NCBI GenBank assembly: GCA_012521295.1
Contig: JAAYMS010000107.1
Span: forward strand, 35,641 to 99,640
DNA from: Bacillota bacterium
Lineage (GTDB): Bacteria > Bacillota > Limnochordia > Darwinibacteriales > Darwinibacteriaceae
Direction: 5' to 3'
Length of the DNA: 64,000 nucleotides
In this document: in pieces, positions 1 through 64,000 of the stretch
Layout of the letters: every line of letters begins with the position of its first letter
How positions within the stretch are numbered: the stretch's first letter is position 1
Notes under the pieces: generated by a model
The model's input: only the letters and a program-made list of their open reading frames with translations
Told to the model about the DNA's origin: nothing
Database searches by the model: none
Program-made: the position numbers and the translations under genes

Positions 1-1
1 T

Positions 2-1264
2 ACCCAGGGTATTCTGCAGGGTACCTATGAAACCTTGGCTGAGTTGGCCGCGCAGGATTTTGATGGTACCCTAAGAGGGAGGCTGGTTCTAACGGCTGGC
101 CTCGGAGGCATGGGCGGAGCGCAACCTTTGGCAGTTACGATGAATGAAGGTGTGGCCATTGTGGTTGAGGTGGACCCTGAGCGCATTGAGCGGCGCCTTG
201 AGACACGCTACTGCGATGCAGCTGTAGATAGTATCGATGAAGCTATCAGACTTGCTCGTAATGCTCAGCAAAAGGGAGAACCGCTGTCAATTGCGCTGCT
301 GGGAAATGCAGCTGAGGTGTATCCCGAGTTCGTTCGCCGGGGTGTGATCCCGGATGTAGTCACCGACCAGACTTCTGCCCACGATCCCCTGAATGGGTAT
401 ATCCCCAAGGGCCTTACGCTAGAGCAAGCAGCGGCACTTCGAAGCGAAGATCCGGAACGCTACATTTTGGCCGCCAAAGAATCAATGGCTGTTCATGTGC
501 AGGCCATGCTTGACCTGCAGAAGGCAGGTGCGGTTGTCTTTGATTACGGCAATAACATCCGTCAGCAGGCCAAGGAAATGGGCGTGGAAAATGCCTTCGA
601 CTTTCCCGGATTTGTACCTGCGTATATCAGGCCACTTTTCTGTGAAGGTAAGGGGCCATTCCGCTGGGCGGCTTTGTCGGGCGATCCAGCTGATATTCAT
701 GCCATCGATGAACGCATCTGCAGGGAATTTGCTGAGGATAAGCGCCTTGTGCGTTGGATAAGAATGGCTCAAGAAAAAGTGGCCTTTCAAGGTTTACCAT
801 CGCGTATCTGCTGGTTGGGCTATGGTGATCGAGCCAAGCTAGGCCTGATCATCAATGATATGGTGCGGACAGGCGAACTGAAAGCGCCGATAGTTATCGG
901 CCGGGACCACCTAGATGCGGGTTCGGTGGCTTCACCTAATCGTGAAACCGAGGGAATGCGCGACGGCAGCGATGCAGTCGCCGATTGGCCTCTTTTGAAC
1001 GCTCTTGTTAATGCATGTGCAGGGGCCAGCTGGGTATCGATTCATCATGGCGGGGGCGTGGGGATTGGTTATTCCATACACGCTGGGATGGTCGTAGTGG
1101 CGGATGGTACGAGTGAATCAGCTGAGCGCCTAGAAAGAGTTTTGACAACAGATCCAGGCACAGGGGTTATGCGCCATGCTGATGCCGGTTATGAGATTGC
1201 CATCCGCACAGCTCGCGAAAAGGGGATCAAGATCCCCATGTTGACGAAGGAGGACGAAGTATGA
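2..1264 (+). CDS. hutU: urocanate hydratase (urocanase), 5' partial (upstream part outside window)
   Basis: The ORF runs from the window edge. The translation has urocanase motifs ([36 protein letters not shown]). The true start lies upstream of position 1. Confidence 0.9.
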
Positions 1265-2160
1265 GCCAGTTAGTACAGTGTGTGCCGAATATCAGCGAAG
1301 GCCGGCGGCCTGAAGTCGTAGAAGCAGTGATAGATCAAGTTCGTCAAACTCCTGGCGTGCATCTCTTGGATTATTCTTCTGATCGCGATCACAACCGCTC
1401 GGTGATCACTTTTGTAGGTAATCTAGCGAGCGTTATGGAGGCTTGCGTTGCGCTTTCTCGTGAAGCAGTTAAGCACATTGACATGAACCAGCACAGCGGA
1501 GAGCACCCGCGGATTGGGGCAGTGGACGTAATTCCGTTAATTCCGATTCAAAACATTACGCTGCAGGAGTGCGCCCAAGCCGCAGTAGAGCTGGGGCAGA
1601 GGTTGTGGGAAGAAGTCAAACTTCCGGTGTATCTCTATGGCGCAGCTGCGCGGAAACCCGAGCGGGAAAACATCAGTAATATCCGCCGCGGTGAGTATGA
1701 AGGGTTGCGCATGACCGTGGTCCAAGCGGAACGGCTGCCCGATATAGGAGGCCCATACCTTCATCCGACCGCTGGCGCGACTATCGTGGGAGCACGTCTG
1801 GCCCTGATCGCGTTCAATGTCAACTTGGGTACGTCAGATAAATCAATCGCCGATGCTATTGCTAAGTCTCTCAGATCCAGCAGCGGCTCTTTCCAGCACG
1901 TTAAGGCCATGGGAGTAGCTCTAGAGAAGCGTGGCCAGGTACAGGTGTCTATGAATCTGGAGAACTATAAACGAACTCCGATCCACCGTGTATTAGAAGC
2001 GATTCGCCGTGAAGCAGCTCGCTATGGTGTTCCGGTAGTCGGAAGTGAGATCATCGGCTTAGTTCCGCAAGAAGCGCTTCTAGATGCGGCCCAGTGGTAT
2101 CTACAGTTGGAAGGGTTCAGCCCCAAGCAAGTGCTGGAAAACCGCCTGCGCGAATTGTAG
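1261..2160 (+). CDS. ftcD: glutamate formimidoyltransferase (formiminotransferase domain protein, FtcD-N type)
   Basis: The N-terminus [16 protein letters not shown] is typical of formiminotransferases. The start overlaps the hutU stop (ATGA). It sits inside the hut cluster. Confidence 0.8.
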
Positions 2161-2170
2161 GAGGTGGACG

Positions 2171-3457
2171 ATGCCTAAGCCTCAACCAGAACTGCTGATC
2201 AGAGGAGCGCAGATCGTATCGCCTCTTGGCTCGAGCCCGATCTGCGGAGAAGAGATGCGGCACTTACGGGTTATCAACGAGGGGTGGATCGCCTGCTCCG
2301 ATGGTAAGATTCTAGGATTGGGTCCCATGGACGAGCTTGTCAATCACGTAACAGTGGACGGCTGTACAGAGATCATCGATGCGGCTGGTAAGGTGGTGCT
2401 GCCTGGCCTCGTCGACCCTCATACCCACCTCGTCTTTGGCGGAAGCCGCGAGGATGAGTTCTATCTTCGTGCTCAAGGTACCGATTACATGGAGATTATG
2501 ACTCGCGGGGGAGGTATTCTCAGCACGGTCCGGGCCACTCGCGCAGCGTCGCTCGAAGAGTTGGTGGAGACAGGGCTGCAGCGCCTGGACTGGATGCTCA
2601 GCCAAGGTGTAACTACCGTCGAATGCAAGAGCGGCTATGGGCTCGATCTGGAGACAGAGATCAAGCAGCTGCGCGCTGTGCAGATCTTGAATGAGCGGCA
2701 CCCGATCGAGTTGGTTGCTACCTTTATGGGTGCTCATGCGTTCCCACCCGAGTATGCTGGCAGGGAAGATGAGTTTGTTGAGGTGATCATCGAGGAAATG
2801 CTTCCTGCTGTAGCCGAACAGGGCCTGGCTGAGTACTGCGACGTCTTCTGTGAATCAGGCGTGTTTTCTGTCGAACAGACGCGACGGATTATGGAGAGAG
2901 CAAGGGAACTAGGCTTCAAGCTGCGCCTGCATGCTGACGAAATGACCTCTTTGGGCGGAGCGGAGCTGGCGGGAGAACTGCAGGCTTCCTCTGCAGACCA
3001 TCTTCTTCAGATCACTGAGGATGGGATGACAGCTTTGCGCGAAGGGCAAGTGATGCCCGTACTTCTGCCCGCGACCGCTTTTACACTCAAGAAGCCTTAT
3101 GCTCCTGCCCGGAGGATGTTGGAGAGAGGCTTACCCATTGCTCTAGCCACCGATTTTAACCCGGGTTCATCGCCAGTGCCGAGTATGCTGCTCACGATTT
3201 CGTTATCCTGTCTGTACATGGGCCTAACGCCCGAAGAGGCACTGAACGCAGCAACGCTTAACGCAGCGGTAAGTATAGACCGTGCCGAGCAATTAGGCAG
3301 CCTGGCTGTAGGTAAACAAGCCGACCTTGTTATCTTCGAAGTGGATCATTACAGCAAGATACCGTATTTTATTGGTGCAGATCTGGTTGAGACAGTGATC
3401 AAACGCGGCAGCATCGTGTACCACAAACCGCGGTTTAGAGGAGGATATGAATGCTGA
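2171..3457 (+). CDS. hutI: imidazolonepropionase
   Basis: Amidohydrolase motif VDPHTHLVFGGSRE. ATG at 2171 follows RBS GGAGGTG. The listed ORF start at 2084 is an upstream in-frame extension. Confidence 0.9.
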   Translation: MPKPQPELLIRGAQIVSPLGSSPICGEEMRHLRVINEGWIACSDGKILGLGPMDELVNHVTVDGCTEIIDAAGKVVLPGLVDPHTHLVFGGSREDEFYLRAQGTDYMEIMTRGGGILSTVRATRAASLEELVETGLQRLDWMLSQGVTTVECKSGYGLDLETEIKQLRAVQILNERHPIELVATFMGAHAFPPEYAGREDEFVEVIIEEMLPAVAEQGLAEYCDVFCESGVFSVEQTRRIMERARELGFKLRLHADEMTSLGGAELAGELQASSADHLLQITEDGMTALREGQVMPVLLPATAFTLKKPYAPARRMLERGLPIALATDFNPGSSPVPSMLLTISLSCLYMGLTPEEALNAATLNAAVSIDRAEQLGSLAVGKQADLVIFEVDHYSKIPYFIGADLVETVIKRGSIVYHKPRFRGGYEC

Positions 3458-4071
3458 TAGACTTAACTCTGCGGGAGTTCCTTGATGAGCTGGCCTCTGA
3501 TAGTGCTGTTCCGGGGGGAGGAAGCGCTTCAGCCCTAGCAGGTGCTGCAGCGGGAGCGTTGGTTCAGATGGTTGCCCGTATCACCACGCGTAAGTCACCT
3601 GACGCTCGTCTGATCGAAGTGCAGGAACAGGCTGCAGTCTTAACCGAGAGATTGAGCGAACTTATTCAGCGAGATTCTGATGCTTTTAGTGAGGTTGTGA
3701 CTGCGTTTAAACTGCCAAAAACCACCCCCGAGGAAAAGGAACAGCGTTCTCAGGCCGTGCAGGCAGCTTATCGGAATGCGGCCGCGGTCCCATTGGAGGT
3801 TATGCAGACAGCCGTTGACCTGCTGCAGCTGGCGCGCGACGTGGCAGAACACGGGAACCCAAATGCTCTGTCTGACGCCTGCGTAGCAGCGCAGCTCAGC
3901 TGGGCCGCAGTTCAGGGCGCGGCATATAATGTAGAAATCAATCTGCCGTACATCAATGATGAAGAGTTTGTCAGCATGGCGAAGGATAAGATGAAAGAAC
4001 TGTTGTACGCTGCCGATCAAGGCAAGGTTGGCGTGGAACAGTGCTTGTGCCGCAGAAAGCAGCCCCGTTGA
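3451..4071 (+). CDS. formiminotetrahydrofolate cyclodeaminase (FtcD C-domain-like, methenyl-THF forming)
   Basis: The N-terminus LREFLDELASDSAVPGGGSASALAGAAAGAL is typical of the cyclodeaminase family. RBS AGAGGAGG. It overlaps the hutI stop. Confidence 0.75.
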   Translation: MLIDLTLREFLDELASDSAVPGGGSASALAGAAAGALVQMVARITTRKSPDARLIEVQEQAAVLTERLSELIQRDSDAFSEVVTAFKLPKTTPEEKEQRSQAVQAAYRNAAAVPLEVMQTAVDLLQLARDVAEHGNPNALSDACVAAQLSWAAVQGAAYNVEINLPYINDEEFVSMAKDKMKELLYAADQGKVGVEQCLCRRKQPR

Positions 4072-4084
4072 CATCACAAGAAGG

Positions 4085-4340
4085 GCTGTGGTATCATTCA
4101 GGTAAATATGAATCGAACACGAGCTGTGACGGATTTAGTAGTTGACCATGGTTACAATTTCAGAGAGCAGGCTGGGTGGTGCGAAGCCTGCAGCACATGG
4201 TTTGGCGAATTACACTCCTGAGCTCCAGCAGGAAACTGCTGCGGGTTGCCATCCGATATCATGGCAAGAGGCGCTTCGGCGCGAATTAAGGTGGTACCAC
4301 GGGTTCTCTCGTCCTTAAACTGGCGAGAGAACCTTTTTTT
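4085..4340 (+). promoter_or_regulatory. T-box leader RNA upstream of tyrS with intrinsic terminator
   Basis: Conserved T-box sequence aattaaggtggtaccacgg at 4284-4302. Terminator hairpin ggttctctcgtc/gcgagagaacc at 4302-4333, followed by a T7 tract. A candidate UAC (Tyr) specifier sits at 4153-4155 in 'gguUACAau'. Confidence 0.7.
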
Positions 4341-4361
4341 AGTAGTGTGGAGGTGTTTGCC

Positions 4362-5588
4362 GTGAGTAACGTATTTGATATTCTGCAAGAACGTGGTTTC
4401 ATTGAACAGAGCACTTATCCCGAAGAGCTGCGGGAACTCTTGGGGAAAGAATCAGTTACCTTTTACACCGGGTTTGATGCAACAGCCAGCAGTTTGACCT
4501 TGGGCCATCTCATTCCCATTATGGCCATGAAGCACATGCAGATGGCTGGACACAAGCCGATCGTGCTCCTGGGCGGAGCAACCACCATGGTCGGCGACCC
4601 ATCTGGTAAGACCGAGATGCGCCGCATGATGACACAGGAGGAGATTCAGGCCAATGCTGATGCCTTTAAGGCACAGTTTTCTCGGTTTCTCGATCTGGAC
4701 AGCGGCGATGTCCAGGTTGTGAACAATCTTGAGTGGTTCAGAGATATGAGTTTCCTCGAATTTGTGCGCAACATCGGGCGGCATTTCTCTGTCAACCGCA
4801 TGCTGGCGGCCGAGTGCTACAAATCGCGTCTGGACACCGGCCTAACTTTCCTCGAATTCAGTTATATGCTGATGCAGTCTTATGACTTCCTTGAGCTCTA
4901 TCGCCGCTACAACTGCCGTCTGCAGATGGGAGGCAACGACCAGTGGTCCAACATCTTGGGCGGATATGAGCTAGTACGCCGTGAAGAAGGCGCTTCAGTC
5001 TATGCGTTGACTGTCAAGCTGCTCACCACCAGCACAGGGAAGAAAATGGGTAAGACCGAAGCAGGGACTGTGTGGCTTGATCCGGAGCGCACATCGCCTT
5101 ACGATTTCTACCAGTACCTGCGCAACGTGGATGACCAGGACGTTGAGAACTGCTTGGCGCTGTTGACATTCCTGCCCATGGACGAAGTCCGGCGGTTAGG
5201 AAGCCTAAAGGATGCGGAGATCAATAAGGCCAAAGAAATCTTAGCCTACGAAGTGACTAAGCTTGTCCACGGCGAAGAGGAAGCGAACAAAGCCCAGGCT
5301 GCGGCGAGGGCGCTGTTTGGCGGTGCTGGTTCGAGCGAACACATGCCTTCTACAGCGTTTCCTGAGTCTCGGTTTGCCGAAGGTGTTGATATCTTGACGG
5401 TTCTTACAGAGGCTGGCCTTGTGTCATCTCGCAGCGAGGGGCGCCGCCTAATTCAGCAGGGAGGAGTACACCTTGCTGATGAACGGGTTGAAGATATGGA
5501 ACGGGTTGTCACCTTGGCTGACTTCACTGATGGCGAGCTGATTTTACGCAAAGGGAAGAAAACGTACCACAAGATTGTGATTCAATAA
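4362..5588 (+). CDS. tyrS: tyrosine--tRNA ligase
   Basis: Class I aaRS with a HIGH-like motif (TLGHLIPI) and KMGKT (KMSKS). GTG at 4362 sits 6 nt after RBS GGAGGTG. The N-terminus MSNVFDILQERGFIEQ resembles the Bacillus TyrS N-terminus as recalled from memory. The GTG at 4347 is a less likely start. Confidence 0.9.
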   Translation: MSNVFDILQERGFIEQSTYPEELRELLGKESVTFYTGFDATASSLTLGHLIPIMAMKHMQMAGHKPIVLLGGATTMVGDPSGKTEMRRMMTQEEIQANADAFKAQFSRFLDLDSGDVQVVNNLEWFRDMSFLEFVRNIGRHFSVNRMLAAECYKSRLDTGLTFLEFSYMLMQSYDFLELYRRYNCRLQMGGNDQWSNILGGYELVRREEGASVYALTVKLLTTSTGKKMGKTEAGTVWLDPERTSPYDFYQYLRNVDDQDVENCLALLTFLPMDEVRRLGSLKDAEINKAKEILAYEVTKLVHGEEEANKAQAAARALFGGAGSSEHMPSTAFPESRFAEGVDILTVLTEAGLVSSRSEGRRLIQQGGVHLADERVEDMERVVTLADFTDGELILRKGKKTYHKIVIQ

Positions 5589-5600
5589 CCTTCGTCTTAG

Positions 5601-5631
5601 TCACCGGAGAGCATTCTCCGGTGATTTTTTC
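5601..5631 (+). terminator. intrinsic terminator after tyrS
   Basis: Hairpin tcaccggagagcattctccggtga followed by TTTTTT. Confidence 0.75.
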
Positions 5632-5708
5632 TTGACAGCAGAGCTATTTAGGGCGAAAATAGTTCTGTTATCTAATTATTTGAACACTGAACTAATCGAG
5701 GTGAATTT

Positions 5709-6173
5709 ATGGAACGCCCATCAGAACTTGCCCTTGATCTTATTGAGGCTTTAGAGAGCTTGCGGCGAAGTAGCTGGCCGCACGACTTAGATTCTGCGAT
5801 GCCAGTTACGCCGAGCGAAATGCATCTTTTGCTCTATCTTTACCACCGCTGCGATCCAGCGAAGGCGGGAATGCAGCCGTCGGAGCTTGGCGATCTTCTC
5901 CAGATTGCCCGCCCAACAGTGTCTTCCTTAGTGAACTCCCTTGAGGAAAAGGGCTTTGTGGAACGCCGTAACAGCACCAGTGACCGGCGTGCTGTGTTAG
6001 TGTGTCTGACCAAAGAAGGTATTGAGCTGATTGCCCAGGCACATGCTGAGATGGAAAAGCATATCGGCCGGTTGGTAGAGTTTCTCGGCGTTGAGGACAC
6101 ACAAGAGTTGATCCGCTTAATCCGCCGAGTCCAACAATTTCGTGAGACGGAGAGAAGGACATGTGGAAACTAG
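5709..6173 (+). CDS. MarR family transcriptional regulator
   Basis: Winged-helix MarR signature (LQIARPTVSSLVNSLEEKGFVERRNSTSDRRAVLVCLTKEG). It immediately precedes the ABC exporter genes. Confidence 0.8.
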   Translation: MERPSELALDLIEALESLRRSSWPHDLDSAMPVTPSEMHLLLYLYHRCDPAKAGMQPSELGDLLQIARPTVSSLVNSLEEKGFVERRNSTSDRRAVLVCLTKEGIELIAQAHAEMEKHIGRLVEFLGVEDTQELIRLIRRVQQFRETERRTCGN

Positions 6174-7888
6174 CCCGATTTGTTAGACCTTACAGATTAT
6201 ATGTTGCACTCGTCATCGGATCTGTGTTCGCACAAGCGCTAGCAGAACTGATGCTTCCTAACCTGATGTCTCAGATAGTCGATCAAGGGATTGCCCTGGG
6301 AAATCTACCGCTAATCTGGCGGGTTGGCGGGTTGATGCTCGCTGTGGCGTTAGTGAGCACTGTCTTGGCGGTGGCCAGTAGTTATATCGAGTCTAGAGTT
6401 TCATCGGCGATTGGCCGGGATTTGCGCCGCGCAGTCTTTGCCAAAGCTGAGTCTTTCTCACTCCAAGAGTTCAACTCACTAGGCACATCTTCGCTGATCA
6501 CTCGCACCACTAATGATGTTCAGCAAATTCAAAGCGTCTTCTTGACCTTTACTCGCATGGTGGTTAGGGCGCCGCTTATGGCGATCGGTGGAGTTATTAT
6601 GGTTGTGGGCAAGAGCCCGCGCCTTGCGGGCATGCTTTTGGCGTTACTGCCGCTTCTTGCTGTCATTATCTTCGTGGTAGCGCGAAGTGTCATGCCGCAG
6701 TTTCGCAAGATTCAGCAGAAGATCGATCAGCTTAACCGTGTGGTCAGGGAACAGCTCATGGGTGTGCGGGTGATCCGTGCCTTTAATCGGGTTGGATTTG
6801 AACAAGAACGATTTGAGGCTGCCAACCGCGATCTCTCCCAGACCACTTTGAGAGTAACCCGAATCATGGCAGTCTTGATGCCACTTATGAGTCTAATCCT
6901 CAATCTGACTACTGTGGGAATCATGTGGTTCGGAAGCCGCCGCATCGACCTGGGGGAGATGGCCGTCGGTGATATGATGGCGTTCATTCAATATGCAATG
7001 CACATCATGATGTCGCTTGTCATGCTCTCAATGATTTTCGTGATGCTGCCCCGTGCAGCCGCTTCTGCAGATCGCATCAACGAAGTACTCGATATGGAAC
7101 CTCAGATTACTGATCCAGCTAACCCGGCTGTACCGGACAAGCGTACTGGTGTGGTGACCTTTACCGATGTAACGTTTGCTTATCCTGGGGCTGAGGCACC
7201 TGTATTACAGAATATCAGCTTTACTGCCCGGCCAGGTGAGGTCACAGCCATCATTGGTGGTACTGGATCCGGTAAGAGTACCCTGCTGAACTTGGTTCCT
7301 CGGTTTTATGATGTTAATGAAGGCAGCATAACTATTGATGGGGTTGATGTGCGTAATATGCCCCAGAATGTGCTGCGGCAGAAAATAGGGTATGTGCCTC
7401 AGAAGGCTCAGCTCTTCTCTGGCACAATCGAGTCTAACATCCGTATGGGTAAGCTTGACGCGGATCTTAGCGAGATCCGAACCGCAGCAGAAGCCGCTCA
7501 AGCGCTCGAGTTCATTCTCGAGAAGGATGAAGGCTTCGAATCACCAATCAGCCAGGGTGGCACGAACGTTTCTGGCGGCCAGAAGCAGCGTCTGTCTATT
7601 GCTCGCGCCCTAGTTCGTCAACCCGATATCTATCTCCTAGATGACTGTTTTTCCGCTCTAGACTATCGGACTGACGCAAAGCTCAGGGCAGCTTTTCGCC
7701 GCATAGCCAAAGATAAAACGGTGATCTTGGTAGCCCAGCGCGTCAGCACCATTCTCGACGCAGATCAGATATTGGTGCTGGATAGCGGGCGGATTGTCAG
7801 CCGCGGCACACATACTGAACTGCTGCGCAACTGCCCGGTTTATCAGGAGATCGTAGCGTCACAGCTTAGACAGGAGGAACTAGCATGA
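6161..7888 (+). CDS. ABC transporter permease/ATP-binding protein (exporter half-transporter)
   Basis: N-terminal 6-TM domain. Walker A GGTGSGKST, signature LSGGQKQRLSIARAL, Walker B IYLLDD. Confidence 0.85.
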   Translation: MWKLARFVRPYRLYVALVIGSVFAQALAELMLPNLMSQIVDQGIALGNLPLIWRVGGLMLAVALVSTVLAVASSYIESRVSSAIGRDLRRAVFAKAESFSLQEFNSLGTSSLITRTTNDVQQIQSVFLTFTRMVVRAPLMAIGGVIMVVGKSPRLAGMLLALLPLLAVIIFVVARSVMPQFRKIQQKIDQLNRVVREQLMGVRVIRAFNRVGFEQERFEAANRDLSQTTLRVTRIMAVLMPLMSLILNLTTVGIMWFGSRRIDLGEMAVGDMMAFIQYAMHIMMSLVMLSMIFVMLPRAAASADRINEVLDMEPQITDPANPAVPDKRTGVVTFTDVTFAYPGAEAPVLQNISFTARPGEVTAIIGGTGSGKSTLLNLVPRFYDVNEGSITIDGVDVRNMPQNVLRQKIGYVPQKAQLFSGTIESNIRMGKLDADLSEIRTAAEAAQALEFILEKDEGFESPISQGGTNVSGGQKQRLSIARALVRQPDIYLLDDCFSALDYRTDAKLRAAFRRIAKDKTVILVAQRVSTILDADQILVLDSGRIVSRGTHTELLRNCPVYQEIVASQLRQEELA

Positions 7889-9720
7889 GACATGGCGGGC
7901 CAAGGGGCGGCTTCGGGAAATTTGAGCGTGCCAAAGACTTTCGTGGGACAGCGCGGCGTTTATTGCAGTATCTCAGGCCGCATCGTCTGAGTCTAGCCTT
8001 TGTGATAGCGGCGGCTCTGCTGAGCACTGTGTTTAATATCTTCTCACCGCGCATTCTAGGACGTGCGACGACTCTGCTGTTTGAAGGGGCCATGTCCAAA
8101 ATGCAGAATGTGCCGGGAGCAGCGATTGACTTCGCAGCCATCGGCAGAACACTCGTTACTCTGGCTTTTCTATACGTCGCCAGCGCGTTGTTCACTTATG
8201 TACAGCAATACATCATGGCGGGGGTTGCCCAGCGCACAGTTTACGACCTGCGCCAAGCGATCAACCACAAACTAGCTAAACTGCCGCTGCGTCATTATGA
8301 CTCGAATCCCCACGGTGATCTGCTCAGCCGAGTGACGAATGATGTGGATATGGTTAGTCAAACACTGCAGCAGGGGCTCACACAGTTGGTGACCTCGGCG
8401 GTGACATTGATTGGTGTCATCATTATGATGCTGCGCATCAGTCCACTACTTACACTGATTACCATGCTCATGCTGCCGTTGAGTGCAGTCATCAGCGCAG
8501 TCGTAGTGTCGCGCTCGCAGGGTTACTTTGCTGGCCAACAGCGCTGGCTGGGAGAGTTGAATGGTCATGTGGAAGAAATGTACACAGGGCACACTGTGGT
8601 TAAGGCATACGGTTTAGAAGAAAAGGCGCTCGCTGAATTTGACCAAAAGAACGCGGAATTATACGAACACGGTTGGCGAGCCCAGTTCATCTCGGGAATC
8701 ATGATGCCTCTCATTGGTTTTGTGGGAAATCTAGGTTATGTGGCGATCAGTGTGATCGGAGGCATCTTTGCACTGCGGGGTCAGATCAAGGTGGGCGATA
8801 TTCAGGCCTTCATGCAGTATTCGCGGCAGTTCACAATGCCGATCACGCAAGCTGCAAACATTCTTAATATGATGCAGGCTTCAATCGCAGCCGCTGAAAG
8901 GGTCTTTGAGCTCCTTGATGCTGAAGAAGAGCCAGAAGATGCGGTGGACAGCGTCAAATTGAATGATCCAGAGGGGCGCGTGGAACTGAAAAACGTCAAC
9001 TTGGGATATAATCCTGGAAATCCCGTTCTGAGGAATGTAAATCTCACAGTCGAGCCAGGTCAAACGATAGCGATTGTGGGCCCAACTGGAGCGGGCAAGA
9101 CAACTCTAGTAAACCTGCTGATGCGGTTCTATGATGTGGACAGCGGGGAGATTACCATTGATGGAGTCAACATCGCCAAAATGAAGAGGGCCGACCTTCG
9201 GGCAGCGTTTGGCATGGTGCTCCAAGATGCTTGGCTGTTCCATGGTACGATTCGAGAAAACATCGCGTATGGCAAGCCTGGGGCAACCGAGGAGGAAATC
9301 GTGGCTGCAGCGAAGGCTGCCCACGCCGACCACTTCATCCGCACTCTGCCCGATGGATATGATACAATTCTGAGTGAGGATGCAGCTAACATTTCACAGG
9401 GGCAGCGCCAGCTGCTCACAATTGCGCGGGCAGTATTGGCCGATCCAACGATTTTGATTCTGGATGAGGCCACCAGTTCGGTAGATACGCGTACAGAACT
9501 GCTGATCCAGCAGGCTATGGCACGGCTGATGAAGGGGCGTACTAGTTTTGTGATCGCTCACCGTCTGTCTACCATTCAGGGCGCAGACTGCATTCTGGTG
9601 GTGCGAGACGGCGAGATCGTAGAACAGGGTACCCACGAAGAGCTCCTCGAAGCTGGTGGTTTCTATGCTGAGCTCTACTACAGTCAGTTTGCTGGCGAAA
9701 CCCGTTCTCGCGTAGGATGA
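7885..9720 (+). CDS. ABC transporter permease/ATP-binding protein (partner half-transporter)
   Basis: Walker A GPTGAGKTT, signature ISQGQRQLLTIARAV, Walker B LILDEATS. The start overlaps the previous stop. Likely a heterodimeric multidrug-type exporter. Confidence 0.85.
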   Translation: MRHGGPRGGFGKFERAKDFRGTARRLLQYLRPHRLSLAFVIAAALLSTVFNIFSPRILGRATTLLFEGAMSKMQNVPGAAIDFAAIGRTLVTLAFLYVASALFTYVQQYIMAGVAQRTVYDLRQAINHKLAKLPLRHYDSNPHGDLLSRVTNDVDMVSQTLQQGLTQLVTSAVTLIGVIIMMLRISPLLTLITMLMLPLSAVISAVVVSRSQGYFAGQQRWLGELNGHVEEMYTGHTVVKAYGLEEKALAEFDQKNAELYEHGWRAQFISGIMMPLIGFVGNLGYVAISVIGGIFALRGQIKVGDIQAFMQYSRQFTMPITQAANILNMMQASIAAAERVFELLDAEEEPEDAVDSVKLNDPEGRVELKNVNLGYNPGNPVLRNVNLTVEPGQTIAIVGPTGAGKTTLVNLLMRFYDVDSGEITIDGVNIAKMKRADLRAAFGMVLQDAWLFHGTIRENIAYGKPGATEEEIVAAAKAAHADHFIRTLPDGYDTILSEDAANISQGQRQLLTIARAVLADPTILILDEATSSVDTRTELLIQQAMARLMKGRTSFVIAHRLSTIQGADCILVVRDGEIVEQGTHEELLEAGGFYAELYYSQFAGETRSRVG

Positions 9721-10469
9721 GTTTTTCTGCCGCCGGAAATGAATTCCACGACTTTGGCGAAGACCAGTTCGTTATAGGGTGGCATTACGGGGATGTTGTG
9801 TGTGCCTTCATCCATCCAGAAACATTCTTTCTTGCGGGATGATATCTTGTTGAAAATAACCTCCGCGCTTTCTGGCCTAACTGTCTTATCGTCCCTTGTC
9901 TGGATGATAAGTGCCGGTGCGGTGATGTGGGGCAGTACGGCTTTGGTCTGAATCGTCAAGGTGTGCAGCTCAGCCACTGCGGCGATGGGAAACCGCGGAT
10001 AGTGCAGCAGGTATTTCTGGACTTCGGGCGGATGGTTTCCCTTCTCCGCTTCGCGGTAGGGCACAAAATACTTCACAAAACGCGCCAGTCGAATAAGACG
10101 GTTGGCAGGAACCAGGGCGGCCGCAATGGTAACAACTCCTTTTACTCGATTGCGGGCAGCCATCTGCAGCGCCAAGAGGCCCCCCATAGAGTGGCCGATT
10201 ACAATAACGCTGCTGCACTGGCGCTTAAGATAATTCAGCCCCTGTTGGGCTCCTTCAATCCAGTCACGGCATTTCACGCCCAATAGGTCCTCGGGCGTTG
10301 TGCCGTGACCAGGCAGAAGGGGTGCATAAACCGTATAACCGGCTTCATGCAGTGCCTCACCTAGAGGGCGCACCTCCGCCGGCGTACTGGTAAAACCGTG
10401 CAGTAAAAGACAGCCAGTTCTGTCACCCGGAAGTAAGAACGGTGCCTTCAGATTGGTCATTGCAATCAA
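9684..10469 (-). CDS. alpha/beta hydrolase (carboxylesterase-like)
   Basis: GHSMGG nucleophile elbow and HGFTSTP oxyanion region. It is convergent with the ABC gene and overlaps its 3' end by 37 nt. Confidence 0.75.
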   Translation of the reverse strand: MIAMTNLKAPFLLPGDRTGCLLLHGFTSTPAEVRPLGEALHEAGYTVYAPLLPGHGTTPEDLLGVKCRDWIEGAQQGLNYLKRQCSSVIVIGHSMGGLLALQMAARNRVKGVVTIAAALVPANRLIRLARFVKYFVPYREAEKGNHPPEVQKYLLHYPRFPIAAVAELHTLTIQTKAVLPHITAPALIIQTRDDKTVRPESAEVIFNKISSRKKECFWMDEGTHNIPVMPPYNELVFAKVVEFISGGRKTHPTRERVSPAN

Positions 10470-10488
10470 TCCTTCATCGCGTTAGTAA

Positions 10489-11637
<1,149 letters not shown>

Positions 11638-11642
11638 GAAGT

Positions 11643-11927
11643 ATGCATGTGGGATGCCTAGTGGTAGATTTTCATATTCCATCAGCGACCTCACTAAAGG
11701 AGAAACGCCGCATAGTGAAGAGCAACATCCAGAGAGCACAGCAGCGCTTCAATGCTTCTATCGTTGAGCTTTCTGACTATCAGGAGCTCTGGCGCCGTGC
11801 TGCAGTAGCTGCGGCCGTATGTGGTGATGATACCGTACAGATAGAAGGCCAGCTTCGCGCCCTGCTGAGTTTTTTCGAATCAGATCCCCGCTGGGAGGCG
11901 ATCCACGTCGATTTCAGTTGGCGATAA
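11643..11927 (+). CDS. DUF503 (YlxP-like) family protein
   Basis: The N-terminus MHVGCLVVDFHIPSATSLKEKRRIV is typical of DUF503. It is a small protein and may be co-transcribed with mnmA. Confidence 0.6.
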   Translation: MHVGCLVVDFHIPSATSLKEKRRIVKSNIQRAQQRFNASIVELSDYQELWRRAAVAAAVCGDDTVQIEGQLRALLSFFESDPRWEAIHVDFSWR

Positions 11928-11999
11928 AGGATTTTGCGCAAAAATTTAGAACTTATACGCTGGAGCAAGAGACCAAGACCACAGTAAGGAGGCTGACCG

Positions 12000-13586
12000 G
12001 TGAGAGAAGCATTTGCTGCCAGATTGGAAAGTATCCTCGGACGCGATTCGACGATGAAGAACTTGACGGCCCCGCGCCTTGTGGAACAGGCAGTGCTCAG
12101 AGGTGAAGGCCAGTTATCGGCTACAGGTGCGCTGTCTGTAGAAACGGGCAAGTATACAGGCCGTTCACCGAAGGATAAGTTCATTGTTAAAGATGAGCTG
12201 ACATCAGGGACAGTCGAATGGGGCAGCGTGAATGTACCCATGTCAGAAGAGGTGTTTTACCAGCTATTTGAACGGGTACTTGCTTACTTGGAAGAACGCG
12301 ACCGCCTTTTTGTGTTTCAGGGATTTGTCGGATCTGATCCAGCCTATAGGATGCCTGTGCAGGTCGTGAACGAATTTGCATGGCAGAACCTTTTCGCCCG
12401 GCAGTTATTTATACGTCCTTCGCAAGACGAACTCAAAGGCCATAGGCCAGAGTTTACTGTTATTGCTGTTCCAGGCCTGAAGGTAGATCCAAGAGAGGCT
12501 GGTACCAATTCTGAGGCATTTATTGTAGTATCCTTTACTGAGAAAGTAGTTCTGATTGGCGGGACTGGATATGCCGGCGAGATGAAAAAGTCGATCTTCT
12601 CGGTAATGAACTATCTTCTGCCGCAAAAGGGTGTACTGTCAATGCACTGTTCGGCCAATATGGGCCCGAATGGTGATACTGCCCTCTTCTTTGGCCTTTC
12701 GGGTACTGGGAAGACGACACTCTCCACAGATCCTGGACGCCTGTTGATAGGCGATGACGAGCACGGCTGGTCTGATAATGGGATCTTCAATCTGGAAGGG
12801 GGATGCTATGCGAAGTGCATCAACCTCTCCCAAGAAAATGAGCCGCAGATTTGGGATGCTATCCGCTTCGGAGCGGTTATGGAGAACGTCGTGATTGACC
12901 CCGAGACGCGGATACCTGATTACAATGATGGTTCCCGAACAGAGAACACCAGAGTTGCTTATCCGTTGGAGCATATTTCTGGCCGAGAGCTGAGCAGCAG
13001 AGGCGGCCATCCCAAAGCGATTGTCTTCCTGACTGCAGACGCTTTTGGAGTTCTTCCACCTGTCAGCATTCTTAACGATCAGCAGATTATGTATCATTTC
13101 TTGTCCGGCTATACCAGCAAACTTGCAGGGACTGAAAGAGGTATTCAGGAGCCTGAAGCCACGTTTTCTGCGTGCTTTGGTGAGCCATTCCTTCCGCTGC
13201 ATCCGGAAACGTATGCAGCGATGTTAAAGGATCTGGTTAACCGCCACGGGGCTACGGTTTATCTTGTCAATACGGGTTGGTCTGGGGGGCCGTATGGTGT
13301 TGGCAAACGCATTTCCTTGCCGTATACGCGAGCTATTATCAAGGCCGTCCTCGATGGCTCGTTAGCCGATGTAGATTGCTTCATTGATCCTGTGTTTGGC
13401 CTACGGGTACCCAAATCATGCCCAGGTGTGCCGCCTGAGATCCTCGATCCTCGTAATACCTGGGAAGATAAGAACGCATATGACCAAAAAGCGCGTGAAC
13501 TTGCGGCAGCTTTTCACAAGAACTTCGACCGTTACAGCAGCGTAAGTGACGAAGTCAAGGCGGGAGGGCCTCCAGTTCAGAGTTAA
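12000..13586 (+). CDS. pckA: phosphoenolpyruvate carboxykinase (ATP)
   Basis: Motifs [10 protein letters not shown] and [14 protein letters not shown] start 7 nt after AGGAGG. Confidence 0.9.
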
Positions 13587-13597
13587 GGAAGGGCTCC

Positions 13598-14050
13598 ATG
13601 TTTAAGATTATTGTAGACGCAGATGCGTGCCCCCGCAGTTGCCTTGGGATCTTAAAGAAGCACCGAGCTTCTTGGGGGTATCATCTTCTTACTATTTCGT
13701 CTGTCGACCATCAGATTGAAAGCTGCCACCACATTATGGTGGAAAAGGGTAAGGATAGTACCGATCTTGCTGTCATAAACAGTACAAACCGCGGTGATAT
13801 CGTAGTTACGCAGGATTGGGGGCTAGCGGCTCTTGTTCTTGGCAAGGGCGCCTACGCTATTTCACCTGCGGGACGTGTATTCAATGAAGCCACTATCGTT
13901 TTTCTACTGGAAGAACGGTCTTTGAAGGCGAAATTCCGGCGAGCAGGAGGGCGCACTCGTGGCCCTTCTGCTCGAACTGCAAAAGACGATCGACGTTTCG
14001 AAGCGAACTTCCTCGCCCTGTTGGCCGAGGCACGGAATAGTAGAGATTAG
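13598..14050 (+). CDS. YaiI/YqxD (DUF188) family protein
   Basis: The N-terminus KIIVDADACP is characteristic of UPF0178. Confidence 0.6.
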   Translation: MFKIIVDADACPRSCLGILKKHRASWGYHLLTISSVDHQIESCHHIMVEKGKDSTDLAVINSTNRGDIVVTQDWGLAALVLGKGAYAISPAGRVFNEATIVFLLEERSLKAKFRRAGGRTRGPSARTAKDDRRFEANFLALLAEARNSRD

Positions 14051-14064
14051 GAGATTTGCAGCTA

Positions 14065-15539
14065 TGAGACTAGACCCATGCATTTTAGTTATCTTTGGTG
14101 CCACAGGTGATCTAACTCACCGCAAGCTATATCCAGCGTTGTACAATCTCTGGCTAGACAAGCTTTTGCCAGAGAGGTTTGCCGTTGTTTCGATCGGAAG
14201 GCGCGAAAAGAATGACGACGAGGTCAGGCAAGATATCGTCCGGTCCATTCAGCAGTTCTCGCGGACGGCTAAGCCTTCTGGAGATAGACTCGATCAATTC
14301 TTGGCCATGTTCAGTTACTACCAGCTGGATTTTAACGATACGGCAGGATACGGGCCCCTGAAGGAGTACCTTGAGGAAAAGGATCAAATTCACGGTACCC
14401 TGGGCAACCGAGTGTATTTCTTAGCGGTTGCGCCTGAGTACTTCAGCCCAATCGCCAAAGAACTGCATGACCAAGGGATGGCTGAGCAGAGGGGCAGCTG
14501 GCAGCGGGTCGTGATTGAAAAGCCCTTCGGGCAGAACCTACCCACTGCTATTCAGCTGAACAATGATGTGCGCGCTACATTCGGAGAAGAGAATATCTAT
14601 CGAATCGATCACTATCTGGGTAAAGAAATGGCTCAGAACATAATGATCATCCGCTTTGCCAATACACTCTTCGAACCACTGTGGAATAACAGATATATAG
14701 ATCACATTCAGCTGAGCTTGACCGAGACCGTGGGCGTTGAGGGTAGAGGGCCGTACTATGAGCAGGCCGGTGCACTGCGCGATATGGTGCAGAACCATAT
14801 GCTGCAGCTTCTTTCGTTGATCGCAATGGAGCCGCCTGTCACGTTGGACACTGAGTCGATTCGCGATGAGAAGGTTAAGGTGCTCCGTTCGCTGAAGGTG
14901 AAGCGTGAAGACGTGGTGCGCGGGCAGTATGGCCGCAGTGAATCAGGTGAGATCAGGGCCTATCGCGAAGAAGACCGCGTTTCACCTGAGTCGCAAGTGG
15001 AGACGTTCGTTGCTCTCAAGGCTACTATCGATAACTTCAGGTGGGCTGGTGTTCCGTTCTATCTGCGTACTGGTAAGCGCCTGCCGCGCAAGTATTCGGA
15101 GATCGTGATCCAGTTTAAGAAGCTCCCCGGAGTTCTCTATTTCAAAGATAACGACTTAGATCCGAATATCTTAGTAATTCGGGTTCACCCCGATGAAGGC
15201 GTGTATCTGCAGTTTAATGCTAAGCAGCTCGGGACCAGCAGCCTGATTGTCCCTGTATCAATGGATTTCTGCCATAACTGTGCCGATGGCCTGAACTCGC
15301 CCGAAGCCTATGAACGCCTGCTCTATGATGTGATGCGGGGAGATTCTACCCTATTTACTCGCTGGGACGAGGTCGAGCATTCCTGGCGCTTTGTGGACCA
15401 GATCGCCGAATGGTGGCAGGAGCAGCCCGAGATCCCGATCTATCCAAGCGGTTCGTGGGGGCCGAAGGAGAGTGATGAACTCCCCGAAAAGGATGGCCGA
15501 CGCTGGCTGTATTTTGTGAGAAATGAGGGAACGAGATGA
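14065..15539 (+). CDS. zwf: glucose-6-phosphate 1-dehydrogenase
   Basis: Motifs GATGDLTHRKL and RIDHYLGKE. ATG at 14065 follows AGGAG. The upstream in-frame extension to 13959 is rejected. Confidence 0.9.
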
Positions 15540-16183
15540 GAATATGGGATATTTCAATGCCGATTCATCCAGAAATGCCTGTCTGGAAGGGAAGAGACGC
15601 TAAGCGCCCCCGCCTGATTATCACCCGTGACTATGATGAAGAAGGCCAGGGTGGGCGGGAAACCCGTCTAGACATGGATGCCCATACGGGTACCCATATT
15701 GACGCACCCCTGCATTTTATCTATGGCGGAAAAACGCTTGATCAGATTCCCATTGAACAGCTGATTCGGAAAGTCAAGGTAATTGACCTTTCCCACATTG
15801 AAGATGTAATACTACCAGAGCACTTCGCGGATCACGGGATTTCTCGAGGCGATTTTGTTCTGCTGAAAACACTGAACTCGATCGAACCCATCTTAGAGAC
15901 AGACTTCGTCTACATTTCAGGCCCCGCTGCTCAAGCTTTAGTGGATCTTGGTGTAGTTGGGGTGGGGATCGATGGACTAGGTGTGGAGCGCGATCAACCA
16001 GAACATGATACCCATATGGCACTATTATCCGCAGGGGTAATTGTGATCGAAGGTTTGAGATTGGGACATGTACCCGCCGGTGAATACTTAATGATTGCAG
16101 CTCCACTAAAGGTTCTCGGTGTTGAGGCAGCGCCAGCGAGGGTAATCCTGACAGATTTGAAGGATCCCGATGTTGACTACTAA
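15536..16183 (+). CDS. cyclase family protein (kynurenine formamidase-like)
   Basis: HTGTHIDAPLHF motif of the cyclase/arylformamidase family. Confidence 0.65.
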   Translation: MRIWDISMPIHPEMPVWKGRDAKRPRLIITRDYDEEGQGGRETRLDMDAHTGTHIDAPLHFIYGGKTLDQIPIEQLIRKVKVIDLSHIEDVILPEHFADHGISRGDFVLLKTLNSIEPILETDFVYISGPAAQALVDLGVVGVGIDGLGVERDQPEHDTHMALLSAGVIVIEGLRLGHVPAGEYLMIAAPLKVLGVEAAPARVILTDLKDPDVDY

Positions 16184-16202
16184 AGACCGAGAGGAAGATT
16201 TT

Positions 16203-17159
16203 ATGTCTGGGCACAGATTTGCAGTGCTTGTGGACGGAGAGAATATATCGCCGCGTTATTTGAGTGCGGTCATGGCTGAGGTTAACCGGTCAGGAGAGAT
16301 TATTGTCTGTCGTGTTTATGGCGATTGGACAGACAACCATATGAGCGGATGGAAGGAGCTGCTCCGCAGTTTTCCTATTAGGCCTATTCAGCAGTTCCGC
16401 TACGGGCAAAACGCCACTGATGGAGCTCTCATCATGGATGCCATTGAGCTGGTGTCGACCAACCGTACGCCGGTTAATGCCTTTTGCATAGTTTCAAGCG
16501 ATAGTGATTATTACAGCTTAGCTCTGCGCCTTCGAGAGCATGGTATGTATGTAATGGGTATCGGCAGGCAGGGAACTAAGAGTATCTTGGTACGTTCGTG
16601 CAATCGCTTTGTTTATCTGGAGAACCTCTCTGTAAGCAGCAGTGCCACAGGTACTACTCGAGCTAAACCTGATTCACCAGGTGATGTTCCGGTAGAAGAG
16701 ATCGTCATGGCTGGCTATGAAGCCTCCGACGAAGATGGCGATGGATGGTTGCTGTTGGCCCACCTCGGCCAGGGAATTCGGCGGGAGTATCCAGATTTTG
16801 ATCCTAGGAGCTACAACTATACTAGTCTCTTAGACATTCTACGTTCTTATCCGGATTTGTTCGAGATTCGCAGTAATGACAAGACGCCGCCGGTGTATTG
16901 GATGCGTCCGATCTGCAGCAATCGTGAGCAGAGGAGAAAAACAGGTGTTATCAAGCGGTTTGTGTCCAACTATGGATTTATTCGTGCTGACGATGGCGAT
17001 TATTTTTTTACGAGGGCCAATCTCTCAGCAGAACAGCGGCGAGTACAGCTCAAGCCTGGTATGAAGGTGAGTTTCGTAGAGATTAAAGCGCCCGATCCTC
17101 TAGGGGAAACAACAGCTGATCGCAACGGACGGGCTCGCGATGTAGAAGTTATCAGTTAA
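16203..17159 (+). CDS. NYN (LabA-like) domain protein with OST-HTH/LOTUS and C-terminal cold-shock domain
   Basis: The N-terminal half (FAVLVDGENI...CIVSSDSDY) looks NYN-nuclease-like. The middle segment (GWLLLAHLGQ...YNYTSLLDIL) looks like OST-HTH. The C-terminus (KRFVSNYGFIRADDGDYFFTRA) looks like a cold-shock domain. ATG at 16203. Confidence 0.6.
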   Translation: MSGHRFAVLVDGENISPRYLSAVMAEVNRSGEIIVCRVYGDWTDNHMSGWKELLRSFPIRPIQQFRYGQNATDGALIMDAIELVSTNRTPVNAFCIVSSDSDYYSLALRLREHGMYVMGIGRQGTKSILVRSCNRFVYLENLSVSSSATGTTRAKPDSPGDVPVEEIVMAGYEASDEDGDGWLLLAHLGQGIRREYPDFDPRSYNYTSLLDILRSYPDLFEIRSNDKTPPVYWMRPICSNREQRRKTGVIKRFVSNYGFIRADDGDYFFTRANLSAEQRRVQLKPGMKVSFVEIKAPDPLGETTADRNGRARDVEVIS

Positions 17160-17175
17160 AAAGGGGGTTCAATTA

Positions 17176-17691
17176 GTGCAGCGACAGCAGCCTAAGTCAG
17201 CACTCCGAGAATGGATAGAGGTTTTTCTTAAGGCAGGTATACTTGCATTCTTAATCATTACGTTTATCGCACAAAGCTATATCGTCGATGGAATCAGTAT
17301 GCTTCCCACTTTGGAGGACGGTCAGCGCCTCATTGTTGAGAAGGTATCCTATCGTTTTAGGGACCCGCTGCCCGGTGAGATAGTTGTCCTGAACGTACCC
17401 AATGCTCAGTATATCAAGCGTGTTATTGCCGTGGGCGGAGATATTATCGAAGCACGGGGTGGACAAGTATTTGTCAATGGAGTTCGCATTGATGAGCCGT
17501 ATGTTTCAGCGGCCACCTATCCAAATTTCGGGCCGCTTGTGGTTCCTGAAGGCCACCTTTGGGTGATGGGAGACAATCGTCCGTACAGTAACGACAGCCG
17601 GGGAACTGTAGGATTCTTGGAAGAATCTGCAGTAGTAGGCCGGGCCGTATTCCGCTATTGGCCTCTTACCAAGGTGGGCTTGCTGGATTGA
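17176..17691 (+). CDS. lepB: signal peptidase I
   Basis: Catalytic Ser box GISMLPT and Lys box KRVIAVGGD. C-terminal GDNRPYSNDSR. Confidence 0.9.
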   Translation: MQRQQPKSALREWIEVFLKAGILAFLIITFIAQSYIVDGISMLPTLEDGQRLIVEKVSYRFRDPLPGEIVVLNVPNAQYIKRVIAVGGDIIEARGGQVFVNGVRIDEPYVSAATYPNFGPLVVPEGHLWVMGDNRPYSNDSRGTVGFLEESAVVGRAVFRYWPLTKVGLLD

Positions 17692-17716
17692 GTCTGCTGC
17701 TTGAGGAGAATTTGTA

Positions 17717-18661
17717 GTGATCTATACCTTAACGATGAACCCGGCTGTTGACCGGACGGTAACCGTCTCGCGGTTTGAGGCCTGGGCTACTAATAGAGTG
17801 CAGGATGTAACCATTGAGGGAAGAGGAAAAGGTATCAATGTTTCTTTGGCCCTCAAGGAGTTTGGCCTCGAGTCGCTGGCTTTTGCTCCTATTGGAGGTG
17901 CTGAAGGCGAAATAATCCGAGAGGCCCTGCAGCAGGCTGGGATCGAGCACAATTTGTACCAGCTGCAGAGTGGTTCAACTCGCGTGAATATCAAGATATA
18001 CGACAAAGAGACCCAGATTACTACTGAAGTAAATGAACCTGGCCCGCATCTTTCGGCCGATGATTGCAAGGCCATCAGCGATATGGTACTGGATGCCCTG
18101 CGGCCGGGCGATATTCTGGTCTGCGCAGGCAGTCTGCCTCCTGGTGTTCCAGACGACTTCTATGCGTATGTCATCCGGTTGGCAAAGCAAAAGGATGTAT
18201 TCTGTGTCTTGGATGCATCAGGAGAGCCTTTTCGCAGAGGCTTGGCAGCAGGCCCTCATATGGCCAAACCAAATCGGAGCGAAGCTGAAGCGTGGTTTGG
18301 ACAGAGCCTGAGTACGAAAACAGCACTAATGGATTGTCTGGATGACTTCATCAATCTGGGCTTGTCTTTGGCAATTATCTCTTTAGGAAAGGATGGCGCC
18401 GTTTTTCGGCGAGCCGGGGAAGGGATAGTGTGGGCTGCTGCAGCATCGTGTGATGCCCGCAGTACGGTAGGCTGCGGCGATGTGATGTTGGCTGCTAGTA
18501 TTTCTGCCGTGGTCCAAGGAAAGCCTCTGGTGGATTTGGCCCGCTTCGCGACCGGAGCTGCCACCGCTGCGGCGGAACAACCTGGTACGGCTGTTCCGGA
18601 TTCTGACGCAGTAGAGGCGCTGTTGGATCGCGTTAACGTGGAGATACGGCAAGAGGAGTGA
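17717..18661 (+). CDS. PfkB-family sugar-phosphate kinase (1-phosphofructokinase/tagatose-6-P kinase-like)
   Basis: LacC/FruK-type N-terminus (TLTMNPAVDRT) and C-terminal GCGD motif. GTG start after GAGGAG. Confidence 0.75.
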   Translation: MIYTLTMNPAVDRTVTVSRFEAWATNRVQDVTIEGRGKGINVSLALKEFGLESLAFAPIGGAEGEIIREALQQAGIEHNLYQLQSGSTRVNIKIYDKETQITTEVNEPGPHLSADDCKAISDMVLDALRPGDILVCAGSLPPGVPDDFYAYVIRLAKQKDVFCVLDASGEPFRRGLAAGPHMAKPNRSEAEAWFGQSLSTKTALMDCLDDFINLGLSLAIISLGKDGAVFRRAGEGIVWAAAASCDARSTVGCGDVMLAASISAVVQGKPLVDLARFATGAATAAAEQPGTAVPDSDAVEALLDRVNVEIRQEE

Positions 18662-18665
18662 ACTG

Positions 18666-19445
18666 ATGGAGTGCATTTTGCTGTGTGATGCCTCACAGCC
18701 CGAATCAGCGGCGGACTTGTGCCGCAGATATGGACTGGGAGTAGAGTTGCAGGCGTTTGCCAACCCTGACTATGAACAGAGTGTACCCGATGCCGTTCTT
18801 CGACACAATGAAGTGTACAAGGACATCTCTCCGCGGGCTCTTCATGGCCCGTTTGCTGACCTTAGTATGGGCAGTTCAGATCGATTGATTCGGCAGGTGA
18901 CGTACGAACGTTTTGTCTACGCGCATGACCGCGCTGTGCAGGTGGGAGCTGAACACATCGTGCTTCACCACGGATATGTGCCAGGCACTAATACCCCAGG
19001 TGGGTGGCTGCGGCGAAGTGTGGAGCTGTGGGAACAGTTTTTTGATGAGGTAGAGGTACAGGCTCAGATCTACCTTGAGAATCTGCTCGAGGATGATCCT
19101 CAACTACTCCTCGATGTCGTCAGCACCGTGGGCCGTGACTCTTTGGGGATCTGCCTTGATATCGGACATGCGCACTGCCATTCTAGGCTGCCAGTGTTGG
19201 AGTGGATCATGCGTGCAGGTGACCTGATAGGCTATGTTCATCTCCACGATAATCACGGGAGAAACGATGATCATCTAGGCTTAGGGTCTGGCTCTCTACC
19301 TTTGGATGAAGTCTGCAGTGCCCTTGAGCAGTACTGCCCAGATGCTATCTGGGCGCTGGAAGTAGGGCCGGACAACGCAGCAGATTCGGTTTTTTGGCTG
19401 GACAATCGGGGATATCTGAGGGCAATGCGCAAGAGTTGGAGATAA
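18666..19445 (+). CDS. sugar phosphate isomerase/epimerase (xylose-isomerase-like TIM barrel)
   Basis: Metal-binding HxH/D/E pattern of AP-endonuclease-2/TIM-barrel proteins. The pairing with the upstream kinase is noted. Confidence 0.55.
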   Translation: MECILLCDASQPESAADLCRRYGLGVELQAFANPDYEQSVPDAVLRHNEVYKDISPRALHGPFADLSMGSSDRLIRQVTYERFVYAHDRAVQVGAEHIVLHHGYVPGTNTPGGWLRRSVELWEQFFDEVEVQAQIYLENLLEDDPQLLLDVVSTVGRDSLGICLDIGHAHCHSRLPVLEWIMRAGDLIGYVHLHDNHGRNDDHLGLGSGSLPLDEVCSALEQYCPDAIWALEVGPDNAADSVFWLDNRGYLRAMRKSWR

Positions 19446-19478
19446 AAAAGCCGAGACTTTCACATCTCGGCTTTTGTG
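19446..19478. terminator. bidirectional intrinsic terminator (between convergent genes)
   Basis: Hairpin gccgaga...tctcggc flanked by A-rich and T-rich tracts. Confidence 0.7.
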
Positions 19479-19481
19479 ATT

Positions 19482-20300
19482 TTATCCTAAGAGCAGAAGG
19501 CCGAGGGCCATGACTGCCATTCCCGCAATCAAACCGTAAATCCCCACGTGGTGATGCTGCTTTTCTGCCGTGGGCAGCAGTTCATCTAGAGAAATATATA
19601 CCATAATGCCTGCAACAACGGCGAATACGATACCGAACATGGCATCACTGATAATACTCCGCAGCAAGAAATATCCTACTAAGGCTCCCACAGGTTCAGA
19701 CAAGCCGGACAGGAAAGAGTAGCGGAATGCTTTACGCTTGCTTCCCGTCGCAAAGTAGATCGGAACAGAAACGGCAATTCCTTCTGGAATGTTGTGAATG
19801 GCAATCGCGACTGCAATGCTGATTCCCAACGTCGGATCCTGCAGCGCTCCCACGAAGGTAGCTAAGCCTTCTGGAAAGTTATGAATAGCGATAGCCAGCG
19901 CTGAAAAGAGCCCCATCCGCATCAGCGACGCTTCTTCTTGAGCCTTCGCCACCTCTGATGTTGTGGCTATTTCATCAACATCTCGCATCTCGTGGGGGTT
20001 TTCCGCTTCCGGGACAAACCTGTCAATGAGAGCGATCAAGGCAATCCCTGCAAAAAAGCCGATCGTAGTGACCCAGTATCCCTTCGTTGCTCCGTAAACT
20101 AGTTCCAGTGAGGCGCGCGCCTTTGGAAAGATTTCGATCATAGAGACATAGATCATCACGCCGGCAGAAAAGCCTAGAGCAGCAGACAAAAAAGTCTTGT
20201 TAGTCTGCTTGGTGTAAAAGGCCAGTGCACTACCGATACCTGTAGACAGACCCGCGATAATCGTCAAGCCAAAAGCAAAAATCACCGCATTAATATCCAT
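19482..20300 (-). CDS. zupT: ZIP family zinc/metal transporter
   Basis: Eight-TM ZIP protein with HNxPEG motifs (HNFPEG, HNIPEG). Confidence 0.85.
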   Translation of the reverse strand: MDINAVIFAFGLTIIAGLSTGIGSALAFYTKQTNKTFLSAALGFSAGVMIYVSMIEIFPKARASLELVYGATKGYWVTTIGFFAGIALIALIDRFVPEAENPHEMRDVDEIATTSEVAKAQEEASLMRMGLFSALAIAIHNFPEGLATFVGALQDPTLGISIAVAIAIHNIPEGIAVSVPIYFATGSKRKAFRYSFLSGLSEPVGALVGYFLLRSIISDAMFGIVFAVVAGIMVYISLDELLPTAEKQHHHVGIYGLIAGMAVMALGLLLLG

Positions 20301-20420
20301 CTAATCCCTCCTTTTGAACCACACTAACTGTTTAAATTCTAGCAGATCGCACCGCAGCACACAAGGTAAGTCTTGCTGTCCACTGTGCATCATGATACAA
20401 TAGAGCCAGTTTACTAAATT

Positions 20421-20439
20421 AGTAGACTAGTAGTCTACT
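20421..20439. promoter_or_regulatory. perfect palindrome AGTAGACTA-G-TAGTCTACT in the divergent zupT/20458 intergenic region (candidate operator)
   Basis: Read directly from the sequence: 9-bp arms with a 1-bp spacer. It sits 19 nt upstream of the 20458 ATG and about 120 nt upstream of the zupT start. Confidence 0.5.
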
Positions 20440-20457
20440 GGTGAAAGGGTGCCATTG

Positions 20458-20937
20458 ATGAAGATTCCTACAAATCTGAAGCATAAACCAGTGATGGTGG
20501 TTGAGAATTACGAAAACGTCGATGGGAGACAGGCCTATTCATCGGACGCCAAGGGCCTATCACTCGGACTTGCTCAGTGGAATGAGCGGGGTAGAGTAGA
20601 TGTTTCTGCAAAAGTATGGCGGCACACCGGTGAAAAGTGGTCGCGTCAGTCGGAAGAACTTCCGCTGCATCGCGTGCTTGACTTAGCAATTCTGGTCAGC
20701 CGCGCTCTATATTATTTTCAAGACGCCTACCGCTATGAGAAGCTCTATGATGAGCAGAATCCAGTAGTGGATCGTGTCGGGCTGCAGGGCGATGCCATGA
20801 CTATTGAGATATGTACCGAAAACGAGAAGATTGTAGAAGACCTCCAGCTTTTCCAGGAAGCTCTCAGTAAAGATGGCGAACTAATTGGCGAGCGTTTGCG
20901 GGTTTTGGCTCGTATTCTGAAAGAGATGGGATATTAA
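20458..20937 (+). CDS. hypothetical protein
   Basis: ATG follows a GAAAGGGTG RBS. I recognise no family. It is divergent from zupT. Confidence 0.5.
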   Translation: MKIPTNLKHKPVMVVENYENVDGRQAYSSDAKGLSLGLAQWNERGRVDVSAKVWRHTGEKWSRQSEELPLHRVLDLAILVSRALYYFQDAYRYEKLYDEQNPVVDRVGLQGDAMTIEICTENEKIVEDLQLFQEALSKDGELIGERLRVLARILKEMGY

Positions 20938-21029
20938 GCTGCCATAGAGGGATCACAAGGCGTGGCAGATAATTCTACGGAAGAAGACATTACAAGCCTA
21001 CACATGGCTTGCGAAGAGGAGTCTGAGGC

Positions 21030-21614
21030 GTGGACCCATATTCATATACCGATTCACGTACAGGTATAACCTACGAGATTGGGGCCATTTCTGAACTCGA
21101 TGCGGTTGCAATTGCCGATTGGGAGTACGAACCGCCCTACACCATGTACAATCTGGGCGGTTCCCCTCTGGCCATACTCGAATTCCTGACTGGCCCATAT
21201 TACAGTGTCAAGTGTGAAGGGGTATTAGTGGGCTTCTTCTGCTTCGGCAGCGCAGCCCGGGTCAAGCATCAAAATAGCGAGTATCTTTACCGTGATTCCA
21301 CTTATCTGGACGTCGGCCTTGGCCTTCATCCAAAACTGTGCGGTCAAGGATATGGCTTAGGCTTCTTAGAGGGAGGCCTTCGTTTCGCTCAGGACCGCAT
21401 GGGGGCGGCTCGGTTTCGCTTGACGGCGGTGTCAGACAATTTCCGCGCCATTAAAGTATATCTGCGGGCTGGGTTCAAGGTGCTGGGAAGCTTCGAACGC
21501 CCTGGCCGTACTCACAGCATGGAGTTTGTGGTTATGGTTTATGATCCGCGTCGAAAAGACGCCGTGCAGCCGCCAGCAGCGCGGTTCGATTGTTCTGAGA
21601 AGGATCGTCGATAA
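21030..21614 (+). CDS. GNAT family N-acetyltransferase
   Basis: Acetyl-CoA binding motif QGYGLGFLEGGLRFA. Confidence 0.6.
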   Translation: MDPYSYTDSRTGITYEIGAISELDAVAIADWEYEPPYTMYNLGGSPLAILEFLTGPYYSVKCEGVLVGFFCFGSAARVKHQNSEYLYRDSTYLDVGLGLHPKLCGQGYGLGFLEGGLRFAQDRMGAARFRLTAVSDNFRAIKVYLRAGFKVLGSFERPGRTHSMEFVVMVYDPRRKDAVQPPAARFDCSEKDRR

Positions 21615-22876
21615 CCAGCTCCAAGAGTTGCTCTAACAGTTGGCCGATTATCCGGCACGGCCCAATTCCTAGTTCAGTCATGAGATCGTGCCCATTTACG
21701 GCCAAATCATGGACGGTGAGAGCTGTCTCGGCATCGAGAACCTCCTGCACGCGGTTGCGCAGCTCTGTTAAGTACCGCACAGCCTGCACGGGATCAATAT
21801 ACATCGCTGAGATGTCTGCGTGGCGAAGCGCGATCAGGTCGAAAATGTGTTCTTGACCCACTTTAGCGATCATGTGCCGCACAGCTTTGTCGGTCATATG
21901 AGGCCCCATAGGGTACATGTGAAACCGGATGAGGTGCGTCACTTTTTTTATCAAGTCATTGCTGAAACGCAGTCGCTGCAAGATTGCTTCTGCCATCTCG
22001 GCGCCTAGTTTGTCATGATTGTTAAAGTTGAGTCCGTCATTCTCCATTTTTGCCTTGGGCTTGCCGATATCATGGAGTAGAGCCGCCCAGCGAAGATGCA
22101 GCTGTGGAGGAATACGCTGTGCGGCGAGAACTGAATGACCAAGCACATCGTAGATATGCTGCTCGCCTTGGCTAACTCCAGCGCAGGCTGCCAGTTCTGG
22201 AATAACCTCATCCAGTAAACCACTGCTGTAAAACAGTTCAAAGGCCGGAACAAGATGACCTCCCAAAGACATTTTTGCTAGTTCCTGCCCAATGCGCTCC
22301 GCGCTGATGGCGTTGATGAGTTCGGGCTTGATTGCCTGAACTGTTTTTCCGGCAGGTTTGAAGCCCAAGACGGCTTGGAACCGAATCAGCCTCAGCATGC
22401 GCAGCGGGTCTTCGGAGAATCGCTCTTTGGGATCACCGACGCAGACCAGACGGCGCAGTCTGAGGTGCAGACGCCCCTTGAAGGGATCGGCAAACTGCTT
22501 GGTTATAGGGTTGTATGCCATGGCGTTCACTGTGAAGTCGCGCCTTTTTAGATCCAGTTTGATGTCTTTTGTGAATGCGACCGTGTCGGGCCGGCGTCGA
22601 TCGCTATACCGGCCTTCCTGCCGCATGGTTGTTACCTCTACAGGTTGGCCATTGTACAGTACGGTGATGGTGCCAAACTCTCTTCCAGTAGGAATCGTCT
22701 CGGGGAAGAGCGTCTCTACCTCCTCAGGGAGAGCGTCTGTGGTGATATCCCAATCATGTGGTGTCACGCCCAACAACGCATCGCGTAATGCGCCGCCAAC
22801 TACAAAGGCTTGAAATCCTGCTTCTGACAGAGTGCGGCAGATCTCAATAATTGTGTGAGGAAGTTTGACCCGCAAT
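21532..22876 (-). CDS. cca: CCA tRNA nucleotidyltransferase with HD domain
   Basis: PolyA-pol head (VVGGALRD...DWDITT) and an HD domain. The probable TTG start at 22876 is 7 nt after AAAGGAG. The longer ORF to 23010 has an implausible N-terminus. Its 3' end overlaps the convergent GNAT gene. Confidence 0.8.
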
Positions 22877-23013
22877 GAGCTCACTCCTTTGCTATCACCT
22901 GATTCTCCCTTACTTGGGTTTTTCCTACATGCCGCAGGATTCTCGGCAGCTTTCGGGAATATTAGAGGATAATCGAAACAACACTCCGTTGGCTTTGCAA
23001 GGAGGAACAATAG

Positions 23014-24954
23014 ATGTCAGTTAAAGTAACACTGAAAGATGGCTCAGTGATTGAATTTGCCCGCGGGACTACTGTTGGTGAAGTTGCCAGGGCAATCAGC
23101 CGAAGGCTTGAAAAGGATGCCTTGGTTGGAGAAGTCGATGGCAAGCTGCGGGATCTGAGCTATCCTCTGAACGAAGATGCATCCGTACACATTTTAACTT
23201 TCGAGGACCCAGCAGGCCGTGATGCTTTTCGTCATACAACTTCTCACATCTTGGCCCAGGCCGTGCTCCGTCTTTTCCCTGATGCCAAGTTAGGGATTGG
23301 GCCTTCGATCGAGACAGGGTTTTACTATGATTTTGATGTAGCCCAACCCTTTACTCCTGAGGACTTGGAGAGAATCGAGGCTGAGATGGCCAAGATCGTA
23401 GCAGAGGATTATTCAATCGAGTCTTTTACACTTCCGCGGGCTGAAGCAATTGCCTTGATGGAAGAACGGGGCGAACCGTATAAAGTTGAACTGATCAACG
23501 ATCTCCCCGATGACGCAGTCATTTCGTTCTACAAGCAAGGCGAATTTGTCGACTTATGTACAGGGCCCCATCTTCCCTCTACGGGTAAAGTGAAGGCTTT
23601 CAAGCTGCTCCAAGCAGCAGGGGCCTACTGGCGTGGAAGCGAGAAAAACAAGATGCTCCAGCGTATCTATGGGACATCATTCCCAAAAAAGAGCCAGCTT
23701 GATGAATACCTTGCAGCGCTGGAAGAAGCAAAGAAGCGCGATCACAATAAACTTGGCCGTGAGCTGGAACTTTTCACAACCGTTGATACTATCGGGCAGG
23801 GGCTGCCTCTCTTGATGCCAAAAGGGGCAAAGGTTCTGCAGCTGCTTCAGCGCTTTGTCGAAGATGAAGAAGAGCGGCGTGGCTACCTGATCACCAAGAC
23901 TCCGCTTATGGCTAAGAAGGATCTATATGAGATTTCTGGTCATTGGGATCATTACCGCGACGGGATGTTCATCATTGGTGACGACGATCAGGAAGAAGAG
24001 GTCTTCGCTCTCAGGCCAATGACCTGTCCTTTCCAATTTATGATTTACAAATCTAAGCTGCGCAGCTATCGTGAGCTTCCCCTGAGGTACGCCGAGACAT
24101 CAACTCTGTTCAGAAATGAATCCTCGGGTGAAATGCACGGGTTAATTAGGGTAAGACAGTTCACGATCTCCGAGGGTCATATCATCTGTACGCCGGAACA
24201 GCTCGAAGAAGAGTTTCGCGGTGTGATAGATCTGATTGACTATATGCTGAATACTCTAGGGCTTCGTGAAGACATCTGGTTTAGATTCTCCAAGTGGGAC
24301 CCCAATAACAAAGAAAAATATATCGACAACCCCGAAGCTTGGGAACACGCGCAAGCCAGCATGAAAGCGATCTTAGATCGGTTGGGCCTTGAGTATGAAG
24401 AAGCTGAGGGTGAGGCTGCATTCTACGGGCCCAAGCTCGATATTCAGGCTCGCAACGTGCACGGCAAGGAAGATACCATCATTACGGTTCAAATTGACTT
24501 TGCTCTGCCTGAGCGTTTCGATATGTCTTACGTTGACCGCGACGGGGCCAAGAAACGTCCGCTGATCATTCACCGTACTTCTATAGGTTGCTACGAGCGG
24601 ACTCTGGCAATGCTGATCGAGAAGTATGCTGGCGCTCTGCCAACTTGGCTGGCACCGACCCAGGTGAAGATACTTCCCATCAGTGATAACCATCTTCAGT
24701 ACGCAGATGAGCTGGCAGCGAAGCTGCGAGCCCATGGTATTAGAGTGGAAACTGACAAGCGCAGTGAGAAGATCGGATACAAGATACGGGAAGGCCGCTT
24801 AGAGAGGGTTCCGTATCTCTTGATCATAGGTGACAAAGAAGTGGAGTCACAGAGTGTGAGTGTGCGCTGCCGCAGGGAAGGCGATCTCGGCTCGATGCCG
24901 TTTAGTGAGTTTGTTCATAAGCTCATCCACGAAGTGGAAGCAAAGGCGCGTTAG
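23014..24954 (+). CDS. thrS: threonine--tRNA ligase
   Basis: TGS N-domain and class II motifs. ThrRS-type architecture of 646 aa. Confidence 0.9.
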   Translation: MSVKVTLKDGSVIEFARGTTVGEVARAISRRLEKDALVGEVDGKLRDLSYPLNEDASVHILTFEDPAGRDAFRHTTSHILAQAVLRLFPDAKLGIGPSIETGFYYDFDVAQPFTPEDLERIEAEMAKIVAEDYSIESFTLPRAEAIALMEERGEPYKVELINDLPDDAVISFYKQGEFVDLCTGPHLPSTGKVKAFKLLQAAGAYWRGSEKNKMLQRIYGTSFPKKSQLDEYLAALEEAKKRDHNKLGRELELFTTVDTIGQGLPLLMPKGAKVLQLLQRFVEDEEERRGYLITKTPLMAKKDLYEISGHWDHYRDGMFIIGDDDQEEEVFALRPMTCPFQFMIYKSKLRSYRELPLRYAETSTLFRNESSGEMHGLIRVRQFTISEGHIICTPEQLEEEFRGVIDLIDYMLNTLGLREDIWFRFSKWDPNNKEKYIDNPEAWEHAQASMKAILDRLGLEYEEAEGEAAFYGPKLDIQARNVHGKEDTIITVQIDFALPERFDMSYVDRDGAKKRPLIIHRTSIGCYERTLAMLIEKYAGALPTWLAPTQVKILPISDNHLQYADELAAKLRAHGIRVETDKRSEKIGYKIREGRLERVPYLLIIGDKEVESQSVSVRCRREGDLGSMPFSEFVHKLIHEVEAKAR

Positions 24955-24956
24955 GC

Positions 24957-25679
24957 ATGATTGAACTACAGTTTGGGCCGCTGCATAAGGCTAGGTTTGT
25001 CAGGCGCCCGAATCGTTTTCTCCTGAACTGTGTTCTAGAAGGCGAGGAGGACGAAGTAGAGGTCCATCTTGCTGATCCTGGCCGCCTGAAAGAACTGCTT
25101 CTCCCTGGGAATTTAGTGTGGCTGCGGCGCAACGACAACCCACGGCGCCGCACTCAATGGTCCGCGGTTCTGACTCGGGATCCCGAGACTGAGCAGCTTG
25201 TGTCGCTTCAGTCAACTCTGGCCAATACTCTGATAGAAAAAGCGCTGCGTACGGGTGACCTCGAAGAGCTGCAGCCATGGCAATTTGTCCGCAGCGAGTA
25301 TCAGTATGGTTCTTCCCGCTGGGATTTTCTTCTGAGGGATCCCAGTGGGAAGCAGCTCCTTTTGGAAGTCAAGAGCGTGACGCTGGTCAAAGACAAGAGG
25401 GCCTTGTTTCCTGATGCGGTTACAGCACGTGGGCGCCGTCATGTGCTGGAATTAGCTGAGCTTCAGCAGGCGAGTGAGTTTGAAACTGCCGTGATGTTTG
25501 TTGTCCAGCGATCTGATGCGCAGGCTTTTGGCCCAGATTGGGACGTAGATCCTGCTTTTTCTGAAGCACTGGTTCAGGCCAGTGAGGCGGGCGTGCGAGT
25601 TTTTGCTCGGTCATGCCGCATTACCCCGGATAAAATCCTTCTCGCTCAATCTCTTCCTGTCCGACTGCATGAGGAGTGA
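24957..25679 (+). CDS. sfsA: sugar fermentation stimulation protein SfsA
   Basis: The N-terminus (FVRRPNRF, VHLADPGRL) is typical of SfsA. Confidence 0.8.
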   Translation: MIELQFGPLHKARFVRRPNRFLLNCVLEGEEDEVEVHLADPGRLKELLLPGNLVWLRRNDNPRRRTQWSAVLTRDPETEQLVSLQSTLANTLIEKALRTGDLEELQPWQFVRSEYQYGSSRWDFLLRDPSGKQLLLEVKSVTLVKDKRALFPDAVTARGRRHVLELAELQQASEFETAVMFVVQRSDAQAFGPDWDVDPAFSEALVQASEAGVRVFARSCRITPDKILLAQSLPVRLHEE

Positions 25680-25683
25680 TTGT

Positions 25684-26652
25684 ATGACACCGGATGTGTT
25701 TCGCCAGACAGAAATTGCTGTCATCTGGGATTTCGACAAGACTCTCATCCCTGGGTACATGCAGGAACCACTGTTCAGGTACTACCGAGTTGATCCTGAT
25801 CAGTTTTGGCGCGAAGTACGCTTCCTTCCGCAGTACCTCAAGGAGCAGGGTGCAGAGCTTGTTTCAGAAGACAGCATCTATCTCAACCATATTCTGACCT
25901 ATGTGCGAGCAGGCGTCTTTTCAGGCCTGAATAACGCTTTACTTAGGCAGTTAGGTATGGAGCTGAGTTTTTTCCCGGGGCTGCCGGAGTTCTTTTCAGC
26001 AGTCAAGGAACGCATCCACTGCAATCCTCGTTATCAGAAACATGAAATTAGAGTTGAGCACTATGTGGTCAGTACAGGCCTGCGGCAGATGATCTTGGGG
26101 AGTTCAATTGCCAAGTATGTCGATGGAGTTTGGGGATGTGAATTCGTTGAACACCTACCTGGGCCCGGTTTTCTAAGTAAAACCCCGACCGTTGTGGAGA
26201 ACGAAAAGCGGGTCATCCGAGATATTGCTTATGTACTGGACAACACGACCAAAACGCGGGCTATTTTCGAGATTAACAAAGGTGTCAATAAGTTTCCTGA
26301 AATAGATGTGAACAGCAACATACCCAAAGATGATCGCCGCATTCCGTTTGAGAACATGATATACATCGCCGATGGCCCGAGTGATGTACCGGTGTTTTCG
26401 CTGATTAACCAAAATGGCGGCAGAACCTTTGCCGTCTATCAAAGAGGCTCCGATGAAGGGTTTAGACAGGCGGTAGAGCTGCAGCGGCAGGGTAGAGTCC
26501 AAGCCTTCGGCGAGGCGAACTATGAGCCCGAGACTCTCACCTACATGTGGATTATGCATGCGGTGGAGGATATTGCGGGCAATATAGTGAAAAGAAGAGA
26601 AGCTGCACTGCAGACAAAAGTGGGCAAGCCACCTCGTCATCTCGAGGATTAG
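25684..26652 (+). CDS. HAD superfamily hydrolase (DxDxT type)
   Basis: Motif I WDFDKTL and a late DG motif (IADGPSD). ATG at 25684 follows GAGGAGTG. The upstream extension to 25582 is rejected. Confidence 0.55.
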   Translation: MTPDVFRQTEIAVIWDFDKTLIPGYMQEPLFRYYRVDPDQFWREVRFLPQYLKEQGAELVSEDSIYLNHILTYVRAGVFSGLNNALLRQLGMELSFFPGLPEFFSAVKERIHCNPRYQKHEIRVEHYVVSTGLRQMILGSSIAKYVDGVWGCEFVEHLPGPGFLSKTPTVVENEKRVIRDIAYVLDNTTKTRAIFEINKGVNKFPEIDVNSNIPKDDRRIPFENMIYIADGPSDVPVFSLINQNGGRTFAVYQRGSDEGFRQAVELQRQGRVQAFGEANYEPETLTYMWIMHAVEDIAGNIVKRREAALQTKVGKPPRHLED

Positions 26653-26663
26653 GGGGTTAAAGT

Positions 26664-27608
26664 ATGCACGCTGTTCTCGCAAAATGGGGTCTTCCTAGTG
26701 ATCAAGCCGAGCTGCATCAGATTGCGCCTCGGGTATGGCGTGTAGAAGCTGGTTCCAAGGTTTACCTGCTGAAGCATCGCAGTGATCATTCGTCCGTCTG
26801 GGCAGAGTTTAAACTGCTGAACTACCTTAGTGAGCAAGGGCTGCCCGTTTTTCCACCTCTTCTCAGCGACGAAGAGGCTCCATGGGCTCGCTGGGAAGGC
26901 CGCATTTATGTCTTGTATCCCTATATCGCTGGAGTTTCTGGAGAAGAGGTTTGCCCAACTGACTTAGCAAGAGCTAGAAGTCTAGGGAGGTTTCTAGCAC
27001 GGCTGCACAGCGCTTTAGCCCAGTATCCATATGCTGAAGAGTTTCCTGACAAGAATGTCTTCCAAGAGGTTGCCACCTGGGCTTGGCCCACGGTAAGGCG
27101 AGGTTTCCGTAACGAGTTAGCCGGCCGCCTGGAAGACATTGCCAAGAAGCTCTCCCAATTTGCTACCCTATATGAGAGCCTACCGCGGCAGTTGATTCAC
27201 AGGGACGCTCATCCGGCTAATGTTGTCTTTGAAGGCGATGAAGTGGTGGGTATGGTGGATTTTGATATGGTTCGTACAGGAGTGCGGATCTTTGATGTCT
27301 GCTATTGTGCGACCGCGGTATTGTCCGGAAGCTTCACGCAGGGCCCTGCTCGAGAACACTGGGATCTTTTCGTTCAGGAGCTTCTCCGTGGTTATGTAGA
27401 AGTCCAACCTCTTACTAGGTCAGAAGGCTATGCCTTTATGTATGTGACATTCTTAATCCAGGCCCTGTTTGCTGCCTACTTCTTGGATATGGGTCAGGAC
27501 GCCCTTGCTGAGCAGAATGTAGCAATGTTGAAATGGCTTTGTGATCGTCAAACAGTTATGGAACCTTTGATAGATAGAGTTATCAAAAGCAAGGAGGATG
27601 TGCAATGA
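26664..27608 (+). CDS. phosphotransferase (APH/choline-kinase/homoserine-kinase-II-like protein kinase fold)
   Basis: Catalytic loop HRDAHPANV and metal-binding DFD. Confidence 0.6.
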   Translation: MHAVLAKWGLPSDQAELHQIAPRVWRVEAGSKVYLLKHRSDHSSVWAEFKLLNYLSEQGLPVFPPLLSDEEAPWARWEGRIYVLYPYIAGVSGEEVCPTDLARARSLGRFLARLHSALAQYPYAEEFPDKNVFQEVATWAWPTVRRGFRNELAGRLEDIAKKLSQFATLYESLPRQLIHRDAHPANVVFEGDEVVGMVDFDMVRTGVRIFDVCYCATAVLSGSFTQGPAREHWDLFVQELLRGYVEVQPLTRSEGYAFMYVTFLIQALFAAYFLDMGQDALAEQNVAMLKWLCDRQTVMEPLIDRVIKSKEDVQ

Positions 27609-29050
27609 GTAGAGCTGACATTGGCCTTATAGGTCTGGCTGTAATGGGCGAAAACCTCGCTCTAAACATGGCTGGAAAAGGCTTTACAGTGGCTGTTTAT
27701 AACCGAACGACAGACAAAATAGATAGGCTTCTCCAGGGACGGGGACAAGGCCTGCCACTTGTGGGAGCCTATTCTTTAGAGGAGCTAGCCGCTTCTCTGA
27801 AAAAACCTCGAAAAGTAATGCTGATGGTTAAGGCTGGTCAGCCTGTAGATAACATCCTCCAGCAGCTGATAGAAGTATTAGAACCCGGTGATATCGTGAT
27901 TGATGGAGGAAACTCGTACTACCGTGATACCGTCCGCCGCGTTGAACTGGCAAGGAGTCACGGCCTTCGCTTTGTGGGAGCGGGGGTTTCTGGAGGTGAA
28001 GAAGGGGCATTAAACGGGCCCAGCATTATGCCGGGCGGCAGCGATGAAGCGTGGCCAGAGATTGCTCCGATCTTCCAGTCTATCGCTGCTCATGTCGGTG
28101 GCGAACCCTGCTGCCAATGGATTGGGCCAGACGGAGCCGGGCATTTTGTCAAGACCGTCCATAATGGTATCGAATATGCTGATATGCAGCTGATTGGCGA
28201 AGCCTATTTCTTGATGAAGAATGTTCTCGGCCTGACGAATCAGGAGATGAAGAGCGTCTTTGAAGAGTGGAATGCCGGGGAGTTAGAGAGCTATTTGATT
28301 GAGATTACCGGTGAGATTCTCGGTAAGATCGATGAAGACACAGGCGAACCGCTGCTTGAGTTAATTAAGGATGCGGCGGGGCAGAAGGGTACCGGAAAGT
28401 GGACCAGTCAGGAAGCTCTTGATTTAGGCGTTCCCGCACCTACGGTTGTGGAGGCAGTGATGGCACGCATCGTATCAGGTGCTGAGGAACAGCGGAAAAT
28501 TGCACAGGAGCTGTTCCAGACAACAATGACAGTTAAGGACGTTGACCGCGAAGAGTTCATTGCGGCCATCCGCAGTGCTTTGTTCGCTTCTAAGATCTGT
28601 GCCTATGCCCAGGGATTTGATATCATGCGCCAAGCTTCTATCGAGTATGGTTGGAATCTGAAGCTGGGCGATTTGGCCATGATTTGGCGGGACGGGTGCA
28701 TCATCCGCGCCCAGTTCCTACACCACATCAAGGAAGCCTATGATAATAACCCCGGTCTTGTAAATCTACTGTTTGCTCCCTACTTCAAAGAGGCAGTAGA
28801 GCGGGGAGAAAAACAGTGGCGGACTGTTGTCAGCACAGCCGTAGAGCTGGGCCTGCCTTTACCGGCTTTTTCGTCAGCCCTTGCCTATTTTGACAGTCTC
28901 CGTACCGGCCAGCTTTGGACCAATCTTGTGCAAGCACAGCGTGATTACTTCGGCGCTCATACTTACCAGCGTATCGATCGGCCGGGCGCTTTCCATACAG
29001 AATGGCAGTCTCCCGGGGAGCAAGCAAAAAGCGTTCCTGTAGAGTGGTAG
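27605..29050 (+). CDS. gnd: 6-phosphogluconate dehydrogenase (decarboxylating)
   Basis: N-terminal IGLIGLAVMGENLALN Rossmann fold and 6PGDH C-domain motifs. Confidence 0.9.
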   Translation: MSRADIGLIGLAVMGENLALNMAGKGFTVAVYNRTTDKIDRLLQGRGQGLPLVGAYSLEELAASLKKPRKVMLMVKAGQPVDNILQQLIEVLEPGDIVIDGGNSYYRDTVRRVELARSHGLRFVGAGVSGGEEGALNGPSIMPGGSDEAWPEIAPIFQSIAAHVGGEPCCQWIGPDGAGHFVKTVHNGIEYADMQLIGEAYFLMKNVLGLTNQEMKSVFEEWNAGELESYLIEITGEILGKIDEDTGEPLLELIKDAAGQKGTGKWTSQEALDLGVPAPTVVEAVMARIVSGAEEQRKIAQELFQTTMTVKDVDREEFIAAIRSALFASKICAYAQGFDIMRQASIEYGWNLKLGDLAMIWRDGCIIRAQFLHHIKEAYDNNPGLVNLLFAPYFKEAVERGEKQWRTVVSTAVELGLPLPAFSSALAYFDSLRTGQLWTNLVQAQRDYFGAHTYQRIDRPGAFHTEWQSPGEQAKSVPVEW

Positions 29051-29110
29051 AGAAGGTTTTTCATGCCGATTCAAGAACTAACAACTGATTAGCTTTGAGG
29101 AGTTGATGCA

Positions 29111-30787
29111 GTGATGGATAGACCAGCGAATACAGAAGCTTCTAACTTCATTCGCAATATTATCGATGAGGATCTGGCATCTGGTAAGCATACTGGAATT
29201 GTGACGCGCTTTCCTCCAGAGCCCAATGGGTATCTGCACATCGGCCATGCCAAATCGATCTGCCTGAACTTCGGTTTGGCCCGGGACTATGGCGGGCGCT
29301 GTCATCTTCGTTTCGACGATACAAACCCGACCCGGGACTACGAGAAGTACATGGAGAGCATCATGGAAGATGTGAAGTGGTTGGGGTTTGACTGGGGCGA
29401 GCATCTATACTATGCCTCGGATTATTTCGATCAGCTCTATGAGTTCGCGATTAAGCTGATTAAGAAAGGCAAGGCCTATGTCTGCAGTCTCAGCCCTGAG
29501 GAGATTAGGGAATACCGCGGAACTCTAACCGAACCAGGCCGCGAAAGCCCATACCGCAATCGCTCGATTGAGGAAAACTTGGAGCTATTTGAACGTATGC
29601 GCAAGGGGGAATTTGCTGATGGCGAGCATGTTCTGCGGGCCAAAATTGACATGGCTTCGCCTAACGTGGTAATGCGCGACCCAACTTTGTACCGGATTCG
29701 CCATCTCAGTCATCCACGCACGGGCGACAAGTGGTGCATCTATCCGATGTATGACTTTACCCACTGCCTGTCAGATGCGCTTGAAGGAATTACCCATTCC
29801 ATTTGCACTTTAGAGTTTGAAAACAACCGTCCGCTTTACGAGTGGATTCTAGAAGAGGTATTCGATGGGCCCCATCCGCAGCAGATAGAGTTTGCCCGGC
29901 TGAACCTCAGCTACACCGTAATGAGCAAGCGCAAACTACTTCGCCTGGTCGAAGAGGGCGTTGTTAGAGGGTGGGATGACCCACGTATGCCTACCATTGC
30001 TGGCCTCCGCCGGCGTGGTTACACTCCCGAGGCTATTCGCGATTTCTGCGATCGCATCGGAGTTGCGAAGGCTAATAGTATGGTGGACTATGCGCTTCTC
30101 GAACACTGCGTGCGAGAGGATCTCAACGCTAGAGCCGAGCGTACGATGGCAGTTCTCAAGCCTTTGAAGGTTGTGATCACTAATTACCCTGAAGGGCAAG
30201 TCGAATATGTAGAAGCAGCAAACCATCCACAAGATCCTTCCATGGGTACTCGGGAGATTCCCTTTACTCGGGAGATCTACATTGAGCAGGATGACTTCAT
30301 GGAAGATCCTCCGAAGAAGTTCTACCGGTTGGCACCAGGCCGGGAAGTACGCCTGCGGTTTGCCTACTTAATTACCTGCACTGATGTGATCAAGGATGAA
30401 GAAGGCAATATCGTAGAGGTGCATTGTACCTACGACCCAGAAACCAAGGGTGGTTCTGCACCAGATGGCCGTAAGGTCAAAGGCACCATTCACTGGGTAT
30501 CTGCTGAGCATTCGATCCCAGCTGAGGTGCGTCTGTATGACCATCTTTTTACAGAAGAAAACCCAGATGAGGGCGACTTCATGGAGTATATCAATCCTAA
30601 ATCCCTCGAAGTTATCACTGATGCTCGGGTCGAGCCCCGCATGAAGTCAGTGAAGCCGCTCGAACGCTTTCAGTTTGAGCGTGTAGGTTATTTCTGTGTC
30701 GATCCAGATACAACCGAAGACCGGCTGGTATTTAACCGGACTGTTGCTCTCCGGGACAGCTGGGCTAAGATCCAGAATAAGCTCTAA
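29111..30787 (+). CDS. glnS: glutamine--tRNA ligase
   Basis: HIGH (PNGYLHIGH) and VMSKR motifs. The 558-aa, single-domain GlnRS architecture (no GluRS-type zinc knuckle region) favours GlnRS over GluRS. Confidence 0.8.
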
Positions 30788-30788
30788 A

Positions 30789-30816
30789 AAAAGGGGACCA
30801 TGTGGTCCCCTTTTTG
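30789..30816. terminator. bidirectional intrinsic terminator
   Basis: Hairpin ggggacca-tg-tggtcccc with an A6 tract on the left and a T5 tract on the right. Confidence 0.8.
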
Positions 30817-31488
30817 TTATTTTTCCTGCATGATGCCCATGATCGCCTCTACAAGCGAAACTGCTTCTAAAGTGTCTACTTCCTTCTCGAGGATTTCCTC
30901 GGGCGTCAGCTCTGCCTGCCAGTATACTCGGTTCGAACCTGTGTTGGAGCTGATTACTGCGCCTTCTAAAGACAAACCTGCAAATACACCGCGGCTGATT
31001 GAATAGCTGTAGATTGAAGCTTCTAGATCAATATCGGTAGCGGCTTCGGCTGAACGGCCCACAGGGCCAGCTGCCACTGACATGCTGCCGCCTAGTGTAA
31101 CGGTACCATCTCTCAGGTTCGTAAGTCCCCGTTCGTTGGTTATTACGAGGACTAAGCTAGTCGATTGAATCCCTACTTGAAACCCATACGACAGTCCCTT
31201 AATGTCAATGAAGTAAGGTCCATACCATGAGTTGGTTACCGGGTCTCTCCTCAGGAGCAGACCTTCGCCATATCTGCCGCCCAGCCCTAATCCGACTCGG
31301 ATGACTTCTGGGAAAATGGCAACTCCGTGGGCGTTATTCAAAAGATATTTAAGGGGCGCATTATCTGGCTGCTCGGCAATCTCCCTCAGTACTACAGCGG
31401 CATCATTCACCAGGGAATGAGGCGACTTGGCATGGACACCGGTTGTAAGAGCGAGTAAAACAGCCATTGTGAGGCCTACTACTTTCAT
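30817..31488 (-). CDS. secreted SYLF (Ysc84/DUF500) domain protein
   Basis: Signal peptide MKVVGLTMAVLLALTTGVHA with no lipobox Cys, then a SYLF-like Gly-rich core. ATG at 31488 follows GGAGGG. Confidence 0.55.
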   Translation of the reverse strand: MKVVGLTMAVLLALTTGVHAKSPHSLVNDAAVVLREIAEQPDNAPLKYLLNNAHGVAIFPEVIRVGLGLGGRYGEGLLLRRDPVTNSWYGPYFIDIKGLSYGFQVGIQSTSLVLVITNERGLTNLRDGTVTLGGSMSVAAGPVGRSAEAATDIDLEASIYSYSISRGVFAGLSLEGAVISSNTGSNRVYWQAELTPEEILEKEVDTLEAVSLVEAIMGIMQEK

Positions 31489-31538
31489 TTGAAACCCTCC
31501 TTGTGAATATACATGGGATATGTTTCGCATGAGGAGGA

Positions 31539-32276
31539 GTGTTTATGCCCCGTCCGTTTTTCCTAGTGATAACTAGGCGCTATCTATGGGCGGCTCTGGT
31601 TTTGCTGGGCTGCTTGATCGTCCTGGCGATATACAGCTCGTTTCCTCTTGCTGTCTACACCCTTAACGCATTACCCACAAAAATAATTTACGATGTGATG
31701 CTCGATCCGGGCCATGGCGGAATCGACCCTGGTGGTATCGGACGCGATGACATTTACGAAAAGGAGTTCACCCTTGATATAGCCCTCAGAATGCGGGACA
31801 TCTTGGAGCAGGCCGGGCTGAGGGTAGGGACGACCCGCGATACGGACCGAGATGTCAGCCACCTAGCCAAAGAAGGTACCCGCCACCGGCGCGATCTCTT
31901 GGGAAGGTTCTCATTAATGAACCAAGCCCAAGTAGGGATGAGCATTCACACCAATGCTACTCGGTCTAAAGACGAGAGGGGAGCAATTGTATTCTACATG
32001 CAGAACTCGTATATCGATAAAATTTACGCCCAAATTGCATTTGACGAACTCGAACGTGTGCAGGAAATGAATCACTCTGCGCCAGTTCCCCGCAACAACC
32101 TCTTTCTCCTAAAAGCTAAGCCACCGGTAATACTTGTAGAGATTGGATTCATCACTAACGAGGAAGACCTCCAGAAGCTCCTCGACGAAGGGTTCCGTCA
32201 AAACGTGGCCGAGGCTCTCAGCACGGCCATCTTGAAGTTTGTCATGCAGCAGCCCATCGAACAGAGCGAAATCTAA
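31539..32276 (+). CDS. cwlD: N-acetylmuramoyl-L-alanine amidase CwlD-like (germination-specific)
   Basis: N-terminal TM helix, then KIIYDVMLDPGHGGIDPGG and Amidase_3 zinc ligands. Closely resembles Bacillus CwlD. The start may be the second ATG at 31545. Confidence 0.75.
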   Translation: MFMPRPFFLVITRRYLWAALVLLGCLIVLAIYSSFPLAVYTLNALPTKIIYDVMLDPGHGGIDPGGIGRDDIYEKEFTLDIALRMRDILEQAGLRVGTTRDTDRDVSHLAKEGTRHRRDLLGRFSLMNQAQVGMSIHTNATRSKDERGAIVFYMQNSYIDKIYAQIAFDELERVQEMNHSAPVPRNNLFLLKAKPPVILVEIGFITNEEDLQKLLDEGFRQNVAEALSTAILKFVMQQPIEQSEI

Positions 32277-32980
32277 AGGGCTGCCACTATGCCAGCTGCT
32301 ACCGCATTCAGCTCGGGAATAACCTGCGCTAGATACGCGTTGAAATCATCGGGGGCTGTATCATCTGCCTGGTCAGACATGGCCCGTAGAATTACAAAAG
32401 GTATCTGATTCTGAAACGCCGCATGGGCAATAGCGCTGCCTTCCATCTCTACACACATTGCTTCAGGAAAATCATGCAGAATTCTCTGCTTTTGCTCGCT
32501 GCCGGCCACAAACATGTCGCCGGAAACAACCAGGCCCGTGTGCACTCGCTGCGGACCCATTACCGCCTGCCCGTGTTCGGCGGCGATCCTGACCAGCTCT
32601 GCGTCAGCAGTAAATGTGCTGGTCTCCATCCGCGGAATAACTCCTTTTTTATAACCAAAAAAGATCGCATCAAAGTCGTGGTGTAGGGCTGCATTCGAGA
32701 TGACTAAGTCGCCTATTCTTATTTCAGAACTGAGGGCACCGGCGACTCCACTGTTGATGATAGCTTTGATCGGATAGTGGTCGATCAGGTACTGGGTACA
32801 GAGAGCTGCATTGACTTTGCCAATGCCACAGCGGGCCACAAGGACAGGTTTCCCACTGAGTTTTCCTGAATAGAGAGGAAAGCCCATCCGCCCAGGTGTG
32901 AGTTCTTGTACTTCTTCCATTTTTTCTACTAAGCCAGCTATTTCTTCATCCATTGCACCGATAATAGCTGTATAGTGCAT
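32273..32980 (-). CDS. mtnN: 5'-methylthioadenosine/S-adenosylhomocysteine nucleosidase
   Basis: MTAN motifs (IIGAMDEE, GIGKVNAA). Confidence 0.85.
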   Translation of the reverse strand: MHYTAIIGAMDEEIAGLVEKMEEVQELTPGRMGFPLYSGKLSGKPVLVARCGIGKVNAALCTQYLIDHYPIKAIINSGVAGALSSEIRIGDLVISNAALHHDFDAIFFGYKKGVIPRMETSTFTADAELVRIAAEHGQAVMGPQRVHTGLVVSGDMFVAGSEQKQRILHDFPEAMCVEMEGSAIAHAAFQNQIPFVILRAMSDQADDTAPDDFNAYLAQVIPELNAVAAGIVAAL

Positions 32981-33104
32981 GTTATCACCTCATTTGCTTT
33001 TATTATAACCCAATGGTTGCCAGCGGGGGAAGGTAAATCCAGAAAGATTGTCGTAATCTATGGCGTAGCCTAAACGCGAGGTAACACAGAAAGGAGTTAA
33101 GATA

Positions 33105-34466
33105 GTGAATAGATTAGTTCTTGACCACACCTATGTCCAAGGCTTCGTGCAAGCGCAGGAACTAGCCAACTTGGCACCTGAGGTAAAGCTGGCCCACGAA
33201 CGGCTTCACCAAGGTACGGGGGCAGGTAGTGATTTTCTGGGATGGATAGATCTTCCCGTGAACTATGATCGCGAAGAGTTCGCGCGCATCAAGGATGCCG
33301 CTGCAAGGATCCAAGAGGACTCCGAGGTATTTGTAGTAATCGGCATCGGCGGTTCCTACTTGGGAGCCCGGGCCGTCATCGAAGCGTTAGGTCATTCCTT
33401 CTACAATCTGCTCGATCACGGGAAACGCAAGACTCCACAGATCCTTTATGCCGGAACCAATATCAGCGGCAGGTACCTACATGATCTGCTGGACCTGATT
33501 GGCGATCGTGACTTCTCAGTGAATGTAATCTCTAAGTCAGGAACCACCACCGAGCCAGCTATCGCGTTTCGTGTGTTTCGCGAACTTCTCGAGAAGCGCT
33601 ACGGTAGAGAAGGTGCTAAGAAGCGGATCTACGCCACTACAGATAAGGCAAAGGGCGCTCTGCTGACCCTGGCAAAAGAAGAAGGGTATGAGAGGTTTGT
33701 GATCCCCGATGATGTGGGTGGCCGTTATTCGGTTTTGACTGCGGTCGGGCTGCTGCCAATTGCTGTGGCAGGTATCGATATTGATGAGTTGATGAAAGGG
33801 GCAGCGGCTGCCCGGGAGTGGTACTCGACGCCAGATCTTGAGTCAAATGATGCATACCGCTATGCCGCTCTGCGCAACGCTCTGCACCGCAAAGGAAAAA
33901 TGATTGAGATTCTGGTGAACTACGAACCATCTCTCCAGTATTTCTCAGAATGGTGGAAACAGCTCTTTGGCGAGAGCGAAGGCAAGGATCAAAAAGGTAT
34001 CTTTCCAGCCAGCGTCAACTTCAGTGCCGATCTGCACTCTATGGGACAATTTATTCAAGATGGAATGCGCAACCTGTTCGAAACAGTAGTGTGGGTTGAA
34101 CGTTCTTCTCTGGATGTGACAATCCAGCCTGATTCAGACAATCTTGATGGGCTAAATTACTTGGCAGGTTCAGGGCTGAACCAAGTGAACTACCAAGCAT
34201 TTCAAGGGACTCTGTTAGCCCACAACGATGGCGGCGTGCCCAACTTAGTTGTACGGATACCGGAGCTCACTCCATTTTACTTTGGTGCGTTACTCTACTT
34301 CTTCGAAAAAGCCTGTGGTGTGAGCGGTTACCTGTCTGGGGTCAATCCTTTTGATCAGCCAGGCGTGGAGGCCTATAAGCGAAATATGTTCGCACTCCTG
34401 GGCAAACCAGGTTTTGAGGCTATGCAGGCTGAGCTCTTGAAGCGTTTAGGGAGGGACAATGGCTGA
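33105..34466 (+). CDS. pgi: glucose-6-phosphate isomerase
   Basis: Firmicute-type 450-aa PGI with SIS motif [13 protein letters not shown] start after AAGGAG. Confidence 0.9.
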
Positions 34467-35404
34467 TGAAGAAGCCACAGCTCTACCCTCTCACCTTTGA
34501 ACCTATATACAAGGAAAAAATCTGGGGTGGCCGTAAGTTGGCCGAGCTCTTTGACCGCGATCTTCCTGAAGGCCAGATAGGCGAAAGCTGGGACGTGGCA
34601 GCGCACCCCAACGGTATGAGCGTTGTAGACCAGGGTGAACTTAAGGGGCGAACTCTGCAAGAGTTGATTGAAATGTACGGGAGTGAGTTGGGAGTTAGTG
34701 AGGAGAAGTTCCCGCTGCTCCTCAAGTTTATCGATGCAGCCGATGATCTCTCAGTGCAGGTGCATCCCGATGACGATTATGCCGCCGCTCATGAAGGTGA
34801 TGAGTTAGGCAAGACGGAAATGTGGTATATCGTGCACAGCGAGCCGGGGGGCAGGATCATCTGGGGCACCAAAGAAGGCGTTACCCGCGACGATTTTGCC
34901 CGAGCTCTGCAGACAGGCGGTCAGGCTGTGCTGGACTGCCTAAATCAGGTTGAAGTTAAAGCGGGAGATATCTTCCCAATTTCGGCAGGGCTCATTCATG
35001 CGTTGGGAAAAGGAGTCGTTGTTGCCGAGATACAGCAGAACTCCGATACAACATATCGTGTCTACGATTGGGATAGAGTGGACGAGACCGGTAAAGGCAG
35101 AGAACTGCACATCGATAAAGCACTCGATGTGACTGACTTCTCGCCAGAAGCTCGTTCCTTTGATTATCAGTATGAGCGCTGTGCGAAGTACTTCCAGTTG
35201 AGAGTGTTGGAGGCACCAGTTAAGCAGGCCTTAGACCTTTCGGGGCGTTTCCACCTACTGACGCCCGTAACGGCATCTGCTGTCGTGCATTGGGACGGAG
35301 GCGAATTGGCGCTCCGTAAGGCACAGGCGTGCTTGATTCCGGCCTGCCTTGGAGAGTATGCTGTATCCAGCTCAGGAGTGGCCCTCCTCAACTATCTTCC
35401 TTAG
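34466..35404 (+). CDS. manA: mannose-6-phosphate isomerase, class I
   Basis: Bacillus-type cupin PMI (IWGG, QVHPDD). Confidence 0.85.
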   Translation: MKKPQLYPLTFEPIYKEKIWGGRKLAELFDRDLPEGQIGESWDVAAHPNGMSVVDQGELKGRTLQELIEMYGSELGVSEEKFPLLLKFIDAADDLSVQVHPDDDYAAAHEGDELGKTEMWYIVHSEPGGRIIWGTKEGVTRDDFARALQTGGQAVLDCLNQVEVKAGDIFPISAGLIHALGKGVVVAEIQQNSDTTYRVYDWDRVDETGKGRELHIDKALDVTDFSPEARSFDYQYERCAKYFQLRVLEAPVKQALDLSGRFHLLTPVTASAVVHWDGGELALRKAQACLIPACLGEYAVSSSGVALLNYLP

Positions 35405-35420
35405 AAAGATGGGATAGCCT

Positions 35421-35948
35421 TTGGATTGGCGTTGGCTCATAATGCTGATCCCAGCAGCTGTCTATACAGCCCAGCTCCTCTGCCAGCCCCTCAGTGGTGG
35501 GCTGGTGGTGGGGCTTGGGCTTTTACTGCTGCTGGTCTTGGCCGGACTGGTGCATAATTCAACGCGTGGGCATCGAACGGATCCGTGTAGTCTGGCCACT
35601 GTACTGTGGTCGGCTGTGTCTGCAGCAGGCGGTGCCCTGGCGACGTACATACTAGGCAACTATACCTTCTTGGGTTCTGCCGCAGCTTCCGGACTAGTTG
35701 GCTTGGCCGCCGCCCAACTTCTGTGTAAGTATGACCTTGATCTGCCTGCGTATGCGGGTGTATTCGTGGGGATGAGTTCAGTAGTTGTGGTGCCTAGCTT
35801 GGTTATGGTAGGCATCGCTGGCTTCATGACTGGGCTCTTGTATCGTCTTGTGGACGGTGTTTTTGATGGAGTAGGTGGCCGTTTAGGAACCATGGCCGCT
35901 GTATCCGTCCTCATAACACTGCTGCTTACGGGCAGGGGGTGGGGTTAG
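35421..35948 (+). CDS. small hydrophobic membrane protein (paralog A)
   Basis: Multi-TM protein with no recognised family. Shares the motif DGVGGRLGTMAAVSVL with the next gene. Confidence 0.45.
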   Translation: MDWRWLIMLIPAAVYTAQLLCQPLSGGLVVGLGLLLLLVLAGLVHNSTRGHRTDPCSLATVLWSAVSAAGGALATYILGNYTFLGSAAASGLVGLAAAQLLCKYDLDLPAYAGVFVGMSSVVVVPSLVMVGIAGFMTGLLYRLVDGVFDGVGGRLGTMAAVSVLITLLLTGRGWG

Positions 35949-36334
35949 TGCTGGTTGCGAGTATGATCAGCGGGGTTACAGCGGGCCTTGCTGGATTTGC
36001 GGCGCGCAAAGTCTTGAATTTCACCAGCGTACAGGCGTCTGCCGCCATCGCTCTTATAGCCGGGCTTGTGCTGCCGCGTTTGTTTAATGATGGGTCTTTT
36101 TTAGCGGCGGTTTGTACCTGCGTTTCTTACGCAGTTATGTCCTCAGAAGAAGTTATTCACACGCCGCTGCAAATGGCTGCAGTTAGCTGCCTATGTACAG
36201 GCATTGCGGTCTTTGGCCGCGACGCCCTTGTGGGCGTGGGCGGCCGCTTGGGCAGCATGGCGGCCATGGCCGTACTTGCTTTCTTGGGGCTGCGGTTTTT
36301 TATTCGAAGGAGCTGGCATTCGTCAAAAAAATGA
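35939..36334 (+). CDS. small hydrophobic membrane protein (paralog B)
   Basis: Its start overlaps the previous gene. Shares the motif VGVGGRLGSMAAMAVL with paralog A. Confidence 0.45.
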   Translation: MGLVLVASMISGVTAGLAGFAARKVLNFTSVQASAAIALIAGLVLPRLFNDGSFLAAVCTCVSYAVMSSEEVIHTPLQMAAVSCLCTGIAVFGRDALVGVGGRLGSMAAMAVLAFLGLRFFIRRSWHSSKK

Positions 36335-36411
36335 GGCAAACCACCAGTTCTAAGGAGGAAACAAGGTGGTCTTGCAGAAATAGTGGTTGAAACTGTAATT
36401 TTTTGTTTATG

Positions 36412-36425
36412 TGCAAACGTTTGAA
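36412..36425. promoter_or_regulatory. LacI-family-type operator half-palindrome TGCAAACGTTTGAA upstream of the maltodextrin ABC operon
   Basis: It is one mismatch from the perfect palindrome TGCAAACGTTTGCA and lies 84 nt upstream of the SBP start. Confidence 0.45.
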
Positions 36426-36508
36426 TTAAGGGTAGGAGGGATGGGTCCGAAACAAAAGGGTTTTGCTTGTTAAGAAAACAAAATATATATCTGGAGGTGT
36501 CTGTATTG

Positions 36509-37702
36509 ATGAAACGTCTGTCAGGATTGGTCGTTGTGTTAACTGTTTTGCTGGCTGCTTCCTCGGCTCTTGCTTCGGTTCCTGGAGAACTTCTGATTTG
36601 GGTTGATTCAGAACGTTTCCCAGTAATGCAAGAAGTAGGTGCGCAGTTCGAAGAGGAATACGGCATTCCTGTACGCGTGCAGGAGATGCCCTTTGGTGAC
36701 ATTCGCGACAACTTAGGCGTTGTAGCTCCCACAGGTGAAGGGCCTGATATTATCATCGGTGCGCATGACTGGCTGGGACAGCTGGTCACAGACGGATTGT
36801 TGATGGAAATCGACATTGCCGATGAATCTCTGTTCCTCGAATCATCTTTGGATGCTTTTACTTGGGAAGGCAAACGATATGCGATTCCTTACGCTATTGA
36901 AGCCATCGGATTGTTCTACAACAAGGCTCTAGTCGGCGAGACTCCTCCGGACAGCTTTGAAGAGCTGATTACCATTGGTGAGAAGCTTAAGGAACAAGGC
37001 AAGTACGCACTGGTTATGCCTCAACCAGACCCATATCATACTTATCCTTTCTTCAGCGCTCTAGGCGGTTATGTTTTCGCTGAGGATGAAGACGGCGTTC
37101 TGGATCCCCTCAATGTGGGCTTGGCCAATGAGGGTGCTGTCAAAGGTTTCAAACTTTTTGAAAGACTCCTTGATGAAGGTATCATGGCTCGGGCGACAGC
37201 ATATGACACCATGATGAGCTTGTTCCAAAACGGCGATGCCGCATTTATGATCACCGGCCCTTGGGCATTTGGTGATGTGCGGTCTGCTGGTGTGGATTAC
37301 GGCTTCACGAGAGTACCTTCTATCGAAGGCCAATATGGAAGGCCATTTGTGGGCGCTCAGGGTTTCATGCTCAGTGCCTTCACTGAAAACGAGGTTCTGG
37401 CAAACATCTTCCTGAATGAGTTCATTGCCACGAAGGATACGATGCTCGCCATTTATGAACAGGATCCTCGTCCGACTGCGTTCTTGCCAGCAGCAGAGAT
37501 TATCAACGAAGATCCTGATATGCGTGGCGTAACGGAAGCAGCAGAATATGGTGTGCCCATGCCTGCGATTCCAGCTATGAATGCGGTTTGGACAGCTTGG
37601 AGTGACGCTCTTGAGCTCGTAATCAACGGGCAGTCCACTCCAGAAGAAGCCATTAAAGATGCAGTAGAGCAAATTGTTGCCACAATTAAGGAAAGCATGT
37701 AA
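36509..37702 (+). CDS. maltose/maltodextrin-binding protein (ABC substrate-binding, MalE-like)
   Basis: Shows MalE-like similarity across the N-terminal region (LIWVDSERF...GPDIIIGAHDWLGQL). Sec signal peptide with no lipobox Cys. ATG at 36509 follows GGAGGTG. Confidence 0.8.
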   Translation: MKRLSGLVVVLTVLLAASSALASVPGELLIWVDSERFPVMQEVGAQFEEEYGIPVRVQEMPFGDIRDNLGVVAPTGEGPDIIIGAHDWLGQLVTDGLLMEIDIADESLFLESSLDAFTWEGKRYAIPYAIEAIGLFYNKALVGETPPDSFEELITIGEKLKEQGKYALVMPQPDPYHTYPFFSALGGYVFAEDEDGVLDPLNVGLANEGAVKGFKLFERLLDEGIMARATAYDTMMSLFQNGDAAFMITGPWAFGDVRSAGVDYGFTRVPSIEGQYGRPFVGAQGFMLSAFTENEVLANIFLNEFIATKDTMLAIYEQDPRPTAFLPAAEIINEDPDMRGVTEAAEYGVPMPAIPAMNAVWTAWSDALELVINGQSTPEEAIKDAVEQIVATIKESM

Positions 37703-37773
37703 ACTGTAGCTAAGTATAGCTGCCATAGGCCAATCGGGCCTATGGCAGCTTCTAGAGCAAGAAATGGAAGTGA

Positions 37774-39306
37774 TTGCCAATGCGGGGTCTTTCAGTTAAG
37801 CGCTTGTTTTACGGACTCGGTTTAGCTATCTTAAACGTGGCGGTTATTTGGTGTGCCATTTACTTGTGGGGTGTGCAGAGCTATGGTCTTTTGGCTCTGC
37901 TTTTATTAGGCGCACTAGCGCTGAACGCGTTGTTCATTTTTCCTGGTGGCTATCCCTACCGCTATCTGGCGCCAGCCGCGGTGTTTATGATCCTGCTCGT
38001 GATATATCCCATTGTTTATACTGTCTATGTAGCTCTCACTAACTACGGAACGGGCAACATTCTCACTAAGGAGCAGGTCATTCAGCAGTTCGAAAACCGC
38101 TATGTCTTAGATCCAGATGCTGGCAACTATACATTCCGTGTCTACGAGAATGCCCATTCAGACCGCATTTTCTTGTTTACCGCTCCTGATGGGCGGTTGC
38201 TGCTCGGGCGATCTGGAGAGTTGGAAGACGTGACTGGCCGCGATGAGGCGGATGTGATTCCCCCAGGTTATAGTGAGCTCGAAAGAAGGGACGTCATCCG
38301 TCTCAGTACCGAGCTTTCGGCCTTAACCTTTGAGTATGAAGAAGAGTATCAACTGCGCATGCGTAGTGCCAGTGCTTTTGCGCTCTATATTAAGCAGTAC
38401 TCATATGACGCTGGTAGAGATGAACTGGTTGATTTGATCTCTGGTGTTGTATATAAACCGGTAAACGGAGCCTTTGAAGCTCCCGATGGAACGCGCCTTA
38501 CACCGGGGTTCCGTATCGTTGTCGGATTGCGAAACTTTCAGAGGCTGTTTGGCAATCCTCAGATTACTGGGCCCTTCGTAAGAGTATTCTTGTGGACTAT
38601 AACCTGGGCTCTATTGAGCGTAGGTACGACATTTGCTGTTGGCCTTTTTTTAGCACTGCTTCTTAACGATCCGCACTTGAGGTTCCGCCGGCTTTATAGG
38701 TCACTACTGATACTGCCCTACGCGGTACCTGCCTTTATTTCCGCATTGATCTGGCAGGGGCTGTATCATACAGAGTTTGGAGTAATAAATCGGGCCTTGG
38801 AGTTTCTCTTTGATACCCGCGTACCGTGGCTTCAGGATCCGTTTTATGCTAAGGTAGCACTGGTAATTCTCAACTTATGGCTTGGTTTCCCATACATGAT
38901 GATCGTTTGTTTAGGAGCACTGCAGAGCATCAACAGTGAAATGTACGAAGCGGCTTTGGTTGACGGCGCCACTACTTGGCAGCAGTTTCGCTATGTCACA
39001 CTGCCGCTCTTGATGGTAAGTGTGGCACCGCTGTTGGTATCGTCGTTTTCCTTTAACTTCAACAACTTCTCGGTGATCTATCTCCTTACTAGGGGACGGC
39101 CGCCCATTCCTGGCGCGCAAACTCCAGCCGGGCATACTGATATTCTGATTTCTTATACGTATCGCCTCGCCTTCGAAAGTGGCCGCGGTGTTGATTACGG
39201 ATTAGCCTCAGCGGTTACGCTGATCATTTTCCTGATCACCGGCACCATCACGTTTATCAATTTCCGGTTTACCGGTGCGTTAGAGGATGTGAGAGAGAAT
39301 GTATAG
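37774..39306 (+). CDS. sugar ABC transporter permease (MalF-like with large N-terminal periplasmic loop)
   Basis: MalF-like topology with an EAA-type loop region. Confidence 0.75.
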   Translation: MPMRGLSVKRLFYGLGLAILNVAVIWCAIYLWGVQSYGLLALLLLGALALNALFIFPGGYPYRYLAPAAVFMILLVIYPIVYTVYVALTNYGTGNILTKEQVIQQFENRYVLDPDAGNYTFRVYENAHSDRIFLFTAPDGRLLLGRSGELEDVTGRDEADVIPPGYSELERRDVIRLSTELSALTFEYEEEYQLRMRSASAFALYIKQYSYDAGRDELVDLISGVVYKPVNGAFEAPDGTRLTPGFRIVVGLRNFQRLFGNPQITGPFVRVFLWTITWALLSVGTTFAVGLFLALLLNDPHLRFRRLYRSLLILPYAVPAFISALIWQGLYHTEFGVINRALEFLFDTRVPWLQDPFYAKVALVILNLWLGFPYMMIVCLGALQSINSEMYEAALVDGATTWQQFRYVTLPLLMVSVAPLLVSSFSFNFNNFSVIYLLTRGRPPIPGAQTPAGHTDILISYTYRLAFESGRGVDYGLASAVTLIIFLITGTITFINFRFTGALEDVRENV

Positions 39307-40156
39307 GAGGCACACGTTTCTATCAGGGCTTTGGCGCCACTTAGTGCTGCTTTTGTTTGTGGCCTTTGCGCTTTTTCCACTTTTGTGGGTGCTGTCTGCA
39401 TCCTTTAACCCTGCCAATACGTTGGTTGGGCAGAAGTTGATTCCCACATCACCAAGTCTGGATAATTACCGCGAACTCTTCACCAGTAAGCAGCATCCTG
39501 TAGCGCTTTGGATCCGAAACTCGGTCGTGATTTCGATCATCACTTCTGCTCTAGTCGTATCCATGACTGCGCTTGCCGCATACGCCTTTTCGCGGTTTCG
39601 TTTCAAGGGGCGCCGGACCGGCTTGTTCTTCTCGCTGCTGGTGCAGGTTTTCCCACAGATGCTGGCTGCGGTAGCAATCTACCTCTTGGTACTGAACATT
39701 GGTAAGCTGGTTCCTGCTCTAGGAATTAACACCCATGCGGGGCTGATCATGGTGTATCTTGGTGGGGCCATGGGTGTCAATGCATGGCTGATGAAGGGAT
39801 ATTTCGACACGATCCCCAACAGTCTAGAAGAGTCTGCCATGATGGATGGTGCCACTCCGTTTCAGGCTTTTTGGATGATCATTTTGCCACTGGCTCGGCC
39901 GATTCTGGCGGTGATTTTCCTCCTGCAGTTTATCGGTACCTATTCGGAGTTCATTTTAGCCAGCATTTTAATCACTTCTAGTGAGAAATACACGTTGGCA
40001 GTGGGCCTGCAGATGTTTATCCAAGACCAGTATGCCAGCCGCTGGGGCGTATTTTCCGCTGCCTCGGTATTGGGGGCCCTGCCAATTGTCGTGTTATTCT
40101 TACTCCTGCAGAAGTACCTTGTCTCTGGTCTAACAGCTGGTGCAGTTAAAGGTTGA
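39299..40156 (+). CDS. sugar ABC transporter permease (MalG-like)
   Basis: Six-TM permease with an EAA-loop consensus (EESAMMDGATPFQAFWMIILPL). Confidence 0.8.
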   Translation: MYRRHTFLSGLWRHLVLLLFVAFALFPLLWVLSASFNPANTLVGQKLIPTSPSLDNYRELFTSKQHPVALWIRNSVVISIITSALVVSMTALAAYAFSRFRFKGRRTGLFFSLLVQVFPQMLAAVAIYLLVLNIGKLVPALGINTHAGLIMVYLGGAMGVNAWLMKGYFDTIPNSLEESAMMDGATPFQAFWMIILPLARPILAVIFLLQFIGTYSEFILASILITSSEKYTLAVGLQMFIQDQYASRWGVFSAASVLGALPIVVLFLLLQKYLVSGLTAGAVKG

Positions 40157-40167
40157 TGTCTGCTCTT

Positions 40168-40201
40168 AAGGCCGCGTTCACGCCCTCAGCGGCCTTTTTT
40201 T
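40168..40201 (+). terminator. intrinsic terminator after the sugar ABC operon
   Basis: Hairpin aaggccgc...gcggcctt followed by T7. Confidence 0.75.
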
Positions 40202-40252
40202 ATTTACCAGGCAAAGGCCCAGTGATATAGTAGTATTGCAGGAGGTGTTAAG

Positions 40253-41143
40253 ATGCGTAGTTTTCTAGCCGCCGTCAGCGTGGTGGTTATATTAATGTGG
40301 GCTGTATCGGGCCTGGCGTGGGCTGGTTCGCTTCAGGCAGTTGCCTCGTTTGCCATTATCGCTGATTTTGCTAAGGCAGTCGGTGGCGAGCGGGTGGATG
40401 TTGTCTCATTAGTTCCGGCTTCCGCTGATCCCCATTCTTGGGAGCCCACAGTTAGAGAGGCTCGTTCCTTAGCAGGTGCAGATGTTCTGTTTATCAACGG
40501 GGAGGGCTACGAAGAATGGCTGGCTGATTTAGCTGCTAGCAGCGCACGGCCCAACCTACCAATTATTGAGTTGTCTGAAGGTCTTGCGGCCATGTCGGGT
40601 CCCAGCCACAGTGTGCACCATGACCATGATGATCCTCATTTTTGGCTCAGTGTCCCGAATGCCATTCACTATGTAGAAAAAATTTGTCAGGCCTTCGCGG
40701 AGCTTGATCCTGCGGGGGCAGAGTATTACCAGGAACGGGCAGAGAAGTACATTAACGAGCTGTGGGAACTGGACAGCTGGCTTCAGGAGCAGCTCGCTGT
40801 AATCCCTAAAGAGAATCGTGTTATTGTGACTTATCATAACGCCTTTGCGTATTTTGCTGAACGCTATGGCTTTTCCGCCGTAGAATTCTTGGTGAGCAAT
40901 CCGGAACGGGAGCCAACAGCACAGGAAATGGCTGCTTTGATCCGGGCACTTGCGAAGATGAAGAGGCCTGTAATCTTCTCCGAACCCCAGTTCAACATCG
41001 GTGAGCGATATGTCAAGAGTGTAGCAGCGGAAGTCGGTGCGGATGTTCGGGTGCTTTACAGCGCTACACTGACGGAAGCCATTCCCACGTATGTTGATCT
41101 GATGCGGTACAACGGTCAGGTCTTGGTGGAGGCGTTGCGGTGA
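40253..41143 (+). CDS. metal (Zn/Mn) ABC transporter substrate-binding protein (ZnuA/TroA family)
   Basis: HDHDDPHFW metal-site motif. Signal peptide with no lipobox Cys. Confidence 0.8.
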   Translation: MRSFLAAVSVVVILMWAVSGLAWAGSLQAVASFAIIADFAKAVGGERVDVVSLVPASADPHSWEPTVREARSLAGADVLFINGEGYEEWLADLAASSARPNLPIIELSEGLAAMSGPSHSVHHDHDDPHFWLSVPNAIHYVEKICQAFAELDPAGAEYYQERAEKYINELWELDSWLQEQLAVIPKENRVIVTYHNAFAYFAERYGFSAVEFLVSNPEREPTAQEMAALIRALAKMKRPVIFSEPQFNIGERYVKSVAAEVGADVRVLYSATLTEAIPTYVDLMRYNGQVLVEALR

Positions 41144-41901
41144 TGACCAGTTCAGCTGTCTCTGTACAAGACGTCACGGGCGGCTACCATGGGGACCCCG
41201 TGATACATGATGTTTCATGGGAAGTTCCTCACGGATCGCTGGCAGCCATCATTGGGCCGAATGGGGGAGGTAAGTCCACTCTCTTGAAGTCCCTAGTCGG
41301 CCTGGTCAAACCTTGGCATGGCAGGGTGTTTCTGTTTGGGCAGGAACCTGAGCAGGGGAGAAAGCGGGTCGCATATTTGCCCCAGGCAGAAGAGGTGGAC
41401 TGGCAGTTTCCTATTTCGGTATGGGATGTTGTCCTTCAGGGGCGTTGGCTGCGGAAAGGACTGTGGGGTAGGCTTACGCGTGAGGATCTCGATAAAGCGG
41501 AATCTGCCTTGACTCACTTTGATATCAACCATCTAGCCAAAACTCAAATTGGCTCCTTGAGTGGAGGGCAGCGGCAGCGCGTTTTTCTTGCCAGAGCGGT
41601 GGCACAAGAAGCTGACCTTATACTGCTCGACGAACCGAATACAGGCTTAGATGCTCGTGCTCAGCATGAGTTGGCAGATACATTAACAAGATTGAAGGAA
41701 GAGGGGCGGACAATCATCGTAGCTACACACGATTTGGACTGCCTGACTGAGTGTTTTGATCAAGTCTTGGCGTTGAAGAGCACGGTGGTAGCGCACGGGT
41801 CCCCTCGAGACGTACTAACAGCAGAGATCCTGACCGCCTTGTTTGCGCGGCACTTTCCTTCTCTGCGGGAGACCGGGGAGGTGGTCATCCATGAACCTTG
41901 A
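41140..41901 (+). CDS. metal ABC transporter ATP-binding protein
   Basis: Walker A GPNGGGKST and signature LSGGQRQRVFLARAV. Confidence 0.85.
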   Translation: MMTSSAVSVQDVTGGYHGDPVIHDVSWEVPHGSLAAIIGPNGGGKSTLLKSLVGLVKPWHGRVFLFGQEPEQGRKRVAYLPQAEEVDWQFPISVWDVVLQGRWLRKGLWGRLTREDLDKAESALTHFDINHLAKTQIGSLSGGQRQRVFLARAVAQEADLILLDEPNTGLDARAQHELADTLTRLKEEGRTIIVATHDLDCLTECFDQVLALKSTVVAHGSPRDVLTAEILTALFARHFPSLRETGEVVIHEP

Positions 41902-42733
41902 TGTACTGGTTGAGCCTTTTAAGTTCTCTTTTATGATCAGGGCCTTCATCGGCACAGGTTTGATTGCTGTCATTGCCGCAGTCGTCGGAACGTTTGTGGT
42001 ACTGAAAGGTCTGGCATTTATGGGTGACGCCATAGCTCATACCGCTTTTACCGGCAGTGCCATAGCTTTGCTGCTGGGCTTGAACTTGTACGCTGGAGCG
42101 ATGGCCCTTGCCTTGGTAACAGCCTTAGGGGTAGTATTCTTAACCCGGGTAAGCCCAGTAAAGAATGACACAGCCTTGGCCATACTTTTTACGGGTGTTT
42201 TTGCAGTTGGCATCATTGTGCTGTCGGCCATGCCGGGATTTGCTGGCGACCTAAACAGCCTGCTGCTCGGTTCGGTTATGGCCATTCAAACTGAAGAGAT
42301 TTATCTAATCGCAGCCGCAGCCCTCGCAATTGCCTTTTTGATGTGGGTCTTTTTTCCGAGATTCGTGCTTGTATCCTTTGACCCAGTAGGAGCCGAGGCC
42401 GCGGGTTTTCCTGTGACCCTGGTTCAAAGCATTCTGCTGGTGGGCGTGGCTGCAGCAATTGTTATCTCGATTCAGGCGGTGGGTGTAGTCCTGGTGGTTG
42501 CACTCCTCATCACCCCAGCTGCAACAGGATCGCTTGTGACAAGACGCGTCCTACCACTAATGATGGTAGCTGCTTGCGTGGGGCTGTTCTCTGCCGCGGC
42601 TGGCCTGTACATATCGTATTATCTGGCAGCTCCACCTGGTGCAACGATAGTGGTTGTAGCTACGTCCGTGTTTGCATTTACATTGATTCTCACAAGGCTT
42701 AGATCATGGCTGAGAAGGAGGCAAGGTGATTGA
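41891..42733 (+). CDS. metal ABC transporter permease (ZnuB/MntC-like)
   Basis: Eight-TM ABC-3 permease. ATG at 41891 follows GGGGAGGTGG. Confidence 0.8.
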   Translation: MNLDVLVEPFKFSFMIRAFIGTGLIAVIAAVVGTFVVLKGLAFMGDAIAHTAFTGSAIALLLGLNLYAGAMALALVTALGVVFLTRVSPVKNDTALAILFTGVFAVGIIVLSAMPGFAGDLNSLLLGSVMAIQTEEIYLIAAAALAIAFLMWVFFPRFVLVSFDPVGAEAAGFPVTLVQSILLVGVAAAIVISIQAVGVVLVVALLITPAATGSLVTRRVLPLMMVAACVGLFSAAAGLYISYYLAAPPGATIVVVATSVFAFTLILTRLRSWLRRRQGD

Positions 42734-43452
42734 ATAAGCGCATTGTGGTTGTAACAGGAGGTAAGCGGGGGATTGGGGCAGCAGTTGTAGACGCTTTCCT
42801 TGCTCAAGGTTCTTTGGTGATTGCCTTGGATCGGGATTTCTCTCCAGGATTGGTTCGCAGTGAGGCCTCGCAAGACTTATATACATATCGGGGAGACGTC
42901 TCCCAGCCTATAGAAGTACAGGCCTTCACTGAGGTGCTGCAGGAGTTTGGCCGCGTCGACGTTCTTGTAAACAACGCGGGAATCGGTATCTTCAAGCCGC
43001 TGGAAGACCTGGAGATAGATGAATGGAATTACGTGCTTAATACTAATTTAAGGGGCCCCTTCTTGATGACGAAGTTTCTGCTGCCGCTGCTGCGGAAGGG
43101 CCAAAACCCCAGCATCATCAACATCGCTTCAACGCGGGCTTTTCAGTCCGAGCCCAATACCGAATCTTACTCTGCCTCAAAAGGTGGCGTAGTGGCGCTG
43201 ACGCATTCGCTGGCAGTTTCACTTAGTCGATACGGAATTAGGGTGAACTGCATAAGCCCAGGATGGATCGAAGCAAATCCTGATGCGGAGCTCACCAATG
43301 AGGATCACAAACAGCATCTGGTAGGCCGGGTCGGGGTTCCTTCTGATATCGCCCATGCATGCGTGTATCTGGCGTCTCCAGAGGCGGGCTTTATTACTGG
43401 TACGAACCTCACTATCGATGGTGGTATGACGGTGAAGATGATCTATGTCTGA
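42730..43452 (+). CDS. SDR family oxidoreductase
   Basis: TGGKRGIG glycine motif, NNAG, and catalytic YxxxK (YSASK). TTG start overlaps the upstream stop. Confidence 0.75.
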   Translation: MNKRIVVVTGGKRGIGAAVVDAFLAQGSLVIALDRDFSPGLVRSEASQDLYTYRGDVSQPIEVQAFTEVLQEFGRVDVLVNNAGIGIFKPLEDLEIDEWNYVLNTNLRGPFLMTKFLLPLLRKGQNPSIINIASTRAFQSEPNTESYSASKGGVVALTHSLAVSLSRYGIRVNCISPGWIEANPDAELTNEDHKQHLVGRVGVPSDIAHACVYLASPEAGFITGTNLTIDGGMTVKMIYV

Positions 43453-44353
43453 CAGCAAGCGCAATCGTTTGGTGACTAGGGTTTTGCCTCATGAAGACGG
43501 CCTGATGGTGAAAGAAATCATCTATGGACGGCTTAACCTCAGCCGAGGAATGCTGCGCCGCATGAAACAAGGGGGCGGCGTTTATCTAAATGGTGTTAGG
43601 GATTTTATTACACGGCGTGTCCGGACAGGAGATACCATAGAAGTGGTCTTCTTTGACGAGCCTACAGCTCTAGAACCGGAACGGATTCCGCTGGATATCG
43701 TCTATGAGGACGACTTCTTAATTGCAGTGAATAAGCCAGCCGGGATCCCAGTCCATCCTACAGGCAGGTACAAGGATGGTACGCTGGCCAATGGGCTCGC
43801 ATATCATTTTGAGAAGCAGGGGTTGGAGACCAAGGTGCGCTTAGTGCATCGACTGGATAAAGACACCTCTGGCCTAATTCTTGCCGCCAAAGAACCTTAC
43901 TCGCTGGAAAGATTGATTAAGCAGCGAGCTAAGGGAATTCTTCAAAGAGAGTATCTGGCTGTTGCAGAAGGGAAAGTCTCTGACGATGCAGGTATAATCA
44001 CATTCCCGATTGGCCGAGTCGGTGATGGGATTCATAGGGGAGCCACGGATGATGGCCGGCCCGCTCGGACTGAGTTTCAGGTTTTGCGTCGTGGAGGTAA
44101 CTGGACCCTTCTGCGATTGGCATTAGGAACCGGCCGCACTCACCAAATCCGGGTTCACATGAAAGCGATAGGCCATCCCCTTGTGGGAGATCCACTGTAT
44201 GGGCGCCCCGTTCAAGGCCTCGGCCGCCAAGCGCTGCATGCATGGTGTCTGCGTTTCGCTCACCCGAGAACAGGGGCCGAGGTAACACTCCGAGTTAAGC
44301 TACCCGATGATATCCGCATCCTTTTAAAGCAGGAAAATTTGTTATATGTGTAA
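43445..44353 (+). CDS. RluA-family pseudouridine synthase (RluD-like)
   Basis: S4 domain plus the HRLDKDTSGLIL catalytic motif. Confidence 0.8.
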   Translation: MSDSKRNRLVTRVLPHEDGLMVKEIIYGRLNLSRGMLRRMKQGGGVYLNGVRDFITRRVRTGDTIEVVFFDEPTALEPERIPLDIVYEDDFLIAVNKPAGIPVHPTGRYKDGTLANGLAYHFEKQGLETKVRLVHRLDKDTSGLILAAKEPYSLERLIKQRAKGILQREYLAVAEGKVSDDAGIITFPIGRVGDGIHRGATDDGRPARTEFQVLRRGGNWTLLRLALGTGRTHQIRVHMKAIGHPLVGDPLYGRPVQGLGRQALHAWCLRFAHPRTGAEVTLRVKLPDDIRILLKQENLLYV

Positions 44354-44380
44354 AATATTACCGACAGGAGATGGAGCTAG

Positions 44381-44809
44381 TTGGCGTTACGAGTGGACAT
44401 GGGAATGGTGAAAGATGGTGCACAAAAAGGGCTCAAGTCTACGATTGAGCTGGCAAAGATTGTCGTTCCCACTACGATCGTTGTGACAATCCTTCGCGCC
44501 AGCGGTTTGCTTGACATTGTTTCTGGGCTCTGTGCTTCCTTTATGAGTCTCTTTGGTCTATCGGGTGACGCAGCTCTTGTTCTAATCAGTGGGTACTTGG
44601 TTAACCTTTATGCCGCGACGGGGGTTATCGTGGCTCTACAGCTGCCTCTGCGGGAAACCACTATCCTTGCCGTTATGCTTGGTTTTGCCCATTCGCTCTT
44701 GATCGAGATTATGATCAGTAAGCGAGCCGGCAGTCGTATCTCTGTCATTCTGCCACTGCGCGTTGGCGCATCGCTCCTGGCAGGAATGATCTTGGGAGGG
44801 CTGCTGTGA
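44381..44809 (+). CDS. nucleoside-recognition (Gate) domain membrane protein (YjiH/SpmA-like)
   Basis: Small polytopic protein. It is paired and overlaps a second Gate-domain gene. The start is uncertain (ATG at 44402 or 44408 is possible). Confidence 0.5.
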   Translation: MALRVDMGMVKDGAQKGLKSTIELAKIVVPTTIVVTILRASGLLDIVSGLCASFMSLFGLSGDAALVLISGYLVNLYAATGVIVALQLPLRETTILAVMLGFAHSLLIEIMISKRAGSRISVILPLRVGASLLAGMILGGLL

Positions 44810-45273
44810 TGATGCTGCTGTGGGAAGGGTTGATTCAAGGCCTTCTGGGTGTTTGGACAATTGCTCGGGTGGTTATTCCTCTAATGATAGTCCTGGAGAT
44901 TGCTCAGGCTAATGGCCTTTTGCAGAGACTCAATCGTGTCCTGGCCAAGTTGTTTCGCTGGATAGGCCTTAGTGAGGAAGGGGCATTTCCCGTTGTTGTC
45001 GCCATATTTTTTGGACTGACGTTTGGCTCCGGTGTGATAATATCCTATCTTGAAGAAGGCAAGGTTACGGAGCAAGAAACACGCATCATTGGGGTCTTCA
45101 TCGCACTCTGTCACGCACTAGTGGAGGATACAGCCATCTTTATGGCTGTAGGTGTCCCCATTGTGTTCTTGCTTGTACCGCGCTTGGCAGCCGCATATGT
45201 ATGCTGTTGGGGGCTCAGCCGTGTACTGCAGTGGCGGGTGCAGAACTCCCCTGCAGTAAACCAGAACACCTAG
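44806..45273 (+). CDS. nucleoside-recognition (Gate) domain membrane protein (YjiG/SpmB-like)
   Basis: Small polytopic partner protein whose start overlaps the previous stop. Confidence 0.5.
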   Translation: MMMLLWEGLIQGLLGVWTIARVVIPLMIVLEIAQANGLLQRLNRVLAKLFRWIGLSEEGAFPVVVAIFFGLTFGSGVIISYLEEGKVTEQETRIIGVFIALCHALVEDTAIFMAVGVPIVFLLVPRLAAAYVCCWGLSRVLQWRVQNSPAVNQNT

Positions 45274-45283
45274 GAGGCGGATT

Positions 45284-45970
45284 ATGAAGAATCTGACAAT
45301 GATCTTGGTAGTAGTACTGCTTTTGGTGTCGGGACAGGCAGATGCTCTAGGATTGCGAGCGGATCTTGCTTATTTCAGCGCAGTCGATTCTCCTTACCAC
45401 TCTGGGGAGTTGACTGGCGTGGGGGGCGGAGTGACGCTGCTCGATCTCGGAGTCGCTGAACTGCTCCTCGAAGGACGCCTTGTAGGTGACCCCACACATC
45501 TAAAGCAACTTGTCAGTCTTTATCTCAAGAGGGCTGCTGATGATGAACTTCAAAGCGGGGCATTTTTGATGGGTGATGCTGCGTTCAATGTTAACACTGA
45601 ATGGCCGCTGACTCCCGACCTCCGCATCGCAGCCAAAGCGGGTATTGGCGATATAGCCTATTTCGGAGGACTAGCTGGAGAAAAGGCCAATTACAGCCTC
45701 TACCGCGGTGTTCGGGTTGGCGCAGGACTGCGGCGAAAGATCGCACCTACCGCATCGCTGATCGCTTCGGTTGAATTTGGGCCACACTTGGTGCAAGTAT
45801 TTGGTAGGCCCGAATCCTCTTCAGCGAGCTGGACCGCGGTTGAGCTGGGGGTGCAGTTTAATATTCCCCTTGGGTTTGTCAAAGGCGGGCTGCGGGTGAA
45901 CTCACTGCGTGAGCCTCGTGATAGTCAGAGGTTTTCAGGAGTGTTTTTGAGTGGTGGCCTCGGGTTCTAG
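45284..45970 (+). CDS. secreted beta-barrel-like protein (possible small outer-membrane protein)
   Basis: Signal peptide MKNLTMILVVVLLLVSGQADA. Gly/aromatic-rich alternating pattern. Terminal ...SGGLGF, where a C-terminal Phe is typical of OMP beta-barrels. Confidence 0.4.
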   Translation: MKNLTMILVVVLLLVSGQADALGLRADLAYFSAVDSPYHSGELTGVGGGVTLLDLGVAELLLEGRLVGDPTHLKQLVSLYLKRAADDELQSGAFLMGDAAFNVNTEWPLTPDLRIAAKAGIGDIAYFGGLAGEKANYSLYRGVRVGAGLRRKIAPTASLIASVEFGPHLVQVFGRPESSSASWTAVELGVQFNIPLGFVKGGLRVNSLREPRDSQRFSGVFLSGGLGF

Positions 45971-45997
45971 ATAATACCAATCAGGGAGGTAAGGCTT

Positions 45998-47272
45998 ATG
46001 CTCGGTATCAACGGCAGCGGTCAGGAAAAGAAGAGTATGCTTGCAGTTTCCCTGGAAGTTCTGCACAAGGCGGCTGATCGCCTAGGGCTCGACCAATCCA
46101 TGCGGAACATTTTGTCAAAACCGCAGCGGATCCTAAGCGTGGCTGTTCCGGTTCGGATGGATGACGGTAGTATCCAGGTTTTTGATGGTTATCGTGTGCA
46201 GCATAGTTTAGCTCGCGGGCCAGCCAAAGGCGGGATTCGCTACCATCCTGAAGTCACTATGGACGAAGTGATCGCCCTGGCCATGAGTATGACTTGGAAG
46301 TGCGCTGTCGTTAACATTCCCTATGGCGGCGCCAAGGGAGGCGTGGTCGTTGACCCAACTAAGTTGTCCATCGGTGAGTTGGAACGGCTGACTCGGCGCT
46401 TTACAAGCGAAATCAGCATTATATTAGGGCCGGAGAAAGACATTCCCGCGCCAGATATGAATACCAATGCACAGGTCATGGCCTGGCTGATGGATACATA
46501 CAGCATGCATAAAGGTTATTCGATTCCGTCTGTCGTGACCGGCAAACCGATTGAGATTGGTGGTTCGTTAGGCAGGCTCGATGCTACCAGCCGCGGCCTG
46601 GTCTATACCATACTGGAACTGGTCAAGAAAACCGGCATGAAGCTGGAGGGAGCAAGGGTCGCAGTACAGGGTTACGGAAATGTTGGTTCTCATGCGGCAG
46701 TTTTCCTTCAAGAACTGGGCTGCAGGATTGTGGCTGTCAGCGACGTTTACGGTGGCTTGTGCAATGACAACGGGCTCGACTGCAAAGCCATTAAGCAGGT
46801 AGCGGCTGAGACTGGTACTATTATGGAGTATAAGGGTGCGGCGGAGGAAATCCCCCGCGAGGAAGTGTTGGAAGTACCAGTAGATATTCTTGTTCCAGCC
46901 GCTTTGGGCAACCAGATTCATGGTGGAAACGCTCACCGCATCGAAGCGAAAGTTATTGCCGAAGGGGCAAACGGCCCGACAACGACCGAAGCGGACCGTA
47001 TTCTCCAAGATAAGGGCACAATTATCATACCCGACATCCTGGCCAATGCTGGCGGCGTGACTGTGTCGTACTTCGAATGGGTACAGGGGATTCAGAGTTT
47101 GAGCTGGAGTGAAAGCCAAGTAGCCGCTGAGCTCGAGCGCCGTATGGTTTCAAGCTTCAACGATGTTTACGAAAGAGCGCAGCGTGAAGATGTAGACATG
47201 CGTACTGCAGCGTACTTAATTGCTGTGGAAAGAGTGGCACAAGCAATCAAACTGAGGGGGATTTACCCGTAA
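45998..47272 (+). CDS. gdhA: glutamate dehydrogenase (Glu/Leu/Phe/Val dehydrogenase family)
   Basis: Catalytic Lys box GGAKGGVVVDP and Rossmann motif VQGYGNVG. Confidence 0.9.
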   Translation: MLGINGSGQEKKSMLAVSLEVLHKAADRLGLDQSMRNILSKPQRILSVAVPVRMDDGSIQVFDGYRVQHSLARGPAKGGIRYHPEVTMDEVIALAMSMTWKCAVVNIPYGGAKGGVVVDPTKLSIGELERLTRRFTSEISIILGPEKDIPAPDMNTNAQVMAWLMDTYSMHKGYSIPSVVTGKPIEIGGSLGRLDATSRGLVYTILELVKKTGMKLEGARVAVQGYGNVGSHAAVFLQELGCRIVAVSDVYGGLCNDNGLDCKAIKQVAAETGTIMEYKGAAEEIPREEVLEVPVDILVPAALGNQIHGGNAHRIEAKVIAEGANGPTTTEADRILQDKGTIIIPDILANAGGVTVSYFEWVQGIQSLSWSESQVAAELERRMVSSFNDVYERAQREDVDMRTAAYLIAVERVAQAIKLRGIYP

Positions 47273-47281
47273 AGAACACGC

Positions 47282-47312
47282 AGGACCGCTGGTTATCCAG
47301 CGGTCCTTTTTT
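47282..47312. terminator. bidirectional intrinsic terminator
   Basis: Hairpin aggaccgctgg-ttat-ccagcggtcct followed by T6. Confidence 0.8.
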
Positions 47313-47317
47313 GCGGT

Positions 47318-48661
47318 CTAGTTAATGGGATAAGCGTGAAAAGAGGCGACCCGCCACCCAGTTGGTTCTGCAGCCAGTTCTAAATCGATGGCAACATCCG
47401 TTCGGGGCGAGTGTCTTACAAGGATCGTTGCCCGAAACTCTCTTGGATTAGTGACAATCACCTGCCAAGGTTCTTCTTTGTTGAGTCCCTGAAACAAACT
47501 GACTGCTATCGCGCGCTGCGCTGGATCAGGCAAACCCAGCAATTCTTCAATGACCTCACGGTCCACGGCAGCTGCCTCTTGAAGTTCTCTGACGTAACCC
47601 TTTATAGAATCAATCAAGCCCTGCGGTGCAGCAGGTTGATGCGGATGCATTGTAAATCTCTGCAGTTCCCACCCATCTGCTATCTTAATCCAAACCATGA
47701 AAGCATCGTAGAGTGGTTGCCCGCCGCTGATCATTATCGTGGTTAGGGTTCCGTCTCTCTCGGTAATCTCCAGGTTCGTAATCTGGCTCTCTAGCGGAAG
47801 CACTGCAGAGGGGATGTTCTTTAAGTAATCAACGAGTCCTTGTTTCCTTAGTTCTGCGCCTATATGGGCGGTAAGGAAATCCACGTTCCGGGCAGAGACT
47901 GCTTCATCCCACCGTACTATCAAGTTGCTTAGCTCCCCAGCCGGCCCATCGCTTCTGACTGCAAGCGAGATGGGTGGTGCAGGGGGTTCTGCGCTTGGAA
48001 TCGGTTCGGCAGCTGGGGGCTCTGGTATTGATTCGGCCTGTGCTGGTTCTACCTGCATTGGTTCTATTTGTGCCAGCTCTGTTTGGGCTGGTTCCGGGGA
48101 TGGGGCTTCTTCATCGGGGAACGGTGGCGGTTCTGCAGGCGCAATTGGTTCCTTAACGATTTGAACCTTGTTGATATCCAAATCGGACTGCGTCGATAAG
48201 ACCAAGACTGGGTACGAATCTTGTGGCTGATAAAGGTGCCAATCATCAGGATGCTGGATGAAGAATTGCGAGACTTCCACCGGTATGGAGAACTCAGGGA
48301 ACCAAAGGCTGTCGCGGCCTAGAGTAAGGGGATCATTTTGCAAGGCGAGAAAACCTTCGTAGGCAAGATGAAGTTCCCTTGCTGAACCGTACTCTCTTAA
48401 ACGGACTGTGACTACAGTTCCCAAAAAACCTCGGTCTATACTGTAATCCTCAATACCCTCGGTCCACAAGACTGTCACCTGAGCACCAGGGAACAGCCTC
48501 AGTGAAAACTGAGGGCCGGCCGGGTTTATCGTGACCTGCCCATCGACTCGTAGAAACCCGCTGTCTGGCATAATAAAAGCTTGGATTTGGGCATGGGCTA
48601 GGGTCGAGGCGCAGAGGAATGCAGCGCAGGCAACTAAAACCCCAAGCAACCGGTTATGCAT
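47318..48661 (-). CDS. secreted hypothetical protein with Pro/Glu/Ala-rich repeat linker
   Basis: Signal peptide MHNRLLGVLVACAAFLCASTLAHA. A central run of about 70 aa of EPAQ/EPxx repeats. No family recognised. Confidence 0.5.
   Translation of the reverse strand: MHNRLLGVLVACAAFLCASTLAHAQIQAFIMPDSGFLRVDGQVTINPAGPQFSLRLFPGAQVTVLWTEGIEDYSIDRGFLGTVVTVRLREYGSARELHLAYEGFLALQNDPLTLGRDSLWFPEFSIPVEVSQFFIQHPDDWHLYQPQDSYPVLVLSTQSDLDINKVQIVKEPIAPAEPPPFPDEEAPSPEPAQTELAQIEPMQVEPAQAESIPEPPAAEPIPSAEPPAPPISLAVRSDGPAGELSNLIVRWDEAVSARNVDFLTAHIGAELRKQGLVDYLKNIPSAVLPLESQITNLEITERDGTLTTIMISGGQPLYDAFMVWIKIADGWELQRFTMHPHQPAAPQGLIDSIKGYVRELQEAAAVDREVIEELLGLPDPAQRAIAVSLFQGLNKEEPWQVIVTNPREFRATILVRHSPRTDVAIDLELAAEPTGWRVASFHAYPIN
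47930..48170. repeat. low-complexity coding repeat (encodes the PEPAQ-type linker of the minus-strand gene)
   Basis: The DNA shows imperfect tandem ggttc/ggctc-rich units. The plus-strand ORFs at 47925-48164 and 47974-48156 are artefacts of this repeat. Confidence 0.6.
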
Positions 48662-48673
48662 TTTGATTCCTCC

Positions 48674-49126
48674 TTATACCGAACGCTGCCCGTCCTTTGC
48701 ATTGAGAGCTAGACGCATCAGACGGTGCGGTATGCCAGCATCGTCGAAAATATCGCCTTCAGCCGCAAAACCCAGGCGTTCATAGAACCCAATAGCACGA
48801 AGCTGGGCACCTAGAACCGCTTCATGAAAGCCTTCACTTTCAGCCCACCGAATCATATGCTCGACCAGCTTGAATCCGATGTGCTGACCACGGTATTCGG
48901 GCAGAACTGCAATTCGTCCTAGTTTGGCTTGATGGCCCAAGGATACCACACGGCCCGTTCCAACCATTTGGCCGTTGACAAAGGCTCCGAAGTGCTGGGC
49001 AATAGCGTCGTATTGATCCCTTTCTTCTTCGATGGGAACTTGCTGCTCTTCGACAAATACCCGAATACGAATTGCCATTGCTTGATCAAATTCCGACGTA
49101 GTAATTGGACGGCAGATGATTTCCAA
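48674..49126 (-). CDS. GNAT family N-acetyltransferase
   Basis: QHIGFKLVEHMIRWA acetyl-CoA motif. It is divergent from the fusion gene. Confidence 0.7.
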   Translation of the reverse strand: MEIICRPITTSEFDQAMAIRIRVFVEEQQVPIEEERDQYDAIAQHFGAFVNGQMVGTGRVVSLGHQAKLGRIAVLPEYRGQHIGFKLVEHMIRWAESEGFHEAVLGAQLRAIGFYERLGFAAEGDIFDDAGIPHRLMRLALNAKDGQRSV

Positions 49127-49204
49127 CCTAGTTTTCCCTCGCTTTACAGGACTTAATCTATCTCGATCTTAGCTTATTTCGAGAATGATGTCCACACAGT
49201 TAGA

Positions 49205-49259
49205 TTGTATTTCCTTGATCGAATTGGTATAATAAACCGTGTGCACAAAAATGTGTACA
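49205..49259 (+). promoter_or_regulatory. sigma-A-type promoter (TTGTAT-17-TGgTATAAT) with two tandem palindromic boxes TGTGCACA / TGTGTACA at the predicted transcription start
   Basis: -35 at 49205-49210, extended -10 at 49225-49233. Boxes at 49240-49247 and 49252-49259. The ATG at 49280 follows AAGGGGG. Confidence 0.55.
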
Positions 49260-49279
49260 ACAGCTCAAGGGGGTACATC

Positions 49280-51925
49280 ATGCATCCATATATTGAATAT
49301 GTGAATCCACATCTAGGTAAGCGTTTGGTGCAGATTGGCCTTGATAAGCGGTTCGTCCGTGGAAACGGCAGTCGGCTGTTCGATGCCGATGGGGTAGAGT
49401 ATCTAGACTGTATCGCTGCCTATGGCGCTCTCCCCTTTGGATACAATCCGCCCCTGATTTGGGAAGCAGTCAATGCTGTACAGGCTAGTTCGGAGCCTAG
49501 TTTTATCCAACCATCCATGTTGGAAGCTGCTGGAAGGCTGGCGGAGGCTTTAATTAACGCGGCACCTGCGGGGATGGCTTACGTGACATTCGTAAACAGC
49601 GGTGCTGAGGCAGTCGAGGCGGCTGTGAAACTCTGCCGCGCCAAAACGGGTAAACTAGGAATTCTGTCTACAAAGAACAGTTTTCACGGCAAGACCTTGG
49701 GTGCATTATCCGCTACTGGGAACCCATCCTATCAGGATGCCTTTGGTGCACCACTGCCCGGGTTCGCTCACATTCCATATGGTGATGTGCAGGCTCTCGA
49801 AAGCTATCTTGCGGAGCATGCCCACGAGACGGCAGCGTTCATCATTGAGCCTATCCAAGGTGAAGGCGGCATTGTCGAGCCTCCCGAAGGCTATCTTAGG
49901 GCTGTACAAGAGATCTGCAGCTCCTATGGAGTATTGACTATTTTCGACGAGATTCAGACCGGCCTCGGCCGCACGGGTTATTTGTTTGCCTGTGAACGCG
50001 AAGGCGTTACTCCCGATGTGATGGTGCTTGCAAAAGCCTTGGGCGGTGGTTTGGTGCCTGTGGGAGCGGTCTTGTGTAAAGCGGAAGTATACACCGAGGA
50101 TTTCGGTCATAAACATTCGTCAACTTTCGCCGGAAACACCTTAGCCTGCCGCATCGGGCTGAGAGTGATGGAGATTCTTACAGAGAATGATCAGGCACTT
50201 GTGAAAGAAATCCGGAGAAAAGGCGAGCGTCTCAAGGGGCTTCTCCTTGAAGTCGCTGAGCGGTACCCACAGATCATCAGAGGAATTCGTGGCCAGGGCC
50301 TCATGCTGGGTGTAGACTTCGGACATGACAAGGATGTCTATCCCGACAGTCTGCTTGGCATCTTGGCGGAGCAAGAGTTCCTCACGCCTCTTATTGCTTC
50401 ATACCTGCTTAATACAGAGAAAGTGAGGGTGGCGCCTACTCTGAATGGGGCTAGTGTCATCAGGATCGAACCACCTTTGATCATCACCGATGACGAGATT
50501 GAACGGATAGCTAGTGCCGTAGAGAACGTTGCTAAGATGCTTGCGCAGCGCAATACTGCCAATTTCTTGGGGCATCTCATCGGCTATACTCCCGAGGAGC
50601 CTGCGGAGCCTGTAAGCGAGCCGGCTTCGCCAGCAGCCGAACCGATAGCGCAGGAAGACGATGGCCGTTTTGCCTTCTTGGTTCATCCAGTAGATTTGGC
50701 GAATTACAGTGATTTCGATGCTAGCCTGGCTGTGTTTTCCGAGGAACAGCTGGCAGACTTAAGCTCCCGCTGGAATGATCTAGTGGAACCCTTCGTGGTC
50801 GGTACCACTCGCATCGAAAGCAATACAGGAGAAACAGCCTATGGAGATTTTATCTGCCTGCCGCGAACGGCTGATGAGTTCTTAGCGATGGATCGGGATC
50901 AGGCGATTGCCGAAATTAGACAGGCGATCGAGCTCGCCAAAGAACGTGGCGCTCGCCTGGTTGGGCTGGGAGCCTATACTTCAGTGGTCACGATGGGAGG
51001 ACGCTCTCTCGTGCCCTATGTCGATGTCGCCTTGACGACAGGCAACAGCTATACAGTGGTATCAGGGATCGAAGCAGTAACTACGGCCGCTCAGAGCCTT
51101 GATGTGACACTGGAAACAAGTACTGCCGCCGTGTTGGGCGCAAGCGGTGCTATTGGCAAGGCGCTCTCGACTCTCCTTGCCGAAAGTGTACAGGAGCTGA
51201 TTCTCATCGGCAATCCGCGGAATGCGGGTAAGAGCGAGTTCCGTATGCGCAAGGTCGTCGTGCAAATCTTACAGCATCTCCGTCAATTGGCCGACAAGGG
51301 GCACGAGTTCGCAGCGGGTACCATCGGTGACTACGTCCGGAAACGCCAGGATCTACCGTCGGCAGATGCTGACTTGAGTGAATGGCTGGATTACGTCGAA
51401 ACTCTTCTTATGGAGGATGCTCCGTTCGTAATTACGACAGACGCAGCGGCACATCTACCTAAAGCAGATCTGATTGTAGCAGCAACCAGCAGTCCCGAAG
51501 CGCTGATAACTCCCGCTATGCTGAAGTGGGGGGCCGTGATCTGCGATCTATCTCGCCCGGCCAATGTCAGCCGGGAAGTCCTGCACGAAAGGCCTGATGT
51601 GCTGGTCATAGATGGCGGTGTTGTCGAAGTACCCAATCGCCCAGATCTGGGATGGAACTTCGGCTTTGAGCAGGGCCAAGCATACGCCTGCATGTCAGAG
51701 ACGATGATGCTGGCCTTGGAGAAACGCTATGAAAACGCAAGTCTGGGTGCAGACTTGAACATCGAGCACATCCAATACCTGCGAGGACTGGCTGATAAGC
51801 ACGGCTTTGCTCTGGCTGGCCTGCGCAGCTTCGATAGACCCTTAACATCCGAAGAACTTGAACGGGTGCGGAGACTACGGGCCAAAGGTGCAGATACTGA
51901 AGACAAAATAGCACAAAATGCATAA
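49280..51925 (+). CDS. bifunctional fusion: class-III PLP aminotransferase (N-terminal) + acyl-ACP-reductase (AAR)-like NAD(P)-binding reductase domain (C-terminal)
   Basis: Residues 1 to about 440 are ArgD/GabT-like (GNSFHGKT, EPIQGEGG, FDEIQTGLGRTG, PLP Lys in AKALGGG). A Pro/Glu/Ala linker follows. Residues from about 470 to the end resemble cyanobacterial AAR (as recalled from memory) block by block: GLGAYTSVV, TTGNSYT, GASGAIGKA Rossmann motif, DLIVAATSSP, IDGGVVEV, QAYACMSETMMLALE. No Cys is found at the position of the AAR catalytic Cys. Confidence 0.6.
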   Translation: MHPYIEYVNPHLGKRLVQIGLDKRFVRGNGSRLFDADGVEYLDCIAAYGALPFGYNPPLIWEAVNAVQASSEPSFIQPSMLEAAGRLAEALINAAPAGMAYVTFVNSGAEAVEAAVKLCRAKTGKLGILSTKNSFHGKTLGALSATGNPSYQDAFGAPLPGFAHIPYGDVQALESYLAEHAHETAAFIIEPIQGEGGIVEPPEGYLRAVQEICSSYGVLTIFDEIQTGLGRTGYLFACEREGVTPDVMVLAKALGGGLVPVGAVLCKAEVYTEDFGHKHSSTFAGNTLACRIGLRVMEILTENDQALVKEIRRKGERLKGLLLEVAERYPQIIRGIRGQGLMLGVDFGHDKDVYPDSLLGILAEQEFLTPLIASYLLNTEKVRVAPTLNGASVIRIEPPLIITDDEIERIASAVENVAKMLAQRNTANFLGHLIGYTPEEPAEPVSEPASPAAEPIAQEDDGRFAFLVHPVDLANYSDFDASLAVFSEEQLADLSSRWNDLVEPFVVGTTRIESNTGETAYGDFICLPRTADEFLAMDRDQAIAEIRQAIELAKERGARLVGLGAYTSVVTMGGRSLVPYVDVALTTGNSYTVVSGIEAVTTAAQSLDVTLETSTAAVLGASGAIGKALSTLLAESVQELILIGNPRNAGKSEFRMRKVVVQILQHLRQLADKGHEFAAGTIGDYVRKRQDLPSADADLSEWLDYVETLLMEDAPFVITTDAAAHLPKADLIVAATSSPEALITPAMLKWGAVICDLSRPANVSREVLHERPDVLVIDGGVVEVPNRPDLGWNFGFEQGQAYACMSETMMLALEKRYENASLGADLNIEHIQYLRGLADKHGFALAGLRSFDRPLTSEELERVRRLRAKGADTEDKIAQNA

Positions 51926-51981
51926 ACAATAACTCCTCCACATACGATTAGATGAGCATTTGTGTGGGGGGATCGGCCTTG

Positions 51982-52725
51982 ATGGGACAATGGCGCGTTG
52001 CAGTGGCAGGCGGCACCGGGAGAACGGGAAGAGAAATCGTTCGATACCTAAACGCCGAAGAAGGCATTGAGGTGGTTGGGGTAGTGGCTCGATCCCTTGC
52101 AGGCCAGTCCATGTCAGTGGTATTACCTGGACTAAAGCGCCATATTCCCATATATGGAGATCTTGCGGAGCTCTTAAGGATTGATCCCCCCCACGTCTTG
52201 GTCGATTTCACCACACCGCAGGCGGCTAAGCGTCACTTCTTCATGTGTATAGAACGGGGGATTAATCCCATTATTGGAACCACAGGGTTTACAGATGCGG
52301 ATATAGCAGAGTTTGCTGAGGCCTGCGCGGCATTCAAGATTGGGGCCGCGGTTATCCCTAATTTCTCCATTGGCGCACTGGCTCTCAGGCTTGCCGCACA
52401 AGTCGTAGCTGGTATGCTGGACGATGTGGCCGTGTTGGAAACTTACCCTCATTCGAAAAGAGATCTGCCTTCAGGTACTTCCCAGCGTTTGGCCGCGCTA
52501 CTGGCCACAGGCGGGCCTGACAACCCCAAAGCGGTACCGATTCACAGCGTCAGGCTGGACGGTGTGCTGCCCCAGCAGGAAGTGCGGTTTGGTGGGCAGG
52601 GTGAGATGGTTGCCATTTCTCACCTGGTCAGTGACCGGGCCTGTTTCGGCAGGGGAGTGGCGATGGCCGTTAAGAAGATAGCAAAATTCCCCACCCTGAT
52701 TCAGGACCTAGATTTCTTTATATAA
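51982..52725 (+). CDS. DapB-like reductase (4-hydroxy-tetrahydrodipicolinate reductase family, divergent)
   Basis: N-terminal VAVAGGTGRTGREI, GTTGF and PSGTS blocks. The catalytic region reads ETYPHSKRDLPSGT, whereas the canonical DapB motif as I recall it is EAHHRHKVDAPSGT. ATG at 51982 follows GGGGGG. Confidence 0.6.
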   Translation: MGQWRVAVAGGTGRTGREIVRYLNAEEGIEVVGVVARSLAGQSMSVVLPGLKRHIPIYGDLAELLRIDPPHVLVDFTTPQAAKRHFFMCIERGINPIIGTTGFTDADIAEFAEACAAFKIGAAVIPNFSIGALALRLAAQVVAGMLDDVAVLETYPHSKRDLPSGTSQRLAALLATGGPDNPKAVPIHSVRLDGVLPQQEVRFGGQGEMVAISHLVSDRACFGRGVAMAVKKIAKFPTLIQDLDFFI

Positions 52726-52843
52726 CCGGGAAAGTCCCCGGTTTTTTGCTTTACAGGGAAAGGCAGGAACTTAGTGTAACTGCGGAGAAGTAGCACTCTC
52801 GACTCGGTTTCCAGTATCGGGTTATATAGAGGAGGACTAGAAG

Positions 52844-54109
52844 TTGAAGCTTGCATTGCATGGTGGCGAACCCGTTCGGACACGCCCCTGGGTTTCGAAA
52901 TTTATCGGCGGTGAAGAGCTGGGCCAGGAGGAGCGCGAGAGGGTACTGCGCGTCCTGGAAAAGAAGCGCATTTTCAGGTATCTCCCTGAAGGGTTGGACG
53001 AATCAGAAACGGCTCAACTGGAGAAGGAATATGCTCGCTTCGTGGGTACTCGCTATGCTTTGGCAGTCAATTCTGGCACATCGGCTCTAATCTGTGCGCT
53101 GGTTGCAGCTGGAATTGGCCCAGGAGATGAGGTTCTGATACCCGCTTATACGTGGGTGGCTACGGCAGGGGCCGTCGTGTCGATCGGAGCTGTACCAGTA
53201 CTCTGCGAAATAGACGAATCCTTGACCATTGATCCAGAAGATATGGAAAAGAGAATCACGCCTTATACCAAGGCTGTTATTGTGGTGCACATGCGCGGCA
53301 TGTCTTGTGACATGGACCGCATCATGGCAGTGGCACGGGCACACGATTTAAGGGTAATTGAGGATGTTGCACAGGCCAATGGAGGAAGCTATAAGGGTAG
53401 ACGCCTCGGAAGTTTCGGTGACGTAGGCTGCTTTAGCCTGCAGCAATCGAAGGTGATTACTACTGGCGAAGGCGGTATGGTTGTCACTGATTCGGAGGAG
53501 ATATGGCAGCGGGCGGTGATATATCACGACGGTGCCATGTATCAATTCCGCTTCACCGAACGTAAGGTACCGGCCTTTGCTGGTCAGAATTACCGCCTAA
53601 CCGAGCTGCAGGCAGCCCTGTCTTTGGGGCAGATTGAAAAAATGCCTGAGCTGATTAAGGCAACGCGGGCTGTAAAAAGAAGAGCTCTTGAGGTACTTGC
53701 AGGCCAGACTGGCATTTACTTTGCTCCGGCGTTCGGCAGTGAGCGGGATCTTGGTATCAGCTTGGTTTTCTACACTGAGACAGCTGAGCAGGCCGAATTC
53801 TTGGAAAAGGCTATTTCGGCTGAGGGCATCCCAGCACAGCGTATTTACAATCCGGAGCTGAACGATCAACATGTCTATGTCAACTGGGAGTTCTTAATGA
53901 ACAAACGCGATCCTTGGGGTGGAAGTTTCCCGTGGGATCAGCCTTTCTACAAGGGAAGTGTTGATTACAACGCCGACTCTTGTCCAAGGACTCTCGATAT
54001 CTTGAGCAGGGCAGTCCAGATTCGCCTCAATCATTTGATCACTGACGAAGACCTAGCTGACCTGAAGCAAGCAGTTGCCAAGACGGTTTCGGCAATGCCC
54101 ACATCTTAA
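52844..54109 (+). CDS. DegT/DnrJ/EryC1/StrS family PLP aminotransferase
   Basis: Motifs NSGTSAL, PAYTWVA and SFSLQQSKVITTGEGG (PLP Lys). TTG start 7 nt after AGAGGAGG. Confidence 0.8.
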   Translation: MKLALHGGEPVRTRPWVSKFIGGEELGQEERERVLRVLEKKRIFRYLPEGLDESETAQLEKEYARFVGTRYALAVNSGTSALICALVAAGIGPGDEVLIPAYTWVATAGAVVSIGAVPVLCEIDESLTIDPEDMEKRITPYTKAVIVVHMRGMSCDMDRIMAVARAHDLRVIEDVAQANGGSYKGRRLGSFGDVGCFSLQQSKVITTGEGGMVVTDSEEIWQRAVIYHDGAMYQFRFTERKVPAFAGQNYRLTELQAALSLGQIEKMPELIKATRAVKRRALEVLAGQTGIYFAPAFGSERDLGISLVFYTETAEQAEFLEKAISAEGIPAQRIYNPELNDQHVYVNWEFLMNKRDPWGGSFPWDQPFYKGSVDYNADSCPRTLDILSRAVQIRLNHLITDEDLADLKQAVAKTVSAMPTS

Positions 54110-54176
54110 GGCAGGATGTGGGGTTTGTCACAGGCGCTTTTTGCCTGTTTTGATTGTTGTAGGAAGGGGTATAGAA

Positions 54177-55781
54177 ATGCTGTTTGACTCGCTTTATTAT
54201 CCGTATCCTTCTCGGCGGATGGTGACCTATTCTAATCGCGGCATGGTGGCAACTTCGCAGGCTCTGGCAGCCCAAGCAGGATTGGAGATTCTGAAAAAAG
54301 GTGGGAATGCAGTTGATGCTGCCATCGCCACTGCAGCAGCTCTGACGGTGGTGGAACCCACTTCAAATGGTCTGGGTAGTGATGCATTCGCGATAGTATA
54401 CAGCGGTGGGCAACTTCACGGCTTAAACTCCAGCGGGCCTGCCCCGTCAAGCCTAACCGCCGACAAAGTACGCGCTAAGGGCCATGACGAGATGCCCGCC
54501 TTGGGGTGGTTCCCGGTTACCGTACCCGGTGCAGTAGGCGCCTGGGCGGCACTTTGGCGGAAGTTTGGCTCGCTCTCTTTCGCTGAACTACTAGAACCAG
54601 CCATCTCATATGCAGATGAGGGTTACCCTGTCTCGCCAGTGCTTGCTGAGGGATGGGAAGCATCTTACCGCCGCTATTCTAAGGAAAGCGATCAGCTCTT
54701 TGCCGAGTGGTTTAGAGTATTTGCGCCTCACGGAAGAGCACCGCGGTGCGGCGAAGTATGGCGTTCGCCTGACCATGCTAGAACGCTAAGGCTGATCGCC
54801 GAGTCAGAGGGCGAGGCCTTTTATCGTGGAGAACTAGCTGAAATAATCAGCCGCTACGCAGAAGAAACAGGCGGCTTCATTCGCAGCGCCGATCTGGCTC
54901 GTTTTGAACCACAGTGGGTCGAGCCGCTGTCGGTACGCTATCACGGTTATGATGTCTGGGAACTGCCTCCAAACGGCCAGGGGCTCGTGGCTCTCATCGC
55001 TCTAGGCATCTTGGATGCTTGGGAGTTCGAGAGCAAGGAGGATGTGGACACATACCACAAGCAGATCGAAGCGTTGAAACAGGCCATGACTGTGGCTGGT
55101 GAAGTGATTACTGACCCTGACCATATGCGCCTTGATCCAAAGGTTCTGCTCAGTCCGGATTATCTGGCTGCGCTCCGCAGCCGAATTGGTGAAACCGCAG
55201 GTGAACCCGTCGCCATTGTACCCGAAGATCATGGCACAGTATACTTGGCCGCAGCTGACCAGTATGGCAACATGATTTCATTCATCCAGAGCAACTACAT
55301 GGGCTTCGGTTCGGGCATCGTAGTACCAGACACAGGAATTGCGCTCCAGAACCGCGGGAAAGGCTTTTCGCTTGATCCGGAAAGAGTTAACTATCTTGAA
55401 CCGGGTAAGCGGAGTTACCATACAATTATTCCAGGTTTCTTGACTAGAGACGGCAAGGCTATCGGGCCCTTTGGCGTGATGGGCGGATACATGCAGCCTC
55501 AGGGGCACCTCCAGGTGATGATGAATACGATCGATTTTGGCCTCAATCCTCAGGCCGCTCTTGATGCACCGCGCTGGCAGTGGATGAGGGACAACAGCGT
55601 GGAGCTTGAACAGAGTGTGCCTGAACACATCAAGGCAGCTCTTGTACGCCGAGGGCACAAAGTGACTATTCCTGTAAGCAGTGTTGGGTTCGGGCGAGGC
55701 CAGATCATCTGGCGAGATGATCAAGGTGTTTTGGCAGGTGGAACAGAACCTCGCGCCGATGGGGCCGTGGCTGCTTGGTAG
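54177..55781 (+). CDS. ggt: gamma-glutamyltranspeptidase
   Basis: GGT family motifs (GGNAVDAAIA, catalytic Thr region PGKRSYHT(I)IP). ATG at 54177. The upstream extension to 54075 is rejected. Confidence 0.85.
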   Translation: MLFDSLYYPYPSRRMVTYSNRGMVATSQALAAQAGLEILKKGGNAVDAAIATAAALTVVEPTSNGLGSDAFAIVYSGGQLHGLNSSGPAPSSLTADKVRAKGHDEMPALGWFPVTVPGAVGAWAALWRKFGSLSFAELLEPAISYADEGYPVSPVLAEGWEASYRRYSKESDQLFAEWFRVFAPHGRAPRCGEVWRSPDHARTLRLIAESEGEAFYRGELAEIISRYAEETGGFIRSADLARFEPQWVEPLSVRYHGYDVWELPPNGQGLVALIALGILDAWEFESKEDVDTYHKQIEALKQAMTVAGEVITDPDHMRLDPKVLLSPDYLAALRSRIGETAGEPVAIVPEDHGTVYLAAADQYGNMISFIQSNYMGFGSGIVVPDTGIALQNRGKGFSLDPERVNYLEPGKRSYHTIIPGFLTRDGKAIGPFGVMGGYMQPQGHLQVMMNTIDFGLNPQAALDAPRWQWMRDNSVELEQSVPEHIKAALVRRGHKVTIPVSSVGFGRGQIIWRDDQGVLAGGTEPRADGAVAAW

Positions 55782-55796
55782 AGGAGAGGGTTAGCA

Positions 55797-56597
55797 ATGC
55801 GGTTCTGGAAGTATCACGGGATCGGCAATGATTTTATCCTGGTAGAAGACTTTGAAGGCAGATTGCTCGGCGAAGCCCCCCGCATCGCCACTCAAGCCTG
55901 CCACCGGAACTTCGGTATCGGCGGTGATGGCTTAGTGCTGATAACTCAGAACGACGGTATGTATACTATGCGCATCTTCAACTCCGATGGCTCCGAAGCC
56001 GAGATGTGCGGCAATGCCATCCGCTGCGTTGCCCATCACCTCATTGATAAAGGGTACGCAGTCGGTGAGACGGTCATCATAAACACCATCAGTGGTGCAA
56101 AAAAGGTGTATCGAGAGCGCGACCAGTATGCTGTCGACATGGGCGAGCCACGATTTACTGCTGCAGAACAGCTTCCAGATGGAATCCAAGAAGTAGAGGC
56201 CTTAGGAGGCCAGTGGAAGATTCACCCTGTCTCGATGGGCAATCCCCACGGAGTAGTATTTGTAGATGAGCTCGCGGCTCTTCCCTTTGAGCACTTAGGG
56301 CCCCTGCTGGAGCGGCATCCTATTTGGCCAGCGATGGCCAATATTGAGTTTGTCCAGGTTGAAAACAGCAGCTCTCTAAGGGTTAAGGTTTGGGAGCGGG
56401 GAGTAGGGCCGACGCTCGCGTGTGGTACAGGTGCCTGCGCTGCGGCGGTCTGGTCGGCTCGCTTGGGCACAACCGGGCGCCGCGTTGCTGTCCATCTTCC
56501 GGGTGGGAGTCTAGAAATCCGCTGGGAAGATGATAATCACGTTTGGATGATTGGCCCTGCTGTTGAGGTCTTTACTGGTTCATATCATGGGAAATGA
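55797..56597 (+). CDS. dapF: diaminopimelate epimerase
   Basis: GNDFILV N-terminus and the two catalytic Cys motifs (CGNAIRC, ACGTGACA). Confidence 0.85.
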   Translation: MRFWKYHGIGNDFILVEDFEGRLLGEAPRIATQACHRNFGIGGDGLVLITQNDGMYTMRIFNSDGSEAEMCGNAIRCVAHHLIDKGYAVGETVIINTISGAKKVYRERDQYAVDMGEPRFTAAEQLPDGIQEVEALGGQWKIHPVSMGNPHGVVFVDELAALPFEHLGPLLERHPIWPAMANIEFVQVENSSSLRVKVWERGVGPTLACGTGACAAAVWSARLGTTGRRVAVHLPGGSLEIRWEDDNHVWMIGPAVEVFTGSYHGK

Positions 56598-56714
56598 GTT
56601 CGCATGGAGCACCAGCGAAAGGGATTTTGCCGAATCCAAAGAACTTTAGGATCATGTGGCTGTAAGTAGTTAGCACACAGTGCAAAATTGATAAGCAAAA
56701 GGTGGAAGAGAAAG

Positions 56715-57428
56715 ATGTATGTACTAGCCCACAGAGGATACTCAGGTAAAGCACCCGAAAACACAATGGCCGCCTTTGAACTAGCATTAGAGGCTGGAGC
56801 AGACGGCCTGGAGCTCGATGTACACATTACTAAAGATGGGGAAGTTGTAGTCATTCACGACGATACCATCGACCGTACCACAAATGGAAGTGGTAGAGTT
56901 GAGGACTATACTTATGCCGAGCTAGCTGAATTTGATGCTGGCAGCTGGTTTGGTGCTGAGTTCAAAGGAGAACGCCTGCCTACCCTGTCTCAGGTATGCG
57001 AGCTCATCAAGGGCACCGATAAGATTTTCAACGTAGAACTCAAGGCTGGTGCCAATTTCCAGGCGTTGACAGAAAAGGTATCGGAGATTATCAAGGCTTA
57101 CGACCTTGTACCCAATACCATTATTTCCTCCTTCAACCACTATGCGCTCGCATATTCTAAGCAGGTGAACCCCAATCTGCGTACAGCTATTCTATACACC
57201 GCAGCTCTGTATGCACCTTGGGAGTATGTGAAGATGATCGGTGCTGACGCACTGCATCCGAAACACGTGACAGTGGTGCCATTTATTGTGGAAGAAGCGC
57301 ACAAGCACGGGTTGATGGTCAATCCATATACTGTTGATGAGCCACATGACATTGAGCGTATGCTCAAAGCTGGAGTAGACAGTGTGATCACAAACCAAGT
57401 GACACGCGTTAAAGAGTTCATTAAGTAA
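56715..57428 (+). CDS. glycerophosphodiester phosphodiesterase
   Basis: GDPD motifs (HRGYSG, PENTMAAFELA, ELDVHITKDGEVVVIHD). Confidence 0.85.
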   Translation: MYVLAHRGYSGKAPENTMAAFELALEAGADGLELDVHITKDGEVVVIHDDTIDRTTNGSGRVEDYTYAELAEFDAGSWFGAEFKGERLPTLSQVCELIKGTDKIFNVELKAGANFQALTEKVSEIIKAYDLVPNTIISSFNHYALAYSKQVNPNLRTAILYTAALYAPWEYVKMIGADALHPKHVTVVPFIVEEAHKHGLMVNPYTVDEPHDIERMLKAGVDSVITNQVTRVKEFIK

Positions 57429-57430
57429 GA

Positions 57431-57458
57431 ATAGGCTGCCAAACGGCAGCCTATTTGC
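57431..57458. terminator. bidirectional intrinsic terminator
   Basis: Hairpin ataggctgcc-aaac-ggcagcctat followed by a TTGCTTT tract. Confidence 0.7.
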
Positions 57459-57465
57459 TTTAGAT

Positions 57466-58467
57466 CTACATTAAGTCTTTCAGGTCGCTTGTGGCTACTG
57501 CTTTAACTAAGTCCACGCACGCCTCTACGTCTCTGATATCAACCATCTCTGAAGCGGTGTGTACGTAGCGGCAGGGGATAGAAATAGTGCCAGCCAAGAT
57601 ACCATCTCTTGTTAAATGGATAGCACCCGCATCTGTTCCACCTCTTTCAAGGACCTCGAACTGATGGGGGATGTTGTTATCTTCGGCGAGCTTCGTGAGA
57701 AAGGCTTTAACCTTCGGATTAGTGATCATCGAAGAGTCTTTGACCTTGATAGCAGCTCCTTTACCAAGTGAGACCTCCATGCGCGGGCCTTCGGGTACGT
57801 CACCAGTGAGGGTCACGTCTAAAGCAATACCAAGGTCCGGATTGATGGTGTAGGCAGACGTACGCGCCCCCCTCAGTCCAACCTCTTCTTGGGTGGAGAA
57901 TACGAAGTACAGAGTATTGGGTGTATCCTGAAGCTGTTTAATTGCCTCCACCAGGATCGCACAACCGATGCGGTCATCCATACTCTTCGCCACTAGGCGG
58001 TTTCCGAGATCGGTGAATTCACGATGGATGATGCCAAACTCCCCAACCTTGACCTTGGCTTCGGCTTCTTCTTGTGATTCGGCGCCGATGTCAACATAGA
58101 GCTTATCGAGATTGAGATCCTTTAGATCGCCTTTTTCCTTGTAAATCACACCGATAGTACCATTGGAAAAGCGGACTCTGTTGCCAATCAACGTTTCTGG
58201 AGCTAATCCACCCACATTAGAGAACCGCAAGAAACCTTTTTCATCGATGTGGGTCACGATGATTCCAATCTCATCGGCATGCGCAGAAAACATGATGCGT
58301 TTGCCTTCAGGCGCTGTACCTCGTTTTACGGCAATGAGGTTGCCCATAACATCCGTGGAGATTTCGTCGACATGATCCTTAATCATATCAGCAATGACTT
58401 CGCGAACCTGGTCTTCATATCCTGATGGGCCAAAGGCCTCGGTTAGGGTGCGAATGATCTCTTTCAT
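57466..58467 (-). CDS. M42 family aminopeptidase (TET/FrvX-like) paralog 1
   Basis: M42 metal-ligand motifs (HADEIG, DDR, EEVGLRGA). Confidence 0.8.
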   Translation of the reverse strand: MKEIIRTLTEAFGPSGYEDQVREVIADMIKDHVDEISTDVMGNLIAVKRGTAPEGKRIMFSAHADEIGIIVTHIDEKGFLRFSNVGGLAPETLIGNRVRFSNGTIGVIYKEKGDLKDLNLDKLYVDIGAESQEEAEAKVKVGEFGIIHREFTDLGNRLVAKSMDDRIGCAILVEAIKQLQDTPNTLYFVFSTQEEVGLRGARTSAYTINPDLGIALDVTLTGDVPEGPRMEVSLGKGAAIKVKDSSMITNPKVKAFLTKLAEDNNIPHQFEVLERGGTDAGAIHLTRDGILAGTISIPCRYVHTASEMVDIRDVEACVDLVKAVATSDLKDLM

Positions 58468-59489
58468 TAGTTGCCCTCCCTTTCTTGGAGATCTTGGAGA
58501 TATACACTAGTCAACCGGAATGCGGCTTCGTAGTCCTTCTTACTCATTACAGAAGCGGCAGAATGGATGTAGCGGCAGGGAACGGCAATGACAGCAGCCT
58601 TGGTTCCGCCCGCTGTTAGCTGAATCTGGCCCGCGTCTGTTCCACCAGTGTTAGTGCGGCGGATCTGATAAGGGATGTTGTGTTCTTCTGCTAGTTCAAT
58701 CAGCCTCCGCACAAGAGGTGGGTGGGTGATGACTGTTCGATCCATGATGGTGATCGCAGGCCCTTTGCCCACTGATGTGGCGTGCTTGTGTGGATCAGAA
58801 CCAGGGACGTCCGAAGCGGTAGTCCCTTCAAGGACAATGGCTACATCCGGCTGGATTTGATAGGCCGCCACACCGGCACCTCTTAAGCCAACCTCTTCCT
58901 GAACTGTAAATACGCCGTAAACAGGAATGTCATAATTCTGCTTTAAGAGCTCGATGAGTAGAGCGCATCCGACCCTATCGTCCAGCGCCTTTGCTTTGAT
59001 CTTATCTTGACCGAACTCTTCGAACTTAGTGGCGAAATAAGCGCAATCCCCTAGATTGACGACTTTTTCCGCTTCTTCTTGGCTCTTGGCACCGATATCA
59101 ATTGCGAGTTCGTCGATGCTTAGAGGGCGCTGCCTTTCTTCTGGCCTCTGCAGGTGAATGGGCTTGCTGCCGATGACGCCAGGAACCTTCTTTTCTCCCA
59201 CCAAGACGGTCTTGGCCACCAACACTCTCGGATCGATGCCGCCAATTGGCCTGAACCGGAGTAGACCGTTCTTCTCAATTCCAAGAATCATTAAAGCAAC
59301 TTCATCCATGTGAGCTGCCAACATCACCTTCGGCCCCGGGGCGGAAGGGTTCTTAACCGCAATTAAGTTGCCTAAAGCGTCTGTACGGATTTCATCTACG
59401 TAGCCTTCGATTTCAGAGCGGATCAGAGCACGAACTTCTCCCTCTTGACCTGGAGCACCGCAAGCTTCAGTCAGTTTTCTTAAAAGCAC
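58467..59489 (-). CDS. M42 family aminopeptidase paralog 2
   Basis: M42 motifs (HMDEV, DDRVG, EEVGLRGA). Directly abuts paralog 1. Confidence 0.8.
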   Translation of the reverse strand: MLLRKLTEACGAPGQEGEVRALIRSEIEGYVDEIRTDALGNLIAVKNPSAPGPKVMLAAHMDEVALMILGIEKNGLLRFRPIGGIDPRVLVAKTVLVGEKKVPGVIGSKPIHLQRPEERQRPLSIDELAIDIGAKSQEEAEKVVNLGDCAYFATKFEEFGQDKIKAKALDDRVGCALLIELLKQNYDIPVYGVFTVQEEVGLRGAGVAAYQIQPDVAIVLEGTTASDVPGSDPHKHATSVGKGPAITIMDRTVITHPPLVRRLIELAEEHNIPYQIRRTNTGGTDAGQIQLTAGGTKAAVIAVPCRYIHSAASVMSKKDYEAAFRLTSVYLQDLQEREGN

Positions 59490-60541
59490 TTCAATCCCTC
59501 CACAAATTCGTTGTCCAATCCGGCAATGAAGAAGGCCATCAGACGCCCAGTGAGCTTGACGTCGTTGTAATCAAGTGTTTCGATGGGCGTGTGCATGTAC
59601 CGTAGTGGGATAGACAGGAGAATTGTTGGAATTCCTGCCTGAGTAACCTGAATCGCGTAAGCATCGGTCCCTCCTGGATAGGGAGATGGGTCAAGGGAAT
59701 ATGGGATTTTCCATTCCTTGGCCACTTCTACCATACGCTTATGTAGGGTAGGGTGCACATGGGGGCCGAGGCCGATTGCGGGCCCGCCTCCCAGCTTTAT
59801 GGTTTGGAATTCCTGCAGGCCGGGCTGGTCTCCGAAGCCCACGTCAATTGCAATCCCCACATCAGGCACGATTCCGTAGGTGCTTGTAATCGCCCCGCGC
59901 AGGCCAACTTCCTCTTGAACCGTGGCGACGGCATATACTTCAGCAGAGAAATTGAGGTCATCGAGTGCCTTGAGGCATTCAAGCATGGCTGCCACACCGG
60001 CTCGGTCGTCAAATGCCTTACCGGCCATGAATGAGCCTTGGAGATTCCAGCTGGTTTGGTTGATCGTCGCTAGATCACCAACTGCCACTTTGCCTTCCAC
60101 TTCTTCGGCACTGTCAAATCCGATATCAATAAATAGGTCCTCCAGTTTCACTGCCTGCCGCTGCTCATCAGGACTCTGCACATGCGGCGGTTTAGCCCCG
60201 ATCACTCCACGGTAAGTCTCTTTGCCATGGACTGTCACTTCCTGGCCCAATAGGACTCGTTGATCGAAGCCTCCAATTGTGCTGAAACGGAGGAATCCTT
60301 CCTTTTCAACCTTAGTAATAATTAAACCGATTTCGTCCATATGAGCTGCCAACATGACCCGGGGTACCTTTTGGTCAGATTGAGCCTTGCCTTTCTTAAG
60401 CATAATGAGATTCCCCAGCGTATCGCGGCGAAACTCATCAACCCAGGGGCATGCTTCCTGAATCTGGTCTGCAATCTGGTCTTCATACCCTGAAACTCCA
60501 GAATTGGATGCGATATCCTGGAACAACTGCTTGATGTCCAT
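59480..60541 (-). CDS. M42 family aminopeptidase paralog 3
   Basis: M42 motifs (HMDEIG, DDRAG, EEVGLRGA). ATG at 60541 follows GGAGGG. The longer ORF to 60589 is rejected. Confidence 0.75.
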   Translation of the reverse strand: MDIKQLFQDIASNSGVSGYEDQIADQIQEACPWVDEFRRDTLGNLIMLKKGKAQSDQKVPRVMLAAHMDEIGLIITKVEKEGFLRFSTIGGFDQRVLLGQEVTVHGKETYRGVIGAKPPHVQSPDEQRQAVKLEDLFIDIGFDSAEEVEGKVAVGDLATINQTSWNLQGSFMAGKAFDDRAGVAAMLECLKALDDLNFSAEVYAVATVQEEVGLRGAITSTYGIVPDVGIAIDVGFGDQPGLQEFQTIKLGGGPAIGLGPHVHPTLHKRMVEVAKEWKIPYSLDPSPYPGGTDAYAIQVTQAGIPTILLSIPLRYMHTPIETLDYNDVKLTGRLMAFFIAGLDNEFVEGLKCF

Positions 60542-60629
60542 CAGCGTCCCTCCTTGTGCGTAATTTGTACTATTATTTCTTTTGAACAAAGGAAAACCCT
60601 CCCACCAACACGAAATAGAGAGGATATTG

Positions 60630-60824
60630 TCAGTAGCGTTTCGCTGTGCGGTTCATGATATTCAGCATGGTGCGAGTGAGCTGTTCACACTCGTGAATGC
60701 TTGATATGAGGTCGGCATGTTTCTTAGGATGAAGATCCTGCACGCTTTCCTCGAGGATGTTCTGAAAGTCATCAAGATGCCTGAGAATGCGCCATATGAT
60801 ATCTTGAGGCTCCACAGCTTCCAC
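60630..60824 (-). CDS. small hypothetical protein (64 aa)
   Basis: The ORF lies between the M42 operon and tldD and has weak RBS support. Resemblance to Spo0E-like proteins is too weak to call. Confidence 0.3.
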   Translation of the reverse strand: MEAVEPQDIIWRILRHLDDFQNILEESVQDLHPKKHADLISSIHECEQLTRTMLNIMNRTAKRY

Positions 60825-60878
60825 ACCTTTCCACTATATGAGTTGGTCCGATTATACCATATTTAAGGGGGTATTTGC

Positions 60879-62270
60879 TTGCTGTCGGAAAAGTTAATCG
60901 CGGAGGTTCTGCATGCTGCTCTATCCACAGGCGGTGACTTCGCAGAGATCTTTGCAGAGGATACTTACAATACATCTATCAACATGATCAACGGCATAGT
61001 AGAAGACGGCATCCAAGGAAGAGATCACGGAGTCGGTATTCGGATCTTCCAAGGCGTCCGCAGTGTCTATGCCTATACAAATGATCTAACTCCTGCTAAC
61101 CTGATCCGGGTAGCCAAAGAAGCTGCGGCCGCACTGCCAGGGGCCAGCTCGGTTCAGACTCTGGTTCTTAACCGGTGTGCTGTTGATAACATGCATCTTA
61201 TCAAGATTCGGCCTAGTGATGTACCACAGGCTCGCAAAGTGGAAGTAATGCGGGAGGCTCATACTGGTGCGCAAGGATATGATCAGCAGATCAGCCAAGT
61301 AACTGTGCGCTATCTCGATACTGAGCAGAATATTTTGATTGCCAACTCAGAGGGCCTACTCACGGGAGATAGAAGAGTACGCACTCGCTTGGCAGTTCAG
61401 GCCATCGCCACAAAAGGGAATGAAAAGCAGTCTGGGTTCTATGGCCCAGGCCGTCACATGGGATTTGAGATGTTTGACCTGATAAATCCGCGTGAAGCAG
61501 GGGCGCGGGCAGCGAAGATCGCTGTTACTATGATCAATGCAGACTATGCTCCGAGCGGGCGTTACCCGGTTGTGATTCACAATGAGTTTGGTGGCGTTAT
61601 TTTCCACGAGGCCTGCGGCCACGGTCTCGAAGCGACCAGTGTGGCAAAGGGTACATCAGTTTTTGCCGGACGCATTGGAGAGAAGGTGGCCAGTGACGTC
61701 GTTACCGCTGTAGACGACGGCAGCATTCCCAATGCATGGGGTTCGCAAAACATTGACGATGAAGGAACACCTACAAGACGCAATGTCTTGATTGAAAACG
61801 GAATCCTTAAGGGCTATATGGTTGATAAACTCAATGGCCGCCGAATGGGAATGGAACCAACTGGCAATAGCAGGCGCCAGTCGTATAAATTCGCCCCGAC
61901 ATCGCGCATGACCAATACTTTCATTGAGGCAGGCGAGTCTACGGTAGAAGAGATCATCAAGAACACCGAGAAGGGCCTCTTTGCCAAGAGCATGGGCGGC
62001 GGTTCCGTCAATCCCGCCACCGGAGAGTTCAACTTTGCGGTCATGGAGGGCTATCTGATTGAGAATGGAGAGATTGTCAAACCTGTACGGGGAGCAACGT
62101 TGATCGGAAAAGGCCATGAAATCTTGATGAAGATCGATATGGTGGCCAATAACTTAGCTCGCGGTCAGGGGATGTGCGGTTCTATCAGCGGCTCAATTCC
62201 TGCTGACGTAGGTCAACCCACCATTCGCGTTTCTGAGATCACGGTTGGTGGCCGGGAGGGAGGCAACTAG
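60879..62270 (+). CDS. tldD: TldD family metalloprotease
   Basis: TldD/PmbA fold with an HExxxH-type motif (FHEACGHGLE). TTG start after AAGGGGG. Confidence 0.8.
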   Translation: MLSEKLIAEVLHAALSTGGDFAEIFAEDTYNTSINMINGIVEDGIQGRDHGVGIRIFQGVRSVYAYTNDLTPANLIRVAKEAAAALPGASSVQTLVLNRCAVDNMHLIKIRPSDVPQARKVEVMREAHTGAQGYDQQISQVTVRYLDTEQNILIANSEGLLTGDRRVRTRLAVQAIATKGNEKQSGFYGPGRHMGFEMFDLINPREAGARAAKIAVTMINADYAPSGRYPVVIHNEFGGVIFHEACGHGLEATSVAKGTSVFAGRIGEKVASDVVTAVDDGSIPNAWGSQNIDDEGTPTRRNVLIENGILKGYMVDKLNGRRMGMEPTGNSRRQSYKFAPTSRMTNTFIEAGESTVEEIIKNTEKGLFAKSMGGGSVNPATGEFNFAVMEGYLIENGEIVKPVRGATLIGKGHEILMKIDMVANNLARGQGMCGSISGSIPADVGQPTIRVSEITVGGREGGN

Positions 62271-63635
62271 ATGGATATCCGGAAGTTTAAGGAGCTTGTT
62301 TTTGCTGCAGGCAGATCCGCAGGTCTAGAAGAGATGGAGATCTATGCTGCACGCACTAAAGAGTTGGAAGTGCGTGTCTACAAATCAGAAGTTGATAACT
62401 ACAACTTAAGCGACGAAGGCGGTGTAGGGCTGCGTGCCCGTTACGCCGGGAAAATCGGATATGCATATACTGAGGCTCTTGATGATCAGTCAGTAGAGTA
62501 CTTGGTCAATGCTGTCAAAGCCAACGCACAGGTAATCGATAGTGAAGATGAAATTGAGTTCTTCGCTGGTTCACTGAGCTATCCCGAGGTGGAGACGTAC
62601 TATCCTGAACTTGATCAGGTTCCCGCTGAAGAGTACATTAATGCGGCCCTCGAGTTTGAGCGCACCGCTCAATCTGCGGACAGCAGAGTCGACTCGGTGA
62701 ACTGGGCACTGACTGGATACTTCAGTTCTGACGTGTTTATTGCGAACACAGAGGGTTTAGAGCAGAGCTTCAGGCAGAACCTTGCTTATGGGTTTGTGTC
62801 AGCTGTTATTAGGGAAAACGGTCAGGTCAAGACGGGCAGCAAGTCGAAGTCGATCTACGATTGGGCACAGTTCGACCCTGCGGCCATGGCTCGTGAGGCT
62901 GTTGAAGAGGGTCTTTCGCTGCTTAACGCTGAGACTGTTCCATCTGGCAATTACCGCATCATCCTGCGCCGGGATGCAGCTCGGTCAATTCTTGCGACTT
63001 TCTCAGGAGTGTTTTCAGCTGAAGCGGTCCAAAAAGGGCTTTCTCTCTTGGGTGACAAACTAGGTACTCAGATTGCAGCCGAGACAGTCTCTTTGGTCGA
63101 CAACCCCTTCGTGCCTCATGCAGGTGGTTCTCGTCCTTTTGATGGGGAAGGAGTGGCTGTTCAAAAGACCGATGTGATTGCCAAGGGGCAGCTGAACAGT
63201 TTCCTGCATAATTTGAAAACTGCCAAGAAACAAGGTGTCCAGTCAACTGGAAATGCCAGCCGGCCATCTTTCAAATCAACGGTCGGGATTGCACCGACTA
63301 ACTTCTATATAGAGCCGGGCGAAGATTCGTATAACGCACTCTTAACCCAACTAGGTGATGGGTTAGTGATTATCGATGTGCAGGGGCTGCATTCGGGGGC
63401 TAACCCTGTTTCTGGAGATTTTTCACTAGGCGCCTATGGATACAGGGTTGAGAATGGTAAGGTGGTTGGAGCAGTAGACCAGATCACGATTTCAGGCAAC
63501 TTTTTCACGCTTTTGAGGGACGTGGAGAAGGTCGGATCTGATCTTGAGTTCGGCCTTCCCGGCGGTGCTGGCAATGTAGGAAGCCCATCCCTTCTGATTC
63601 GTGGACTGTCGGTGGCTGGAAGGAGGGGGAAGTAA
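62271..63635 (+). CDS. pmbA: TldE/PmbA family protein (TldD partner)
   Basis: Paralogous TldD/PmbA fold lacking the HExxxH motif. Its start abuts the tldD stop. Confidence 0.8.
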   Translation: MDIRKFKELVFAAGRSAGLEEMEIYAARTKELEVRVYKSEVDNYNLSDEGGVGLRARYAGKIGYAYTEALDDQSVEYLVNAVKANAQVIDSEDEIEFFAGSLSYPEVETYYPELDQVPAEEYINAALEFERTAQSADSRVDSVNWALTGYFSSDVFIANTEGLEQSFRQNLAYGFVSAVIRENGQVKTGSKSKSIYDWAQFDPAAMAREAVEEGLSLLNAETVPSGNYRIILRRDAARSILATFSGVFSAEAVQKGLSLLGDKLGTQIAAETVSLVDNPFVPHAGGSRPFDGEGVAVQKTDVIAKGQLNSFLHNLKTAKKQGVQSTGNASRPSFKSTVGIAPTNFYIEPGEDSYNALLTQLGDGLVIIDVQGLHSGANPVSGDFSLGAYGYRVENGKVVGAVDQITISGNFFTLLRDVEKVGSDLEFGLPGGAGNVGSPSLLIRGLSVAGRRGK

Positions 63636-64000
63636 TGCGGTTTTCAACCCGAACGGTAACTAATCTCAGCCTATTGACAGCAGTATCAATAGTTCTGACA
63701 CGGGTTTTCAGTGTAGTGCTGCCCTTAGGAGGCGCCTTGGCTTTGAGGCTGGGTTTTGGGGAAATCCCCATAATGCTGGCTGGGGTACTGTTTGGCCCCA
63801 TTCCAGGCGCAGTCACTGGGGCAGCGGCCGACCTGGTCGGCTTCTTGATCAATCCTCACGGTGGGCCTTACTTCCCGGGATTTACCATCACCGCAGCGCT
63901 GACAGGGTTGATTGCTGGAGTGATGGCCAAGCGTATGCGCGGCTATGATTGGCTGCCGATGGGATTGATGGTTCTTGTCAATGACGTAGTTACCAATGTA
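63636..64000 (+). CDS. ECF transporter S component (folate/FolT-like), 3' partial
   Basis: ATG immediately after the pmbA stop. Hydrophobic S-component-like sequence (LSLLTAVSIVLTRVF...GEIPIMLAGVLFGP). It runs off the window end. Confidence 0.55.

Follow-up and report, generated by a model that had tools for sequence, protein, structure and literature searches.

To our knowledge, the proteins described so far in which a transaminase is fused to a thioester reductase come from clusters for pigments and alkaloids in Proteobacteria and Streptomyces; as biocatalysts they are attractive for the conversion of acids to amines. In the tambjamine YP1 pathway of Pseudoalteromonas tunicata, TamH converts a TamA-bound acyl-ACP to a fatty amine through an aldehyde (PMC9594044), while PigE, from the MAP branch of prodigiosin synthesis in Serratia, forms a cyclic imine by thioester reduction and transamination of the resulting aldehyde (PMC8341465, the PigE revision). 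For KecF of the koreenceine cluster of Pseudomonas koreensis, PMC6498172 proposes reduction of an ACP-bound oxo-acyl chain, transamination, and spontaneous cyclisation to a tetrahydropyridine, which is also a cyclic imine. DapB has a substrate site with the consensus E(L/A)HHxxKxDAPSGTA; PMC11489326, which gives this consensus and its residue roles, quoting Scapin 1997, names His159 as the general acid that protonates dihydrodipicolinate and His160 as a ligand of the C2-carboxylate, takes the role of Lys163 from the same work, and states that mutation of His159 cuts the activity of E. coli DapB dramatically.

The window analysed here (the whole stretch of 64,000 nucleotides of Bacillota DNA) contains a gene of this fusion type followed by a DapB paralog, within a block of seven genes that a sequence-only reading had joined into one amine-forming pathway. 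Our preferred reading, to which we assign a probability of roughly one half, is that the block is a mosaic, in which a two-gene module (fusion and DapB paralog) lies next to separate, unrelated chromosomal genes. The features of the block are as follows.

48674-49126, minus strand: small GNAT N-acetyltransferase (PF00583, E 1.8e-18)
49205-49233, plus strand: promoter-like site of the fusion gene, TTGTAT, 17 nt, extended -10 TGgTATAAT (-10 at 49228-49233), read off the sequence
49280-51925 (ORF 49205-51925), plus strand: fusion enzyme gene, 881 aa, start set by the ribosome-binding site (RBS) AAGGGGG
51982-52725 (ORF 51952-52725), plus strand: DapB paralog of Tyr type, 247 aa (PF01113, PF05173)
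52724-52743, to 52753 with the T-run, plus strand: terminator-like hairpin AACCGGG-aaagtc-CCCGGTT followed by TTTTTGCTTT, at the stop of the DapB-like gene
52844-54109, plus strand: DegT/DnrJ/EryC1-family aminotransferase, 421 aa (PF01041), with a strong RBS of its own, GAGGAGG
54130-54148, to 54156 with the T-run, plus strand: terminator-like hairpin ACAGGCG-ctttt-TGCCTGT followed by TTTGATTG, between DegT and GGT, 21 nt past the DegT stop
54177-55781 (ORF 54075-55781), plus strand: GGT-family protein, 534 aa (PF01019), start set by the RBS GGAAGGGG
55797-56597, plus strand: DapF (TIGR00652), beginning 15 nt past the GGT stop
56715-57428 (maximal ORF from 56688), plus strand: cytoplasmic GDPD/GlpQ-like, UgpQ-like protein (PF03009), start chosen by the RBS AGGTGG
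57431-57463 (hairpin 57431-57454), no strand assigned: hairpin with a 10-bp stem, ATAGGCTGCC aaac GGCAGCCTAT, then TTGCTTT, between the convergent GDPD and M42 peptidase genes

Start codons were revised from ribosome-binding sites read off the sequence, the GDPD start at ATG 56715 being only probable. The revised DapB-like start (ATG 51982) gives a protein of 247 aa, the length of the database protein P0001, and the overlap between DegT and GGT disappears once GGT starts at ATG 54177. The resulting intergenic gaps, from the fusion to GDPD, are 56, 118, 67, 15 and ~117 nt. At the level of gene content the sequence-only reading was accurate: ORFs and domain matches confirm all seven genes and their predicted families, the six genes 3' of GNAT are co-directional, with GNAT divergent from the fusion gene, and profile matches reveal no asd, lysC, dapA, dapL, dapD, lysA or Ddh gene inside the 64-kb window.

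The fusion enzyme is encoded by one ORF, with the transaminase preceding the reductase. The N-terminal half (residues ~25-420) is a class-III PLP aminotransferase domain (PF00202, E 5.4e-94, ORF residues 51-440) with a putative Schiff-base lysine, Lys252, assigned by the motif LAKALGGG alone; its PDB matches are PigE (4ppm, E 3.8e-90) and putrescine aminotransferases (E 1e-84 to 1e-90). The C-terminal half (residues ~463-865) is an acyl-ACP-reductase-like thioester reductase, matching the N-terminal domain of PigE (E 8e-36 to 1.2e-35) and the acyl-ACP reductase (AAR) 6jzq (E 3.5e-18 to 4e-18). The catalytic cysteine is kept, YAC804MSE aligning to FAC294FAE of AAR (Cys294 in the S. elongatus enzyme), as is the GxxGxxG motif, G620ASGAIG aligning to GATGDIG. 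These domain matches and motifs support the assignment, made from sequence, of an aldehyde-forming thioester reductase fused to a transaminase, in agreement with the earlier proposal. The PigE model NF053554 matches the fusion in several stretches, with 576 bits against an equivalog cut-off of 850 bits. The reductase domain was also considered as an ortholog of cyanobacterial-type AAR and rejected (TIGR04058, 92 bits against an equivalog cut-off of 449.7).

Length and domain order are shared by ~60 full-length homologs, and 254 tblastn-confirmed stretches in a species-level genome collection match the fusion, including stand-alone AAR-like reductase genes of Armatimonadota. Among Limnochordia-like Bacillota the fusion gene is chromosomal and broadly conserved. 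Neither the window nor the related loci have an ACP, adenylation, ketosynthase, ThDP or PigD-like gene in the 10 kb to each side of it, which counts against the preferred reading. In some distant loci acpS occurs near the fusion, but inside the common acpS-nnr-alr cluster.

The protein encoded directly 3' of the fusion has both DapB domains (PF01113, E 2.7e-25; PF05173, E 8.8e-19) and an intact NAD(P) motif (GGTGRTG). Alignments with solved structures and homologs show that its substrate motif, E-T-Y155-P156-H-S-K159-R-D-L-P-S-G-T-S (ETYPHSKRDLPSGTS), departs from the DapB consensus at the positions of His159 and His160. Across the Tyr-type clade (~10 protein clusters and 8 metagenome loci surveyed), Tyr at 159 is invariant, His160 is replaced by Pro, Leu or Ser, and K163 and PSGT are kept in all members, whereas all canonical DapB sequences in the same alignment keep His159. 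Because the His159/His160 pair is replaced, the protein is probably not a canonical DapB. The earlier identification of a DapB-like reductase thus stands as to homology, and the replaced pair fits an amino-aldehyde or amino-ketone that closes to the cyclic imine suggested as its substrate; the opposing case, also raised at the time, that DapB and DapF are both ordinary lysine genes, fits DapF (see below) but probably not the DapB-like protein, with its motif altered at 159/160. Public records name the gene 4-hydroxy-tetrahydrodipicolinate reductase.

All Tyr-type genes with enough flank lie directly 3' of a fusion gene; beyond them the neighbours vary, with DegT in some loci and ABC sugar transporter genes in others, and the fusion/DapB-like pair is the only one that persists while downstream neighbours change. 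The DapB-like gene is confined to loci of a single Limnochordia clade, which have upstream synteny (ZnuABC, RluD) in common as well, so that inheritance alone could explain part of this strict adjacency. In a neighbour-joining tree of the fusion proteins the DapB-like gene is patchy within one clade, and lineages that lack it retain the fusion, and DapF too where the flank shows, which suggests an accessory gene rather than a housekeeping DapB. The fusion in turn does not need the DapB-like protein, since ~45 of 60 full-length fusion genes have no such partner.

These data bear on an alternative in which the adjacency is historical and carries no functional link: the Tyr-type protein would be a working 4-hydroxy-tetrahydrodipicolinate reductase, with Tyr in place of the general-acid His and DapF as its pathway companion, and the fusion would act independently, for instance by converting acyl-ACP or acyl-CoA to a fatty amine or an omega-amine. 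The score of the DapB-like protein with TIGR00036 (151.8 bits) exceeds the equivalog cut-off of 122, the nucleotide motif, K163 and the PSGT loop are all retained, DapF lies 3 kb away, neither the 64-kb window nor the 22-kb flanks around related loci showed a second dapB, and most genomes have the fusion without the DapB-like gene. We nevertheless regard this alternative as rather unlikely. Both histidines are replaced in every clade member, including His159, whose mutation strongly lowers the activity of E. coli DapB according to PMC11489326; the clade is tiny, and the sister group retaining DapF yielded no ortholog above 41% identity. The gene is, moreover, always tied to the fusion, while asd and lysC are the neighbours of the two His-His-type DapB homologs examined (P0049, P0090), joined by dapA in one case and by dpaAB in the other.

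The sequence-only reading had described a tightly spaced, co-directional block flanked by terminators at 47.3 and 57.4 kb. The flanks are as described: hairpins occur at 47282-47307, confirmed by a terminator scan, and at 57431-57454, seen by eye and absent from the scan output. An uninterrupted unit between them is not confirmed, as the hairpins with T-runs at 52724 and 54130 lie inside the block. The first has the same stem with another loop at the same place in two relatives (L044, 13449-13468; L001, 13434-13454), and the second has a longer equivalent in L044 (14974-14998). Hairpins after the DapB-like and DegT genes that recur in relatives predict a split into three units: fusion-DapB-like, DegT, and GGT-DapF-GDPD. 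The intrinsic terminators are pattern matches, and read-through into DegT is possible. The promoter-like site of the fusion gene was omitted by a consensus promoter scan (its -35 matches at only 3 of 6 positions); L009 has TTGAAA-17-TATAAT with TG (11/12) at the equivalent place. We infer that the fusion and DapB-like genes are co-transcribed.

Synteny was counted in the 33 species-level loci that extend 6 kb or more 3' of the fusion. DegT, DapF and GDPD lie beside the fusion in all 9 loci at 63-75% fusion identity, where DegT is directly 3' of the fusion gene and both GGT and the DapB-like gene are missing, and in 0 of 22 loci below 63%. An unrelated M42 peptidase is present in 8 of the same 9 loci, so that DegT, DapF and GDPD track the fusion no further than the M42 peptidases do and represent background synteny. 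GGT is beside the fusion only at identities of at least 75%, i.e., in the closest relatives, and four of these (L001, L044, L088 and L090) have the full gene set. Insertions between block members include a 476-aa ORF in L001 and three genes in L007. In the distant locus L084 the order fusion, DegT, GGT, DapF survives with aconitase, isocitrate dehydrogenase, ETF, MatE and other genes interspersed (~10 kb of TCA-cycle/ETF genes), and a class-I/II aminotransferase gene follows DapF. GNAT, which matches no NCBIfam model at cut-off, is the divergent neighbour of the fusion in 7 of the 15 related loci whose fusion identity reaches 58% and in 0 of 31 below, giving it a weak link to the module.

The DegT-family protein (PF01041, E 3.8e-83; putative PLP lysine, Lys203) falls in a KdnA-like subgroup; its best solved relative, the Kdo8N transaminase 5k8b, aligns along the full length of the protein, C-terminal extension included (E 5.6e-65; query residues 22-414), and some sources annotate its homologs as Kdo8N transaminase. 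Homologs with ~50% identity stand alone, near sugar genes, in Paenibacillus and Lederbergia, which are monoderm genera not known to have Kdo, and no KdnB or Kdo/LPS gene adjoins DegT in the window or in loci L084-L086. The GGT-family protein (PF01019, E 2.8e-151) scores 333 bits with TIGR00066, under the cut-off of 357.85, and matches PDB 2nlz, a 'cephalosporin acylase', over nearly its full length (E 2.5e-222). It is an Ntn hydrolase with a putative nucleophile, Thr354, and has no signal peptide, features that identify it as a cytoplasmic 2NLZ-type protein; we know of no established physiological substrate for this type. DapF, with 282 bits for TIGR00652 (cut-off 114.65) and both catalytic cysteines (MC71GNA and AC209GTG, in the motifs SDGSEAEMCGN and LACGTG), has the sequence of a canonical diaminopimelate epimerase. 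The GDPD protein matches PF03009 (E 4e-55) and, under the 264-bit cut-off, PRK09454 (190 bits).

The coherent pathway first proposed would have all six or seven genes in one operon, leading from an amino-aldehyde through a cyclic imine to a reduced N-heterocycle or diamine, with a second transamination by DegT, gamma-glutamyl processing by GGT, epimerisation by DapF and N-acetylation by GNAT. Co-directional genes with short gaps, the complete set in the four closest relatives and the order still recognisable in L084 are what such an operon predicts. Terminator-like hairpins nevertheless stand at internal gene ends (the first shared with L044 and L001, the second with L044), block members are separated by insertions in L001, L007 and L084, and GGT and the DapB-like gene are missing from the 63-75% group. 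The comparison of gene order that had been suggested as a check shows the whole block to be no better conserved than the flanking M42 peptidases, and its members include a fully canonical DapF, a GGT of the widespread 2NLZ type and a DegT whose homologs stand alone. We consider the single operon highly improbable, and the wider seven-gene pathway should not be carried forward. A variant DAP/lysine route, in which the DapB-like protein forms tetrahydrodipicolinate, DegT replaces DapL (LL-DAP aminotransferase), DapF epimerises, and the fusion supplies a semialdehyde or acts like ArgD/DapC, is highly improbable: the order reductase, aminotransferase, epimerase is that of the aminotransferase branch of the DAP pathway and the window has no DapL, DapD or Ddh gene, but the DapB-like protein lacks the catalytic His pair, the three genes are set apart by terminators, all 9 of 9 sister loci retain DegT-DapF while lacking the DapB-like gene, DegT homologs of ~50% identity occur alone near sugar genes (Paenibacillus, Lederbergia) and the closest solved relative is a sugar-aldehyde transaminase, and the aminotransferase that follows DapF in L084 could be the real DapL.

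Under the preferred mosaic reading, the module would be a unit (49280-52725) started by a separate extended -10 promoter and closed by a terminator of its own. With Cys804 and NAD(P)H, the C-terminal domain of the fusion would form an aldehyde from an acyl-thioester, either acyl-ACP or acyl-CoA, and the N-terminal PLP domain would convert this aldehyde to a primary amine; TamH does the same, and KecF and PigE are proposed to do so. Given a gamma- or delta-oxo group on the acyl chain, the amine would close spontaneously to a 1-pyrroline or 1-piperideine (cf. PigE, KecF); chemistry of the KecF type would thus supply the DapB-like reductase with a cyclic-imine substrate. The DapB paralog, which keeps the DapB fold but not the His159/His160 pair, would reduce this different cyclic imine to a saturated N-heterocycle. 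DegT, GGT-DapF and GDPD would stand beside the module through inherited gene order, with likely roles as a KdnA-like aminotransferase, a cytoplasmic 2NLZ-type GGT-like hydrolase, a housekeeping DAP epimerase and a phosphodiesterase, respectively.

More tentatively, and with considerable doubt, we suggest that the pair in the host clade may be an undescribed two-gene route of Limnochordia-like Bacillota, outside secondary-metabolite clusters. The TamH/KecF-type enzyme would take a common oxo-acyl or dicarboxylyl thioester to an amino-carbonyl compound, and the Tyr-Pro DapB-fold enzyme would be a dedicated cyclic-imine reductase yielding a pyrrolidine- or piperidine-type product (e.g., an alkyl-piperidine, or a pipecolate- or proline-like acid).

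The fusion architecture described here occurs as a conserved gene on the chromosome throughout a class of little-studied, uncultured Bacillota of anaerobic digesters, one clade of which has it coupled to a DapB paralog whose active site has been rebuilt. If this pair makes and reduces a cyclic imine, imine-reductase function would have been added to the DapB fold, transaminase-reductase fusions would have a new physiological role, and the physiology of these bacteria would be expected to include an unknown amine or N-heterocycle. Annotators should also take note that the DapB-like gene passes an NCBIfam equivalog threshold and that its public name may be wrong.

Among known systems, KdnA (8-amino-3,8-dideoxy-D-manno-octulosonate transaminase, 5k8b) is the closest solved relative of DegT, although its KdnB and Kdo partners are absent alongside it here. 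2NLZ, like the GGT-family protein, has no signal peptide and conserves the Ntn-hydrolase Thr, and the latter falls under the gamma-glutamyltransferase cut-off of TIGR00066. TamH, likened here by its published description, matches the fusion in its two domains, in their order and in having GxxGxxG and a catalytic Cys, but is encoded in a 19-gene cluster adjoining TamA (adenylation-ACP), its substrate donor, whereas the fusion has no carrier or ligase gene nearby. PigE (4ppm) is the best-scoring solved homolog of both fusion halves; its order is reversed, with the reductase N-terminal, and its partners PigD and PigB have no counterparts here. KecF is an aminotransferase-reductase didomain with the same order as the fusion, and its partners, a type II PKS (KecA-E) and ketoreductases, are not found near the fusion; the consulted passages of PMC6498172 describe no DapB-like gene for koreenceine clusters. 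DapB (EC 1.17.1.8) shares with the DapB-like protein both Pfam domains, the nucleotide motif, Lys163, the PSGT loop and a passing TIGR00036 score, but the DapB-like protein differs in having Tyr for His159 and Pro, Leu or Ser for His160, in being tied to the fusion rather than to asd, lysC or dapA, and in its small, patchy distribution.

The seven genes that the sequence-only reading had listed are all present with the families it named, based on ORF listing and Pfam/NCBIfam scans of the window. They lie at 48674-57428, with a minus-strand GNAT gene followed by plus-strand genes for a fusion protein (N-terminal class-III aminotransferase, C-terminal acyl-ACP-reductase-like domain), a DapB-like protein, a DegT-family aminotransferase (DegT), a GGT-family protein (GGT), DapF and a GDPD-type phosphodiesterase (GDPD). 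For each of these proteins the sequence makes the fold clear. Four start codons (fusion, DapB-like, GGT and GDPD) were revised by reading the intergenic DNA. The principal features are as follows.

48674-49126, minus strand: GNAT gene (Pfam/NCBIfam, ORF listing)
49225-49233, plus strand: TGgTATAAT, extended -10 promoter-like site of the fusion gene, read from the sequence
49280-51925, plus strand: fusion gene, start ATG 49280, preceded by AAGGGGG; 881 aa
51982-52725, plus strand: DapB-like gene, start ATG 51982; 247 aa, equal in length to database protein P0001
54177, plus strand: ATG start of GGT, preceded by GGAAGGGG; 534 aa, without signal peptide
56715, plus strand: probable ATG start of GDPD, from intergenic DNA

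The promoter-like site of the fusion gene has a counterpart in the related locus L009, with 11 of 12 consensus positions matched. It lies in the 153-nt divergent region between GNAT and fusion (49127-49279), where it is faced by a minus-strand promoter-like site (TGGACA-17-TAAGAT, 49194-49166) that is found in the same place in loci L044 and L001. A 447-aa ORF without Pfam or NCBIfam match (47318-48661, minus strand) keeps in relatives its position between GDH/GNAT and the fusion gene; it evolves fast (30-54% identity where fusion identity is 61-77%), and its L009 homolog begins with a signal-peptide-like hydrophobic stretch.

The remainder of the window is ordinary chromosome (Pfam/NCBIfam), encoding hut genes, three aminoacyl-tRNA synthetases, PEPCK, G6PD, 6PGD, MalEFG, ZnuABC, glutamate dehydrogenase, three M42 peptidases and TldD/PmbA. 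The histidine-utilisation set (35-4071, plus strand; urocanase, glutamate formiminotransferase, an imidazolonepropionase-like amidohydrolase and formiminotetrahydrofolate cyclodeaminase) has its first gene truncated by the window edge. Also on the plus strand are a DUF6530 protein (20449-20937, E 5e-85) and, between sfsA and an APH-family kinase gene, a 356-aa ORF without Pfam match (25582-26652). Scanning the window for Rfam families and tRNAs gave no match, and thus no riboswitch leader.

Homology to PigE and acyl-ACP reductase (AAR) bears out the proposed pairing of an aldehyde-forming reductase with a transaminase in the fusion protein. The nearest solved structures to its N-terminal half are PigE and putrescine aminotransferases (E 1e-84 to 1e-90), and its C-terminal half matches the N-terminal domain of PigE (E 1.2e-35) and cyanobacterial acyl-ACP reductase (E 3.5e-18). 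The reductase domain carries a GxxGxxG motif (residues 620-626), and Cys804 aligns to the catalytic Cys294 of acyl-ACP reductase. The gene is widespread: a scan of species-level genomes gave 254 tblastn-confirmed stretches, most of them full-length fusion genes in Limnochordia; the rest include stand-alone reductase-domain genes in Armatimonadota. Nearest to the window are genomes of uncultured Limnochordia-like Bacillota of digester origin, fusion identity being 87% for L044 and 78% for ‘Peptococcaceae bacterium 1109’.

Both DapB domains are present in the DapB-like protein, whose TIGR00036 score of 151.8 bits exceeds the cut-off of 122. DapBs share the substrate-site consensus E(L/A)HHxxKxDAPSGTA; its His159 serves as general acid, the C2 carboxylate is bound by His160, and the imine is polarised by Lys163 (PMC11489326). 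The corresponding motif here is ETYPHSKRDLPSGTS. Homolog searches place the protein in a small clade of about 10 protein clusters (48-100% identity), beyond which lie ordinary DapBs at no more than 41% identity. In all members of this clade and in eight further metagenome loci Tyr takes the place of His159 (Tyr-type) and Pro, Leu or Ser that of His160, with Lys163, the PSGT loop and the nucleotide motif retained. The changes at the carboxylate-binding residues suggest that the substrate is unlike dihydrodipicolinate at the C2 carboxylate. The gene is likely misannotated in public records. Literature searches on DapB paralogs as imine reductases and on Limnochordia lysine metabolism found nothing relevant.

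Wherever upstream sequence suffices, the Tyr-type gene lies directly 3' of a fusion gene (the window, L001, L002, L043, L044, L047, L057, L080-L083, L087-L091, L093 and L094), and the genes downstream of the pair differ between loci. We regard a two-gene module of fusion and DapB-like genes as the best-supported reading. The chief alternative takes the DapB-like gene as simply the organism's own DapB, with a historical adjacency to the fusion gene; tblastn with six DapB queries found no canonical dapB in the window and 86 loci, only Tyr-type genes. Canonical (His-His-type) DapBs of Limnochordales, Limnochordaceae and Symbiobacteriaceae were recovered by a search seeded with P0011, the nearest His-His-type protein. 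The three His-His-type homologs that were looked up have lysine-pathway or typical Bacillales contexts (P0049, dapB-dpaAB-asd-lysC, and P0090, dapB-asd-lysC-dapA, both in assemblies outside the fusion loci; P0323, qcr-ypjB-dapB-mgsA in Bacillales), whereas Tyr-type genes sit beside the fusion. In a neighbour-joining tree of fusion proteins, DapB-like-bearing loci are patchy inside one clade, and neighbouring lineages without the gene retain the fusion (L003-L009, L011, L013 and L014; in the L003-L009 group DapF is also retained nearby). This distribution points to an accessory gene that was lost repeatedly.

A pathway comprising all seven genes, as first proposed, is unlikely. The flanking terminators claimed at 47.3 and 57.4 kb are real (47282-47307 and 57431-57454, the latter read by eye), but a single operon is contradicted by internal terminator-like hairpins and by the synteny statistics. 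One hairpin with a T-run coincides with the DapB-like stop (52724-52743, followed by TTTTTGCTTT) and recurs in L044 and L001 with a conserved stem and an altered loop; a second (54130-54148) begins 21 nt past the DegT stop and recurs in L044. Together with gene spacing (15 nt between GGT and DapF), these hairpins predict three units: fusion-DapB-like, DegT, and GGT-DapF-(GDPD).

Genes near the fusion gene, by fusion identity to the window, in the 33 species-level loci whose downstream flank is 6 kb or longer (M42 peptidase is unrelated to the block)
Identity; loci; DapB-like; DegT; GGT; DapF; GDPD; M42 peptidase
>=75%; 2; 2; 2; 2; 2; 2; 1
63-75%; 9; 0; 9; 0; 9; 9; 8
58-63%; 4; 2; 0; 0; 0; 0; 0
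<58%; 18; 0; 0; 0; 0; 0; 0

The expected conservation of gene order does not extend beyond background synteny. Insertions occur within the block (a 476-aa ORF in L001, three genes in L007), and L084, which shares a contig with L014, retains the order fusion...DegT-MatE-GGT-S58 peptidase...DapF interspersed with aconitase, isocitrate dehydrogenase, GntR regulators, ETF and other genes. DegT, GGT, DapF and GDPD are thus neighbours through inherited gene order rather than selection for a cluster. The three tandem M42-family aminopeptidase paralogs (57466-60589, minus strand; 37-43% mutual identity) are all conserved in L001 and the 63-75% group, and L044 has the first alone within the flank covered.

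Two types of fusion neighbourhood occur below 58% identity: a Glucodextran_C membrane protein following acpS-nnr-alr, or an uncharacterised 310-aa protein upstream with lysS downstream. The former, membrane-anchored with an SLH-like binding module, lies just upstream of the fusion in 18 more distant loci (e.g., L022:2891-3844, preceded by the housekeeping cluster). The latter (about 310 aa; L054:8980-9912, also L032, L037, L040, L048, L061, L063, L068 and L078) is directly upstream of the fusion gene, on the same strand, in Limnochordales, and is equally placed ahead of 360-aa acyl-ACP-reductase-like genes that stand alone in Armatimonadota. Pfam, NCBIfam and PDB searches gave no match for it, the window lacks it, and it may be the real conserved partner of the reductase domain.

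None of DegT, GGT and DapF suggests a substrate in common with the fusion enzyme. DapF is canonical (282 bits, cut-off 115, both catalytic cysteines present). The GGT-family protein scores under the gamma-glutamyltransferase equivalog cut-off and resembles, nearly full-length, the cytoplasmic ‘cephalosporin acylase’-type protein PDB 2nlz (E 2.5e-222). DegT is most similar, over its full length, to the Kdo8N transaminase KdnA (E 5.6e-65), and homologs at about 50% identity are solitary near ROK and sugar genes in Paenibacillus and Lederbergia. The 64-kb window lacks asd, dapA, dapL and lysA, as claimed, and also lysC; a DapB-DegT-DapF lysine variant with DegT replacing DapL is unlikely given the KdnA-like sequence, the solitary homologs, the synteny table and L084. 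In L084:1-17266 (PWMW01000057.1) a 389-aa class-I/II aminotransferase follows DapF, a candidate for a genuine LL-DAP aminotransferase (DapL); if it is one, DAP synthesis in the clade would run through the aminotransferase branch.

The first observation is thus partly confirmed, and the pathway idea is partly supported, for the fusion and DapB-like genes only. Domain chemistry in the two-gene module would follow that of characterised homologous enzymes; for substrate, cyclisation and reductase role we infer the following. The fusion enzyme would convert an acyl-thioester to an aldehyde and then an amine, which, given an oxo group on the chain, would cyclise spontaneously to an imine that the Tyr-type DapB paralog could reduce. 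TamH and KecF have the same domain architecture as the fusion. TamH has been demonstrated to convert carrier-bound acyl thioesters via the aldehyde to fatty amines (PMC9594044), and for KecF the proposal is that it reduces and transaminates an oxo-acyl-ACP, with cyclisation of the product to a tetrahydropyridine (PMC6498172); PigE has the permuted domain order (PMC8341465). Unlike those three, the gene here lies near no partner gene for a carrier, ligase or PKS; it encodes a fusion of the TamH/KecF type that stands apart from any biosynthetic cluster and has a remodelled DapB paralog as its companion.

Follow-up and report, generated by a model that had tools for sequence, protein, structure and literature searches.

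A fused class-III aminotransferase and AAR-like thioester reductase behind an operator-like element in an uncultured Limnochordia bacterium

We analyzed a gene at 49280..51925 on the plus strand of a 64-kb stretch of DNA (the window) from an uncultured Limnochordia bacterium. Its open reading frame, which encodes 881 amino acids plus a stop, runs uninterrupted from an ATG at 49280 to the stop codon at 51923-51925; the longest ORF would start with a TTG at 49205, but that codon is upstream of the -10 box. Pfam, phmmer and an AlphaFold model of the complete protein (pLDDT 86.4, pTM 0.80) place an N-terminal aminotransferase (TA), a linker and a C-terminal thioester reductase (TR) resembling cyanobacterial acyl-ACP reductase (AAR) on one chain. 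The linker (residues 437-461; 50588..50662, plus strand) is rich in Pro, Glu and Ala, varies among orthologs and is modeled without secondary structure at a pLDDT of about 52. The ORF, the model and full-length orthologs all support the fusion gene: more than 100 full-length clusters of 860-890 aa, with 55-87% identity, share the TA-TR architecture. The single fused polypeptide described in an earlier note on this DNA thus stands, and the search it proposed for the same two-domain architecture elsewhere was productive. The TA lies N-terminal to the TR in 83 of the best 150 TR-domain cluster representatives.

Ahead of the start codon, a predicted extended -10 promoter element, TGGTATAAT (49225..49233, plus strand), and a ribosome-binding site, AAGGGGGT (49267..49274, plus strand), 5 nt before the ATG, were read from the sequence. 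A generic promoter scan made no call for the -10 element because of its weak -35; a TATAAT or TAAAAT box is found at the corresponding position of ortholog loci. The -10 box is separated from the ribosome-binding site by an operator-like element, TGTGCACA-AAAA-TGTGTACA (49240..49259, plus strand), composed of two near-palindromic 8-mers in a 12-bp register with the consensus TGTGYACA-N4-TGTGYACA. It is the sole such site in the window with up to 3 mismatches allowed. Motif scanning of genome contigs with the ortholog alignment selected class-III motifs that were generic and recovered ordinary aminotransferases for the most part; the only useful loci were L007-L011 and L016. The exact operator-like pattern occurs 20-41 nt 5′ of the ATG of TA-TR orthologs in loci L005/L007, L008, L010, L011, L087, L088 and L089, is degenerate in L003, and is absent elsewhere in loci L001-L089. 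In metagenome loci, the same motif also stands ahead of operons encoding an HTH protein, an unknown 300-aa protein and a TR, and ahead of a stand-alone TA gene. Likewise, the motif lies upstream of other Bacillota operons in which a small HTH protein of XRE type and an uncharacterised protein of ~300 aa are encoded with a TR or TA-TR; in Clostridia, an operon of this HTH/~300-aa/TR type is found between dusB and greA-lysS. The ~300-aa partner belongs to a family with thousands of members, mis-named "quinate 5-dehydrogenase", and had no Pfam, NCBIfam or PDB sequence match. When the element was considered as an RNA hairpin, folding was not significant (MFE -11.6 kcal/mol, z = -1.38, 20 of 200 shuffles as good), and the test is confounded because each box is palindromic. 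Comparison with the sites of known regulators (Rex, CRP/FNR, NrdR, LacI-type and GntR-type) gave only a loose GntR-like GT-N-AC resemblance. A repressor acting at this putative operator, which overlaps the predicted transcription start, probably controls TA-TR expression, and the best candidate is the XRE-type HTH protein that heads the homologous operons in other Bacillota.

The fusion gene is followed by dapB (4-hydroxy-tetrahydrodipicolinate reductase; 51952..52725, plus strand; NCBIfam TIGR00036, 151.8 against a cutoff of 122), whose true start is probably the ATG at 51982, behind AGGAGGA. A terminator scan found no terminator-like site between the two genes and a terminator-like hairpin with a T-run after dapB (52724..52743, plus strand); dapB is possibly co-transcribed with the fusion. 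The same gene lies 3′ of the fusion in L087 and L005, but not in L003, L088, L089, L008, L006 or L001, and the downstream gene differs by lineage (dapB, a DegT-type aminotransferase, AraC, ProRS or glycogen synthase). Since these downstream neighborhoods are not conserved among orthologs, context gives no substrate. A role in diaminopimelate/lysine synthesis, considered with dapB and dapF nearby, was rejected: orthologs do not preserve the adjacency, and dapB scores above the cutoff of its own equivalog model. The divergent upstream gene for a secreted protein of ~420-447 aa is conserved, an adjacency that is uninformative because the whole block is syntenic. Neighbors of the TA-TR gene are housekeeping genes, the window holds no biosynthetic cluster, and tblastn with domains from fused relatives (E <= 1e-3) found no homolog of ANL, ACP or AONS in its 64 kb.

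The first 436 residues (49280..50587, plus strand) form a class-III (omega) aminotransferase domain by Pfam, PDB sequence matches and Foldseek. Pfam Aminotran_3 (PF00202) covers residues 26-415 at 315.7 bits (cutoff 30.5; E = 5e-94), the closest solved sequences are the TA domain of PigE (306 bits) and the putrescine aminotransferase YgjG (287 bits), and Foldseek recovered PigE (4ppm, E = 1.8e-37, TMt 0.82) and YgjG (4uox, E = 6e-34), of PLP fold type I. Lys252 (50033-50035, plus strand), in the motif LAKALGGG, is invariant in 29/29 orthologs and aligns to the Lys-bearing motifs LAKALGGG of YgjG and LSKSLSGG of PigE; from established family knowledge, we take it to be the lysine that forms the Schiff base with PLP. 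These data agree with the complete class-III PLP enzyme that the earlier note had seen in the N-terminal ~440 residues.

The TR domain (residues 462-881; 50663..51922, plus strand) was assigned by phmmer, NCBIfam, Foldseek and column conservation to the AAR-like group that includes PigE-N and TamH-C (COG5322). In phmmer, its ~420 residues matched the N-terminal region of PigE (PDB 4ppm sequence, chain residues 2-357; E = 7.6e-36) and cyanobacterial AAR (6jzq, chain residues 25-336; E = 3.9e-18), with homology spanning all three AAR subdomains. The alignment blocks that had first suggested this kinship were all recovered by phmmer, namely (window/AAR) GLGAYTSVV/ALGGFTSII, TTGNSYT/TTGNTHT, GASGAIG/GATGDIG, KADLIVAATS/EADFIVWVAS and YACMSETMMLALE/FACFAEAMLLEFE. 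NCBIfam matches are PigE and AcACP_reductase. The TR domain scores 92.3 bits against the AAR equivalog TIGR04058, below its cutoff of 449.7, and the fusion scores 573.6 bits against the PigE equivalog NF053554, below its cutoff of 850 and with the order swapped (TA half at profile positions 382-730, TR half at 1-193). A separate structure search with a TR-only model (pLDDT 91.7) gave AAR 6jzy as the best PDB fold match (E = 3.7e-22, TM 0.75), and the next unrelated folds had E > 1e-5. The dinucleotide loop GASGAIG (residues 620-626; 51137-51157, plus strand) aligns to GATGDIG at AAR residues 162-168, and each of its glycines G620, G623 and G626 is conserved in at least 251 of 253 homologous TR domains. 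Two further features are an inserted helical segment, some 50-70 residues long and lying within positions 646-715 of the protein (51215-51424, plus strand), not present in stand-alone TRs, and Cys755 (51542-51544, plus strand), whose column is Cys in 243/253 TR domains and which is absent from AAR and PigE.

The catalytic cysteine is predicted to be Cys804, in the motif AYAC(804)MSE (51689-51691, plus strand). The catalytic residue is C294 in AAR (PMC7089970) and Cys296 in PigE (PMC8341465); chain coordinates of the phmmer alignment place C294 in MFAC(294)FAE, and Cys804 aligns to FAC(294)FAE of AAR and NGC(296)MAE of PigE. This column is Cys in 251 of the 253 homologous TR domains, with gaps in the other two. 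The earlier note had the catalytic Cys replaced by VVEVPNRPD and raised a different mechanism, but both ideas rested on the wrong residue, since the cysteine of VVEHCFD is AAR C271 and not the catalytic one. Recognition of Cys804 averts a false claim of a "cysteine-less AAR".

Likewise, the architecture is not undescribed, as had been supposed: PtTamH has the same TA-TR order (PMC9594044), PigE the reverse (PMC8341465), and both KecF (PMC6498172) and a set of Bacillota fusions (PMC10829540) have been reported. PtTamH, like the window protein, consists of an N-terminal class-III TA, a linker of about 25-50 aa and a C-terminal AAR-like TR (PMC9594044), and by its published description has a GxxGxxG loop and a catalytic Cys in the same motif. 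The dinucleotide loop and this Cys are 174 residues apart in TamH (G713 to C887; PMC9594044) and 178 in the window protein, compared to 126 in AAR; the similar spacing therefore indicates that the window protein has TamH's insertion relative to AAR. TamH differs in its length of 941 aa, with a longer TA N-terminus (PMC9594044), and in its setting, a 19-gene pyrrole-alkaloid (tambjamine YP1) cluster of Pseudoalteromonas tunicata, beside the ANL-ACP partner TamA; the window gene has neither. PtTamH converts C12-ACP to the C12 aldehyde and then the C12 amine in an NADH-dependent reaction with Glu as donor, refuses acyl-CoA and requires its own ACP partner (PMC9594044).

Transaminase assays have been carried out on four expressed TAm-AAR fusions, three of which come from Bacillota; for the Bacillota fusions, which are 28-32% identical to TamH, BLAST gave "little insight into their background" (PMC10829540). 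The Thermaerobacter and Thermincola enzymes are proven transaminases on aliphatic and aromatic aldehydes, with Glu preferred, whereas C-terminal domain activity was left undetermined in that work (PMC10829540). By architecture, size and Cys position, Tmar_2123, ThesuDRAFT_00745 and Tfer_2018 resemble the window protein, sharing its TA-TR order, phylum-level group and approximate length; the catalytic Cys is at 815 and 824 in two of these thermophilic fusions versus 804 here, and their genes too lie outside any recognisable biosynthetic cluster (PMC10829540). PigE, of the MAP branch of Serratia prodigiosin synthesis, is homologous in both domains, is the best sequence match for each half and has its Cys296 column conserved in the window protein. 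It differs in its TR-TA order, its location in the pig cluster and its lack of the helical insertion, and purified PigE did not turn over a thioester mimic (PMC8341465). KecF/PP_2782 of the Pseudomonas koreenceine cluster has the TA-TR order (PMC6498172, PMC10829540) and is predicted to release an ACP-bound chain reductively and then transaminate it (PMC6498172); unlike the window gene, it resides in a type II PKS cluster, where ACPs and ketosynthases are also encoded. Cyanobacterial AAR shares with the TR domain its fold, the dinucleotide loop and the catalytic Cys294 in an ACxxE motif (6jzq/6jzy), but it is a stand-alone protein of 341 aa that hands its aldehyde to ADO for alkanes (PMC7089970). 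The window domain, in contrast, has the extra insertion, Cys755 and the TA fusion, with no ADO context. Outside its orthologs, the TR domain is closest (43-50% identity) to proteins with the architectures TA-TR-ANL, ANL-ACP-TA-TR and ANL-AONS-ANL-ACP-TA-TR.

A similar division of labor is seen in GluTR-GSAM (HemA-HemL), where an activated acyl group is converted to an aldehyde by a reductase that depends on Cys, and the aldehyde is channeled to a PLP enzyme of class III. The logic is analogous to that of TA-TR, and GluTR gives a weak match in fold (1gpj, E = 8.8e-4), but the relationship is only remote; moreover, GluTR and GSAM are not joined on one chain, a tRNA ester serves as substrate and GSAM is an aminomutase. 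On the whole, we consider it likely, at a probability of roughly 70%, that the product of the window gene is a bifunctional TA-TR enzyme of the published kind, which would convert an acyl thioester via an aldehyde to a primary amine under operator-controlled expression. The same thioester-to-amine logic was proposed in the earlier note and is supported by PtTamH, with its identical domain order (PMC9594044). Both domains are intact, with their catalytic motifs conserved; we infer activity, cofactor, donor and direction from sequence, and the mechanism from AAR and PtTamH as homologs. The C-terminal domain would first take up an acyl thioester, either acyl-ACP or acyl-CoA, and there the acyl group would move to Cys804 as an acyl-enzyme intermediate, to be reduced to the free aldehyde by NAD(P)H bound at the GASGAIG loop. 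The aldehyde would then be handed to Lys252 of the N-terminal PLP domain and transaminated to the primary amine, most likely with L-glutamate as donor. Since no ligase, carrier protein or biosynthetic cluster adjoins the gene, the acyl source is probably a thioester pool of primary metabolism or a partner encoded elsewhere; malonyl-, succinyl- or fatty acyl- as the specific substrate would be speculation.

Although the characterised TR members AAR, PigE and TamH are all reductive, the chemistry could conceivably run in reverse, with the TA deaminating a primary amine or diamine and the TR acting as a CoA-acylating aldehyde dehydrogenase (aldehyde + CoA + NAD(P)+ to acyl-CoA). If so, energy would be kept as a thioester, which would be useful to an anaerobic fermenter, and anaerobic digesters are the habitat of relatives. 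This catabolic direction would be thermodynamically allowed, and the closest characterised TA relative besides PigE is YgjG, which is catabolic. Consistent with it as well, the gene stands alone amid amino-acid and peptide catabolic genes (glutamate dehydrogenase, GGT and M42 aminopeptidases) and has no obvious downstream sink for an amine product, and in Metabacillus glutamate dehydrogenase adjoins the TA-TR homolog, next to a flavin amine oxidase. However, the relatives fused to adenylating ligases and ACPs fit the acid-to-amine direction only, and we found no literature report of CoA-dependent aldehyde oxidation by AAR-like enzymes; we therefore regard reversal as unlikely. Still less probable is another AAR-superfamily activity of the C-terminal domain, either amide formation as in the terminal amidation domain (TAD) of NRPS/PKS systems or, as the earlier note had raised, plain reduction of an aldehyde, alcohol or imine. 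The superfamily does include the carmabin TAD, which is the second-best fold match (E about 1e-18 in Foldseek), and the nearly invariant Cys755 and the helical insertion set this subfamily apart. Nevertheless, identity to the TR domain is 15-17% for TAD compared to 22-24% for AAR, there is no NRPS here, and the TR domain shares its catalytic Cys, dinucleotide loop and ACxxE motif with AAR, PigE and TamH. Exhaustive alcohol dehydrogenase tests on the four assayed fusions were negative (PMC10829540), and formation of an aldehyde is in keeping with the domain's covalent link to a transaminase that uses aldehydes. Finally, apart from a low-complexity linker that could hide such errors, nothing favors a frameshift, sequencing or assembly error joining two genes, and this has next to no chance of being correct, given that the identical 881-aa protein was independently recovered a second time (P0001), that over 100 clusters of 860-890 aa, drawn from numerous samples and sources, keep the frame through the linker, and that homologous fusions have been expressed as single polypeptides (PMC9594044, PMC10829540).

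A broader and quite tentative proposal is that TA-TR could be the output enzyme of a conserved, so far unrecognised primary-metabolism pathway under XRE-repressor control, comprising the HTH protein, the ~300-aa protein as a new kind of acyl-activating or acyl-delivering partner, and an AAR-like reductase, to which a transaminase may or may not be fused. Its product might be a small physiological amine, or its direction the energy-conserving conversion of amine to acyl-CoA, rather than the making of a secondary-metabolite tail. For biocatalysis, the appeal of making a primary amine from an activated carboxylic acid on a single polypeptide has already been pointed out for TamH and the Thermaerobacter and Thermincola fusions; the window sequence adds to them a mesophilic or moderately thermophilic member from Limnochordia. 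TA-TR enzymes also occur in Bacillota lacking a pyrrole-alkaloid or polyketide cluster. The conserved putative operator ties the TA-TR gene to an HTH regulator and the ~300-aa family, and the ligand of that regulator, the partner enzyme and the regulon offer routes toward the physiological substrate.

The reading frame of the fusion gene (49280-51925, + strand) was found to be uninterrupted, with its longest form (906 aa) starting at TTG 49205. Since ATG 49280 lies just behind AAGGGGGT, with a perfect extended -10 box (TGGTATAAT, 49225-49233, + strand) further 5′, the likely product is the 881-aa form named in the earlier note. That this is a single polypeptide joining a class-III aminotransferase (TA) to a thioester reductase (TR) resembling acyl-ACP reductase (AAR) is borne out by the ORF, by Pfam and PDB sequence matches and by structural models. 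The TA domain spans residues 26-415 (Pfam, E = 5e-94), and its best matches, by sequence and fold alike, are the transaminase domain of PigE and the putrescine aminotransferase YgjG. The C-terminal ~420 residues were aligned by phmmer with the PigE N-terminal region (PDB 4ppm sequence, E = 7.6e-36) and with cyanobacterial AAR (6jzq, E = 3.9e-18), and all four alignment blocks given in the earlier note are found in these alignments. The AlphaFold model of the whole protein reached a pLDDT of 86.4 and a pTM of 0.80, and that of the TR domain alone a pLDDT of 91.7; the top PDB match to the predicted TR fold was AAR (6jzy, E = 3.7e-22, TM 0.75). By its NCBIfam scores the protein is an equivalog neither of PigE (573.6 bits vs. 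a cutoff of 850, with the domain order swapped) nor of AAR (92 bits vs. 449.7). An assembly artefact can be dismissed, as the architecture recurs in an identical protein and in over 100 clusters (860-890 aa, 55-87% identity). The closest relatives come from metagenome-assembled genomes of Limnochordia.

The catalytic cysteine, which had been thought to be replaced, is in place. The pairing of VVEHCFD in AAR with VVEVPNRPD in the window protein was correct as aligned, but the Cys of VVEHCFD is C271 (counted along phmmer chain coordinates), which is not the catalytic residue. The acyl-accepting residue of AAR is C294 (PMC7089970), the Cys of MFACFAEAM, and the proposed catalytic Cys296 of PigE (PMC8341465), in NGCMAET, falls in the same alignment column. 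This column is filled in the window protein by Cys804 (AYACMSETM), within the fourth of the note's blocks. Across 253 aligned TR domains (the orthologs plus the 150 best representatives from a library of 1.8 billion proteins), 251 carry Cys at this position and the other two have a gap; nearby Glu807 is present in 252, and at least 251 keep the glycines of the dinucleotide loop (620-GASGAIG-626). Given this conservation of Cys804, Glu807 and the loop, nothing points to the different mechanism that had been envisaged. Two signatures set this subfamily apart from AAR and PigE. One is a second near-invariant cysteine, Cys755 (51542-51544, + strand; motif ICDLSRP), which occurs in 243 of the 253 TR domains and is Ile in AAR and PigE. 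The other is a helical insertion of ~50-70 residues after Rossmann strand 2 (within residues 646-715; 51215-51424, + strand), which TA-TR and larger fusions have and which AAR, PigE and stand-alone TRs lack. PtTamH shares the extra length between dinucleotide loop and catalytic Cys, with a spacing of 174 residues (published G713 and C887) vs. 178 in the window protein and 126 in AAR.

The architecture was presumed to be new, yet the window protein belongs to an enzyme type that is already known. In 2019, KecF of the Pseudomonas koreenceine cluster was predicted to reduce an ACP-bound chain by its COG5322 domain and then to transaminate the aldehyde (PMC6498172), and in 2021 PigE, whose domains come in the reverse order, was re-interpreted as combining a thioester reductase with a transaminase (PMC8341465). 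PtTamH, accession WP_009837236, has its TA at the N-terminus and its TR at the C-terminus; work from 2022 demonstrated that it turns TamA-loaded C12-ACP into the C12 aldehyde and then the C12 amine, using NADH and L-Glu and refusing acyl-CoA (PMC9594044). A 2024 study expressed four "TAm-AAR" fusions, of which three come from Bacillota (Thermaerobacter marianensis, T. subterraneus and Thermincola ferriacetica); it proved their transaminase activity and mapped catalytic cysteines (C909, C815 and C824; PMC10829540). The cultured Bacillus relative Metabacillus rhizosphaerae (NZ_CP147403, locus L016, 6271-14878) carries a TA-TR of 879 aa (37% identity) in a small cluster with a flavin amine oxidase, DUF3419, a Glu/Leu/Phe/Val-type dehydrogenase, an MFS transporter and a TetR regulator, and it is a genetically tractable host of such a gene.

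Both domains of the window protein are complete, with every AAR-type and class-III transaminase catalytic motif present and conserved, and on these grounds and by homology to AAR and TamH the chemical logic put forward in the earlier note was right. An acyl thioester would acylate Cys804, NAD(P)H would reduce the thioester to the aldehyde, and the PLP domain (Lys252) would turn the aldehyde into a primary amine, with L-Glu as the probable donor. A search with the TR domain gave 2,136 cluster representatives (E ≤ 1e-10). Among the best 150, whose architectures were read, 66 are TA-TR, 66 are TR alone (some of these fragments), 10 carry an adenylating ligase (ANL) behind TA-TR, one is TR-ANL, and in seven TA-TR is preceded by an adenylating domain, either alone or together with a carrier domain. 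The nearest non-orthologous TR relatives (43-50% identity) are single-chain mega-fusions (P0123, P0126 and P0134, each ~1400 aa; P0124, 1599 aa; P0135; P0140, 2624 aa) with the architectures TA-TR-ANL, ANL-ACP-TA-TR and ANL-AONS-ANL-ACP-TA-TR. In the ~1,400-aa TA-TR-ANL proteins, which have no ACP, the ANL part scores above the NCBIfam benzoate-CoA ligase cutoff; other fusions have FAAL-like ANL and ACP domains, one of them also an alpha-oxoamine-synthase-like (AONS) domain. At the level of sequence, these ligase and ACP fusions are Rosetta-stone evidence for a predicted route from acid through thioester and aldehyde to amine, and they show that the acyl group is not necessarily a fatty acid. 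A reverse, catabolic use, from amine through aldehyde to acyl-CoA, would fit the YgjG-like TA domain, the glutamate dehydrogenase nearby and the anaerobic digesters in which relatives live, but it is rather improbable, as all characterized family members, together with the ligase- and ACP-fused relatives, point to the reductive, amine-forming direction. That the C-terminal domain is instead TAD-like, or an alcohol or imine reductase, is unlikely; the second fold match of the TR model is the "terminal amidation domain" of carmabin, beyond which only generic Rossmann dehydrogenases appear, and alcohol dehydrogenase activity was not found when the TAm-AAR fusions were assayed for it (PMC10829540).

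The neighbors of the fusion gene are ordinary: a glutamate dehydrogenase, a secreted protein and a GNAT acetyltransferase (both on the - strand) precede it, and dapB, a DegT-family aminotransferase, gamma-glutamyltranspeptidase, dapF, a glycerophosphodiesterase and three M42 aminopeptidases follow. The dapB product scores above its equivalog cutoff. Its listed start, ATG 51952, has no RBS, and ATG 51982 (+ strand; both starts within 51952-51984) lies behind AGGAGGA and yields the usual DapB N-terminus, RVAVAGGTGRTG; the latter is probably the true start and leaves a gap of 56 nt to the fusion gene. Because no terminator-like site lies between the two genes and one follows dapB, they may be co-transcribed. 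In L087 and L005, two further lineages, dapB likewise lies directly 3′ of the fusion gene; elsewhere the downstream gene is a DegT aminotransferase, an AraC regulator, prolyl-tRNA synthetase, glycogen synthase or an unrelated gene. With these shifting downstream genes, and no ANL, ACP or AONS homolog in the 64-kb window, context does not reveal the substrate. The DegT/DnrJ/EryC1-family aminotransferase (52844-54109, 421 aa) sits between dapB and dapF, as in L087, and adjoins dapF in L003; it scores far under every sugar-aminotransferase cutoff (best 198 vs. 420), and linking it to diaminopimelate synthesis would be guesswork. The secreted protein (47318-48661, - strand, 447 aa), divergent from the fusion gene, has a signal peptide and a Pro-rich linker and gave no Pfam or NCBIfam match; genes of homologous size (414-443 aa) occupy the same position in L003, L005, L087, L088 and L089, where the whole block is syntenic.

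The fusion gene carries, between its -10 box and its RBS, an operator-like element, TGTGCACA-AAAA-TGTGTACA (49240-49259, + strand), of which the 64-kb window holds no second copy, even at three mismatches. The exact motif TGTGYACA-N4-TGTGYACA occurs 20-41 nt 5′ of the start codons of TA-TR orthologs in comparison loci (L005/L007, 7960-7979; L008, 7962-7981; L010, 4755-4774; L011, 7963-7982; L087, 5961-5980; L088, 1482-1501; L089, 5961-5980), with no other copies elsewhere in loci L001-L089. It travels with the TA-TR gene even where all neighbors differ, as in L008, where a 53% identical ortholog carries the exact motif in a completely different neighborhood. The element might also act as an RNA hairpin, but this reading found no statistical support.

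A motif scan of metagenomes placed 7 of 119 loci in the same system, the remainder being mostly chance or low-complexity matches. In L121 (3795-5555), L125 (6963-9511), L154 (2602-5225), L202 (5526-8213), L184 (1074-2702, - strand) and L122 (~12800-13400), the motif stands directly 5′ of a three-gene operon encoding a ~175-aa XRE-type HTH protein, a ~300-aa protein and a stand-alone AAR-like TR (363-385 aa); in the Clostridia-like contigs (L121 and L154), the operon is flanked by dusB on one side and greA-lysS on the other. Both the AYACM[AS]ETM cysteine and Cys755 are retained in the stand-alone TRs. In L001 (8475-12634), L209 (4453-8570) and L210 (2956-7103), the HTH and ~300-aa genes lie directly 5′ of a TA-TR fusion, with related boxes 5′ of the HTH gene; the HTH gene of L001 occupies 8475-9008. 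An S-adenosylmethionine decarboxylase (PF02675) follows the operon by 190 nt in one genome (L210, 7295-7669); a hint at polyamine metabolism is possible but unsupported. In L196, the motif lies ~15 nt 5′ of a stand-alone class-III transaminase (2898-4330) with 44% identity to the TA domain of the window protein, which suggests a regulon in organisms with unfused TA and TR genes. The ~300-aa protein belongs to a large family, with at least 8,000 candidates at E ≤ 1e-5 (all those scored). Sequence searches of Pfam, NCBIfam and PDB gave no relative of the ~300-aa protein and thus no match to back its NCBI name, "quinate 5-dehydrogenase." Neither the HTH gene nor the ~300-aa gene occurs within the 64-kb window. 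Judged from sequence, the boxes are most simply taken as a putative operator of the HTH protein; TR, TA and the ~300-aa protein would belong to a single regulated pathway, and in the window lineage TA and TR would have been fused with the candidate operator kept. The interest that remains is modest and concerns the biological role of TA-TR fusions outside secondary-metabolite clusters, to which the operator-like element, the HTH regulator and the ~300-aa partner offer a concrete route.

Follow-up and report, generated by a model that had tools for sequence, protein, structure and literature searches.

We identified, in the 64-kb stretch of DNA analysed here (referred to as the window), a DapB-like protein that is a true homologue in fold, with its cofactor site intact, and in which the histidine at position 159 of DapB (E. 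coli numbering) is replaced by tyrosine. The replacement recurs in a small clade of uncultured Limnochordia, at which the gene follows a gene for a fused transaminase and thioester reductase (TA-TR). We lean, tentatively, towards the view that the protein is a neofunctionalised NAD(P)H-dependent DapB-fold reductase acting on the product of the TA-TR fusion. The finding is a conserved anomaly in abundant uncultured digester bacteria, and it bears on pathway annotation or, alternatively, on the mechanism of DapB.

The DapB-like gene and the TA-TR gene in the window

The features of the locus, all on the forward strand, were as follows:

49205..51925, forward strand: fusion of a class-III PLP transaminase and an acyl-ACP-reductase-like thioester reductase (Pfam, PigE model, structure alignments)
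51966..51972, forward strand: Shine-Dalgarno-like GGGGGGA, read in the sequence, 9 nt 5′ of the ATG at 51982
51982..52725, forward strand: DapB-like reductase of the "Y-P" clade, 247 aa (ORF, Pfam, TIGR00036, alignments, AlphaFold, Foldseek, dN/dS)
52724..52753, forward strand: intrinsic-terminator-like hairpin (7 bp, 5 G-C) with a T-run, overlapping the stop codon of the DapB-like gene

The mechanical ORF of the DapB-like gene runs from 51952 to 52725. Since the homologues of the protein all begin with MGQ, which corresponds to the ATG at 51982, and the GGGGGGA run lies just upstream of this ATG, the likely gene is 51982–52725 including the stop codon, as the first-pass annotation of this DNA had placed it. 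The product matched both Pfam domains of the family, DapB_N (2.7e-25) and DapB_C (8.8e-19), and scored 151.8 bits with TIGR00036, the NCBI dapB equivalog model, which is above the cut-off of 122 by a small margin. Its AlphaFold model, for which a 58-sequence alignment was the input, had a pLDDT of 94.8 and a pTM of 0.90, and the top 50 solved-structure matches of the model in Foldseek were all DapB/HTPA reductases (TM 0.7–0.89). The three fold markers listed in the first-pass annotation were all found in the protein, namely GxxGxxG (G10-G-T-G13-R-T-G16, at which G10, G13 and G16 are invariant), GTTGF (G99-T-T-G-F103) and PSGTS (P163-S-G-T-S167). Public records name the proteins of the Y-P clade DapB or 4-hydroxy-tetrahydrodipicolinate reductase.

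The TA-TR ORF has 906 aa in the window and its homologues have 876–877 aa; thus, translation probably begins at the ATG at 49280. Its N-terminal half matched Aminotran_3 (5.4e-94), while its C-terminal 418 aa matched the N-terminal domain of PigE (PDB 4PPM) and the cyanobacterial acyl-ACP reductase (6JZQ), with the GxxGxxG and the catalytic Cys being aligned (yaCMsEt / gCMaEt). The best NCBIfam match of the fusion was the PigE model, with a score of 575.9 bits, which is below the equivalog cut-off of 850.

The catalytic motif

Our E. coli DapB query, identical to PDB 1ARZ at 273 of 273 positions, reads E157-A-H159-H160-R161-H162-K163-V-D-A-P-S-G-T170 at the catalytic stretch, and the published consensus is 157-E(L/A)HHXXKXDAPSGTA-171 (PMC11489326). 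Both agree with the canonical motif that had been given at first pass. In the alignments (HMMER against solved DapBs, and MAFFT), the same stretch of the window protein reads E153-T-Y155-P156-H157-S158-K159-R-D161-L-P163-S-G-T166, again as first described. Thus, E. coli H159, H160, R161 and H162 correspond to Y155, P156, H157 and S158, respectively, while K163 (K159), D165 (D161) and PSGT are unchanged. The alignment with authentic DapBs, which had been proposed as a check, shows that the catalytic His is not conserved in the window protein. It had also been stated that two of the three histidines are lost; this is right for the adjacent pair, but when counted by position all three are non-His, and the lone His of the motif occupies the R161 position, at which most relatives have Arg.

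All 48 canonical DapBs that were sampled have His159. The H160 position is His in 42 of these and Gly or Ser in the other 6, with H-G being found in Paenibacillus and its relatives, and H162 is not conserved across canonical DapBs. Consequently, a residue other than His at the H160 position is a weaker criterion of membership. Compared with the strict HTPA-reductase family, the window protein, as aligned, lacks His159 and, by the weaker criterion, His160, and it has the other sequence and fold features of the family.

In the described mechanism, His159 is the proposed general acid and acts via a water, while His160 is the ligand of the C2 carboxylate and Lys163 is in contact with the ring nitrogen; activity drops dramatically when either His159 or Lys163 is mutated (PMC11489326). 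In the DapB of Paenisporosarcina, His155 (equivalent to His160) contacts the carboxylate of dipicolinate, the K158A mutant is inactive, and the remaining dipicolinate contacts are Thr165, Pro125/Asn126, Thr100 and Arg236 (PMC5962572). The window protein keeps T166, P126/N127, T101 and R219 in addition to K159, that is 6 of the 7 described contacts, and its predicted pocket is still DHDP-like.

A possible, if somewhat doubtful, explanation is that the protein is the genuine, perhaps the only, HTPA reductase of the lineage, namely a fast-evolving orthologue in which Tyr155 and Lys159 would take over the general-acid role, its place behind TA-TR being a lineage-specific accident of gene order. 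The TIGR00036 score above the cut-off, the conserved fold with 6 of 7 substrate contacts, and the fact that other DapBs do without His160, including the apparently ordinary H-G proteins of Paenibacillus, all speak for the genuine orthologue; together with the public name DapB, they count against a neofunctionalised reductase. On the other hand, His159 is otherwise essentially invariant and its mutation collapses the activity (PMC11489326), which argues against the orthologue and in favour of a neofunctionalised reductase, as does, for the latter, the loss of the carboxylate ligand His160.

The Y-P clade

The clade consists of 245–248-aa proteins with 43–85% identity, from uncultured Limnochordia and mostly from anaerobic-digester MAGs, which are labelled "Peptococcaceae bacterium 1109", "Limnochordia bacterium" or "Bacillota bacterium". 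MAGs bearing the gene include LDJB01, CALKAR01, JAAYMI01, JAAYMV01, JAAYLQ01 and SKHL01, and several clade members are held by the metagenome assembly FZPS01 (GCA_900198705.1). Accessions of Y-P proteins are HHT72785.1, NLM55510.1, NLM25039.1, MGI6147753.1 and MGI6642183.1.

Tyr at the His159 position was invariant in the 10-sequence alignment of the clade and was also present in all further translated clade loci (L012–L014 and L063–L070). Judged from these alignments, the Tyr is a character of the clade and not noise. The residues after it vary (E[ST]YP[HR]SK, DMY[PL]P[HQ]K and DYYSDQK), the variants at residues 156–158 being, with the preceding Tyr, YPHS, YPRS, YPPH, YLPH and YSDQ, at which Pro, Leu or Ser takes the His160 position. 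All clade members share GxxGxxG, Lys159, PSGT, Asn127 and Arg219. Other clade-specific changes relative to canonical DapBs are E150A, R213S, RLPG to RLDG, and AHQ to PQQ or AYQ.

We scanned 1.84 billion cluster representatives with a HMMER profile of the clade and recovered about 9,900 DapB-family proteins. Only four of them scored high (401–222 bits), with the canonical plateau lying below 200 bits. Among the best 149 of the approximately 9,900 representatives, His159 was present in 140 of the 143 that do not belong to the clade, and residues other than His at this position were found only in clade members, in P0360 and P0370 (Phe) and in P0455 (Ala). One relative, P0358, found on a 924-bp contig, has H-P at the His159–His160 positions.

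The phylogeny that had been proposed at first pass gave a separate and strongly supported clade. In the neighbour-joining tree, the 12 clade sequences were monophyletic in 200/200 bootstraps, and they lie on a long branch, with a mean distance of 1.39 to canonical DapBs compared to 0.98 among the canonical DapBs themselves. Pairwise dN/dS of the DapB-like gene was 0.08–0.13, with dS near saturation, which indicates that the gene is functional and constrained rather than decaying. The monophyly, the long branch and the very small size of the clade, along with this purifying selection on a protein whose fold and cofactor site are intact, favour a neofunctionalised reductase. The long branch and the variability of residues 156–158 within the clade also weigh against a genuine HTPA reductase. 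The genuine HTPA reductase is supported, in turn, by a level of purifying selection that matches that of neighbouring housekeeping genes.

Perhaps catalysis was lost and the protein has a structural, regulatory or chaperone role, for instance as a subunit that associates with the TA-TR enzyme; we consider this highly improbable. The plant DapB-like protein CRR1 is not known to have reductase activity and acts in the assembly of the NDH complex. In the Y-P clade, the proposed general acid is gone and the protein is always encoded beside the same large enzyme, as a partner subunit might be, but the invariance of GxxGxxG, Lys159, PSGT, Asn127 and Arg219, at a dN/dS of about 0.1, is what would be expected of an active site in use.

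The gene pair and its neighbourhood

The TA-TR gene is immediately 5′ of the DapB-like gene, with a gap of 56 nt in the window and of 56–156 nt across the loci. This pairing with the aminotransferase-reductase fusion mentioned at first pass holds in all clade loci whose flanks are long enough (the window, L001–L004, L006–L014 and L063–L070), and it is kept even in distant lineages (43–49% identity) in which all other neighbours differ. The terminator-like hairpin, with altered stem and loop letters, was also found in L009, L011 and L001, and was not evident in the distant clade members L004, L006 and L012–L014. Given the conserved pairing and the hairpin, the TA-TR and DapB-like genes seem to form a bicistronic unit of their own.

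The genes at the 3′ side of the terminator encode a DegT-family aminotransferase, a gamma-glutamyltranspeptidase (GGT), DapF and a glycerophosphodiesterase. Collinearity of these genes is limited to closer relatives, and in two of those a MatE gene interrupts the series. In the window and in L001, L009, L011 and L066, DapF is encoded three genes 3′ of the DapB-like gene; it is absent from the distant clade loci. We rejected the DegT-aminotransferase, GGT and DapF genes as members of the same unit as the pair, as the terminator lies between and they are missing from the distant loci. Elsewhere, the window has the content of an ordinary chromosome, with hut genes, tRNA synthetases, pentose-phosphate enzymes, ABC transporters and peptidases.

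None of lysC, asd, dapA and lysA was found in the 64-kb window. A six-frame profile search of the window for a second dapB returned only the present gene, and no second DapB homologue was detected in the fetched flanks (±10 kb) of related loci. With Rfam, no riboswitch, the lysine riboswitch included, passed the gathering thresholds anywhere in the window, and relaxing the search to E≤1 near the operon gave no credible hit. No ACP, acyl-activating enzyme, or keto-acid- or keto-thioester-forming enzyme was conserved beside the pair in the window or related loci. A pyrrole-alkaloid gene cluster was likewise absent from the window and from related loci. The nearest canonical (H-H) homologue, P0011, with 41% identity, adjoins an aspartate kinase gene. 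An abundant canonical DapB, P0192, was considered as coming from the same organisms and was rejected, as it lies in the Bacillus-type synteny qcr-ypjB-dapB-mgsA-bshBA and is unrelated.

TA-TR fusions were also found apart from the clade. In Limnochordales and other Firmicutes they occur with no DapB-like gene beside them, and in Paraburkholderia TA and TR are separate genes with carrier and AMP-ligase partners. No DapB-like gene was present in any of the contexts of distant TA-TR homologues, some of which have AMP-ligase or PP-binding partners. Thus, the fusion does not need the DapB-like protein.

The genuine HTPA reductase gains from this neighbourhood in two ways: DapF, encoded close by, implies that the cell needs tetrahydrodipicolinate, and neither the window nor any fetched flank has a second DapB homologue. 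It loses from the pairing with TA-TR, which persists at 43–49% identity while every other neighbour changes, and from the gene being unlinked to lysC, asd and dapA, unlike P0011. As for the neofunctionalised reductase, it is supported by the strict clade-wide pairing, by the terminator directly after the gene in close relatives, and by a window free of lysC, asd and dapA whereas P0011 adjoins aspartate kinase. The DapF gene three genes downstream in close relatives, the TA-TR fusions that lack a DapB-like neighbour elsewhere, and the lack of a conserved ACP, acyl-activating or keto-acid-forming neighbour that would name a substrate count against it.

It is also conceivable, and in our view improbable, that the protein is an active NAD(P)-dependent oxidoreductase with a substrate unrelated to TA-TR, co-transcription being merely regulatory. 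Examples would be the oxidation of dihydrodipicolinate to the dipicolinate of spores, or another heterocyclic or keto-acid reduction. The conserved cofactor site and most of the pocket would suit such an enzyme, as would the TA-TR fusions elsewhere without this partner and the lack of further pathway genes conserved around the pair. Nevertheless, the strict adjacency with a short gap in all clade loci is explained most simply by a shared pathway, and nothing that we found ties the protein to sporulation genes.

Proposed function and its significance

Simple imine reduction is not what canonical DapB carries out. Its hydride goes to C4 of a conjugated (unsaturated) imine and not to an imine carbon. 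If the Y-P protein is a neofunctionalised reductase, the TR domain of the fusion would reduce an ACP- or CoA-bound acyl-thioester to an aldehyde, which the TA domain would turn into a primary amine. The DapB-like protein, with NAD(P)H, would then reduce a C=N, a C=C–C=N or possibly a C=O of the resulting compound, which may have cyclised. Lys159 (Lys163 in E. coli) would polarise the substrate, as in DapB, and Tyr155 would replace His159 as the proton donor, giving a Y-x-x-x-K arrangement; by analogy with the Tyr/Lys pairs of other reductases, Tyr155-x-x-x-Lys159 could supply the proton.

On this reading, as His160, the ligand of the C2 carboxylate, is lost, the substrate may have one carboxylate fewer than dihydrodipicolinate, while the kept contacts (PSGT, Asn, Thr and Arg) point to a substrate that still has a DHDP-like ring and at least one carboxylate. 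Taken together with the kept Lys, these residues suggest that the substrate resembles a carboxylated N-heterocycle.

Precedent for the neofunctionalised reductase comes from TamH and PigE. PtTamH, a transaminase followed by a thioester reductase, converts an ACP-bound fatty acyl thioester to the aldehyde and then to the amine (PMC9594044). PigE carries out the same steps with the domain order reversed, and its product cyclises to a dihydropyrrole, which is a cyclic imine.

A more specific proposal, which we regard as unlikely, is that the pair makes up an undescribed three-activity module of primary metabolism in digester Limnochordia, comprising thioester reduction, transamination, and a non-HTPA imine, enamine or carbonyl reduction by a DapB-fold enzyme with Tyr-x-x-x-Lys. 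Were this true, the module would contain the first DapB-fold enzyme that is coupled to a TamH-like enzyme and uses a substrate from outside the lysine pathway.

Because of the automatic labels, metabolic reconstructions of the abundant Limnochordia of biogas reactors count the clade gene as the dapB step. If the gene is a neofunctionalised paralogue, these reconstructions are wrong at an essential step of cell-wall and lysine synthesis, and the protein would be a new DapB-fold reductase that could find use as an imine/enamine reductase coupled to a fatty-acid-to-amine enzyme. If it is the only DapB, the "essential" general-acid His would be replaceable by Tyr, which bears on the mechanism of DapB and on inhibitor design. 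In the literature we found neither a DapB with Tyr for His159 nor a TamH/PigE-type enzyme that has a DapB-fold protein as its partner, and nothing specific on a DapB paralogue as an imine reductase or on lysine biosynthesis in Limnochordia. One paper reports many amino-acid auxotrophies for a digester Limnochordia.

Comparison with known systems

The window protein shares, with a TM of 0.8–0.89, the two-domain fold of DapB (EC 1.17.1.8; TIGR00036; PF01113, PF05173; PDB 1ARZ, 5Z2E, 1C3V), in which an N-terminal Rossmann domain bearing GxxGxxG is followed by a C-terminal substrate/tetramerisation domain, and it keeps GxxGxxG, GTTGF, (A/I)PNF, Lys163, Asp165, PSGT and the Arg near the C-terminus. 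In its architecture it resembles the short-loop DapBs of the M. tuberculosis / T. maritima type. The clade differs from canonical DapB by Tyr for His159, by Pro, Leu or Ser for His160 and by its long branch. The location differs as well: the canonical P0011 adjoins an aspartate kinase gene, while the clade gene is behind TA-TR and not with lysC, asd or dapA.

P0360, P0370 and P0455 resemble the window protein in having the DapB fold with the general-acid His lost and the Lys and PSGT kept. However, they belong to a separate lineage, at which the conserved D-R is changed to G-G, and the one context seen for this group has HSP20 and GGDEF genes and no TA-TR neighbour.

ProC (P5C reductase), DpkA (Pip2C/Pyr2C reductase) and the IREDs reduce cyclic imines with NAD(P)H, which is the chemistry proposed at first pass, and some IREDs use a Tyr as the proton donor. 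They have no relation in sequence or fold to the window protein; thus, the imine-reductase idea is a functional analogy only.

With regard to the fusion gene, rather than the DapB-like protein, the order of a transaminase followed by a thioester reductase domain is that of PtTamH, and PigE is its best match (NCBIfam and 4PPM), with GxxGxxG and the catalytic Cys aligned. Unlike the PigE and TamH systems, the window locus is a housekeeping region of an anaerobic Firmicute, with no bipyrrole genes, ACP or acyl-AMP ligase nearby, and the known PigE/TamH pathways continue with an oxidase (PigB) or a condensation instead of a DapB-fold reductase.

Gene starts and the gene block downstream of the DapB-like gene

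The TA-TR gene, encoding the class-III transaminase/thioester-reductase fusion directly upstream of the DapB-like gene, was identified as an ORF of 906 aa when read from the TTG at 49205, compared with 876-877 aa in its homologues. Translation probably begins instead at the M26 codon, an ATG at about 49280. On the other side of the DapB-like gene, the following block was identified:

52844-56597: DegT/DnrJ/EryC1-family aminotransferase, gamma-glutamyltranspeptidase (GGT) and DapF

The aminotransferase scored far under every sugar-aminotransferase equivalog cut-off, and collinearity of the three genes was detected in close relatives only. In three related loci (L001, L011 and L066), the block also contains an inserted MatE efflux gene. 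The association of the DegT-family aminotransferase, GGT and DapF, with MatE in some loci, is an unusual combination. In the region 54075-54200, the listed GGT ORF has a TTG start, and its first 35 nt are shared with the end of the DegT gene. A terminator-like hairpin is present at 54130-54148, and the alignment with GGT homologues begins only at residue 23-31, varying by locus. It is probable that the true GGT start lies further downstream than the listed TTG.

Between the terminator of the DapB-like gene and the DegT-family aminotransferase gene, a second hairpin was predicted within 52745-52843, where the short motifs GGCAGGAA and GCGGAGAA are also present; both the hairpin and the motifs are conserved in the related loci L009, L011 and L001. 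The interval had no match in Rfam, and its hairpin and short motifs may represent a leader or a regulatory element.

Other genes in the window

Outside this neighbourhood, the following features were detected:

35-4071: hut genes
20449-20937: DUF6530 protein (full-length, very strong match, 283.6 bits)
47318-48661 (-): 447-aa protein (signal-like segment at the N-terminus; linker rich in Pro, Ala and Glu)
57466-60589 (-): tandem array of three paralogues, each of about 330-370 aa
60879-63635: TldD/PmbA pair, after the three tandem paralogues

The 447-aa protein, for which no Pfam match was found, is conserved beside a GNAT gene in related loci at 30-84% identity. Among the tandem paralogues, the first has an orthologue in locus L002 that is annotated as Peptidase_M42. 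Taken together, the tandem paralogues, the TldD/PmbA pair and the hut genes point to a lifestyle based on the degradation of peptides and amino acids.

Related proteins on other contigs

As FZPS01, the source of FZPS01000094.1 (L001 / L064), holds at least four different members of the clade with Tyr at the His159 position, it represents a metagenome assembly rather than a single genome. A paralogue of the reductase part of TA-TR was identified in locus L045:

8001-9602 of FZPS01000134.1: 533-aa thioester-reductase-domain paralogue

This protein showed 61% identity to the thioester-reductase domain of the window TA-TR. Its gene adjoins LuxS, with no DapB-like gene beside it at this locus, and no gene is called in the upstream stretch of about 1 kb in which the transaminase half would be expected. 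It may be a second TA-TR copy, either degraded or mis-called.

Three further DapB-fold proteins (P0360, P0370 and P0455) lack His159, the proposed general acid in E. coli DapB numbering, and have Phe or Ala instead. In P0360, whose gene is flanked by HSP20 and GGDEF genes (L050), and in P0370, G-G replaces the conserved D-R. The three seem to form a second group of degenerate DapB-like proteins, unrelated to the Tyr clade.
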